A stretch of 24,000 nt of DNA, from the NCBI GenBank assembly GCA_013791785.1, contig VMTD01000001.1, positions 1 through 24,000 on the forward strand. The letters are read 5' to 3'. Made by a program: the position numbers and the translations under genes. Source of the DNA: Methanobacteriota archaeon (GTDB taxonomy: Archaea; Thermoplasmatota; Thermoplasmata; SG8-5). Under the pieces are notes generated by a model. That model did no database searches. It was not told where the DNA came from and saw nothing but the letters and a program-made list of their open reading frames with translations. Of the stretch, positions 1-24,000 are shown piece by piece (positions within the stretch are counted from its first letter, which is position 1; each line of letters begins with the position of its first letter).

Positions 1-20
1 AATACTTCGTTTTTCATTTT

Positions 21-48
21 TCACTTATCACTATTCACTGTTCACTAA
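21..48. repeat. Four tandem 7-bp units TCACTNN (tcactta, tcactat, tcactgt, tcactaa)
   Basis: Read directly from the sequence. The units are contiguous. A degenerate fifth unit, tcatttt, lies at 14-20. The array is about 90 bp upstream of the marC-family start. Confidence 0.6.
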
Positions 49-137
49 AAACTACAATTTAACGAGCAAACTTCAGAATACTGAACTCTTACATTCCGCA
101 GTTCAATTTATATAGTAATTGATTTTCACGCGATTCA

Positions 138-770
138 ATGAATTTCAATCTAGCCCTCATGATTGCGGCATTTACGGCCATATTCATCACAATCAACCCC
201 ATCAGCAAAGTGCCGTTCTTCATAATTCTCACAACTGGCTATTCCAGGGAAGACAAGAAAGTTGTAATAGTAAACGCAATCAAGGTAAGTACCGCGGTTC
301 TGCTTCTCTTCGCAGTTTTTGGCAAGTTCCTGTTCGACGCCTTCAATGTGGAATTCCTGGCGCTGAAGTTCGTCGGCGCCGCAGTCCTTATTAAGATCGG
401 ATATGACATGCTCATGGGCCAGATAACCCGGTTCAAGGGCACGGACGAGGAAAGGCAGGAGGCCATCGACAAGGGCATCGTGGGCGTCGTCCCACTGGGC
501 ATTCCCATGATTGCCGGCCCCGGGGCCATGATTACCGCAATGGTCTACATGGGTGAAGCGAGCGGCGTTCTGGAATGGGGATTCATCTTACTCAGCATAC
601 TCATCACGCTTGTCATAACCTATGTGTTGCTGGTGGAGAGCCAGTACATCTACGAGAAGATGGGAAAGCTGGGCATCACCGCCACAATGAGGATTATGGG
701 CATCCTCATAGCCTCAATCGGGGTGCAAATGATGCTGGATAATATCGTGCAGTTCTCGACGCTGTTATAG
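138..770 (+). CDS. MarC family (UPF0056) integral membrane protein
   Basis: 210-aa ORF, hydrophobic throughout with about 6 predicted TM segments. The N-terminus (FTAIFITINPISKVPFFIILT) and the GPGAMITAM motif are typical of MarC/UPF0056 proteins. A TATA-like atttatatag at 106-115 is centred about 27 nt upstream of the ATG. Confidence 0.8.
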   Translation: MNFNLALMIAAFTAIFITINPISKVPFFIILTTGYSREDKKVVIVNAIKVSTAVLLLFAVFGKFLFDAFNVEFLALKFVGAAVLIKIGYDMLMGQITRFKGTDEERQEAIDKGIVGVVPLGIPMIAGPGAMITAMVYMGEASGVLEWGFILLSILITLVITYVLLVESQYIYEKMGKLGITATMRIMGILIASIGVQMMLDNIVQFSTLL

Positions 771-779
771 TAGAAACCG

Positions 780-1211
780 TTACTTTTTTGTGACCAATTT
801 ACTGCCCAGTACCGGCCCGACAGCGGCCATTGCCTGGTTGAAGTAATTTTTATCGTCTATGGCAAAGGTGAATTTATTGCCGTCCGAACAGGTGAAGATA
901 ATTTTGGCGCCCATCAGCGCTTTCTTGAAAAATATCTCATTGGCACCGTCATAATCAATGGTAAAGGTACCCTTCTTCGGCAAAAGGTAATTCGGGTCCT
1001 GTATGGTCATAATTCTCTTTCTTTCCTGCTCGTCGGAATGCATGCCCACAAGGCCGACAACTCCGCCCATGGCAGATTTCCAGGCCATGAATTTCACGGC
1101 AATGGCTCTTTTATTTGTGAAAAACAGGAACCACTCATCGAGTTTGTACCATGCTTTCGGGACACATGCAAGCATTATCTCTTTTTCAACCATTATATCA
1201 CAGCCCCACAT
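780..1211 (-). CDS. Hypothetical protein, possibly with a PH/GRAM-like fold
   Basis: 143-aa ORF co-directional with the upstream gene and 19 nt from it. There is an alternative ATG at 1193 (MVEKEIM...). The segment WFLFFTNKRAIAV resembles the conserved strand of bacterial PH/GRAM-like domains, but this is a weak inference. No confident family assignment. Confidence 0.45.
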   Translation of the reverse strand: MWGCDIMVEKEIMLACVPKAWYKLDEWFLFFTNKRAIAVKFMAWKSAMGGVVGLVGMHSDEQERKRIMTIQDPNYLLPKKGTFTIDYDGANEIFFKKALMGAKIIFTCSDGNKFTFAIDDKNYFNQAMAAVGPVLGSKLVTKK

Positions 1212-1230
1212 CTCAATTCTGATTAATAAA

Positions 1231-1671
1231 TTAATAGCCCCGGTCCCGGAATTCCCTGTTCTTCCTCAGGGTTTTGGAAAGCTCCACAGCCTGGAGGCCG
1301 TAATGTACCCCCACCAGACCCAGGGGGATGAAAAGTACGGAACCTGCAACCAGCACCAAACCGCCTACCTTGAACCGGTCCATGAGTATCAGCACAGCAC
1401 CCGAAACAGGCAGGACCATGCCCCATAACAGAAATATGGCTGTGAATGTCGGCCAGAAAAATATATCACCTTCTGCTATCATGTACATCAACGGAAGTGG
1501 TATGGCGGCAAACAGGAAACCGCAGGCCGCCGCAGCCTTCTTTATATTTTTCTTTTTGAAATCCAGAATTCCGGGTTCAGACGGTTTAAAGAAGGTTCTG
1601 CATTTCGGACATTGCCACATTCTGTCGTTTTCGACATAAAACAGCTCACGGCCGCATTTGTCACATTGCAT
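1231..1671 (-). CDS. Zinc-ribbon membrane protein (N-terminal CxxC...CxxC ribbon plus about 3 TM helices)
   Basis: 146-aa ORF. It starts MQCDKCGRELFYVENDRMWQCPKCRTF, giving two CxxC pairs. Hydrophobic segments follow (AAAACGFLFAAIPLPLMYMI, FWPTFTAIFLLWGMVLPVSGAVLIL, GGLVLVAGSVLFIPLGLVGV). Confidence 0.6.
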   Translation of the reverse strand: MQCDKCGRELFYVENDRMWQCPKCRTFFKPSEPGILDFKKKNIKKAAAACGFLFAAIPLPLMYMIAEGDIFFWPTFTAIFLLWGMVLPVSGAVLILMDRFKVGGLVLVAGSVLFIPLGLVGVHYGLQAVELSKTLRKNREFRDRGY

Positions 1672-1743
1672 AGACAGCCCTCACCACAATAATGAATGGT
1701 ATATGTGAGATTATTTTGCATGCCGTACTGATTCGCATATCAA

Positions 1744-4608
1744 TCACCAATCTATTGTCCATACAGTATCCGCTGGCACACGCACCCAGTACCCTTCTCC
1801 CGGCTTCATCACATATGAACCTCCCAGTACCTGTATGTAAGGCGATGATGCAGCAAATCCCTCCACCAGGTCGTACCCGGTGCCTGCCAGTGCCTCGGAT
1901 ATGGTTCTCGGGGTCAAGGTGGGATAACCAATCAGGTTCCAGCCGGGCCTCAAAGTTATATTGGTGGGTGTCGGCGCATTCCCGGTGACATTGAGGGTAC
2001 AGGGGCTGGTCGTGTGTACCCAGACCCCCATGGTCCTGTCGATGCCTGCAAGATTGTTGGTTGTCGCGCCCACGCGGTAGGTTTTCCAGGGCTGGCTCAT
2101 GTCGGTAATGTCATAATATTTCACAACGTCCCACTGGCCGGCAACGGAGGCCAGCGCGTCTTCGATGTCCGCACTTGCCAATTCCAGGGGGATAGAGATG
2201 AGGTTCCAGCCCGATATGAGCGGAACCTCGAAACTGGCATTATCGTTCTGAACGTAATAGGAGCGGTTCTCGAAAGAGATGGTCCCGTAGGAATTGTTCA
2301 TCCTGAACTGGACATCGTACCAGCCTGTCGCCAATGAGACAGTATCCCATGAATCGTAGAACCTGGCTTCGTAGGTCTGGTGAATGTCAGTGGAATAGAC
2401 AGTTTTCTCCCAATTTCCCCCCGGCACTTTCATCCATAATTCAGTCATGCCACCCCAAGCGACCGATGAAATGTTCACGACCCCGCTCACGGCAGAGCCA
2501 TTGGTCGGTTCCGTGTCCAGGGAGAAAGGACCCAATTTCGCTTCGATGGCATCCCACAGTTCGGTTCTCGGGTCATCGTAGTCCAGCGCCCATATTCCCA
2601 TGCCCGGTAAGTCAAGTTGGTTCACCACCTGGTACTTGAATTTCAGGGAAGTCGCGTTATCGAACCAGACCTGATGCCACTGTCCTGCTTCTTGATAATA
2701 GTACCAGGGACTTGAACTGGTGCTGTCCCATCGAAGAGTTGCGCCTGTGCTTGAAAGCTTTGTCATGGCCGAATTGTATGTGCGAGAGGATGCGGTTCCG
2801 TTCCTGGTCGCTCCGGGCGCGTCATGGCCGGTCGTTGCCACAGGCCAGTCAAACCCGAAGTATGGAACACCGTAAATGAACTTCTCCCTGCTGGCACCAT
2901 AGATATTTATCCATCTGTCTATCGCATGCCAGGCATCTATGTTGTTGCTCCAGAAAAGCGCACCACAGGGGCCTGTTGTCGCACTGCCGGCATAGAAATA
3001 ATCATAGCCCATGAGGAAGTAATAATCCACATAATTATTGATCGCCGGAAGCTGGGTGAAGCCATACGATGCCCACGGATAGGGCATCAGGCAGAGATGC
3101 ACCTCGTAGAGAAGATTCTCGGCCTTGAATGCCGTGTGTAGTTCCTGCATGAAAGCCAGAAGGTTCGCGTCGCTGCCTGACGGCGGATATTCCAGGTCTA
3201 TCATTATTCCATCCGCGTTTCCTGCGATTGTCTGGGCCAGCAGATTGGAAATCCCATTAGCCCGGGCAGCGGAGCTGGCAAGGAATGTCGAAACCGATGA
3301 AGAGCCGAACAGCGTCATGCTGAGCAGGACTTTTGTCCCGTTCTCGTGGCAACGGAGAACCAACGAGATCCAACTGCCTGGCCAGCTATTGTAATTCGTG
3401 ATATCACCAGCCGTGTTCATCTCAACCGAGAACCAGGCAAGGTGAGAGAGCTTGCCCTGCTGTAAAGAATCATAATCCGTTCCCATCCAGCTCGGGTAGA
3501 ATCCCACGTTCATGCGCGTCAGGTTCTTCTCGATTTCCGTGGCATTGAAAGTGTAACTTGCCGAGCACCATTCCACGCTGCCGCCCCACCAGAATGAGCG
3601 CCAGATTGTACCAGCATTATTTCTCATTCCCTTGGTAATGAACCGCATGCCATCGAACACCTGGCCCGCTATTGCGTATGAAGTTCCAGGACCGTTCCTG
3701 ACGTTAAGGGCCGTTGTAACCTGAATTTCGAACTGTGGCTGATTCACCGGCTTGGCGTATACATTACCTGAAATCATGTCAGCCGCGCACCAGGCATTGC
3801 GGTCGTCAAACCAGAAATTGTACCAGATGCTACCGGAGACGTCCTGCGTGCCGATGGCCACGTACATTTCCGCCAGATGAACTTGTCCCAGTGCTTGATA
3901 ATTATTACCTGCGCTATTTAGGCCCGGACCGGCACGCACATTGAGAGCGCCAGTATTGACCATGAACGAGAATGGCTCGTTCAATTCAACCCTGATGTGA
4001 TAGAAGCTGGCGCAGGTGAATGAACCGCCGAGTACGCCCCAGAATGACGCCCCATAAGTGTCCGTCGTATGGGCAGCTAATCCCAGGTCGCCTCCTCCCA
4101 CCGAAACCACAATCATGGCATGGGACCATCTGTCTCCAGCATCGGTGCCGAATATTACCACATCCCCTATTTCTGTATCGAGAGGTATTGTGACGTTTAC
4201 CCCCTCCACGCCATAACTGTAATCAACCGCCTGATAGCGAGTAAGGTGTTGGTGCAGGTAATCGCAGAATGGAATTGTGCCGTTACTGTTTGTGGCTGGC
4301 CTGTCGACATCCGGATAAACCCCGTAACCGCCGCCGTTCGTGCCCTGCCACAGTGACATGCCGCCAGCAATCAAACACTGGCTCACGAAATTGGCACAGT
4401 CCCCACCAGAACCGGAGAAATCATTGTAATGCGGATTTCTGGAATTGTACCACTGGTTCGCATAACCATAAGATGCATTGCGGAGGTAATATACACCCTG
4501 GGCTGTCGGCCCCCAGCCCGTGACCCCGTCCCCAGTGACTGGCGGGGGGATTGACAGCACGGTTGCAATCATGATGAGCCCCACGAGCAATGCAAGAGCT
4601 TTTCTCAT
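1744..4608 (-). CDS. Secreted multidomain protein with signal peptide, putative amidase (Amidase_6-like Cys peptidase), 2x SH3b, a GH18-like glycosidase, an Ig-like region and a duplicated C-terminal GWNLI module
   Basis: 954-aa ORF.
- Signal-like N-terminus: MRKALALLVGLIMIATVLSI.
- Amidase signature: GGDCANFVSQCLIAGG plus WSHAMIVV, about nt 3994-4491.
- Two ALNVR(A/N)GPG SH3b-like repeats, about nt 3769-3957 and 3553-3720.
- GH18-like region, about nt 2539-3513, with the motif DGIMIDLE at nt 3190-3213, plus YYFLMGYDY and GMGIWALDYD.
- Many N-x-S/T sequons.
- TATA-like box at 4633-4640 (minus strand tataaata), about 28 nt from the ATG. Confidence 0.85.
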   Translation of the reverse strand: MRKALALLVGLIMIATVLSIPPPVTGDGVTGWGPTAQGVYYLRNASYGYANQWYNSRNPHYNDFSGSGGDCANFVSQCLIAGGMSLWQGTNGGGYGVYPDVDRPATNSNGTIPFCDYLHQHLTRYQAVDYSYGVEGVNVTIPLDTEIGDVVIFGTDAGDRWSHAMIVVSVGGGDLGLAAHTTDTYGASFWGVLGGSFTCASFYHIRVELNEPFSFMVNTGALNVRAGPGLNSAGNNYQALGQVHLAEMYVAIGTQDVSGSIWYNFWFDDRNAWCAADMISGNVYAKPVNQPQFEIQVTTALNVRNGPGTSYAIAGQVFDGMRFITKGMRNNAGTIWRSFWWGGSVEWCSASYTFNATEIEKNLTRMNVGFYPSWMGTDYDSLQQGKLSHLAWFSVEMNTAGDITNYNSWPGSWISLVLRCHENGTKVLLSMTLFGSSSVSTFLASSAARANGISNLLAQTIAGNADGIMIDLEYPPSGSDANLLAFMQELHTAFKAENLLYEVHLCLMPYPWASYGFTQLPAINNYVDYYFLMGYDYFYAGSATTGPCGALFWSNNIDAWHAIDRWINIYGASREKFIYGVPYFGFDWPVATTGHDAPGATRNGTASSRTYNSAMTKLSSTGATLRWDSTSSSPWYYYQEAGQWHQVWFDNATSLKFKYQVVNQLDLPGMGIWALDYDDPRTELWDAIEAKLGPFSLDTEPTNGSAVSGVVNISSVAWGGMTELWMKVPGGNWEKTVYSTDIHQTYEARFYDSWDTVSLATGWYDVQFRMNNSYGTISFENRSYYVQNDNASFEVPLISGWNLISIPLELASADIEDALASVAGQWDVVKYYDITDMSQPWKTYRVGATTNNLAGIDRTMGVWVHTTSPCTLNVTGNAPTPTNITLRPGWNLIGYPTLTPRTISEALAGTGYDLVEGFAASSPYIQVLGGSYVMKPGEGYWVRVPADTVWTIDW

Positions 4609-4632
4609 TGTGGAATAAAAGGTTTCCAGGGT

Positions 4633-4640
4633 ATTTATAG
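4633..4640 (-). promoter_or_regulatory. TATA-box-like element for the 954-aa secreted protein gene
   Basis: The minus strand reads tataaata, centred about 28 nt upstream of the ATG at 4608. This fits an archaeal leaderless transcript. Confidence 0.45.
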
Positions 4641-4679
4641 GTATTGCGAAGACAGTTTGAATTGTTGTTCTATGCCTGT

Positions 4680-6368
4680 TTATTTCTTAGCCTGAATCTT
4701 CGAATACGAGTCCTTGAGGCTCACGGTCCTGTTAAACACCGGCTTTCCGGGCGCCGAATCCAAATCAACGCAGAAATAACCCAGCCTCTCCAGCTGAACT
4801 CTGTCGCCTATCTTCAGGTCGGCGGTTGCCGGTTCCACTTTGCAGTCACTCAGAACAGTCAGTGATTCAGGGTTGAGGAACTGGGTGAATTCTTTCTCCT
4901 GGCCCATGGGGTCCTCCACCGTGAACAGTTTGTCGTAATTCCGCACTTCTGCGGAAACCGACTTGGAGGCCGATACCCAATGCATGGTGCTCTTCACCTT
5001 GCGCCCATCCGGGGAATTGCCTCCCCTGGTGGCCGGGTCCACGGTGCATCTGAGTTCCGTGATGTTGCCCTGGGAATCCTTGATCACGGAGTTGCAGGTG
5101 AGGAAATAAGCGTACCGGAGGCGTACCTCGCGGCCGGGAGCCAGCCTGAAGAATTTTTTCTCAGGGACTTCCATGAAATCGTCCCGCTCGATGAACAGTT
5201 CCCTGGTGAACGGAACCTTCCTGGTGCCGGCTTCCGGATTTTCAGGATTGTTGACGGCGTCCAAGAAATCGACATGGTCATCGGGCAGATTATCGATGAC
5301 GACCTTGAGCGGATTGAGAACGCCCATGAAACGGGGCGCGTTCCTGTTCAGGTCCTCCCTGACGCAGTGCTCCAGCACTTCAAGCGCTATGGTGTTGGAC
5401 TTCTTGGCGATTCCCGCCCTGCTGAGGAAGTCCTGGATTGCGGCCGCCGGGTACCCGCGCCGGCGCATTCCGGAGACAGTGGGCATCCTGGGGTCGTCCC
5501 AGCCGGTGACATGGCCCCGGTCCACCAGCAGCTTGAGGTACCGCTTGCTCATGATTGTGTAGGAGAGGTTCATCCTGGCGAATTCAATTTGCCTGGGGCG
5601 ATACGTACCCAGCTCGATGAGGAACCAGTCGTAGAGTGGACGATGATTCTCGAACTCGATGGAGCACATGGAGTGCGTGATTCGTTCGATGGAATCCTCC
5701 AGTCCGTGGGCCCAATCGTACATCGGATAGATGCACCACTTGTCACCGGCATGGGGGTGGCTGGCATGGAGAATTCTGTACATGATGGGGTCGCGCATGT
5801 TCATGTTTGAACTGGCCATGTCAATCTTCGCCCTCAGGGTCCTGGAGCCGTCCGGAAACTCGCCGTTCTTCATTCTCCCGAAAATATCGAGACTTTCTTC
5901 AATGGGGCGGTCCCTCCAGGGGCTCGGTTTGCCCGGCGTATTATAATCACCGCGGTACTCGCTAATCTGATCCGCCGTGAGTTCGCAGACATAGGCTTTG
6001 CCCTTCTTGATCAGGTCAATGGCAAAATCATACATCTGCTGGAAATAATCACTAGCATAGAATACGCGATCCTCAAAGTCCGCGCCGAGCCATGCAACGT
6101 CGCGTATTATGGAGTCTATGTACTCTTTCTCTTCTTTAATAGGATTGGTATCGTCGAAGCGAAGGTTGAACTTTCCGCCGAAATCCCTGGCGATGCAGTA
6201 ATTGAGCCAGATTGCCTTGGCATTGCCGATGTGGATGTAGCCGTTGGGCTCGGGCGGGAACCTGGTATGCACTCCATCATACCTACCTGCCCTGAGGTCT
6301 GCGACTATCTCTGCTCTCAGGAAATCCTGCTTGGCCAGTTCATCGAATTTCGGTTCGTTCCAGTTCAT
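4680..6368 (-). CDS. glnS: Glutaminyl-tRNA synthetase (glutamine--tRNA ligase), bacterial type
   Basis: The 562-aa ORF is collinear with E. coli GlnS along its whole length as I recall that sequence. Shared blocks include [11 protein letters not shown](I/L)[42 protein letters not shown] (KMSKS-type), [24 protein letters not shown] and PVFNRTV. The HIGH signature reads HIGN (nt 6222-6233). Confidence 0.93.
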
Positions 6369-6398
6369 GTATATCTGCCTCTCCCGATGTGAGTTATG

Positions 6399-6809
6399 TT
6401 ATAATTCTTTGCTGGTGACGACAAGCCCGGAATGCTTGACCCCCCGAACGGATTTCGTGGCATCGGAGAATTTTCTAACTTCGGCAGGAGAACCCCTGAT
6501 GGCCAGTATCTCAAGGCAGTTGTCATGGTCCAGATGGATGTGCATTGTGGAATAGATGGTAACGTGCGAGTCATGCTGCAGCGTCAGTAATTTATTCACT
6601 GTATCCGAAGTGTGATGGTCATACACCATGGTCACGATGCCGACGACTTCTCCCTGGCCAGTGTCCCAGGCATCGTCTATCATGCTGTTCCGGATGAGGT
6701 CGGCAATGGCCTTGGAACGATTTCCATAGCCCATTTTATCTATCTGGGTGTCGAATGATTCAAGCAGGTCGGTGGGGAGTGAAACCCCGAATCTCGTTAT
6801 CTCGTTCAT
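6399..6809 (-). CDS. nikR: Nickel-responsive transcriptional regulator NikR (ribbon-helix-helix plus ACT-like metal-binding domain)
   Basis: The N-terminus MNEITRFGVSLPTDLLESFD is a typical RHH beta-strand and helix. The C-terminal TMHIHLDHDNCLEI matches the NikR high-affinity Ni site pattern (H-x-H-x5-C). The ORF track starts at a GTG at 6821. I prefer the ATG at 6809 from the N-terminal alignment and the TATA position. The gene is divergent from the cbiM operon. Confidence 0.9.
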   Translation of the reverse strand: MNEITRFGVSLPTDLLESFDTQIDKMGYGNRSKAIADLIRNSMIDDAWDTGQGEVVGIVTMVYDHHTSDTVNKLLTLQHDSHVTIYSTMHIHLDHDNCLEILAIRGSPAEVRKFSDATKSVRGVKHSGLVVTSKEL

Positions 6810-6825
6810 GCCACTCGCCACTCCA

Positions 6826-6838
6826 ATCGTGACACGAT
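6826..6838. promoter_or_regulatory. Perfect 6-1-6 palindrome ATCGTG-A-CACGAT, a candidate NikR operator overlapping the nikR promoter
   Basis: Seen directly in the sequence. It abuts the nikR-side TATA-like atatttaaatt (6837-6847) and lies between that box and the nikR start. Confidence 0.4.
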
Positions 6839-6860
6839 ATTTAAATTGTTGGCACCATGG

Positions 6861-6870
6861 TTTATATATC
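6861..6870 (+). promoter_or_regulatory. TATA-box-like element (tttatatatc) for the cbiM/nik operon
   Basis: It lies about 55 nt upstream of the cbiM ATG at 6922. A GGAGG Shine-Dalgarno at 6911-6915 sits 6 nt before the ATG. Confidence 0.45.
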
Positions 6871-6892
6871 TGAAAAATATCTCATGCCACAA

Positions 6893-6911
6893 ATCGAACA
6901 ATCGTAACACG
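6893..6911. promoter_or_regulatory. Tandem ATCG(T)AACA half-site-like repeats related to the 6826 palindrome
   Basis: atcgaaca (6893-6900) is followed by atcgtaaca (6901-9). aatcgtaacacg (6900-6911) matches aatcgtgacacg (6825-6836) at 11 of 12 positions. The repeats lie near the expected TSS of the cbiM operon. Confidence 0.35.
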
Positions 6912-6921
6912 GAGGATTAAA

Positions 6922-7602
6922 ATGCACATACCGGACGGACTGATGGCCCCCGCAGTGGCGGCATTCGGATGGATTATCGCAATCGGCTTCCTGGCATTGA
7001 CAATGAAGGTGCTGAATAAAAAAATTAACGACCGCCAGATTACTCTCATGGCTGTTCTGTCAGCGGGAATTTTCGTCGCCCAGATGCTGAACTTCCCCAT
7101 CGGCGGCGGGACGACCGGACATCTCATCGGCGCGGCACTGGCTACCGTTATTCTCGGCCCGTTTGCCGGAATTTTGATTATTACGGTCATACTCATAATT
7201 CAGGCCCTGGTGTTCGGGGATGGCGGACTTACGGCACTGGGACTGAACATTCTCAACATGGCAGTCATCGGCTGCCTGGTGGCCTGGTATGTTTACAGGG
7301 CACTTCGCCGCGCGAATGAGAAGGCGGCAGTTTTCGCGGCGGCCTTTGCATCGGTATTTGTCGCAGCTCTGGCAGCGGCAGTGGAACTGGCTGTCAGCCA
7401 CTCCATCAGCGGCGGAACGTACGGAATAGCCGGAAGCATCGCATTTCCTGCCATGACAATTTACCACCTGTTCATCGGAATCGGCGAGGCAATTATCACG
7501 TCAGGTGTGGTGCTGTACATAGCCAGGGTTTCCCCGGGGATGCTCAGAATGCCGAAACTCACTTTCCTGAACAGGCCAAAGGAGGTGGTTCCGGATGCAT
7601 AA
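6922..7602 (+). CDS. cbiM: ECF transporter substrate-capture component CbiM/NikM (cobalt/nickel)
   Basis: 226-aa polytopic membrane ORF starting MHIPDG, the conserved metal-ligating N-terminus of CbiM/NikM. It is followed by translationally coupled N, Q and O components. The adjacent nikR favours nickel specificity; this is an inference. Confidence 0.9.
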   Translation: MHIPDGLMAPAVAAFGWIIAIGFLALTMKVLNKKINDRQITLMAVLSAGIFVAQMLNFPIGGGTTGHLIGAALATVILGPFAGILIITVILIIQALVFGDGGLTALGLNILNMAVIGCLVAWYVYRALRRANEKAAVFAAAFASVFVAALAAAVELAVSHSISGGTYGIAGSIAFPAMTIYHLFIGIGEAIITSGVVLYIARVSPGMLRMPKLTFLNRPKEVVPDA

Positions 7603-7879
7603 GCCAATCGACAGAAAGCATATAAAAATCATCGCAGGAATACTGGTGATATTCGCAATCGGCCTTGTGGGTTATTACCTGTTCTCCGCCGAATACGGCG
7701 ACGGGCTGGAGGTCACGATGGAAGAAGCTGGAGTCGGGGAATCCAAGCCGGTCTACACAGGCCCGCTGGATTACGGCGACAGTTACGCTTCATCGTTGGC
7801 CATGGGCATAATCGGCTTCTTCGTGACGCTGCTTGTGGGATTCCTGCTTGCAAGGTTGCTGAGGAAGAGCGATGCATGA
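7595..7879 (+). CDS. PDGLE-domain small membrane protein (NikN/CbiN-like accessory component)
   Basis: 94-aa ORF with two TM helices flanking EYGDGLEVTMEEAG, a PDGLE-like motif. Its start overlaps the cbiM stop by 8 nt (gATGCATAA). Confidence 0.7.
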   Translation: MHKPIDRKHIKIIAGILVIFAIGLVGYYLFSAEYGDGLEVTMEEAGVGESKPVYTGPLDYGDSYASSLAMGIIGFFVTLLVGFLLARLLRKSDA

Positions 7880-8588
7880 ATCGCCCGACTGCCGGCCAGG
7901 TAACTACACCCCCTTCGACCCGCGGACCAAGATTGTGGGAGTCGCATTCTTCGTGGTGGCTGTGGCATTGCTGACGGAAAATATTCTACTGCTATTTTCT
8001 GTCGTATTCATGCTCTGCCTGCTGGTCATCTCAGGAGTTTCCGGCACCCGCATAGGGAAAAGATATGCCATTGCACTGCCATTCATATTGCTGGCATCCG
8101 TTTCCATGTACCTGACTTCCGGCCAGGACAGGGCGATGGGCATGTTTCTGAGAATTTCCGCATCCGTTCTCGCCCTGGTGTTGCTGTCGGTAACAACCGC
8201 TTTCCACGACCTGCTGAACGGGCTTCAGAGGCTGAGAGTTCCAGGGCTGGTCGTGAATATGCTCATGTTCACCTATCGATACATTTTCGTCCTTACTGAA
8301 GAGATGGGCAGGATGAACGTTGCCAGGCGCGCCAGGGGTTACAGGGGTGGCGGAAGTCTCCTGAACAGGCACATCATGGGAACGATATCGAATACAGCCG
8401 GCATGCTGCTGGTCAGGGCGTACGAGCGTGGGCTTCGGGTGCACGACTCTCTCACTGCCAGGGGCTATGACGGCCGTATCAGAACGCTCAGCCGCCAGAA
8501 CCTGCAGGCCCGGGATGCGGCATTCTGCGGGTCGCTGGTTTTCATGGGACTGTTCCTCATTTCGGCGGAACTGGGGATGCTGGCATGA
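7872..8588 (+). CDS. cbiQ: ECF transporter transmembrane (T) component CbiQ/NikQ
   Basis: 238-aa membrane ORF in the position expected for CbiQ. It carries the conserved ARRARG-type loop (NVARRARGYRGG) of EcfT/CbiQ proteins. It has an 8-nt overlap with the upstream gene (gATGCATGA) and an ATGA overlap with cbiO. Confidence 0.85.
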   Translation: MHESPDCRPGNYTPFDPRTKIVGVAFFVVAVALLTENILLLFSVVFMLCLLVISGVSGTRIGKRYAIALPFILLASVSMYLTSGQDRAMGMFLRISASVLALVLLSVTTAFHDLLNGLQRLRVPGLVVNMLMFTYRYIFVLTEEMGRMNVARRARGYRGGGSLLNRHIMGTISNTAGMLLVRAYERGLRVHDSLTARGYDGRIRTLSRQNLQARDAAFCGSLVFMGLFLISAELGMLA

Positions 8589-9403
8589 CGGTGCTGCGGC
8601 TCTCGAAAGTATCATACGCATATGACGACGATTCAAACGCCCTTGATGAAATTGACCTTTCGGTCGCGGGGGGGGAATGCGTCGCGGTTATCGGACCCAA
8701 CGGTGCGGGAAAATCCACATTGCTCAGGGTGATGGCCGGGCTGCTGGCGCCCACCGCCGGAACCGTGGAAATGATGGGCAAGAAACTTGATCGGAAGAAA
8801 ACGGCCGCCGGGGGAAATATCGGAATTCTGTTCCAGGATCCGGATGATCAACTATTCATGCCCAGCGTCCGGGAGGATGTTGCCTTCGGGCCGCTGAACC
8901 AGGGCCTGGGTACGGAAGAGGCCGGGAAACGCGTTACGGAGGCGCTGAGACTTGTGGGCCTGCCGAACTTCGGAGAGAGAGTACCGCATCACCTCAGCTA
9001 CGGGGAAAAGAAGCGCGTGGCAATAGCCGGAATACTGGCAATGCGTCCGAAAATTCTTCTGCTTGACGAACCGACTGCCAACCTGGACCCCCGGGGCAGG
9101 GCCGAACTCATGGGGCTAATCGGAAAACTGGGATGCACCGTGGTGATGGCCACCCATGACATGGAAACGGCTGCGGCCATGGCCGACAGGGTGTGCGTCC
9201 TGAACCGAAAGGTACTGGCCACAGGGGAGAAACGCGAGATACTGACAAATAGAAAATTGCTGGAGAGCAACGGTCTTGAGATGCCCACCGTTGCCAGGCT
9301 GTTCGCGGAGATGGACGCTGACGGCGAGATGCCGCTGACGGTGGGGGAAGCGGCGGGATGGATGGCCAAGAGAAATGAGGGCCTTGACAGAAAAGAGAAA
9401 TAA
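8585..9403 (+). CDS. cbiO: ECF transporter ATP-binding protein CbiO/NikO (ABC ATPase)
   Basis: Walker A GPNGAGKST, ABC signature LSYGEKKRV, Walker B ILLLDEPTANLD, and an H-loop ATHD. Confidence 0.92.
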   Translation: MTVLRLSKVSYAYDDDSNALDEIDLSVAGGECVAVIGPNGAGKSTLLRVMAGLLAPTAGTVEMMGKKLDRKKTAAGGNIGILFQDPDDQLFMPSVREDVAFGPLNQGLGTEEAGKRVTEALRLVGLPNFGERVPHHLSYGEKKRVAIAGILAMRPKILLLDEPTANLDPRGRAELMGLIGKLGCTVVMATHDMETAAAMADRVCVLNRKVLATGEKREILTNRKLLESNGLEMPTVARLFAEMDADGEMPLTVGEAAGWMAKRNEGLDRKEK

Positions 9404-9412
9404 TTCAAAAAG

Positions 9413-9420
9413 TTTAATAT
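9413..9420 (+). promoter_or_regulatory. TATA-box-like element (tttaatat, preceded by an A-rich BRE-like caaaaag) for tRNA-Gln
   Basis: Centred about 33 nt upstream of tRNA position 1 (9450). This fits a short pre-tRNA leader. Confidence 0.45.
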
Positions 9421-9449
9421 GGGTATGCGAATATCCGCGGCTACCGAAT

Positions 9450-9521
9450 AGCCCCGTGGTGTAGTGGTTATCATTAGAGACTCTGGATCTCTGGACTCCA
9501 GTTCGAATCTGGACGGGGCTA
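9450..9521 (+). tRNA. tRNA-Gln (anticodon CUG)
   Basis: Hand-folded cloverleaf.
- Acceptor AGCCCCG/CGGGGCT (7 bp, A1:U72), discriminator A.
- D arm GTGT-AGTGGTTA-TCAT.
- Anticodon arm AGAGA-CTCTGGA-TCTCT, with CTG at positions 34-36.
- 4-nt variable loop.
- T arm TCCAG-TTCGAAT-CTGGA.
- No encoded CCA, and a T-rich tract (ttatttt, 9528-9534) just downstream. Confidence 0.9.
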
Positions 9522-9740
9522 CTCTCATTATTTTGTAAACATGCCCGTCCAGATGAAGAACTGGCCCCACGAGCGGCTGTATCTTCATTAATGAAACCGG
9601 AGGCCGCGAGCAAGACGAATTTGTCACACAAATTCGTCGATGGTCCGAATCTGGACCCCCAGCTCTTACACTGGATTACGATTCGTTCATACTTCGTGTC
9701 TGGGGCCTATGCAAGAATTTACATCTGCAACCAATGCCAC

Positions 9741-9968
9741 CTGAAACTGGGCCTAACCATAAACTTCACCACGGCACCGCCCATCCCCATCATGCCCCGT
9801 CTGAATCGCTTCTCATATTATCTGGAGGGCGGGGTATTCGTCATCGAATTTTCCGAATTCGATGTCGTGTGACACGATTCCCGTCATCATCCTTTTAAAG
9901 CCTCGCCTGTAAGGGCGGGGTTAGCTTAAATCGGCGCACAACTCGGCTCCAGGGCTCCGGCACCGGCC
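9741..9968. repeat. Structured repeat family, copy A (right half only, about 230 bp)
   Basis: Aligns by eye to 16070-16299 (copy C) and 12100-12270 (copy B). It contains:
- a long-loop stem CCCCGTC (9795-9801) / GGCGGGG (9828-9834)
- hairpin CATCGAATT-ttccg-AATTCGATG (9842-9864)
- hairpin CCTCGCC-tgtaag-GGCGGGG (9901-9920)
The left boundary is approximate. Confidence 0.8.
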
Positions 9969-9979
9969 AACCGCCCAAA

Positions 9980-10000
9980 GCACCCCACCGCAAACTCCTT
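9980..10000. repeat. Degenerate copy of the cassette 3' motif (gcaccccaccgcaaactcctt)
   Basis: Related to 12582-12605 (gcaccctctccacaacaaactcct) with a 3-nt indel and two substitutions. It lies about 40 nt 3' of the stop of the minus-strand ORF at 10040. Confidence 0.45.
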
Positions 10001-10039
10001 GGCCGTGTTCCCCCACATCTCCCCACGCCTCGCACCCCC

Positions 10040-10285
10040 TCACGAACCCCGTCCCTCCATTTCCCTGAAAAGCGCTTCCTTATCCACTGTCGGATCAACC
10101 GGCTCATAGGCAAAGCAGCAGAACATCTCGCCTTTCTGGATTTCATCCAACTGGTCCATCCGTGTAAGATTGCATGCAACGATCTCTTTTCCGTTTATGA
10201 TGCATGATTGGCAAAGCAGCGGCACCGGTATTGAATCCTCATCGATTTTTGTTCCGTCGTCCAGGTAATATCCTCCTTCGGTCAT
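10040..10285 (-). CDS. Small cysteine-containing hypothetical protein (81 aa from the ATG at 10285; 90 aa if it starts at 10312)
   Basis: The ORF is immediately downstream of and co-directional with abiEii. The start at 10285 is preceded by AAAGGTGA with 7 nt between GGTGA and the ATG. The protein carries CQSC...C...CC (5 Cys), a possible zinc-binding arrangement. I do not recognise the family. Confidence 0.5.
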   Translation of the reverse strand: MTEGGYYLDDGTKIDEDSIPVPLLCQSCIINGKEIVACNLTRMDQLDEIQKGEMFCCFAYEPVDPTVDKEALFREMEGRGS

Positions 10286-10376
10286 CTTGGTTTCACCTTT
10301 GAACGAGGACATACCATAATCTCTTAAAAACCTTCTTTGTGCTGTATGGATTGCCGCCCTTAGGGGTTCGATTCCT

Positions 10377-11114
10377 CTACAGTTTCTCCTCGATTTCTTT
10401 TCTCACGGTCTCGAAACTCGGTGCCGTTACCATCAATGCCCTTAATTCCTTGTCCCAGACCGTTTTGATTTCCTCAAAGACCTCGTTGAACAGCGATTCG
10501 TTGAGTTTCAAATCATACATGTCCAGTTTCTTCTGTATCAGCGTCTTGTTAAAAATGGTTCCTTTATTCAAAAGGTACCAGATATCATAAGCGTCCCGGG
10601 CCTTCTTTCTGACGAGCATAGCCCTTACCTTTTCGGACATCATCTCCTCGAGAGACATGGATCTTAACCTGAAAGACGGAATATCCGGATATTGCGGAAA
10701 CATCTGTTTCCATTCTGTTTCGAGCAAAACTTCCCCGCAGCTCACATCCATCTGGACCCGGGCAAGGCTCTCCGGCGTTCCCTGATAAAGGAAGCCCTCG
10801 GAAACAAAAGTAACCAAGATGCCTGCCTTTGGCTCGTTTATTTTTACTTTTGAGGGGTAACCGAAGTCGTTTAGGTAATCTACAATTCGGTTTATTTTTC
10901 TGCGACTAATTTCTCCCGAGAAATCAAGATCCTCCGAGAATCTGTTCAGGCCGTGGAGTTTGTACAGCGCGGTGCCGCCCTTGAAAACAAGATTTGGCGT
11001 TTCCCTGGATACCGCCAATAATATGATTTCCTGGAAATAGTCCTTCTCGGCATAGCTCATGTTACTGATACCCTTGGTCCTGGCCACCCTTCTCAGTTCC
11101 TGCATATCTATCAT
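10377..11114 (-). CDS. AbiEii/AbiGii-family nucleotidyltransferase toxin (DUF1814, type IV toxin-antitoxin)
   Basis: Diagnostic N-terminal motif FKGGTALYKLHGLNRFSEDLDF, with a family-typical length of about 245 aa. The ATG at 11114 forms an ATGA overlap with the abiEi stop. The ORF track's earlier start at 11129 is a GTG. Confidence 0.85.
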   Translation of the reverse strand: MIDMQELRRVARTKGISNMSYAEKDYFQEIILLAVSRETPNLVFKGGTALYKLHGLNRFSEDLDFSGEISRRKINRIVDYLNDFGYPSKVKINEPKAGILVTFVSEGFLYQGTPESLARVQMDVSCGEVLLETEWKQMFPQYPDIPSFRLRSMSLEEMMSEKVRAMLVRKKARDAYDIWYLLNKGTIFNKTLIQKKLDMYDLKLNESLFNEVFEEIKTVWDKELRALMVTAPSFETVRKEIEEKL

Positions 11115-11755
11115 TTTGTTACCCTCCACCTGTTGCCTTTCTCCGCAGCGTAGTATCTTGAGTAGTTTCTGTCGCCGGCGATTCTCTCATGCAACAACTC
11201 GAGGAAATGGCCGGACGTTTCTGCCACGTAACCCACTTTCTTGATTGTACTTGTTGGCATTTTCAGCGCGTATTTCTCCAGCCTGGCGATGTCGCATTTC
11301 ATTATCGCGTTCCTGACCTCGTCCACTGGCACTCGTTCCGTTTCAATTGCATCGATTATGGCCTTCTCGAGGTCGGCAATGAAAATCCTGAAACCGTTGT
11401 AATTGATGGGCCTGTAGCCCCAGATACTGACTGACCTGATGAGTTCGACATTTCCGATAACCTCATTCTTTCTGGCCATGACCTCTATTCTGGTCGGGAG
11501 CTGGGTTGTTGTACCGTGGTGCTGGAACGCATACCAGAGCGAGATGTATGATGGGTGATAGATGTGAGAAGCGTAGATGAGAGGGTCCTCATGCACGGTG
11601 TAAAAACCTCTCTTCAACCGTTTTATCACTCCTTTGCTTGCCAGCTTGCTTAAATAAACTTTTGAGTAGTTCATATCGCCAACAGCTGCTGCGATTTGCT
11701 TGGTCGTGAATACTGGCACTCGCTCTGCAAACTCAAGGAGGTCTTTTTCTTTCAT
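11111..11755 (-). CDS. AbiEi-like antitoxin / wHTH transcriptional regulator
   Basis: The N-terminal wHTH (FTTKQIAAAVGDMNYSKVYLSKLASKGVIKRLKRGFYTV) plus C-terminal domain is typical of archaeal AbiEi/COG5340 proteins. The gene is translationally coupled upstream of abiEii. I prefer the ATG at 11755 (MKEKDLLEF...) over the track start at 11830. Confidence 0.78.
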   Translation of the reverse strand: MKEKDLLEFAERVPVFTTKQIAAAVGDMNYSKVYLSKLASKGVIKRLKRGFYTVHEDPLIYASHIYHPSYISLWYAFQHHGTTTQLPTRIEVMARKNEVIGNVELIRSVSIWGYRPINYNGFRIFIADLEKAIIDAIETERVPVDEVRNAIMKCDIARLEKYALKMPTSTIKKVGYVAETSGHFLELLHERIAGDRNYSRYYAAEKGNRWRVTK

Positions 11756-11830
11756 CTTATCACATACACATAAAGTTACCATAATAGATAACCTTTTCGG
11801 TGAAAGATAAGAAAGAGGTGTTAATTCCAA

Positions 11831-12270
11831 AATGTCGGCTAGATGGGGTGCCGTTGTTACCCCGGCCTCACAGCCGGGGCGTCACAGTTGAAGGATGCAA
11901 AATGCTCCATTTGTTTGGAAAAATATCACTTGATGCCAGAATAGTATAAAACCCCGCCCTCACAGGCGGGGCATGCTGGTTGCCAAATGACGTGCTGGTT
12001 TGTATGCCGAGGCATGGGTATGTAGTGGACAATCTCCTCTGAACCCGCCCAACCCCAACCGTCACCCCAACACCTGTCAATTCGGCCTAGTGGCTGGTTC
12101 CAGCTTTCCCCATCATGCCCCGTCTGAATCGCTGCTCATGTTGTCTGGAGGGCGGGGTACCCGCCATCGAATTTTTCGAATTCGATGTCATGTGACACGA
12201 TTCTCGTATCATCCTTTTAACGCCCCGGGTGTGAGCCCGGGGTTAGCTTAAATCGGCGTACAACCCGGCC
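11831..12270. repeat. Structured repeat family, copy B (full length, about 440 bp), MITE-like
   Basis: Aligns to copy C over its whole length at roughly 90 percent identity by eye in the left half. It has an about 45-bp replacement/insertion around 12060-12115. Hairpins:
- 11860-11879: CCCCGGC-ctcaca-GCCGGGG
- 11952-11971: CCCCGCC-ctcaca-GGCGGGG
- 12128-12167: long-loop stem
- 12175-12197
- 12233-12252: CCCCGGG-tgtgag-CCCGGGG. Confidence 0.85.
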
Positions 12271-12430
12271 ACGAAGCTGGTTCCAGCCATCCCGATTCTG
12301 CAGCTGCTTCCAACGTTCTACCCTAATACGCAACGCGAATCTAGAGAGAAAAGCCTCCTGTGCAAGATCCGCGCAACATGTTTCGCCTGTTTCGGGCGGA
12401 ACAGGCGAGTACCTGCCACCCCGGGGCAAG

Positions 12431-12536
12431 CCCCGAGGCTTCACAGTTGAAGGATGCAAAATGCTCCATTTGTTTGGAAAATATCACTTGATGCCAGAAT
12501 AGTATAAAACCCCGCCCTCACAGGCGGGGCATGCTG
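12431..12536. repeat. Structured repeat family, copy D (left-part fragment, about 106 bp)
   Basis: Nearly identical to 11874-11977 of copy B. It includes the agtataaaa box and the hairpin CCCCGCC-ctcaca-GGCGGGG (12510-12529). It ends abruptly after catgctg. Confidence 0.85.
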
Positions 12537-12579
12537 CAATTTCTAGTTGGATATTATGGTATTATTCTATTGCGAAAAA

Positions 12580-12600
12580 CCGCACCCTCTCCACAACAAA
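12580..12600. repeat. 21-nt exact repeat CCGCACCCTCTCCACAACAAA (site 1), 3' of the beta-helix protein gene
   Basis: Identical 21-mer at 14405-14425. Similarity continues weakly for about 12 more nt. A hairpin follows (aaact-CCTA-gtc-TAGG-...agttt, about 12597-12625). The site lies about 50 nt beyond the stop codon at 12651. Confidence 0.85.
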
Positions 12601-12650
12601 CTCCTAGTCTAGGGGCGCAGTTTGACAATCATTCATCTGGTTTTTTGGAA

Positions 12651-14318
12651 TCACTTTGCCTTCAATTTTTTGCTTTGATACATGAGTATCCCCATCACGA
12701 TAATGCTTTCAACTATTACTATGATCCCGCAAATCAGCATTGGAAAATCTTCGAACTCGCTTGTGTCCAGAAAATTATTTTGAAAAGTGTTGTTAGAAAT
12801 CGTGGGCGTACTAACAGTATCATAATCAATGCCCGAGTCAGAGTTGTCAATGAAAGTGTTATTGCGAATTGTTGCTTCCGAGGAAGTCAGTGAAACTCCG
12901 ACACTGTTATTCGAAAATGTATTCTCTTCTATCATGACGCCGGTTGAATCCCAAACAAGAATTCCCGTCTCGGTGCCCTGGATGGTGTTTCCCCGAATCA
13001 CCGAGGGCGAGTTCACAAGAACAATACCTTCCCACTCCGTATTTGAAATGGTGCAATTGGCAATCAATGCCCGGCAGTCCGAAATCATCAATGACCGCGA
13101 AGCACTACCCGTAATCGTGGTATTGGTGATGATTGCGTTTCCCCCGAAAACCTCGATGCCACCGCTTTCCGTCGGCCAGTATACATATCCCCAGAGATTC
13201 GTTATTGATGTATTATTCAACTCCAGTATACCAAAGCTTCGGAATTTAAACGTGCCATTGGACCTGAGAATAGAACCATGTATGCGTAATTCACCTGACT
13301 CCGTAACCCATATCTGTGCATTATCTTCCATGACCAATGTGACATTTTCCAGGAAGAGGGCGTTATCAACCAGGATATCCCCAGTTGGGTGAAGAGTGGT
13401 ATCCGAGTAATTTCTCATTGGAAGAACCGAGAATGATGGAGGTGCTCCTGGATCTGGATTTAATGTAGGCTCTCCTTCGTTCGAAAAAAGAATGAAAGCT
13501 ATGGGCGATGATATCATGCAAAAAATCAAAATGGCAGAGAATCCCGGGATAAATAATCTGTCCGACCTGAATTTCTCAGAGTGTTTTGCTAGCTTGAGGG
13601 GAAGCTGAGCAACCATCAATAAAAAAATCGGAAAAATTGCACCCACGATTGCGAGGGAAAAGCCCATGATGGCCAGATTGGTCCCGGGTGGCGCCTCTTG
13701 CGTACCCATAATGAATGAGAGTGCAAACCAGAAGATGTATGTAAGAGTGTAGAGTGCAATCTCGAGCAAAAGCAACCGTCTTCTGCTGTCGGTTGTCGGA
13801 ACTGGCCAAATGATGTTGCTCACAGGAGGGTTGGCTATACGGGATGCAATAATATCAATCTTTTCAGAAAGCCCATCAATGTTGGTGGAAATCGGCAATT
13901 TTGGATGAATTCCAAGAACCTTTTTTTTGAGCACGAATCCATAAAATTTTGGTCTGTACCATTGCGGGGGATCTATTCTCTCGAAATCGGAATAGGGCAT
14001 CAAGATGTTTTTTTGAAAGGGTTGGTTGATTTCAATGCCGTTCTCATAGAATCTGAACGGTTTGACGGAACGTATCAGAAAAAAGGCGAAAACAAACATC
14101 ATAACAATGCTTGTAATATATGTCCCCAGTAAGATAATATCCATATCGCCAGATTCCGTCGTAATCGTGCTATAAATATCAATGATGAACATAATTGAAA
14201 ATAAAGTTAAAAAACCACCTATCATCTTGAATGTATCCCATTTTCTCTTTTTTACCGATTCGGCAGACTCCTCCAAAATGAGCGCACCTTTATTCTCGAC
14301 CCCACATACCTCAAACAT
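12651..14318 (-). CDS. Polytopic membrane protein with an extracytoplasmic right-handed parallel beta-helix (PbH1/NosD-like) domain and a C-terminal TM anchor
   Basis: 555-aa ORF with about 5 N-terminal TM helices. The region from about residue 330 to 520 shows the periodic beta-helix pattern (NTSITN, GNAIITNTTITG, ALIANCTISN, VIRGNTIQG, VMIEENTFSNN, ATIRNNTFIDN, PTISNNTFQNN). The final TM is ICGIIVIVESIIVMGILMY. A TATA-like box (minus strand attaatatat) is centred about 25 nt upstream of the ATG. The region is visibly AT-richer than the core genes. Confidence 0.8.
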   Translation of the reverse strand: MFEVCGVENKGALILEESAESVKKRKWDTFKMIGGFLTLFSIMFIIDIYSTITTESGDMDIILLGTYITSIVMMFVFAFFLIRSVKPFRFYENGIEINQPFQKNILMPYSDFERIDPPQWYRPKFYGFVLKKKVLGIHPKLPISTNIDGLSEKIDIIASRIANPPVSNIIWPVPTTDSRRRLLLLEIALYTLTYIFWFALSFIMGTQEAPPGTNLAIMGFSLAIVGAIFPIFLLMVAQLPLKLAKHSEKFRSDRLFIPGFSAILIFCMISSPIAFILFSNEGEPTLNPDPGAPPSFSVLPMRNYSDTTLHPTGDILVDNALFLENVTLVMEDNAQIWVTESGELRIHGSILRSNGTFKFRSFGILELNNTSITNLWGYVYWPTESGGIEVFGGNAIITNTTITGSASRSLMISDCRALIANCTISNTEWEGIVLVNSPSVIRGNTIQGTETGILVWDSTGVMIEENTFSNNSVGVSLTSSEATIRNNTFIDNSDSGIDYDTVSTPTISNNTFQNNFLDTSEFEDFPMLICGIIVIVESIIVMGILMYQSKKLKAK

Positions 14319-14328
14319 AAAGGCATAT

Positions 14329-14354
14329 CCACAAAGAGATATATTAATTTGTGG
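14329..14354. promoter_or_regulatory. 7-bp inverted repeat CCACAAA...TTTGTGG enclosing the TATA-like box of the beta-helix protein gene (candidate operator)
   Basis: ccacaaa (14329-14335) and tttgtgg (14348-14354) flank gagatatattaa. The ATG at 14318 is about 25 nt from the TATA centre. Confidence 0.4.
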
Positions 14355-14404
14355 AAAGCCCTCGTCTTATTGTTGGGCCAGTCAAGTATTCACGCCGAGA
14401 AGTG

Positions 14405-14425
14405 CCGCACCCTCTCCACAACAAA
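14405..14425. repeat. 21-nt exact repeat CCGCACCCTCTCCACAACAAA (site 2), 3' of the ATPase gene
   Basis: Identical to 12580-12600. It is followed by a bulged hairpin atttCCGG-tccagcgag-CCGGcaaat (about 14423-14452). It lies about 80 nt beyond the stop at 14506. Confidence 0.85.
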
Positions 14426-14505
14426 TTTCCGGTCCAGCGAGGCCGGCAAATGCCCGTGCCCCGGATTCTGTCCATGGTCTGCGGTTCGCTCCGCGTGACT
14501 CGCTG

Positions 14506-15720
14506 TCAGATTGACCGCTTCCGCTCATCCAGAAGAAACTTCCACATGGGCCGCAATTCCATGCCGTTCACGGTTTCCTCCCGGGTCCGGGTCAGGATGA
14601 GCCTAGTCTTGTATTTCCGAAGGGCCTCCATGCTCTTCATATCCTGAACGTCGACCGTATCCTTGTACTTCACTTCCCAGGCAGTTTTATCGTGAACGAA
14701 ATCCACTTCCAGACCCGAGGAACGGTGGTATCGGATTGTTCCCCTGTCCTTCAATGTCAGATAGACTAGATTTTCCGCGCGGGCGCCGGTGTTGACATGC
14801 TCCGTTAGAACGTTCAAAAGTCCGTTGTCAGCGATGTATATCTTTCTTGGGGACGCCTTGCGCTCGGATGCTTTTCCATCCTTCTCCACCAGATATATCA
14901 GGCCGGCCTCCACAAGTAATTCCACTATCCGACTAACTGTCTCGACCGGTATGCCCAATACTCGGGAAATCTTCCTTATGCTGATGGGGGAGCCGACACT
15001 CTGAGCGGCCAAAGAAAGAATATTCCTCAGATTGCTGCTGGAACGGATATCATGCCTGGCAGCTATGTCCCTGTAAAGGATGCTGTCCACAAGGGCCTGG
15101 AGGACGTTGACATCGCCGGTTCTCACATATTCAGGCATTCCTCCGGTCTCCATGTATTCTTCCGCCAGTCCGGGATACAGATGCTGATTGGCTGGCGAGA
15201 CGGTTTTTCCGGTGAAGGCCAGATATTCATTGAAATCCAGGGGAGAAACATGTACCAATCTTTGCCTGCCAGTCAAATACGGACTTTTCATGATTATGTC
15301 CAGACTGGCCGAACCGGATGCGAATATCTTGACATTCCCCATGTCGTAAAGATTCTTGAGCTGTATCTCGAATCGGTCTTTGAAATGAACCTCATCCAGA
15401 AAAAGATATGCGAAATCGCCATGTTCGAGTTTCGATAAACGCCTGAATTCTTCGACAATGTCCAGTATCGTGTGTTTCTCGAGAGACATGTGGTCCAGCG
15501 AAACATAGAATATTTTTTTGGGATCGACTCCGCCCAGGAGTGTGTGAATTATCTGGTGGATTAGCGTGGTCTTCCCCACTCGCCTCAGCCCGGTTATCAA
15601 AATCACATCTTTCGAGTCCTTTAGTTCCAGTAACCTGGATACATAATTTTTCCGGGGTATTCCCGGGAAATCGAAATCTCCATCCCACCATGGATTGAAT
15701 CTGTGCAAAATGGATTCCAT
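14506..15720 (-). CDS. AAA+ ATPase of the AAA_14/DUF4143 family (COG1373-type) with a C-terminal PD-(D/E)xK-like module
   Basis: The N-terminus (RFNPWW...) is typical of this family. Walker A is GLRRVGKTT and Walker B is YLFLDEVH. The C-terminal ENLVYLTL...GLEVDFVHDKTAWEVKY fits the DUF4143 E...D...ExK pattern. A TATA-like box (minus strand ttttatata) at 15743-15751 is about 27 nt from the ATG. Confidence 0.88.
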   Translation of the reverse strand: MESILHRFNPWWDGDFDFPGIPRKNYVSRLLELKDSKDVILITGLRRVGKTTLIHQIIHTLLGGVDPKKIFYVSLDHMSLEKHTILDIVEEFRRLSKLEHGDFAYLFLDEVHFKDRFEIQLKNLYDMGNVKIFASGSASLDIIMKSPYLTGRQRLVHVSPLDFNEYLAFTGKTVSPANQHLYPGLAEEYMETGGMPEYVRTGDVNVLQALVDSILYRDIAARHDIRSSSNLRNILSLAAQSVGSPISIRKISRVLGIPVETVSRIVELLVEAGLIYLVEKDGKASERKASPRKIYIADNGLLNVLTEHVNTGARAENLVYLTLKDRGTIRYHRSSGLEVDFVHDKTAWEVKYKDTVDVQDMKSMEALRKYKTRLILTRTREETVNGMELRPMWKFLLDERKRSI

Positions 15721-15866
15721 GATGCAATATAGGCGGCAATAGTATATAAAAGTGTCCTACCACACCATCTCACTTTTCATCAAAAGTGTACTATCGTACC
15801 ATGACACTTATGAAAATCCCCGTTCAACGCCATCCATGCCTGGAAGTCCCGCGCGGCCGTCATCAG

Positions 15867-16299
15867 AATGTCAGTTTGATGGGGTGCCGTTGTTACCCCG
15901 GCCTCACAGCCGAGGCTTCACAGTTGAAGATTGCAAAATGCACCATTTGTTTGGAAGAATATCACTTGATGCCAGAATAGTATAAAACCCCACCCTCACA
16001 GGTGGGGCATGCTGGTTGCAAAATGACGTGCGGGCATGTGTGCCGAGGCAGGGGTATGTTGTGGACAAACTCCTCTGAACCCGCCCAACCCCAATCTTCA
16101 CCACGGCACCGCCCATCCTCATCATGCCCCGTCTAAATCGCTGCTCATGAAACCTGGAGGGCGGGGTACTCGCCATTGAATTCGAAAAATTCGATGTCGT
16201 GTGACACGATTCCCGTATCATCCTTTGGGAGCCTCGCCTGTGAGGGCGGGGGGGTGTTTAAATCGGCGCTCAAACTGGCCCCAGGGCTCCGGCACCGGC
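15867..16299. repeat. Structured repeat family, copy C (full length, about 433 bp), MITE-like, with imperfect terminal inverted repeats
   Basis: The left arm starting CAGTTTGA (15872) and the right arm ending TCAAACTG (16277) align as inverted repeats over about 50 bp, roughly 70 percent identity by eye. Hairpins:
- 15896-15915
- 15988-16007: CCCCACC-ctcaca-GGTGGGG
- 16127-16166
- 16174-16196
- 16232-16251: CCTCGCC-tgtgag-GGCGGGG
The copy ends about 11 nt from the lysS stop codon. Confidence 0.85.
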
Positions 16300-16310
16300 T
16301 AGCCCGTTGG

Positions 16311-17921
16311 CTATAAATCGACTTTGACCCCATGTTTTTCAGGGTGTGGTTCTGAGAAGTGTTTGATTCTATCTGTCACAAATTTTTGATCCAGCGACGC
16401 CAGGAAATATCCGAGCCTCGGCCCTTTTGTATGGTTCAGGAATATTCGATACATCAGTTTGAACATATCACCTGCTTTGATTCCATGGCTTACGGCATTC
16501 TCATGGATAGCATTATGAATCTTGTCGGGGGTCCAATCAATTATTTTCATTTGGTCTAGAAGATCATCCAGTGCATACTTTTGCAGTTCAGAAATTTCTG
16601 TTGCAGGGGGTTCTATCTGAAGCTGAAATACCATATCCTCGGGTGCGTGGGTTGCGAGCCATACTTTTACCGCGTTCACTTTTATCTTCAAACGGCGTTC
16701 ATGCTCCGGTGTCATCTGGCTGAGATTGTCCGTGCGGGAGAGGGTCTCCAAAATGTGGTCCCAGTCCCTGCTGACCTGCACCGTGGAAATGAGATGCGAA
16801 TAGGATACCTGGCTGAATGTTTCCGGCACACCTGAAATCTGTGAAATCTCGTAGTTTCTTCCCACATCCTCGATTTCCTTTTCAGGAAGCCCGGTCTCCA
16901 GGCCGAAATATGCGCGCTCCGCGGTCTCATATTCCTCTGCCAGCTTCATAATTCCCAGGCCGAAATCAACGTCCTTGTGGCTTGTCGGATTGGAACGGAT
17001 AAAGAAGTAACGGGCGATTTCCGGTGTGGCGATATCAACAAATTCGCCGATAGTGAGTACCCGGCCAACGGATTTACCGAGCCTCTTGCCGCCTTCTGTG
17101 ACTATCCACTCATAAGGCACCGCCAGCGGTGCGGGCGAGTTGAAAATTTGCTCGCATATCGCTTTTCCTGTTTCGTAGGTTCCGCCCGCGGCCATTAGGT
17201 CCTTTCCCATGGGCTCGAACGTTACACCGAGATGGCTCCATCTGGCGGCCCATTCCACCCTCCAGGGCAATTTTCCTTGCCGAATTCCTGCTTGACCCTC
17301 GTGACCGCAGCCGGGGATGAAATTCTTTCCTGCGGTTCCGCCCTTGCAACGGTAGCTTACCTTCTGACCGTCCCAGGCATATGCTTGGGTCGTTAGTATG
17401 CAACCGCAGTTCTCGCAGATTGCAAAGAACGGCAGCCAGTTATCATCTCTCTCGCTTCCAGAAACCTCCTTGATGATTGCGGTTATTTCGGCGGCCTTGT
17501 CCAGAGCGATTTTCACGACCTCATCATACTTGCCGTCGCGATACATTTGGGCGACCGAGACCGGTTCCGGTCTAACATCTATTCTTTCAAGATTTTCAAG
17601 AAATGGCCTTGTGAAATGGTCAGCGAATGAATCGCAGCAACCGTCCGGGCAGGGCAGAACGTACGCTGGCTGTCCCAGATACTGCTCAAACTCCTTCGGT
17701 AACTGTGGCGGTATCTTCCTCAGCCCGTCCAGGTCGTCCATGGCCCAGATGGTCTTGCATTCACCGCCGCCTGCAATTATGGCCTTGGCTATGCCGTCGG
17801 AAATAATCAGATCCTCGGCGCTGCCAAGGTGCGGCTCTCCCGAGATGGAGGTGCCGCTCTCGACAAAGTGTTTCTTGCCCCTGCCAAGCAGCTGCTCGGC
17901 ATAAACGTCTACCCAGTGCAT
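16311..17921 (-). CDS. lysS: Lysyl-tRNA synthetase, class I (archaeal LysK type)
   Basis: 536-aa ORF. The N-terminus HWVDVYAEQLL...SGTSISGEPHLGS sits where the class I HIGH-like region is expected. Length and overall architecture match class I LysRS rather than the class II enzyme. Confidence 0.85.
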   Translation of the reverse strand: MHWVDVYAEQLLGRGKKHFVESGTSISGEPHLGSAEDLIISDGIAKAIIAGGGECKTIWAMDDLDGLRKIPPQLPKEFEQYLGQPAYVLPCPDGCCDSFADHFTRPFLENLERIDVRPEPVSVAQMYRDGKYDEVVKIALDKAAEITAIIKEVSGSERDDNWLPFFAICENCGCILTTQAYAWDGQKVSYRCKGGTAGKNFIPGCGHEGQAGIRQGKLPWRVEWAARWSHLGVTFEPMGKDLMAAGGTYETGKAICEQIFNSPAPLAVPYEWIVTEGGKRLGKSVGRVLTIGEFVDIATPEIARYFFIRSNPTSHKDVDFGLGIMKLAEEYETAERAYFGLETGLPEKEIEDVGRNYEISQISGVPETFSQVSYSHLISTVQVSRDWDHILETLSRTDNLSQMTPEHERRLKIKVNAVKVWLATHAPEDMVFQLQIEPPATEISELQKYALDDLLDQMKIIDWTPDKIHNAIHENAVSHGIKAGDMFKLMYRIFLNHTKGPRLGYFLASLDQKFVTDRIKHFSEPHPEKHGVKVDL

Positions 17922-17943
17922 GTTACAACATCCGGTAATTAAC

Positions 17944-18552
17944 TCAGGCCGAGAGGGTCCTGGCGCTGACGACGGAACGTATCGGAACGCCGTCGATTTC
18001 TTTCAATTGTGTCTTGTTTACAATCGTCAGGATGAGCTTCGGTTCAGCGCCCATGTTTTTCAGGTCTGTAATGGCCTTCTCCATGGTCTCGCCCGTACCG
18101 ATGACATCATCGACCACGACAATGTTCTTTCCGCTGACATTTGCATAATTGGAACTCAAGGCGCCGGAATTCACTTTTTTATCCGGGGGCCTGTAAACTG
18201 AAAACTCTATGTCCAACTCGTCCGATATATGAGTGGCCAGCGGTATGCCGTTTATGGCAACGCCAACGGCGGTCTGAACCTCGAAATCCCTGTTCTCGGC
18301 TTCCTCCAGAATTATATCAACGAGTATGGATGACATGAGCGATATACGGCTTCCGAAGACGCCCACCGAAGTCCAACCGATTTTGGTGTCCTGGGGTGTG
18401 TCCGTGGGAGCGGTCTTGGACTTTATGCCCTTGGTCAATAGCCAAACAATGGTATTTTCCGAGAGATGCAGTTCCCTGGCTATCTCCTTGTCGTTCATGC
18501 CGCTCTGCTTGAGCTCCAACGCCCTCTGGGCGATGCTGTCTATTCCTTTCAT
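17944..18552 (-). CDS. GfcR / PyrE-like protein (N-terminal HTH fused to a phosphoribosyltransferase domain), a transcriptional regulator
   Basis: An HTH (GMNDKEIARELHLSENTIVWLL) is followed by a PRTase fold with the PRPP-binding loop IVVVDDVIGTGET. This architecture is characteristic of the archaeal orotate-phosphoribosyltransferase-like regulator family. The gene is 22 nt upstream of lysS on the same strand. Confidence 0.82.
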   Translation of the reverse strand: MKGIDSIAQRALELKQSGMNDKEIARELHLSENTIVWLLTKGIKSKTAPTDTPQDTKIGWTSVGVFGSRISLMSSILVDIILEEAENRDFEVQTAVGVAINGIPLATHISDELDIEFSVYRPPDKKVNSGALSSNYANVSGKNIVVVDDVIGTGETMEKAITDLKNMGAEPKLILTIVNKTQLKEIDGVPIRSVVSARTLSA

Positions 18553-18748
18553 TTTTTCACCTTGCGAAATCGTGATACCGGGCGACGTATAAAAAGTTGT
18601 GTTTCGTTGTCATGCGAGAAAGCGAGGTTATGGCCTTGGTTTTGCTATGCCATGCGGTGCAAAAAAATTCGAATATATGCATAATACTTATACTACGCAA
18701 ATTATATATGATAAAAAAGAGGTATGGGACAGAAGCGGAGGGGCACAG

Positions 18749-19444
18749 ATGAAAGTCAATCGAATCAAAACATACGTGAAAGGACTGGACGAGGTCATAC
18801 AGGGTGGAATACCGGATGGTTCGGTGATACTGGTAGCAGGTAAGCCAGGCACAATGAAATCATCTTTCGCCTTCAACATCCTTTACCACAATGCAAACAG
18901 AGAGGACAAGAGCGGCGTTTACGTCACGCTGGAACAGGGACGGGAGAGTCTCCTCACCAACATGGACGGCCTGGGCATGAAGCTCGGCGGCCTGGAGAAG
19001 GAAATTAGCGTTCTTGACCTGGGCATGATAAGAAAGAAGCTGGTCCAGCTCACCAACCAGACATGGATGGAGGTCTTCAAGATGTATCTGAAGAACCTCA
19101 AGAAGAACATGGACATCAACCTGGTTGTTATTGATTCTCTTCCAATTCTTGAGGTCATGGCAAGGTTTGACAGCCCCCGTGAGGAGTTATTCCATTTCTT
19201 CGAATGGCTCAGGGATATGCAGGTTACGGCGTTCCTCATCACCGAGATGGAGCAGGGCTCGGAGAAGTTCTGCCACAACAGCGAGGATTTCCTCGCCGAC
19301 GGCATCATTCACCTGGACCTGAGGCGCGATGAGACCGACGTAAAGCTATGGCTCAGCGTCGTGAAGATGCGTCAGACCAATCACAAGAGGAATTATCTCC
19401 CGCTGATATTCGACAAGGACGGATTCGAGGTCGTTACGGATTAA
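18749..19444 (+). CDS. Single-domain KaiC-like / RecA-superfamily ATPase with an atypical Walker A
   Basis: I prefer the ATG at 18749, preceded by GGAGGGG. MKVNRIKTYVKGLDEVIQGGIPDGSVILVAGKPGTMKS matches the KaiC/RadA-like N-terminus. Walker B is LVVIDSL. The P-loop reads GKPGTMKS (nt 18839-18862) instead of GxPGTGK(S/T). Confidence 0.82.
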   Translation: MKVNRIKTYVKGLDEVIQGGIPDGSVILVAGKPGTMKSSFAFNILYHNANREDKSGVYVTLEQGRESLLTNMDGLGMKLGGLEKEISVLDLGMIRKKLVQLTNQTWMEVFKMYLKNLKKNMDINLVVIDSLPILEVMARFDSPREELFHFFEWLRDMQVTAFLITEMEQGSEKFCHNSEDFLADGIIHLDLRRDETDVKLWLSVVKMRQTNHKRNYLPLIFDKDGFEVVTD

Positions 19445-19483
19445 GCACCCCAATGAATTCCCCGGCCCGGGATTAGAATAATC

Positions 19484-20542
19484 TTATTCCCCATCAATGG
19501 CCAGAATCTTCCTGACAATCGGTCCGAAGGCGATGTCCTTCATGGTCACCATGCAGGGTATCATGTATTTTGACGTTTCGGGCATCTCGGCCAGATAATC
19601 ATTTTCCTTGAGATACTGGACCATGGGTGTGTGCATCTGCCTGTAATCCTCATAATCGAGATAGGCGGATATGGCAATGCAATCGTACTTCCTTGTGGCC
19701 AGGAGTATGGTGGCCGGGTCTTGGAGGACGCCGGATGCCAGAAGCGCATCGTCCAACGGTTTTCTCGGGTTGAAACGTATGTGGGAGAGGGTCATGACCT
19801 TGAAACCCAGCTTCAGCATGTTCGGTATCCGTTTCCGAATGATGAGGTTCTCGGATTCCATCTTCTTTCTGGACCTGGATATTATGTGCCTGCTCATTCC
19901 CAGATGGTTCGCGAGTTCCCTGTCGTTCATCTCCGGATTGGATACGAGACCGTACATGACCTTCTTTTCGCTGGCAGTGAGTTCCACCGGCCTGGAATCG
20001 GACGGCATGCCCATGGGAAGGTCCCGGGGCAGGTCAAAGCCGGTCTTGCTGGCCAACACTGGGGCATAGTCCAGAAATCGGGGTATATGACTCAGGTAGA
20101 ATGGAAACTGAACCGCCGTGGGGTGCTGTCGGTCCAGTATTCCGGCCTTTGCGAACGTGCCGATTCTGATATCATTGATTCTGCAGATGTCGGAATAATT
20201 TCTTGCGATGTTGAGAGAAAAACCCTTGTGCGTCTCACCCACCGAATACACCAGTTCATCGAACACCTCCACGGTATTTCTGGTGATCTCCGCGCGTTCG
20301 CCAACCGAGATTGCAGGGTTGAATTCCGTGTAAATCACAGCGAACATCTCCGCACCCAGTCTTTGTATAATTGGAATCTTGACTGTGGAATAATAATCCC
20401 TGTCCCGGAGTTTTTTTCTCACCGTGCAGAATGTGGAATAACGGAGCCCGAGCTTTGCGGCAAGATGCTGGTCATTGAGGTCCGGGAAGGCCACAAGTCC
20501 GTTCAACACCAATTTCTCGTTCTTGGACATTTCTGATATCAT
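19484..20542 (-). CDS. Internally duplicated wHTH (Lrp/AsnC- or MarR-like) transcriptional regulator
   Basis: Two 68-aa modules, residues 16-83 (nt 20315-20518) and 199-266 (nt 19766-19969), align without gaps at 23 of 68 identities (EK.V..GLV..P..ND..LA..LG...RKK...IP...LG...FNP). Residues are numbered from the ORF-track TTG start at 20563. Each module is an HTH followed by a beta-rich segment. I prefer the ATG at 20542 or 20530. Confidence 0.72.
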   Translation of the reverse strand: MISEMSKNEKLVLNGLVAFPDLNDQHLAAKLGLRYSTFCTVRKKLRDRDYYSTVKIPIIQRLGAEMFAVIYTEFNPAISVGERAEITRNTVEVFDELVYSVGETHKGFSLNIARNYSDICRINDIRIGTFAKAGILDRQHPTAVQFPFYLSHIPRFLDYAPVLASKTGFDLPRDLPMGMPSDSRPVELTASEKKVMYGLVSNPEMNDRELANHLGMSRHIISRSRKKMESENLIIRKRIPNMLKLGFKVMTLSHIRFNPRKPLDDALLASGVLQDPATILLATRKYDCIAISAYLDYEDYRQMHTPMVQYLKENDYLAEMPETSKYMIPCMVTMKDIAFGPIVRKILAIDGE

Positions 20543-20727
20543 CGCGTAGTAATGCACAAACAAGGATTAGTACCTTTCGATTTTTTTAATTGCTTAGTTA
20601 CATGAATATACCCATAAAATCATAATAATGTGCGGTACAACAATATAATACTGCAAATATATACGCATATAACACCATTAAATACAAAAATAGTAACACG
20701 AGAATTTCGATTAATCCACCACCGCTA

Positions 20728-20738
20728 TTTTTATATAA
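20728..20738 (+). promoter_or_regulatory. TATA-box-like element (tttttatataa) at the edge of an about 200-bp AT-rich tract
   Basis: It lies about 30-35 nt upstream of the ATG at 20768 on the plus strand. The AT-rich tract (about 20570-20760) also sits upstream of the divergent regulator gene. Confidence 0.4.
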
Positions 20739-20820
20739 TTAAATGAATATATGTCCGCTTGGAAACTATGACAAATTTTGCATTGCGTGAAGAGTATCGA
20801 AAAGTGAAGAAGTCGAAGAG

Positions 20821-20952
20821 ATGAAAGAGGAACACAAGGAAAGGATGAAAAATTGCCGTTTATCGCAGGACTCTGGCAGTAAACTACCAGCCCCCAAAGT
20901 GGCTGGCGTTTGTTGCCAGGGCTGGAAGTTTACCCAGGGGCCATGCACCTGA
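20821..20952 (+). CDS. Candidate 43-aa Cys-rich micro-protein (MKEEHKERMKNCRLSQDSGSKLPAPKVAGVCCQGWKFTQGPCT), speculative
   Basis: My own translation; the ORF is below the 60-aa cutoff of the supplied track. Its ATG overlaps the TGA of an 18-aa ORF (20768-20824, MTNFALREEYRKVKKSKR) in an ATGA junction. It lies downstream of a TATA-like box and upstream of three hairpins and a T6 tract. No homology is recognised. It could equally be a non-coding RNA. Confidence 0.25.
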   Translation: MKEEHKERMKNCRLSQDSGSKLPAPKVAGVCCQGWKFTQGPCT

Positions 20953-21038
20953 TTTATCAAAGCCTGACAGCTTTGATTTCATGTGCAAATATCTGCACAC
21001 GATGCATGGCGGGTCATGCATATGAGCATGGCGGTCTG

Positions 21039-21044
21039 TTTTTT
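21039..21044 (+). terminator. T6 tract following three hairpins (20956-20977, 20983-20998, 21002-21021), a candidate archaeal terminator for the small plus-strand unit
   Basis: The hairpins are ATCAAAGC-ctgaca-GCTTTGAT, GTGCA-aatatc-TGCAC and ATGCATG-gcgggt-CATGCAT, followed by ctgttttttgtt. Oligo-T tracts are the known archaeal termination signal. Confidence 0.4.
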
Positions 21045-21079
21045 GTTCAGATTCGTGTAAATGGCCTCTCATCCCTGGC

Positions 21080-23170
21080 TTAAAAACCGGGGGGTTCCCG
21101 GCCTTTATCACTAAACGCACTGTCCAATTCGTGTAGCACTGCTTCTGCCAGTGCTGCATTTTTCCCGTTGCCTTTTCCCCTGTAAGCACGAATCTTTCCG
21201 GCCCAGGCCCACACATAATCCGGGTCCAGGCCTATGGCTGTGTCGAAGCACATTATGGCCTCGTGGAACTGCCCGGCCCCCAGGTGTGCCATCCCTTTTC
21301 CGTACCATGTAGGCAATGATTCCGGGTCAGATTCCAGAGATTTTGAATAACTCTCGATTGCATCGGAATATCTGTGAAATTTCAATTGTACTTCGCCGCG
21401 TGAACGGAATATACCGGCATCGGGATTCGGCATGGCAAGGCATGCCAGGGCTTTCGCTTCCTTACCCATGTCACCCAGAATTTCGGCCCGGAACATGTTC
21501 ACCAGATTTGGTGCACCCATCATTTCGGATTTCTCCAGCTCGATCAGCGCCTTTGACTGTTCGGACCGGCCCATGAAGGCCCTGGCCCTCAGGTAGTGTA
21601 TCTCCCACCCCACCATGTCCTCGGCGGCCAGGATGTCCAGCCACTTGACAAGTTCATCGAACATGCCCATCTTGAGCAATAATCTGGCTTTGGTCATCTT
21701 CTGTTCTTTGGTATGTTCCTTCCCGATGACATTGATGCAGCACACACCCAGTTCATTGTAACGTTTCAGGGTGTCCATCAGCTCGGTGCCCAGATGAAGA
21801 GAATCCTTGTGCGTCGGGTTCCTGACCAGTATCTCGTTCAACGTGGCCAGGGCGCGATCGTAACAGTAGGCGGATTCCTCGTAACGGCCCAGCACCTCGA
21901 ACATCTCACCCCTGAAATGCCACGCTTCATCGAATGCAGGATTGAGCAGCAGCGCGTTGTTGGTTGCGTCCAGCGCCTCTTCGTAGCGACCCAGCCACCC
22001 CAGCACCTTGCCCTTGGCCAGCCATGAATGGTCATAGTTCGGGTTGAGGTCCAGGGATTGCTCAATGTACTCCAGGCCGTTCTCCATGTCGCCGAGCTTG
22101 GCCATGCCGTAGCCCTTGGCATACAGCGCATAATCGAAATCGGGCTTCAGTTCAAGAGATTTGTCGTGGTATTTCTGGGCTTCCGCATACTTGCCCATCT
22201 TGTCGTATGCATTGCCGATATTGTTCCATGCTATTTCGTAGCTCGGGCAGACCTCGATGGCCGTCTCGAAGTATGGTATGGATGTATCCCACTTGTCCAG
22301 GTTGTAATGCGCATTCCCGATATTGTTGAGAAGCACCTCGTCAACAGTGTCCAGCTTCAGCGCTGCCTCGTAACTCTCGATGGCGTCCTCCAGCATGCCC
22401 ATGTTGTGGAAAGTGTACCCTCTGTTGTACAGCGCCTGCTTGTTTATTGGCTGTATGGCAATGGCATTGTCATAGCACCTTATGGCCTCGGCCTGCATCC
22501 CCAGCATGAACATGGCAAGACCCTTGTTGTTCCAGGCCTCGGTGTTTTCCGGGTTCGCTGCAATGGCACCCTCGAAATGCTCTATTGCTTCCTCAAACTC
22601 CTCCATTGAATACAGAATGTTGCCCATGGAATTGAGGGCCAGTTCGTTCTCCGGTTCCATGTCAAGAATTGCTTGGAGCATGTCCAGGGCGCGTTCGGAA
22701 AGGCCCTTGGAACTCAGCAGGGCGGCGTATTGCAGGCGCACGGCTGTTTCGTCGTTATCGGTCTCCAGCAATTTGTCATACGAGCGAAATGCGTCCTTCC
22801 AGCGGCCCATCTGCGCCAGAATGAGAGCGCGTTCAAAATGTACGTCCAGATTTTCGGGCTGCGATTCGAGAATCCGGTCCAGCGTTGCCAGGGCGTCCCC
22901 GGGCCTGTTCAGGAACATATAGGTGTTGGCCATGTTGTAGTACGGTGTTTCGTAATAAGGGTCCAGCTTGATTGCGTGCCTGTACATCTCCAGCGCCCTT
23001 GTGTGCTCGCCCATGGCATCAAGGCATACACCGAAATCGTTGCGGATGATCGGATCATCCGGGTTATCGCGAACAGCAATCTCAAAGTATCTGGCCGCAT
23101 CCTCGTATCTCTGACAGTTCGCCAGGTAATTGGCCTTCAGGTGGGTCTCATCTTCCTTTCCGGAGTTCAT
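21080..23170 (-). CDS. Tetratricopeptide-repeat (TPR) protein, about 697 aa
   Basis: The 34-aa TPR periodicity runs along the entire ORF (repeated W..G.A...G.Y.EA...Y..AL...P patterns). The ATG is at 23170; the track start at 23179 is a TTG. It begins 31 nt after the stop of the upstream deacetylase gene. Confidence 0.9.
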   Translation of the reverse strand: MNSGKEDETHLKANYLANCQRYEDAARYFEIAVRDNPDDPIIRNDFGVCLDAMGEHTRALEMYRHAIKLDPYYETPYYNMANTYMFLNRPGDALATLDRILESQPENLDVHFERALILAQMGRWKDAFRSYDKLLETDNDETAVRLQYAALLSSKGLSERALDMLQAILDMEPENELALNSMGNILYSMEEFEEAIEHFEGAIAANPENTEAWNNKGLAMFMLGMQAEAIRCYDNAIAIQPINKQALYNRGYTFHNMGMLEDAIESYEAALKLDTVDEVLLNNIGNAHYNLDKWDTSIPYFETAIEVCPSYEIAWNNIGNAYDKMGKYAEAQKYHDKSLELKPDFDYALYAKGYGMAKLGDMENGLEYIEQSLDLNPNYDHSWLAKGKVLGWLGRYEEALDATNNALLLNPAFDEAWHFRGEMFEVLGRYEESAYCYDRALATLNEILVRNPTHKDSLHLGTELMDTLKRYNELGVCCINVIGKEHTKEQKMTKARLLLKMGMFDELVKWLDILAAEDMVGWEIHYLRARAFMGRSEQSKALIELEKSEMMGAPNLVNMFRAEILGDMGKEAKALACLAMPNPDAGIFRSRGEVQLKFHRYSDAIESYSKSLESDPESLPTWYGKGMAHLGAGQFHEAIMCFDTAIGLDPDYVWAWAGKIRAYRGKGNGKNAALAEAVLHELDSAFSDKGREPPGF

Positions 23171-23201
23171 TGTACCCAAAAAGGCATATCAAGTAAAAAA
23201 A

Positions 23202-24000
23202 CTATCCGTTGTGATTTTCAATCTTTCCGGAAAGAATTTTTTCCTGGTTGAACTCATAGTAATCATCCAGGACATCTATGAGTTCGAGCATCTTGTTCTC
23301 CAGTATCGAACGGGTCTTGACATTCCTGGTGATGATATTGCTGAGGCCGTCCATCTTGTCGTCGTAGGGTGCCGGCTCATCCAGGAGCGAGTAGACTATG
23401 GTATGTGCAAGATTCACATTTTCAACGGAATTATATCCGCCCTCCAGCACCATGCATAACTTACCACGGTTCATCTTCTTCAGGCGCTTCACGAACTCAT
23501 AATAGCCGTTCGAGGTGAGCTGGAGATTTGACTGGCTGTCCGTGTAATGGGCATCGAAGCCCACCAGGCACATGACATAGTCCGGGGCATAGCTCTTGAA
23601 CACCGGTCGAATGATATTTTCCAATATCATGAGGTATTCATCGTCTCCAGCGCCCTCTGGCACCTCCACATTAATGTTGTAACCACGGCCTTTGCCCTTC
23701 CCTATCTGGTGAATGAAACCGTCATGCGGGTAAAAGTCATGCGGGTCCCTGTGCACCGACAGATTCAAGACAGAAGGATCCTCATAGAAAATTCGCATTG
23801 TGCCGTTTCCTGCATGTGCATCGATGTCCACAACCAATATTTTGCTGGCCAATCCCTTGCTCTGAAGGTATCGCGCTGCGACCGCTGCGTTGTTGAATAT
23901 GCAATAACCTCCGAATTTATCCATGCTGGCATGGTGGCCCGGCGGCCTCACAATTGCGAAAGCGGTGTCCAGTTCTCCGGATGCCACGAGACGGTTGGCC
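23202..24000 (-). CDS. Histone deacetylase / acetoin-utilization (AcuC) / acetylpolyamine amidohydrolase family protein, N-terminus beyond the window
   Basis: Family motifs RPPGHHA, VVDIDAHAGNGT, GFDAH and LEGGY. The reading frame stays open to the window edge, and the first motif normally lies about 130 residues into such proteins, so the gene is truncated by the window. Confidence 0.9.
   Translation of the reverse strand, partial: ANRLVASGELDTAFAIVRPPGHHASMDKFGGYCIFNNAAVAARYLQSKGLASKILVVDIDAHAGNGTMRIFYEDPSVLNLSVHRDPHDFYPHDGFIHQIGKGKGRGYNINVEVPEGAGDDEYLMILENIIRPVFKSYAPDYVMCLVGFDAHYTDSQSNLQLTSNGYYEFVKRLKKMNRGKLCMVLEGGYNSVENVNLAHTIVYSLLDEPAPYDDKMDGLSNIITRNVKTRSILENKMLELIDVLDDYYEFNQEKILSGKIENHNG

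Follow-up and report, generated by a model that had tools for sequence, protein, structure and literature searches.

The window, that is, the whole stretch of 24,000 nucleotides analysed here, belongs to the MAG of an uncultured archaeon (G000) in the class Thermoplasmata of the Thermoplasmatota, which comprises 145 contigs and is 92.66% complete with 0.34% contamination. On the minus strand, an open reading frame starts with ATG, stays open over 562 aa and encodes a predicted glutaminyl-tRNA synthetase (GlnRS) of bacterial type. Its start lies 3.08 kb from a tRNA-Gln(CUG) gene, and the window also encodes an archaeal-type KaiC. The features used below are:

4680..6368, minus strand: glnS, bacterial-type GlnRS, 562 aa (TIGR00440, Pfam, structure match, residues, dN/dS)
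5544..5552, minus strand: MSK of the KMSKS-type signature (IMSKR; Lys275 corresponds to E. coli Lys270), a column without variation among 40 archaeal and 80 bacterial GlnRS
6222..6233, minus strand: HIGN, residues 46-49, class I signature (alignment of the same 40 archaeal and 80 bacterial GlnRS)
6399..6821, minus strand: nikR (NF003381, 168 bits), directly upstream of glnS with a 30-nt spacer
6922..9403, plus strand: cbiM-cbiN-cbiQ-cbiO ECF metal transporter (Pfam CbiM, CbiQ, ABC_tran; the NCBIfam CbiM match is marginally under its cut-off), between nikR and tRNA-Gln
9450..9522, plus strand: tRNA-Gln(CUG), 72 nt to A73, 16-nt D-arm (ARAGORN)
16311..17921, minus strand: lysS, archaeal class I LysRS (TIGR00467, 432.8 bits)
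17944..18552, minus strand: gfcR-like PRTase-domain regulator (NF002620, 199 bits; cut-off 115)

The archaeal look of these surroundings, noted in a preliminary description of the locus, is borne out by the class I LysRS, the GfcR-like regulator and the KaiC. The genome's 16S rRNA is likewise archaeal, and a 113-kb contig with the title 'uncultured Thermoplasmata archaeon' repeats the order kaiC-gfcR-lysS-tRNAGln-nikR-glnS-GH18. Parts of this arrangement recur more widely: the nikR-glnS pair in G015, G016, G017, G020 and G021; the gfcR-lysS pair in G021, G019, G003, G004 and G073; and, in families f1, f2, f3, f6, f17 and f22, lysS beside tRNAGln and glnS. The cbi cluster between tRNA-Gln and nikR is present in G015, G017 and G020 and absent from G021 and G016. 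Judged by this gene order, lysS is the anchor of what appears to be an ancestral lysS-tRNAGln-glnS neighbourhood. A leaderless TATA promoter, a feature listed for the surroundings in the preliminary description, is not supported for glnS itself: its start codon lies 30 nt past the nikR stop with a Shine-Dalgarno-like run, GGGAGAGG, upstream, and within the window's genus nikR and glnS probably share a transcript.

The encoded protein is identified as a true GlnRS because it passes the NCBIfam glnS equivalog TIGR00440 (703.5 bits; cut-off 425.8), fails the cut-offs of the GluRS models (archaeal gltX, 360.3 bits against 401.75; PRK04156, 291 against 516) and has bacterial GlnRS as its nearest structures. 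Pfam places in it the class I E/Q catalytic domain (PF00749) and both beta-barrel anticodon-binding domains (PF03950 and PF20974). Among solved structures it matches P. aeruginosa GlnRS best (673 bits to 5BNZ), followed by E. coli GlnRS (645 bits to 1QTQ and related entries). The structure matches are collinear across residues 14-558, so that the original reading as a full-length, E. coli-type GlnRS and not a GluRS stands.

Residues were compared, in E. coli numbering, across aligned GlnRS from archaea (40 sequences) and bacteria (80 sequences). The glutamine pocket is complete: Arg30, Asp66, Tyr211, His215, Ser227, Cys229 and Gln255. The GlnRS pocket has been defined by Cys229 where GluRS has arginine and by His215 holding Arg30, together with Tyr211 and Gln255 (PMC2978374); this set is found in the window GlnRS and in 39 of the 40 archaeal sequences. 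The catalytic Lys270 is kept, as are the anticodon readers Arg341, Arg402, Arg410, Arg412, Gln517, Glu519 and Arg520, among which Arg341, Gln517, Arg410 and Arg412 read U35 and C34. Two loops divide GlnRS from archaeal ND-GluRS (PMC2978374): the loop that recognises G36 (E. coli 392-407, with Arg402), gap-free here; and the unpairing loop (E. coli 132-141), which opens the first acceptor pair and is here of equal length.

Departures from the bacterial pattern lie in the class I signature and near the acceptor end. The first His of HIGH is kept and the second is replaced by Asn, a real variant at the position originally reported, and one confined within the alignment to four sister species (G000, G015, G016 and G021). 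In the sister family f4 the signature reads HIGS or HLGS, and HIGH itself is found in 30 of the 40 archaeal and 76 of the 80 bacterial sequences. At the tip of the unpairing loop, Leu136 is Tyr in the window GlnRS and in family f4, and Leu in most others; the acceptor-contacting Pro181 is Ser and Asp235 is Asn. A search of the alignment for clade-specific substitutions returned only four weak positions, with no clear signature of adaptation.

These changes could signify a GlnRS-derived paralogue that is no longer a housekeeping enzyme, either weakened by HIGN and the acceptor-site changes at Leu136 and Pro181 or re-purposed, and a degenerate copy does occur in another family (G031, with QLGH and four altered pocket or anticodon residues). 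However, the glutamine-pocket, KMSKS and anticodon residues of the window protein are all intact, and the genome holds no other detectable route to Gln-tRNAGln. Moreover, glnS is under purifying selection within the genus (dN/dS 0.07-0.19), with values of 0.09-0.19 when the window's copy is set against its congeners, and the four species that conserve HIGN show values of 0.07-0.11. In TrpRS, TIGN is the HIGH-equivalent signature and its Asn, at the same motif position, is catalytic (PMC3684856); by this analogy the HIGN-bearing GlnRS is plausibly active. A paralogue of this kind is thus quite unlikely, and the open reading frame is most likely a working GlnRS of bacterial descent that, judging from gene content, would be the sole route to Gln-tRNA after loss of the indirect route in the genus.

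That descent is traced by two trees. All 57 sampled Thermoplasmatota GlnRS, the window's among them, form one clade (SH-aLRT 97) nested among bacterial GlnRS; in the tree of the class, 39 of the 40 members do so (SH-aLRT 99), again nested among bacterial sequences. The bacterial neighbours of the archaeal clade shift between trees at SH-aLRT values of only 83-91: in the class tree the nearest rows are Planctomycetota, Sumerlaeota, Hydrogenedentota and one from Chloroflexi; in the phylum tree, Chloroflexota and one from Thermodesulfobacteriota. Among the sampled Thermoplasmatota, glnS is found in 74 of 401 species.

Bacterial GlnRS are 57-66% identical to the window protein, as near as those of other Thermoplasmata families, and local GC is 0.575 at 5001-6000 against a genome mean of 0.488. 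Such values might be expected of a recent gain specific to this genome, or of bacterial sequence placed in an archaeal MAG through faulty assembly or binning. Yet the nearest relatives of the protein are archaeal (78-80% identity), the phylum-wide clade is monophyletic, and glnS has a native-like GC3 (0.72, in line with the 0.58-0.71 of neighbouring genes). Contamination or a chimera was rejected, as archaeal genes occupy both flanks, their order recurs on relatives' long contigs and contamination of the genome is low. Either version of this alternative is very improbable. Instead, the transfer appears old and shared, because the phylum-wide clade is monophyletic, the gfcR-lysS-tRNAGln-glnS neighbourhood is conserved across families and composition is native-like. 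The proposal of horizontal acquisition therefore survives as to bacterial origin; a local or recent event is not supported, and purifying selection also speaks against it. The archaeal GlnRS clade is large and mostly vertically inherited, but not already described within the literature searched, in which no paper describing GlnRS in Thermoplasmata was found.

The genome's complement of related enzymes bears on whether glutaminylation is direct. G000 contains AsnRS (467.7 bits, over its cut-off) and a single archaeal-type GluRS (707 bits), and profile searches of this 92.66% complete MAG gave zero HMM matches to the amidotransferase genes gatD, gatE and gatB. A tblastn search of G000 with GatD and GatE from relatives of the same order found no remnant of either gene. 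The gene pair found ahead of gatE in family f4 has homologues in G000 that sit mid-contig and are followed by neither gatE nor gatD, and gatD and gatE were not found in six of seven congeners (77-93% complete). In the seventh, G018, which is 72% complete, gatE-gatD occupy a contig of 4.4 kb and no glnS was seen; therefore loss may be incomplete in the genus, or this contig may be mis-binned.

GatDE could instead be present in G000 and merely unassembled or unbinned, with GlnRS as a redundant second route. The fragmentation and incompleteness of the MAG would allow this, a congener does carry the genes, and the genes beyond gatE in G018 are, in G000, separated from the end of a contig by just 641 nt. 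The coexistence of both routes is also common in the phylum: glnS and gatD are both present in families f2, f3, f4 and f17, and in other classes gatD accompanies glnS in 46 of the 73 genomes with GlnRS. Against this, joint incompleteness is very unlikely to explain the missing pair in G000 plus six congeners, close-relative queries found no trace, and the f4-type upstream flank is found mid-contig without gatED. GlnRS-bearing lineages lacking GatDE also recur elsewhere (gatD in 0/6 f22, 0/2 f29 and 0/4 f66 genomes, and two single-contig f47 genomes without GatDE). Hidden GatDE is accordingly unlikely, and the genes appear to be truly absent from G000. As gatD, gatE and gatB were not found in this genome, direct glutaminylation, the pathway envisaged in the preliminary description, is likely the sole route, and this archaeon, on its gene content, probably charges its glutamine tRNAs directly.

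The presumed substrates are two tRNAGln isoacceptors. The tRNA-Gln(CUG) of the window agrees with its first description in position, A1:U72 pair and the absence of an encoded CCA, and continues with G2:C71, C3:G70 and A73; a UUG isoacceptor lies on contig C69, and both genes keep A1:U72 and A73. A1:U72 is the identity pair for GatDE, which also reads the D-loop (PMC2330236), and archaeal tRNAGln was reported not to serve as a substrate for GlnRS of bacteria and yeast (Tumbula 2000, via PMC8762117 and PMC9499178). Compared with every sampled relative that has GatDE only, the tRNAGln genes of G000 have one base fewer in the D-loop. In GatDE-only families, the D-arm is 17 nt in 25 of 25 intron-free tRNAGln genes and in both intron-bearing ones; in GlnRS-bearing, gatD-less genomes, it is 15 or 16 nt in 30 of 33 tRNAGln genes. 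The range in bacterial tRNAGln is 15-16 nt.

A tRNAGln gene also neighbours glnS in several bacteria, and co-transfer of the short-D-loop tRNAs with glnS was therefore considered. It is the less likely reading: in a by-eye comparison, the acceptor stem and most other positions of the archaeal short forms match canonical archaeal tRNAGln and not the bacterial ones, and a contracted native archaeal tRNA is the favoured origin on sequence grounds. Adaptive contraction of the D-arm from 17 to 15-16 nt may be what turned archaeal tRNAGln into a GlnRS substrate, perhaps weakening its recognition by GatDE and ND-GluRS; the genus would then have completed a switch from indirect to direct charging with A1:U72 and A73 unchanged. 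This reading is tentative, and somewhat less likely to be right than wrong.

The window GlnRS has the length and domain order of bacterial GlnRS (E. coli GlnS, 1GTS/1QTQ; P. aeruginosa, 5BNZ), together with the pocket, KMSKS lysine, anticodon readers, G36-recognition loop and unpairing loop. It differs from them in its archaeal host, in HIGN, in Leu136Tyr, Pro181Ser and Asp235Asn, and in its predicted substrates, which have A1:U72, C3:G70 (or U3:A70) and A73 where bacterial tRNAGln has U1:A72, G3:C70 and G73. With the archaeal indirect pathway (ND-GluRS and GatDE; M. thermautotrophicus, 3AII, 2D6F), the system proposed here would share its end product, Gln-tRNAGln, and G000 does share the A1:U72 acceptor end and an archaeal-type GluRS; G000 differs in having no detectable gatD or gatE and in its shorter D-loop. 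Other Thermoplasmatota GlnRS/tRNAGln modules belong to the same protein clade and have the same glnS-tRNA-Gln linkage. Many of them, in contrast to G000, keep GatDE, have G73 and flank glnS directly with two tRNAGln genes; in G000, GatDE was not found, both tRNAs have A73, the signature is HIGN and the linkage spans 3 kb through nikR-cbiMNQO. In a different phylum, the GlnRS gene annotated in an archaeal genome of Heimdallarchaeia (Asgard) receives a passing mention beside cox genes in a preprint (bioRxiv 10.1101/2024.07.04.601786).

The history proposed from these observations begins with a single transfer of a bacterial glnS ancestor into an early representative of the Thermoplasmatota, where it would have settled beside tRNA-Gln(CUG), downstream of lysS. 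Inheritance thereafter would have been mostly vertical, with some exchange within the phylum. Many lineages keep GlnRS alongside the indirect route, with a non-discriminating GluRS acting first and GatDE second; the window's genus would have lost that route. Here, GlnRS would attach glutamine directly to the CUG and UUG tRNAGln, recognising the YUG anticodon through the residues that E. coli GlnRS uses, and AsnRS would likewise charge asparagine directly. The tRNAs keep the archaeal acceptor end, and their D-loop would have shrunk towards the size of bacterial tRNAGln, a change that may be adaptive. This scheme presumes that the window GlnRS is active on an A1:U72/A73 tRNA and that the GluRS of G000 no longer mischarges tRNAGln.

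According to reviews published between 2008 and 2022, GlnRS is missing from all archaea, in which GatDE is said to take its place; the reasons given are that archaeal tRNAGln (A1:U72, A73) is incompatible with GlnRS and that it has co-evolved with GatDE (PMC2330236, PMC5388404, PMC9499178). The window genome and about one fifth of sampled Thermoplasmatota species contradict the first statement, and the window's genus, in which A1:U72 and A73 persist, appears to have given up GatDE. If the D-loop reading is true, the switch was made without changing the features long proposed to bar GlnRS from archaea. This raises the questions of which tRNAGln features admit a bacterial-type GlnRS and how mischarging by GluRS is avoided without GatDE. 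The phylum presents three states: GatDE alone, GlnRS alone, and the two routes combined, frequently with tRNAGln of two kinds. These form a natural series for the replacement of part of the translation apparatus, and Thermoplasmatota offer candidate orthogonal synthetase/tRNA pairs.

The protein encoded by glnS in the window is a true glutaminyl-tRNA synthetase (GlnRS), as the preliminary description had held, and not a glutamyl-tRNA synthetase (GluRS). It exceeds the curated cut-off of the NCBIfam GlnRS equivalog TIGR00440 (703.5 against 425.8 bits) and falls under the cut-offs of both archaeal GluRS models. Pfam identifies a class I Glu/Gln catalytic domain together with the two beta-barrel anticodon-binding domains, and the nearest solved structures are the P. 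aeruginosa and E. coli GlnRS, with which it is collinear over nearly its full length. The features concerned are:

4680-6368, minus strand: glnS, encoding GlnRS; ORF uninterrupted from ATG to stop, 562 residues
6222-6233, minus strand: HIGN, equivalent of the HIGH signature; residues 46-49 of GlnRS
9450-9522, plus strand: tRNA-Gln(CUG), called by ARAGORN; the sole tRNA in the window

When 40 Thermoplasmata GlnRS and 80 bacterial ones are put in one alignment with E. coli GlnS (NC_000913; E. coli numbering throughout), the glutamine pocket of the window protein is intact (Arg30, Asp66, Tyr211, His215, Ser227, Cys229, Gln255). The KMSKS lysine Lys270 and the anticodon readers (Arg341, Arg402, Arg410, Arg412, Gln517, Glu519, Arg520) are retained, and the G36-recognition and unpairing loops are full-length. 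The features reported to set GlnRS apart from archaeal non-discriminating GluRS, namely Cys229, His215, the two loops and the anticodon residues (PMC2978374), are thus all present. Pairwise dN/dS against congeners is 0.07-0.19, with dS near saturation in the deeper pairs. The variable sites lie at the acceptor end: within the genus, only the window protein has Tyr for Leu136 (as does f4, the sister family in the GlnRS tree) and Ser for Pro181, while its Asn for Asp235 recurs in many archaeal and some bacterial sequences.

The motif does read HIGN, as first noted, and in the same alignment its carriers are four sister species (G000, the window's genome, with G015, G016 and G021). Family f4 has HIGS or HLGS, one Dehalococcoidia sequence has HLGS, and HIGH is found in 30 other archaeal and 76 of 80 bacterial sequences. 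Since the HIGN group and f4 are sisters in the larger tree (SH-aLRT 94), the second histidine was probably lost once, in their shared ancestor. A dN/dS of 0.07-0.11 within the HIGN group indicates that the variant is kept under purifying selection, and asparagine is normal at the matching position of the TrpRS signature, TIGN (PMC3684856). HIGN is predicted to be a tolerated catalytic variant.

Both locus and genome are archaeal, in agreement with the preliminary description. The window makes up the first 24 kb of contig C101 in a genome of 2.62 Mb and 145 contigs (92.66% complete, 0.34% contaminated) that has an archaeal 16S rRNA. Other products of the window are an archaeal class I LysRS, a GfcR-like regulator and a KaiC-type ATPase of archaeal kind. 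In the reference-genome collection, the GlnRS nearest to the window protein (78% identity) comes from a 113-kb contig with the title 'uncultured Thermoplasmata archaeon', which shares with the window the gene order kaiC-gfcR-lysS-tRNAGln-nikR-glnS-GH18. GC3 is 0.72 for glnS, against 0.58-0.71 for its neighbours. Flanking genes, gene order in the relative, GC3 and 16S rRNA give no sign of a chimera.

The indirect route to Gln-tRNAGln proceeds via a non-discriminating GluRS and the GatDE amidotransferase. A genome-wide HMM search of the six-frame translation found no gatD, gatE or gatB, with the same HMMs matching in control genomes, and tblastn with queries from same-order relatives found no GatD or GatE remnant. 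In f4, gatE is preceded by two genes whose homologues in the window genome lie mid-contig on C10, and neither gatE nor gatD follows them there. Genes for an archaeal GluRS (707 bits) and an AsnRS (467.7 bits) are present in the genome. Among eight species-level genomes of the genus, the window's included, glnS is present in seven (the G019 copy is cut by a contig end), and both gatD and gatE are absent from seven. The exception, G018 (72% complete), carries gatE-gatD on a 4.4-kb contig, and glnS was not seen in it. The G018 GatD shares 89.5% identity with the GatD of a different genus in the same family, and both tRNAGln genes of G018 are 100% identical to those of the window genome. Either G018 has kept the ancestral state, or its 4.4-kb contig is mis-binned. 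In the window's genus, GlnRS is most likely the sole route to Gln-tRNAGln.

Across the phylum, the indirect route seems to have been lost repeatedly and, in the genomes sampled, mainly where GlnRS is present. Of 401 class members sampled, 366 have gatD. Within the class, the GlnRS-bearing genomes of families f22 (0/6) and f29 (0/2) also lack gatD and gatE; in other classes, gatD is missing from 27 of 73 GlnRS-bearing genomes, among them every one from f66 and f37 and two single-contig genomes from f47.

The GatE proteins of families f1 and f4 (L200 G018:C110, L199 G006:C44, L209 G007:C28, L208 G013:C74), score ~350-380 bits, against 580-720 elsewhere. Of the 622 positions of the gatE model, the match runs to ~555-563 in three of these proteins and to 618 in G013. 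What diverges at the C-terminus is the region that binds the tRNA D-loop, and the same order has a tRNAGln D-loop one base shorter.

In the order, glnS scores above cut-off in 14 of 22 genomes, spread over all four families (15 if the truncated, sub-cut-off G019 copy is counted); in the class it does so in 39 of 401 species sampled and, for the phylum, in 74 of 401 sampled species and 41 of 162 genera. A first ML tree joined the 40 class GlnRS with 80 of the closest bacterial GlnRS and E. coli, with four archaeal GluRS as outgroup; 39 of the 40 form a single clade (SH-aLRT 99). A second tree, which gained 20 sequences of other classes and dropped three partial ones, places all 57 archaeal GlnRS in a single clade (SH-aLRT 97) nested in bacterial sequences. 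The nearest bacterial neighbours conflict between the trees (Planctomycetota/Sumerlaeota/Hydrogenedentota vs Chloroflexota) with weak support (83-91), and do not pin the putative donor to any group. Of the horizontal acquisition proposed earlier, bacterial descent stands and a local event does not: glnS is a long-resident, phylum-wide import. Inside the archaeal clade, monophyly holds for most families but not for the window's genus, and the classes are intermingled; these patterns may reflect either exchange within the phylum or unreliable deep nodes.

Two relatives differ. In G004 (f3), the gfcR-lysS-tRNAGln site is followed by a GluRS gene, and glnS lies elsewhere, beside tRNA-Gly (L230 G004:C99, L086 G004:C41). 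Its GlnRS groups with a sequence from a different class, G403 (SH-aLRT 95), which suggests replacement by transfer within the phylum. In G031 (f14), which keeps gatD, a degenerate GlnRS (L132, G031:C120:2752-4981) has QLGH for HIGH, with Tyr211, His215, Ser227 and Arg341 all replaced; this copy looks to be decaying or re-purposed.

The window tRNA-Gln(CUG) is of archaeal type, as first read, with A1:U72, G2:C71, C3:G70, A73 and no encoded CCA. A1:U72 and G2:C71 are present in all 105 distinct tRNAGln genes collected from 60 of 68 genomes searched; the D-arm varies. In GatDE-only families outside f1, a 17-nt D-arm accompanies a 4-nt variable loop (73 nt) in 25/25 genes that lack an intron and in both that contain one. 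Genomes with GlnRS carry, in addition or exclusively, tRNAGln genes whose D-arm has 15 nt (71 nt; f6, f17, f22, f23, f29) or 16 nt (72 nt; f19 and the window's order), and these short kinds account for 30 of 33 tRNAGln genes where GlnRS is present and gatD absent. Where both routes coexist, it is the short form that adjoins glnS, with canonical 73-nt forms on the opposite side of glnS or elsewhere in the genome. Bacterial tRNAGln (four E. coli genes and eleven beside bacterial glnS) have 15-16-nt D-arms, U1:A72 and mostly G73; G73 also occurs in archaeal families f6 and f29 and in some GatDE-only families. Both tRNAGln of the window genome are of the 72-nt kind and keep A73. Since recognition by GatDE reportedly involves A1:U72 and the D-loop (PMC2330236), D-loop contraction may plausibly tune tRNAGln towards GlnRS and away from GatDE and GluRS.

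Some tRNA-Gln-like genes are unusual. One in G532 (f47; L235 421-493), beside tRNA-Gln(UUG) and tRNA-Glu, receives no assignment from ARAGORN; an anticodon of UUA, cognate to the stop codon UAA, is one possible reading of its loop. Two just downstream of glnS have C for the near-universal U33 of the anticodon loop (L113 2081-2156, G036, f5; L244 2223-2295, G403, f38).

In f1, f2, f3, f6, f17 and f22, glnS adjoins tRNA-Gln(CUG), itself just downstream of lysS. G073 (f23) has gfcR-lysS-tRNAGln without glnS, which other f23 members carry, and in 13 GatDE-only families tRNA-Gln(CUG) is not adjacent to lysS. The simplest reading would be that glnS was inserted once, next to tRNA-Gln, in a shared ancestor. 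The module is stretched in the window, with nikR and cbiMNQO between glnS and tRNA-Gln and ~6.8 kb of cassettes between tRNA-Gln and lysS. Partial copies of tRNA-Gln(CUG), matching its first 58-59 nt and then diverging, sit 170-240 bp from the intact gene (L097 412-484, G021:C8; L144, G020:C159:560-618) and may be scars of insertion at the tRNA.

nikR (6399-6821) directly precedes glnS here and in all congeners examined. The 30-nt spacer carries a Shine-Dalgarno-like GGGAGAGG, and we therefore infer co-transcription with nikR, in place of the leaderless promoter suggested earlier. A housekeeping synthetase seems here to be transcribed as one unit with a nickel-responsive regulator. Directly downstream of glnS, 1744-4608 encodes a 954-aa protein, conserved in G015, G016 and G021, whose Amidase_6 + GH18 architecture resembles bacterial cell-wall hydrolases.

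Archaea have been stated to lack GlnRS (PMC2330236, 2008; PMC9499178, 2022), none was found in the archaeal genomes analysed in 2016 (PMC5388404), and a further account has 'almost all archaea' without it (PMC8762117, 2022). A 2024 preprint mentions in passing a GlnRS gene beside cox genes in Heimdallarchaeia, and searches of open-access full text turned up no paper on Thermoplasmata GlnRS. For the window's genus, GlnRS function is predicted from sequence throughout. To this picture the window adds a GatDE-less state with A73 tRNAs, the tRNAGln D-loop pattern, a putative ancestral lysS-tRNAGln-glnS anchor, the HIGN subclade and the nikR-glnS pairing.

Follow-up and report, generated by a model that had tools for sequence, protein, structure and literature searches.

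How a run of minus-strand accessory genes came to lie between a glutamine tRNA gene and the gene for a class I lysyl-tRNA synthetase is the question raised by the first 24,000 nucleotides of contig VMTD01000001.1, the stretch of archaeal DNA analysed here as a whole and referred to as the window. The far boundary of the variable site is tRNA-Gln(CTG) (9450-9522, plus strand; ARAGORN, and Rfam tRNA with 58 bits), with CbiMNQO and NikR on its left; the putative recombination target on the right is lysS (16311-17921, minus strand; Pfam tRNA-synt_1f, E = 2.5e-111), followed by a PRTase/GfcR-like gene. In the 6.8 kb between them, accessory genes alternate with four copies or fragments of structured repeats. 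These flanks agree with an earlier sequence-only reading, and Pfam and PADLOC searches bear out its view that all cargo genes lie on the minus strand and are of accessory or defence type.

The cargo of cassette Z, nearest to the tRNA (10040-11755, minus strand; Pfam and PADLOC), consists of abiEi (11111-11755; PADLOC E = 2e-24, and Pfam), abiEii (10377-11129; PADLOC E = 9e-59, and Pfam) and a 90-residue Cys-rich ORF without a family match (10040-10312), exactly the content first read for this module. Cassette Y carries a gene for a 555-residue membrane protein with a right-handed beta-helix/NosD domain (12651-14318, minus strand; Pfam), whose family is rare (four matches). Cassette X (14506-15812, minus strand) comprises a gene for an AAA_14+DUF4143 ATPase (14506-15720; Pfam, and PADLOC candidate PDC-S01 with E = 2.3e-74), the gene's conserved promoter region and, at about 15800-15813, the final ~14 nt of the cassette's own lysS tail (GGGGATTTTCATAA). 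The cargo is of defence type: Z encodes an AbiE toxin-antitoxin pair, X a PDC-S01-like ATPase that has a nuclease-like domain, and Y a membrane protein of no assigned role. The island has a GC content of 48.0%, against 51.7% in the remainder of the window, and the contrast noted earlier proved too large, since abiEii (45.8%) and abiEi (48.1%) have a core-gene-like GC3 of about 60% and only the beta-helix gene is clearly low (42.6%, GC3 47.8%). In a domain search, none of the window's ORFs showed an integrase or transposase domain, in line with the first reading, and a recombinase gene is absent from the window and from every related locus read.

That the site holds inserted accessory DNA is borne out by six related species, in which it spans only 0.1-2.1 kb and contains none of the window's cargo genes. 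Between the lysS stop and tRNA-Gln lie about 110 nt in L019, 410 nt in L014, 550 nt in L021 and 630 nt in L017, all four of which are empty sites; 840 nt with a methyltransferase gene are found in L015, and 2.1 kb with a PQQ-like gene in L016. All data are metagenome-assembled genomes (MAGs) and metagenome contigs, in which repeats might have caused unrelated contigs to be joined into chimeras. Contig breaks do occur at the repeat (L004 ends within copy C), and rightward of position 21028 the window no longer follows the MAG contig. However, 6311-21028 recurs at 99.9-100% identity in two NCBI MAGs, one ENA and one Logan assembly, and the cassette junctions are independently confirmed by L047 and L039. 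Since four independent assemblies share the arrangement, we regard an assembly or binning artefact as extremely improbable.

Within the island, two significant copies of the lysS 3' end were detected by tblastn, blastn and nhmmer, both on the lysS strand and each ~35 nt downstream of the stop of a cargo gene. Relic 1 (QNPGHGHLPASLDRKFVVERVRHFSA*; 14390-14470, minus strand) begins 35 nt past the ATPase stop and matches lysS at 73% over 26 residues (tblastn, E = 3.7e-9) and 81.7% over 71 nt (blastn, E = 1.1e-15); a profile of the relatives' lysS ends gives it 48.0 bits (nhmmer, E = 1.8e-14), compared with 52 bits for the functional end. Relic 2 (APLD*EFVVERVRFFAIE*; 12562-12618, minus strand) follows the beta-helix gene and is supported by tblastn (E = 1.8e-4), blastn (82% over 39 nt, E = 1.9e-6) and nhmmer (25.2 bits, E = 2.2e-7, whole window searched). 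A possible, strongly degraded third relic at 9985-10025 (minus strand) is non-significant alone (nhmmer E = 22), but it aligns with stretch 3214-3255 of L047, itself a lysS-end match with E = 8.5e-4; it may tentatively be seen as the degraded original chromosomal lysS end. The left lysS copy of cassette Z is missing in the window, and no lysS-end relic occurs in any of L014-L022. These relics, the informative repeats of the locus, had been overlooked in the earlier reading.

The functional gene itself has undergone a tail switch. Downstream of the core TCGCTGGA (16390-16397), its end (16311-16389, minus strand) has been replaced and now reads DQKFVTDRIKHFSE plus a 12-residue extension, PHPEKHGVKVDL. 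Compared with the closest relative, L014, functional lysS shows 84% identity before this core and agrees in 7 of 14 residues after it, whereas the tail of relic 1 agrees in 13 of 14; the best match of the functional tail is found in L020, of a distant clade, with 10 of 15 residues. Likewise, the profile match of the functional end is good 5' of TCGCTGGA and poor 3' of it, while relic 1 shows the opposite pattern, and both relics are closer to the relatives' lysS ends than is the window's own tail. In the window, the att-like core that relic 1 shares with the functional end comprises only 8 identical nt. Because the relics inside the island resemble the relatives' lysS ends, we propose that at least three cassettes (the ATPase; the beta-helix gene; abiEi/abiEii with the small protein) were stacked at the end of lysS. 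The beta-helix and ATPase genes, both present as the first reading had it, do not form the single module it described but represent two separate insertions, because a lysS-end relic sits between them. We consider it probable, though well short of certain, that small cassettes devoid of recombinase genes form the island as a tandem array, each added in turn by recombination in the last ~80 nt of lysS.

The suggestion that the modules occur independently is confirmed by other carriers. In L039, whose LysS is 69% identical, lysS is followed by 95 nt, the ATPase gene (78%), 45 nt, a lysS-end relic and tRNA-Gln, with no cargo beyond the ATPase at this locus and a 32-nt core identical in both lysS-end copies. 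L047, a close relative with 92% nucleotide identity, carries the ATPase gene, a relic, the abiE genes, a relic, an internally deleted second ATPase cassette, a further relic, the native region and tRNA-Gln; the same three Z genes (92% nucleotide identity) lie between lysS-end copies there, and the beta-helix gene is absent from the locus. A lysS-end copy also precedes the ATPase gene in L044 and L052, and the region upstream of the gene is homologous to that in L044, L039 and L047. Homologous cargo is found at target genes other than lysS: a beta-helix homolog (64%) lies behind ogg in L045, where the ogg end is duplicated around it (84 nt, 74% identical, with frame and stop kept), and in L040 a 73% ATPase homolog lies between two copies of the final ~85 codons of a methyltransferase gene.

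Could the array instead be ancestral, the relatives having lost parts by deletion between repeated lysS ends, with nothing recently imported? Loss of DNA between direct repeats happens easily and would leave lysS intact again, and the ends of X are homologous in all five carriers (window, L039, L044, L047 and L052), which fits a single origin. However, the phylogenetic affinity of the functional lysS tail disagrees with that of the remainder of the gene, and between the window and L039 the ATPase (78%) is more conserved than LysS (69%). L014, L016, L017 and L021, all closer to the window than L039, lack X, and their site content differs in each. The ogg-end copies of L045 differ by synonymous and conservative changes, as expected if they had been working genes in separate lineages. 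We consider such vertical inheritance unlikely, and the cassettes would be excisable units even then.

The structured repeats, first taken to bound the modules, are real, and sequence comparison upholds their order A, B, D, C. Their right half, R, is a dispersed structured element of ~205 nt with four separate helices; the left half, E_L, forms a double hairpin, and the capping hairpins of both carry GNRA or CUUG tetraloops. Copy A (9741-9973, plus strand; nhmmer E = 1e-80) is R only, its core flanked by the direct repeats GGCACCGCCCATCC (9772-9785) and GGCACCGGCCAACC (9959-9972). Composite B (11828-12300) joins E_L and leader (11828-12074, minus reading), with a terminator-like hairpin and T-run on the minus strand at 11951-11972, to R (12075-12300, plus reading). 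Fragment D (12410-12536, minus strand), ~30 nt past relic 2, is the E_L double hairpin only, ~120 nt of the left half, with GUGA (12509-12530) and CUUG (12419-12438) loops in the layout of the native lysS terminator region of L017. Together with ~50 nt of native flank, composite C covers 15813-16300, the copy itself 15864-16300; it consists of E_L and leader (about 15864-16083, minus reading) and R (16083-16300, plus reading), the latter ending 10 nt from the lysS stop, and is homologous over its full length to the native lysS/tRNA-Gln interval of L047, which has no R core. B and C are both complete, at ~435 nt each, and share 90% identity over 247 nt.

These repeats might themselves be a non-autonomous mobile element, either R or the whole composite, with cargo between direct copies moved or captured by recombination or transposition. 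R is discrete and dispersed: 7 large contigs of the related metagenome Ga0180732 carry at least 14 copies, and accessory genes there often lie between two copies of the same subtype: a nucleotidyltransferase with a wHTH gene (L005), a peptidase with one further gene (L008, flanking copies 95% identical over 111 nt), Bro-N (L009) and a YhcG nuclease (L011). Copy A has no counterpart at the orthologous site of L047, where a single copy of the short repeat is found; the R present in the window is accompanied by a 10-18-nt direct repeat. In L045, the joint with the duplicated ogg end is occupied by an R copy cut after hairpin 2. In contrast, L039 and L047 have the same cassettes without flanking composites (the L039 locus contains no R), the recurring junctions being lysS 3'-end copies, and it is a lysS relic that separates X from Y. 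Copies A, B and C are not one another's nearest relatives, A being 92% identical to a copy in another metagenome versus 80-84% to B and C. Neither terminal inverted repeats of R/E_L nor a transposase were found, and B and C have their homologs in the native sequence downstream of lysS in L047 and L017, not in a self-contained element. The earlier idea of cargo mobilised between direct repeat copies may suit Ga0180732 but is not supported at this site; as an account of the island we judge it rather unlikely, a little less so than vertical inheritance. The structured repeat is native lysS downstream region (double-hairpin, terminator-like) plus R, a passenger or substrate and not a bracket of cassettes.

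At the opposite end, a remnant at 9523-9668 (plus strand) has as its boundaries the 3' end of the tRNA and a degenerate direct copy of that end (9642-9665), and includes an inverted copy at 9543-9553. Its sequence suggests an att-type relic left by a tRNA-targeting element, outside the cargo; the same layout with an intact second copy of the tRNA 3' end is found in L017, and related forms in L014, L039 and L016. A tRNA-proximal integration hot spot had also been raised in the sequence-only reading; in the classical form, integrase-bearing elements would have entered the tRNA-Gln 3' end and left the present cargo after decay. Downstream of the tRNA, direct repeats of its 3' end do occur in L017, in L014 with two extra copies, in L039 and, in degenerate form, in the window; L016 has two tRNA-Gln genes. 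Yet in the window these repeats enclose only ~130 nt and all cargo lies outside them, delimited by lysS-end copies on the lysS strand. The window ORFs contain no integrase remnant, and repeat comparisons in the window found no further tRNA-Gln 3'-end copy adjoining lysS and enclosing the whole island. The target is the lysS end, and tRNA-directed integration is a very unlikely source of the cargo.

For successive insertion at lysS, we propose the following hypothetical scheme, in which (i) each incoming piece would bring its own copy of the lysS 3' end; (ii) one crossover near the conserved CTGGCnTCGCTGGA would join this copy to lysS, and the gene would therefore stay intact, the incoming end being fused to it; (iii) the former end would be displaced downstream and left as a relic. 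The likely sequence of events would have produced, reading from lysS, lysS with an imported tail, a gene-less native downstream copy (composite C), X, relic 1, Y, relic 2 with its native double-hairpin terminator (D), a second downstream-region copy (B), Z, the degraded original end followed by R copy A, and tRNA-Gln. The incoming DNA may have been a circle, requiring one crossover, or a linear piece with lysS and relic as two homology arms; no circular junction or excision product was seen in the MAGs and metagenome contigs. B and C join the next cassette at arbitrary points, unlike a clean att x att product, and illegitimate joints or deletions are therefore invoked. As to the enzyme, we lean slightly towards host homologous recombination combined with illegitimate joints over a site-specific recombinase encoded elsewhere. 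The occurrence of cargo at several target genes is awkward for a single site-specific recombinase, and pure homologous recombination fits somewhat poorly with repeated use of one and the same ~30-nt part of lysS.

The island belongs to a known type, in which integrase-less elements accrete in tandem at the 3' end of a gene, and the unusual feature is cassettes of one to three genes; it would represent a miniature, recombinase-less version of a known route of genomic-island building. Surveyed archaeal integrated elements reportedly encode an integrase or casposase and greatly exceed the present cassettes in size. The island has no integrase or casposase gene, and gene-less native flanking blocks form part of its array. 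Tandem arrays formed by re-use of att sites and integration into 3'-distal parts of protein genes are documented in archaea (PMC6563490), and the island resembles the elements described there in its insertion at a protein-gene 3' end, its element-supplied new stop codon, and empty and occupied sites in related species. In bacteria, accretion and cis-mobilizable elements (CIMEs), integrase-less elements kept between att sites, are documented for ICESt1-related elements at fda in Streptococcus thermophilus and islands at tRNA-Lys (PMC5704250). As in these CIMEs, elements without integration genes lie between target-gene 3'-end copies, several are stacked per site, the element-borne end keeps the target gene intact, and blocks can move together (PMC5704250). 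However, the present island is archaeal, its cassettes (1.3-2.6 kb, one to three genes) have their own promoters, and no integrase-bearing partner occurs in any locus seen; each duplicated segment is homologous to the target throughout its extent, which varies (about 50 to 260 nt), with no single fixed core, and homologous cargo also occurs at other target genes.

Integron cassette arrays consist of small, mostly single-gene units, often of toxin-antitoxin or defence type, with near-identical attC repeats in chromosomal arrays. The island likewise stacks small units split by structured repeats at one site, and a 'gene then R' pattern recurs in the related metagenome, but intI is absent, the recurring junction is a target-gene end copy, and the cassettes have their own promoters and either orientation. 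R, with ~205 nt and four helices, also differs from attC, whose structure in integron cassettes has been described (PMC2727003), in not being one imperfect hairpin with R''/R' core sites. Homology-facilitated illegitimate recombination, described in bacterial transformation and conjugation and not in archaea (PMC3240628), combines a homologous anchor on one side, here lysS, with an arbitrary joint on the other, and fits both the arbitrary B and C junctions and the L045 R copy cut after hairpin 2. Alone, it does not predict the repeated crossovers in the same 30 nt seen here.

Intergenic hairpin repeat families include REP/BIME, Correia elements and archaeal MITEs. Like these, R/E_L is multi-copy, non-coding, hairpin-rich, located at gene 3' ends and terminator-like, and its presence varies among close relatives. 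It differs in its lack of terminal inverted repeats, in the ~205 nt and four helices of R, in having no Rfam family, in its strong association with accessory and defence genes, and in strand-specific U.G wobbles, which point to a role at the RNA level.

The island occupies about 6.8 kb between a tRNA-Gln(CTG) gene (9450-9522; ARAGORN and Rfam), left of which lie cbiMNQO and nikR, and the class I lysS gene (16311-17921, minus strand), which has a PRTase/GfcR-like gene, also on the minus strand, on its right. Its cargo, encoded throughout on the minus strand, consists of a 90-aa Cys-rich ORF, abiEii, abiEi, a gene for a 555-aa beta-helix/NosD membrane protein and one for an AAA_14+DUF4143 ATPase. 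Gene calls, Pfam and PADLOC bore out the sequence-only reading of housekeeping genes flanking minus-strand accessory cargo, and likewise the absence of an integrase or transposase from the window, since no recombinase or transposase domain was found in any ORF of the 24 kb. The ATPase corresponds to the PADLOC candidate defence gene PDC-S01 (E = 2e-74), and the adjacent, overlapping abiEi and abiEii genes (Pfam AbiEi_4, E = 1e-8, and AbiEii, E = 1e-33; PADLOC, E = 2e-24 and 9e-59) are predicted to encode an AbiE toxin-antitoxin/abortive infection pair composed of a wHTH antitoxin (AbiEi) and a nucleotidyltransferase (AbiEii). A low GC content had also been claimed for the island; the direction of this deviation holds (48.0% versus 51.7% in the remainder of the window), but its size was overstated, with 46-48% GC and core-like GC3 in the abiE genes and a clearly low value for the beta-helix gene only (42.6%). 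All results are based on MAGs and metagenome contigs, and the interval 6311-21028 is 99.9-100% identical among four independent assemblies. Samples containing this population include SRR9644739, ERZ27247124 and the read sets from which GCA_018903355.1 and GCA_030655715.1 derive.

Two leftover lysS 3' ends lie within the island. Relic 1 (14390-14470), on the lysS strand and about 35 nt past the ATPase stop, reads QNPGHGHLPASLDRKFVVERVRHFSA followed by a stop codon and matches the LysRS C-terminus of the related locus L014 at 73% on the amino acid level (E = 3.7e-9) and at 81.7% on the nucleotide level across 71 nt (E = 1.1e-15). Relic 2 (12562-12618), about 35 nt past the beta-helix stop, reads APLD, a stop, EFVVERVRFFAIE and a second stop (E = 1.8e-4; nucleotide E = 1.9e-6). 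A profile built on the terminal 84 nt of lysS in ten relatives matched exactly three sites in the 24-kb window: the functional end of lysS (52 bits), relic 1 (48 bits, E = 1.8e-14) and relic 2 (25 bits, E = 2.2e-7). At the functional end, agreement with this profile is good on the 5' side of TCGCTGGA and poor on the 3' side, and relic 1 shows the reverse. Compared with L014, the window LysRS agrees at 84% up to TCGCTGGA and at 7/14 positions beyond it, versus 13/14 for the tail of relic 1; the functional tail finds its best fit in the distant L020 clade (10/15). The lysS ORF is intact, and its tail past TCGCTGGA does not agree with the remainder of the gene, as expected of an insertion that supplies a replacement end. 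The core common to the functional end and relic 1 comprises 8 identical nt (TCGCTGGA), whereas the two copies in the related locus L039 share 32 identical nt. We interpret the relics and the switched tail as the signature of DNA that entered through a crossover in the lysS end, bringing its own version of that end, and such entry occurred at least twice. On this basis the ATPase and beta-helix genes, which the sequence-only reading had joined in a single module, represent two units, X (ATPase) and Y (beta-helix protein), with a lysS-end relic between them.

The LysRS relatives at 60-83% identity all belong to Methanomassiliicoccales/Thermoplasmata MAGs. In these, the distance from the lysS stop to tRNA-Gln is about 110 nt (L019), 410 nt (L014), 550 nt (L021) or 630 nt (L017), and the interval holds a methyltransferase gene in L015 and a PQQ-like gene with two tRNA-Gln copies in L016. 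The window cargo is found at this site in none of these loci, and L014, L017, L019 and L021 are empty sites without lysS-end relics, which supports the proposal that the accessory DNA was inserted. Whether the modules occur independently had been raised as a check, and two related loci show that they do. In L039 (LysRS 69%), lysS is followed by 95 nt, an ATPase gene (78%), 45 nt, a relic reading YLLASLERDFVLGRVEHFSK with a stop, tRNA-Gln and nikR, and R (the right part of the structured repeat), the beta-helix gene and abiE are all missing. L047, which is 92% identical in the shared DNA, contains in order an ATPase gene, a relic, abiEi-abiEii-small ORF, a relic, a second and internally deleted ATPase cassette, a relic, the native region and tRNA-Gln, and lacks the beta-helix gene, relic 2 and the repeat copies D and B. 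This arrangement indicates that the abiE genes with the small ORF (cassette Z) likewise form a unit flanked by lysS-end copies, and that the units are distributed independently; the left lysS copy of cassette Z is missing in the window. A lysS-end copy also precedes the ATPase gene in L044 and L052, so that direct repeats of the target-gene 3' end flank inserted DNA in the window, L039, L047, L044 and L052. Two AbiE homologs of 66-68% identity (L048, L049) have neither R nor lysS-end copies nearby. Of two further candidate lysS relics in the window, one (15800-15866) was rejected, as it aligns with the native double-hairpin flank of L047 and matches the lysS end in its last ~14 nt only; the other, beside repeat copy A, is not significant alone and is kept as weak through its L047 homology.

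The duplicated-end architecture is not limited to lysS. In L045, a beta-helix homolog (64%) lies behind ogg, and past the homolog stands a second copy of the final 84 nt of ogg (74% identity), which retains frame and stop and shows several synonymous differences; a duplicated 60-nt leader and an R copy lie between. In L040 (5600-6000 and 7243-7500), the final ~85 codons of a methyltransferase gene recur as a degraded second copy that flanks an ATPase homolog (73%). This target is an N6/N4 methyltransferase gene adjoining a DpnI-like gene, in an orientation opposite to that of the lysS case. The beta-helix homolog in L046 has no flanking upstream or downstream repeat, no R and no lysS-end copy.

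The four copies of the structured repeat exist in the order originally described: A (9741-9973, right half), B (11828-12300, full), D (12410-12536, part of the left half) and C (15864-16300, full), with 90% identity between B and C across 247 nt. Apart from the inserted R, the composites B and C can be aligned from end to end with the native L047 sequence between lysS and the tRNA, and the double hairpin of the left part is native sequence downstream of lysS in L017 and L047; the "repeat" is therefore mostly the native downstream region of lysS, copied together with lysS ends. On the minus strand the left part runs CATG, hairpin, ~72 nt, hairpin, the same architecture as R, and its first hairpin with a T-run gives the three best terminator-like matches in the island. 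An exact 24-mer of this left module had no match in a search of one genome per species. A coding remnant was considered, as an in-frame LEGGV.IEF.EFDVV that terminates at a common TGA is present in A, B and C, and was ruled out by loss of the ATG in L016 and L021, short variants that stop after 4 codons and 1-nt indels in others.

R itself is a dispersed element of ~205 nt that occurs at least 14 times across seven large contigs of the related metagenome Ga0180732, mostly 10-20 nt past the stop of a co-oriented gene. The preceding genes are mostly accessory (RloB, EVE, ATPase_2+DUF234, AbiEi, Bro-N, YhcG nuclease and a nucleotidyltransferase pair). R folds as four helices in which 94% of cells are paired, versus 41-58% with the partners slid; five pairs have changes on both sides, the plus strand carries fixed U.G wobbles that would mismatch on the opposite strand, and two capping hairpins have 8-bp stems with GUGA or GUAA loops, all of which argues for R acting as an RNA. 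A known RNA family or ribozyme was rejected on the basis of Rfam, where R and the left-part repeats gave no family and tRNA was the sole match, both at the gathering threshold and at E values up to 5. R resembles a MITE in being multi-copy and in its presence or absence at an orthologous site: copy A is missing at the same site of L047, where one copy of its short flanking repeat remains. The earlier suggestion that cargo was mobilised between repeat copies, as in a MITE-flanked composite, nevertheless failed. There are no terminal inverted repeats and no variable-sequence target-site duplication, the flanking direct repeat being identical in sequence across copies (GGCACCGGCCAACC or GGCTGGTTCCAGCC type), and A, B and C are not each other's nearest relatives. 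Copy A shares 92% identity with a copy from the related metagenome and 80-84% with B and C, which fits import of the window R copies from different donors rather than local duplication. In two loci (L006, 1268-1403; L010, 6315-6449) one and the same insert of ~135 nt (AATATTACACACTATGGCACCCAGCCAACCACATAG...) interrupts R within hairpin 2, and a related insert with a duplicated R tail occurs in L016 (11640-11740); this insert seems to be a second small element targeting R. A 93-aa gene in the public MAG annotation (9591-9872, plus strand) overlies copy A; it has no Pfam or family match, its frame is not kept among other R copies, and it is probably a spurious call.

The comparisons show recombination within the last ~80 nt of lysS, tail replacement, stacking and independent distribution of the units. 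We propose two hypothetical routes, both of which yield the observed topology: (i) a circle with a lysS-end copy would integrate through one crossover, or (ii) a linear donor (lysS, tail, cargo, relic) would recombine via lysS and a relic or the native end. As for the enzyme, we lean towards homologous recombination by the host, occasionally involving illegitimate joints. No recombinase was found in ~10 loci, nor an integrase near lysS in the relatives L015, L016, L020, L022, L039 and L044; the duplicated segments are homologous to their target over variable lengths (~50 to 260 nt), homologous cargo occurs at different target genes, and the junctions of the gene-less blocks B and C fall at arbitrary positions, ~75 and 12 nt beyond the second hairpin. 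Reuse of the same ~30 nt of lysS and the clean 32-nt core in L039 would suit a site-specific recombinase acting in trans, which we consider a serious, if slightly less probable, candidate; both features, however, could reflect the best-conserved stretch of the gene end. The events behind blocks B, C and D are reconstructed in part. It is conceivable, though doubtful, that Methanomassiliicoccales possess a cassette system without a recombinase of its own, in which single defence-type genes with a short copy of a host-gene 3' end (lysS, ogg, methyltransferase gene) insert, stack and excise by host recombination, with R as a functional cassette part (terminator, stabiliser or recombination handle).

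Among known systems, integration into the 3'-distal parts of protein genes and arrays arising through site reuse are described for archaea (PMC6563490), and in streptococci CIMEs are integrase-less elements kept between att sites that undergo tandem accretion (PMC5704250). The window locus works like both, but its units are small, each holding one to three genes that have promoters of their own; it also differs in that no partner element is present, the duplicated segments are variable and fully homologous, and the architecture is reused at other genes. For att-type integration or a CIME, a cognate integrase would be expected in the element or a partner, and none is present in the window or the related loci read. 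An integron was rejected because the window holds no intI or tyrosine recombinase and the anatomy of R is not that of attC: attC forms a single imperfect hairpin of ~57-141 nt with paired ends (RYYYAAC ... GTTRRRY), whereas R has ~205 nt, four separate helices and, by inspection, unpaired ends. A viral or plasmid origin was likewise discarded, as the repeat 24-mer and 23-mer, the lysS-core pattern and the ATPase had no match in viral contigs.

The locus shows how, in an archaeal lineage without cultured members, a small defence island is constructed without an integrase, transposase or tRNA target, by repeated recombination at the end of an essential gene that leaves a datable scar per event. 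It also offers a route for defence-gene spread without dedicated mobility enzymes. The ogg and methyltransferase-gene cases suggest that the pattern may be general; if so, a simple, searchable mark of recent acquisitions in archaeal MAGs would be one to three accessory genes behind which the final 50-250 nt of the neighbouring gene appear again. R adds an uncatalogued structured element. The LysRS C-terminus is rewritten at each event, and here it gained a 12-residue extension, PHPEKHGVKVDL (16311-16349), that is missing in relatives and begins exactly at the position of their stop codon; the R of copy C starts 10 nt past the new stop. In L047, one lysS-end copy also lacks a stop, its frame continuing for 20 codons into the promoter region of abiE.

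The small Cys-rich ORF that follows abiEii (10040-10312, minus strand) is 85% conserved at the amino acid level and syntenic in L047 (2669-2941) and is not found next to the more distant AbiE pairs of L048 and L049; this form of AbiE may thus include it as a third, accessory gene. The repeats cause assemblies to break at this locus. Farther right, a 99.9% match between the window and the MAG contig JAHIEI010000056.1 ends at 21028, beyond which the window encodes a TPR protein and a histone-deacetylase-like gene and the contig aconitase, ATP-citrate lyase and IDH; at the break (20877-21115) lies a ~240-nt repeat (83%) within a low-GC stretch, and the divergence reflects either a rearrangement or a mis-join.

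At the other end of the island, the tRNA-Gln 3' end is directly repeated just downstream, with an inverted copy near the gene, in the window (9523-9668), L014, L016, L017 and L039. The window has a degenerate direct copy (9642-9665) and an inverted copy (9543-9553), L014 carries a tandem pair of ~95-nt units whose ends are inverted, and the tRNA-Gln gene is present twice in L016. A tRNA-proximal hot spot or tRNA-targeted island, the other possibility raised initially, does not account for the cargo, which lies outside the ~130 nt enclosed by the tRNA 3'-end copy; these repeats resemble relics or mini-elements that a tRNA-targeting integrase would leave, distinct from the lysS array. In L044 (900-1115), a 150-nt in-frame lysS 3' fragment ahead of the ATPase cassette is fused to the promoter of tRNA-Gln together with the initial 12 nt of this tRNA. 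ARAGORN reports no tRNA at ~2760-2870 of L039, where both halves match the window tRNA-Gln, and this gene appears to carry a ~34-nt intron in the anticodon loop region.

Follow-up and report, generated by a model that had tools for sequence, protein, structure and literature searches.

A modular, hairpin-rich repeat family at gene boundaries of an uncultured Thermoplasmatota archaeon

Between a tRNA-Gln gene and lysS, the window (the whole stretch of 24,000 nucleotides that was analysed) carries four copies of a sequence rich in GC hairpins, which raises the questions of what the repeated unit is, on which strand its hairpins are kept and how its copies reached their sites. An earlier note described a single element of about 430 bp, with two full and two partial copies. 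The copies belong to a dispersed, non-coding, modular, hairpin-rich repeat family whose host is an uncultured Thermoplasmatota archaeon. The reading that we hold with moderate confidence, from sequence comparison, is that this family is a non-autonomous mobile repeat comparable to BIME, BOX or Correia elements, whose hairpins would act as boundary elements in transcripts.

Two paralogous modules and their arrangements

Copies A, B, D and C do share the same orientation (nhmmer E from 1e-46 to 1e-67), and their similarity extends slightly beyond the ends first assigned (A 9725-10002; B 11825-12300; D 12355-12540; C 15822-16308). The basic unit, a module some 150-250 bp long, comes in two paralogous versions, L and R. 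In each module, a conserved CATG lies at the 5' foot of the first of two same-strand GC hairpins, a spacer of some 70 nt separates the hairpins and a tail follows the second; L corresponds to module M1 in reverse and R to module M2 forward. L and R are considered paralogues because self-comparison of the copies reveals common internal motifs, including a version of the hairpin with an expanded loop, and because the L profile matches R copies over their full length (E ~1e-4).

The modules are found single, head-to-head as L-R through a linker x (copies B and C), or tail-to-tail as R-L through a linker y (L005, L006c) or y' (D-B, L006b), each of these linkers being conserved. What had been taken as the 430-bp element is the head-to-head L-R dimer; its description as one element in two full and two partial copies does not hold. 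The roughly 50-bp terminal inverted repeats described earlier have to be reinterpreted too: they are not transposon termini, the wider inversion reflecting L as an inverted paralogue of R, and the inversion between dimer ends is limited to a 20-24-nt hairpin and a short ACAAC..GGC stretch. The outermost 8-nt inverted repeat (CAGTTTGA / TCAAACTG) is present in copy C and absent from the other copies.

The copies of the window are composed as follows.

9725-9975, + strand: copy A, consisting of a single R module (M2 in forward direction), with helices Ha (9793-9836), Hb (9842-9864) and Hd (9901-9920)
11825-12014, - strand: L module of copy B (M1, with - as its structural strand); its two hairpins span 11860-11879 and 11952-11971
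11941-11948: TATA-like TTTTATAC, between the two hairpins of the copy B L module
12015-12095, no strand assigned: head-to-head linker x of copy B, common to copy C and partly to L005 and L007
12096-12300, + strand: R module of copy B, hairpin Hd at 12223-12242
12355-12540, - strand: copy D, formed by an L module whose tail is the variant y'; a GNRA-loop hairpin spans 12510-12529 and a CUUG-loop hairpin 12419-12438
15822-16349, no strand assigned: copy C, a 528-bp insertion comprising a y-part, L, linker x, R and a 39-nt stretch

The third hairpin of copy B, formerly placed at 12233-12252, is the Hd listed above, and an imperfect direct repeat of 41 nt (12078-12118, 12261-12301) lies on either side of the R core of this copy. 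The tail y' of copy D holds one further covarying hairpin, and an arrangement homologous to that of D is found at L006 (11153-11434). Copy C has hairpins at 15896-15915 and 15988-16007 in L and at 16232-16251 in R, its R module lying between the lysS stop and L. Its L-side end (15822) is the same point as the end of the L007 copy; more generally, module ends differ from copy to copy.

Altogether, 9 L and about 8 R copies were counted across the window, L005/L017, L006 and L007, which belong to one organism. The family occurs on at least four contigs of this organism, beside unrelated genes, as well as in a related species; within variable and defence islands its copies occupy gene boundaries, and short-read contigs end at repeat copies. 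Most copies beyond the window were retrieved with an exact 20-mer, so that the apparent invariance of the L spacer is partly due to ascertainment: this spacer shows two changes in L017b, and the spacer block lacks conservation in a relative. The non-coding status proposed earlier is supported. No counterpart of the family was found in plasmid, phage, viral and GTDB reference-genome collections. In the same way, Rfam at E up to 10 scores only the tRNA-Gln in the window and gives just a chance 15-bit sR53 hit on the copies, in agreement with the earlier note, whose author recognised no Rfam family in them.

Hairpin pairing kept on one strand

The GC hairpins are recovered by the motif CCYCNNN-TGTRAG-NNNGGGG, present 8 times in the window (0.06 expected) and always within copies, on the + strand in the right half and, twice, on the - strand in the left half. 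Stem positions 5-7 exist as GCC/GGC, GGC/GCC, GGG/CCC and ACC/GGT, and a relative contributes the stem CCGTGCC/GGCACGG. In 18 pooled hairpins, 99.2% of the cells are paired and 13 cells are changed on both sides, which none of 500 shuffles matched. The last R hairpin is 100% paired across 7 R copies, with both sides changed in four of its eight pairs. In L005, the second R copy carries GGCCAGATT/AATCTGGCC in place of the R middle hairpin CATCGAATT/AATTCGATG, and the relative L012 has different hairpins at this position. Stem pairing is kept by compensatory mutation, as had been noticed from a few stems. The proposal of selection on structure, as DNA or RNA, also gains from these data, since the covariation of hairpins and R helices exceeds shuffled and slid controls.

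To this proposal can be added that only one strand retains the pairing, the + strand in R and the - strand in L, as shown by G·U pairs, GNRA or CUUG loops and strand-biased fold stability. Stem position 3 is U·G in 9 of the 18 hairpins and C·A in none; the loops are U[GUGA]G, U[GUAA]G, C[GUGA]G or G[CUUG]C; and the forward-strand fold is more stable than the reverse one in 10/10 comparisons, by 3-16 kcal/mol.

Two general properties of such sequences also deserve mention. Template switching in quasi-palindromes can yield compensatory changes without selection, which speaks against a reading by structural selection, and single-stranded DNA hairpins too can gain stability from G·T pairs and GNRA-type loops, which speaks against a reading at the RNA level.

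An insertion hot spot between tRNA-Gln and lysS

The copies of the window lie within a 6.8-kb insertion hot spot that extends from tRNA-Gln to lysS and comprises the following features.

9450-9522, + strand: tRNA-Gln(CTG), far border of the hot spot
9976-10002, - strand: f3, decayed lysS-3'-end-like fragment, contiguous with the tail of copy A (by eye and alignment)
10040-11830, - strand: cargo block 3, a 90-aa ORF, AbiEii and AbiEi
12571-12618, - strand: f2, displaced lysS 3' end, translation APLD*EFVVERVRFFA (E = 0.002)
12651-14318, - strand: cargo block 2, membrane protein with a beta-helix (NosD-like) domain
14396-14470, - strand: f1, displaced lysS 3' end, translation PASLDRKFVVERVRHFSA* (tblastn E = 7.7e-7, 64-68% identity to the LysRS of relatives)
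14506-15720, - strand: cargo block 1, AAA_14/DUF4143 ATPase with its own TATA box (TTTTATATACTATT)
15806-15821, - strand: f0, what is left of an older lysS stop region (GGGGATTTTCATAA); its homologue is the lysS end before the ATPase promoter in L024 and L021
16311-17921, - strand: lysS (class I lysyl-tRNA synthetase), the target gene

The island is split by decayed lysS 3'-end copies into three gene-carrying blocks, each followed by one such copy, and f1, f2, f3 and f0 form direct repeats of the lysS 3' end at the inserted blocks. Fragment f2 shares 87% nucleotide identity over 31 nt with the lysS of L012; f3, less well supported than f1 or f2, is colinear with the stretch made up of the lysS end and the R tail in this same relative. 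The genes flanking the copies are not duplicated with them; short decayed lysS 3'-end fragments do adjoin some copies.

Comparisons at orthologous sites reveal presence or absence of the insertions. In the relative L010, tRNA-Gln lies 113 nt from the lysS stop and the whole island is absent (empty site). In L021 and L024, the ATPase promoter region is found about 90 nt past a lysS end, copy C being missing at the lysS-ATPase junction. Copy C is itself an insertion into the last lysS codons. The lysS product, 524 aa long in relatives, reaches 536 aa here through a reading frame that continues into the inserted element, whose 39-nt end (16311-16349) now provides 12 extra lysS codons. Near-identical strains showed no presence/absence polymorphism. 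The R2-DpnI-R-L block is retained, with compensated stems, in a species whose DpnI shares 82% identity. The search for target-site duplications proposed earlier gave no clean case at the copies examined: no direct repeats flank B, D, L006a, L007 and L017b, and copy C has only an imperfect 11-14-nt repeat of lysS terminal codons.

Such an island recalls the tandem accretion of integrative elements at gene 3' ends, for example the CIMEs at fda in streptococci or the tycheposon arrays at tRNA genes. It resembles them by its hot spot beside a tRNA gene and a gene 3' end, its serial blocks split by decayed target ends, the lack of an integrase in the blocks and its defence-rich cargo; it differs by the absence of any integrase identified in the examined loci, by the geneless copy C and by the occurrence of the same modules away from the target gene. 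It is conceivable, though unlikely, that the modules serve small cassettes devoid of an integrase as cis-acting recombination sites or att arms, and that a site-specific recombinase encoded elsewhere would stack these cassettes at the lysS 3' end and a few other sites, as in tandem accretion or on an integron-like platform, the hairpins being protein-recognition structures. Besides the empty site of L010 and the displaced lysS ends that bound the blocks, this would fit the last gene of each block stopping 24-38 nt short of the next fragment, and the R tail abutting a lysS end in copy A and L012 (39 nt off in copy C) or a lysS-like fragment in L017 and L020. A short GTGCTTTGG is found repeatedly at junctions, a palindromic CCGG-CA-CCGG motif flanks the R core and covaries in copy B, and the L024 ATPase cassette has a 147-nt lysS mimic even though its upstream gene is not lysS. 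However, no recombinase was found in the examined loci and none of the cargo blocks of the island encodes a recombinase or integrase; block 2 carries no module at all, and lone L copies lie between housekeeping genes (e.g., enolase/FKBP in L006) with no target-gene fragment nearby. Furthermore, strand asymmetry and GNRA loops are unexpected in double-stranded att arms, and the lysS fragment repeats could account for the island without the modules.

Integron attC sites have 57-141 bp, R/L core sites (R''-L''/L'-R'), extrahelical bases and an adjoining intI/attI platform. Like the archaeal elements, they are structured imperfect palindromes located between gene cassettes, with structure conserved above sequence and recognition of one strand. 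The archaeal elements are 3-8 times longer, however, and their halves occur apart; no intI/attI platform, core sites (judged by eye only) or extrahelical bases were seen, and a Pfam search of the examined loci found no integrase.

A possible role at transcript boundaries, and known repeat families

According to the mobile-repeat reading that we prefer, the copies would have inserted or recombined at the boundaries of genes within variable and defence islands, the mobilising enzyme acting in trans. Once placed, they would be co-transcribed with their neighbours, and their GNRA-capped hairpins would serve at the RNA level as transcript-boundary elements. The first L hairpin, followed by UUUU, would be a terminator or 3' stabiliser; the TATA-like box and then the second hairpin would come next, the latter in the 5' leader of the following gene, and R would sit by gene 3' ends. 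In 8 of 9 copies, the structural strand of L and the neighbouring gene run in the same direction; in L005/L017, L is oriented opposite to its neighbours. The first L hairpin and TTTTATAC are located 20-240 nt past the stop of the co-directional gene in four copies (D, L006a, L007, L017b), and TTTTATAC-TATT matches promoters of the region, that of the ATPase gene among them. This reading is opposed by the orientation of L in L005/L017, the inconsistent direction of R relative to genes, the U-run confined to the first L hairpin, the lack of a clean target-site duplication, the variable module ends and the low copy number (~17 modules seen).

The proteobacterial REP/BIME/REPIN sequences are likewise intergenic GC-rich palindromes with compensated stems, alternate head-to-head and tail-to-tail with conserved linkers, and are sited downstream of genes, where they have been proposed to terminate or stabilise transcripts (PMC2817692, PMC3733652, PMC3116915). 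REPs, however, have 20-40 bp, a GTAG or CGTC tag and hundreds of copies, whereas the archaeal modules have 150-250 bp with two 20-nt hairpins each, a CATG flank and tens of copies at most. Pneumococcal BOX/RUP/SPRITE and Neisseria Correia (NEMIS) elements are also modular, structured, non-coding intergenic repeats that cluster and insert side by side; they carry promoter- or terminator-like signals and form stable RNA hairpins (PMC10969869), roles which are only inferred for the archaeal family. They are bacterial and share no sequence similarity with it, and Correia elements differ by their defined 26-bp terminal inverted repeats and TA duplication. Archaeal MITEs (Sulfolobus SM1-SM4, Haloquadratum PATEs) are similarly non-autonomous, non-coding, multicopy and intergenic (PMC10969869). 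However, their ends match those of identifiable IS elements and they produce target duplications, or, for PATEs, they have IS1341-type ends, neither of which was found in the present family, whose module boundaries are mosaic.

No transposase, integrase or casposase was detected in any examined locus, nor any IS-matching termini or tnpA/tnpB. The autonomous, transposase-bearing parent that the earlier note suggested looking for was found neither in these loci nor by plasmid, phage and viral searches. This speaks against the mobile-repeat reading and bears on another explanation, a purely selfish element of REP/REPIN or IS200/IS605-PATE type whose hairpins would be read as ssDNA by a Y1 (HUH) transposase encoded elsewhere, the RNA-like features being incidental. 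The conserved loop, variable compensated stems and one-strand constraint, the CATG at the 5' foot of the first hairpin, the two same-orientation hairpins per module and the dimers with conserved linkers, which fit the REP dimer pattern (PMC3733652), are all compatible with it, and archaea do have IS200-type TnpA (PMC6006769). We nevertheless regard it as quite unlikely: no Y1 transposase (RAYT) was seen at the examined loci, which cover about 120 kb from this organism and relatives, reports of REP-associated Y1 transposases come only from bacteria (PMC6006769) and the host is archaeal, copies are few, and modules are 5-10 times the length of REPs. Moreover, the 10-bp Ha stem needs three G·U pairs, weak in DNA, and no conserved target tetranucleotide precedes the copies.

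A further explanation, which appears improbable, takes R, alone or together with linker x, to be an independent gene for a structured small RNA of about 200-300 nt, transcribed from the TATA-like box in L and with paralogous RNA genes as its other copies. R forms a four-helix fold whose z-scores fall as low as -3.7, on the forward strand only; it has conserved G·U pairs, a BRE/TATA-like CAGAATAGTATAAAA is found some 25 nt ahead of linker x, and a second species retains R beside lysS and DpnI. Many R modules (A, both R copies of L005/L017, L012), however, lack an upstream L and many L modules a downstream R; R has no clear terminator and, at E up to 10, no Rfam match, and z-scores are modest in two of five copies (-1.4, -0.9).

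Finally, an ordinary local segmental duplication of intergenic DNA, devoid of mobility and function, might explain several copies within 7 kb and the decayed lysS-end duplicates nearby, but has almost no chance of being correct, being already contradicted by the copies beside unrelated genes on at least four contigs, and opposed by the compensated stems, the orthologous copies retained in another species and the insertion of copy C relative to L021 and L024.

Copies, modules and linkers

The four same-orientation copies described in the earlier note are recovered by repeat finding, MAFFT and nhmmer alike, and their similarity extends slightly past the ends first given to them.

Extents of similarity in the window
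A, 9725-10002
B, 11825-12300
D, 12355-12540
C, 15822-16308

Eight matches to the hairpin CCYCNNN-TGTRAG-NNNGGGG, all of them within these copies, are present in the window, versus 0.06 expected. The third hairpin of B lies at 12223-12242 and not, as had been reported, at 12233-12252, and the outermost 8-nt inverted repeat belongs to copy C only. Scanning metagenomes for a 20-mer of the left half led to four further copies on three long JGI contigs (L005-L007), whose repeats are 85-93% identical to those of the window. As a 255-kb JGI contig is on record as encoding a LysRS identical to that of the window, L005-L007 appear to come from the same or a near-identical organism. The window itself derives from an uncultured "Candidatus Thermoplasmatota archaeon", as shown by its class I LysRS, its archaeal-type genes and source names. 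Lengthening L005 to 20 kb (L017) gained one more copy of the left half, and related species (L010, L012, L020, L021 and L024; LysRS identity 69-82%) were reached through protein look-ups. The sequences compared are MAG-derived, and the sample of copies is small and partly ascertained by an exact word, the 20-mer. No strain-level presence or absence was seen among loci L001-L004 and L017-L019, which are identical to the window or to one another across the copies. Nothing matching the family turned up in exact-pattern scans of GTDB species representatives and of IMG/VR, or among PLSDB plasmids and INPHARED phages searched with blastn. In the same way, Rfam has no match on the copies at gathering or even permissive thresholds, in agreement with the earlier note, which did not recognise the element as a known Rfam family.

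It should be emphasized that this is not a single element of about 430 bp, as initially thought: it divides into a left (L) and a right (R) module, which are separable and found at several loci.

Arrangements of the modules
R alone: copy A
L alone: copy D, L006a, L007, L017b
L-R through conserved linker x: copies B and C
R-L through conserved linker y: L005/L017, L006c
L then the tail of R through a different conserved linker, y': D-B, L006b

L and R are inverted paralogues built on one plan, in which CA(G/T)CATG is followed by a first GC hairpin, about 70 nt of spacer, another GC hairpin and a tail (T/A)AC AAC..GGC. The reverse-complemented L profile matches R copies over their full length (nhmmer, E = 1.6e-4 and 9e-4), and Ha, the first hairpin of R, is the same first hairpin with an expanded loop. 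The inverted similarity behind the "imperfect terminal inverted repeats" is thus present, but it represents the outer portions of two head-to-head modules, since L and R are separable inverted paralogues. Bacterial BIMEs and REP dimers likewise alternate in orientation with fixed head-head and tail-tail linkers (PMC2817692, PMC3733652).

The 60-nt L spacer seems absolutely invariant, which is partly an artefact of fishing with an exact 20-mer. Because it is not conserved in a related species (L020), its uniformity within the genome reflects recent spread or gene conversion, together with this ascertainment, rather than deep constraint. A 17-codon ORF starting in this spacer was rejected as coding (substitutions at codon positions 1 and 2, stop not conserved), as was a CRISPR or tandem array (irregular spacing, units too long). 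An AT-rich short motif, (A/T)TTATGGTAAT, recurs at module edges (window 11770-11790, minus strand, and 12540-12560) and in linker y (L005 1275-1295, L006 3225-3245). Upstream of the AbiEi start, too, it is found at a distance of about 25 nt, as a TATA box would be for a leaderless mRNA.

Stem pairing and strand

The compensatory stem changes noticed previously are confirmed. When 18 distinct hairpins from two species are pooled, 99.2% of the stem cells are paired and three of seven stem pairs carry both-sided changes (13 cells), while none of 500 shuffles and no slid register comes near the observed pairing; it should be kept in mind that template switching can yield compensatory change in quasi-palindromes without selection. 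The last R hairpin is 100% paired in seven R copies, two of them from the related species, with four of its eight pairs doubly changed (for example CCTCGCC/GGCGGGG versus CCGTGCC/GGCACGG). The AU-rich middle hairpin CATCGAATT/AATTCGATG becomes GGCCAGATT/AATCTGGCC in a second copy and is swapped for unrelated hairpins in the relative L012.

The structural constraint is specific to one strand, the forward strand, which is plus for R and minus for L. Stem position 3 is U·G in half of the hairpins (9/18) and the mirror C·A in none, and Ha retains three G·U pairs, which U-to-C changes turn into C-G. Viewed on this strand, the loops are GNRA or CUUG tetraloops: U[GUGA]G, U[GUAA]G, C[GUGA]G or G[CUUG]C. 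RNA folds of the forward strand are the stabler ones in 10/10 comparisons, with -49.4 versus -33.2 and -50.4 versus -35.7 kcal/mol for R and a gain of 3-9 kcal/mol for L. Such a one-strand constraint speaks for RNA or for one particular DNA strand rather than for a double-stranded cruciform, and the G·U-dependent stem of Ha would favour RNA.

Gene neighbourhoods and the lysS/tRNA-Gln island

The copies are always intergenic and lie within variable or defence islands.

Island genes near the copies
Window: AbiEi/AbiEii, AAA_14 ATPase
L006: ORF6N, CARDB, AAA_14
L007: CapR/DUF4379
L017: methylases, MNT-HEPN, SLFN ATPase, DpnI, DISARM system

The family marks the borders of defence genes gained by horizontal transfer (AbiE, DpnI/DISARM, MNT-HEPN, AAA_14 ATPases). 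Therefore, it may help to locate variable islands in archaeal MAGs, and it may also explain assembly breaks at the borders of such islands. The block R2-DpnI-R-L is kept whole in the related species of L020 with its hairpins compensated, and Ha, the tail and the segment CATGCTG...GACGTGC are conserved there about as well as coding sequence. L017 1-20759 (JGI Ga0180732_1000014) is a dense defence island with L and R modules at several gene borders. It holds AbiEi_2, PIN, two N6/N4 methylases, MNT-HEPN, an SLFN/AlbA_2 ATPase, DpnI and a DISARM-like operon (DEAD helicase, PLD; DrmE in the relative).

The forward strand of L is co-directional with the neighbouring gene in eight of nine copies. In four copies a co-directional gene stops 20-240 nt before the first L hairpin and TTTTATAC (in copy C, an R module stands between the lysS stop and L), and in six a gene starts within the next 45-160 nt. 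TTTTATAC-TATT resembles local TATA boxes such as TTTTATATACTATT of the ATPase gene, and a terminator scan detects the first L hairpin only; a sigma-70 promoter scan is not applicable to an archaeon. R adjoins gene 3' ends in either orientation.

From the lysS stop to tRNA-Gln there are 113 nt in the relative L010 versus 6.8 kb in the window, where this DNA has received serial additions and carries decayed copies of the lysS 3' end.

Decayed lysS 3'-end fragments, all in the lysS direction
f1, 14470-14396: PASLDRKFVVERVRHFSA*, E = 7.7e-7
f2, 12618-12571: E = 0.002
f3, 10002-9976: adjoins R of copy A directly and is colinear with the "lysS end + R tail" of L012

All three are closer to the lysS end of relatives than to that of the window. 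The window lysS has gained 12 codons at its C-terminal end (16311-16349), PHPEKHGVKVDL*, since its ORF runs into the inserted element; relatives end in ...HFS(T/E)*. In L021 and L024, an ATPase promoter region homologous to window 15720-15821 follows a lysS end by about 90 nt. This junction shows that window 15822-16349 has been inserted between ...CACTTCTCAGAA and GGGGATTTTCATAA, flanks in which the final lysS codons are imperfectly repeated; the insert of 528 bp comprises part of y, L, x, R and 39 nt. Its L-side end (...GCGTTGAAC) coincides exactly with the end of the L007 copy. The relative L012 has a different cargo (a PQQ-like gene), R adjoining the lysS stop and two tRNA-Gln copies. Given the empty site of L010, the stacked fragments, the insertion of copy C and the different cargo of L012, the site is a recurrent insertion hot spot, one insert being purely an L-R dimer. 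Fragments of target genes were not found at the other module loci (PurF, PRTase, enolase and others).

Between an amino-acid permease gene and the ATPase, L024 962-1108 reproduces the lysS 3' end over 147 nt, with 59% amino-acid identity. The ATPase is 89% identical to that of the window, and this cassette seems to move together with a mimic of the lysS end. The tRNA-Gln gene may be a second attachment site of the hot spot. Of its copies in L012 (13696-13768 and 13921-13993), one has a divergent 3' end, and window 9643-9666, 120 nt downstream of tRNA-Gln, is a weak look-alike of the T-arm and 3' end. A tRNA-derived att site was rejected, the match being a weak T-arm-like 12-mer (9645-9656; 0.15 expected by chance).

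Possible origins and relation to known systems

We give about half of our confidence to an inferred reading in which the modules are non-autonomous elements mobilised in trans and their hairpins serve as boundary signals within transcripts. L would then be ordered as a terminator or stabiliser hairpin with its U-run, a TATA-like box and a leader hairpin, and R would be a hairpin cluster for 3' ends. Pfam reveals no integrase, transposase or recombinase in the sizeable ORFs of the window, L005-L007, L012, L017, L020, L021 and L024.

The stacked lysS ends could also be attributed to an integrase-less cassette-stacking system at lysS, with the modules as its cis sites, which we consider unlikely; the modules also stand at loci lacking target-gene fragments. 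The closest analogue of the island is the tandem accretion of integrative elements at the 3' end of a gene. That a Y1 transposase acts on the modules as single-stranded DNA hairpins, in the manner of REP or IS200 elements, would suit a constraint on one DNA strand and seems quite improbable, the family differing from REP/RAYT in size, tag, copy number and transposase. Reports of REP-associated transposases come from bacteria only (PMC6006769). Just as doubtful is a previously undescribed archaeal gene-capture platform whose folded cis-acting recognition sites would be the modules. A trans-acting recombinase would stack defence and accessory cassettes at the lysS 3' end, each insertion supplying a replacement gene end, with the 528-bp L-R dimer, devoid of genes, as the smallest unit that moves. 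A free-standing sRNA gene would agree with the one-strand folds and is very doubtful, many R copies having no L upstream; plain duplication, with compensated stems at several loci, is scarcely credible.

The modules form a structured intergenic repeat mosaic in an archaeon. IS-type termini and target-site duplications were looked for in the copies and not found, which sets the family apart from MITEs, and it also fails the defining tests of integron attC sites. REP/BIME, BOX/SPRITE and Correia elements are the closest in architecture and in putative function (PMC10969869, PMC3733652). Such mosaics, exemplified by REP/BIME, BOX and Correia, are a theme of bacteria, which a modular, covarying and strand-specific counterpart in Thermoplasmatota would extend to archaea. 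With its stacked decayed gene ends and gene-less insert, the lysS/tRNA-Gln hot spot is a tractable case of integrase-less DNA accumulating at an essential archaeal gene.

Other repeats occur in these loci. A second, unrelated intergenic family, about 240 bp long and carrying hairpins of a different kind (e.g., TCAAAGC-TGTCAG-GCTTTGA), is found at window 20871-21115, L006 1924-2063 and 5998-6199, and L001 6542-6854, where it is tandemly duplicated. The match of the window to the NCBI contig JAHIEI010000056.1 ends within it, at 21028, which could reflect a rearrangement, an insertion or an assembly join. A third, short repeat (window 1-92 and L006 10986-11077, 98% identical) seems to be a point where assemblies break, since the NCBI contig terminates 46 nt left of the window start. 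The internal DNA repeats of L007 are due to its CapR/DUF4379 gene (4190-5185), built of about five tandem repeats of about 195 nt with about 77% identity. Finally, three direct repeats with 102-nt spacing at window 22189-22429, in the gene of a 699-aa TPR protein, correspond to ordinary TPR periodicity.
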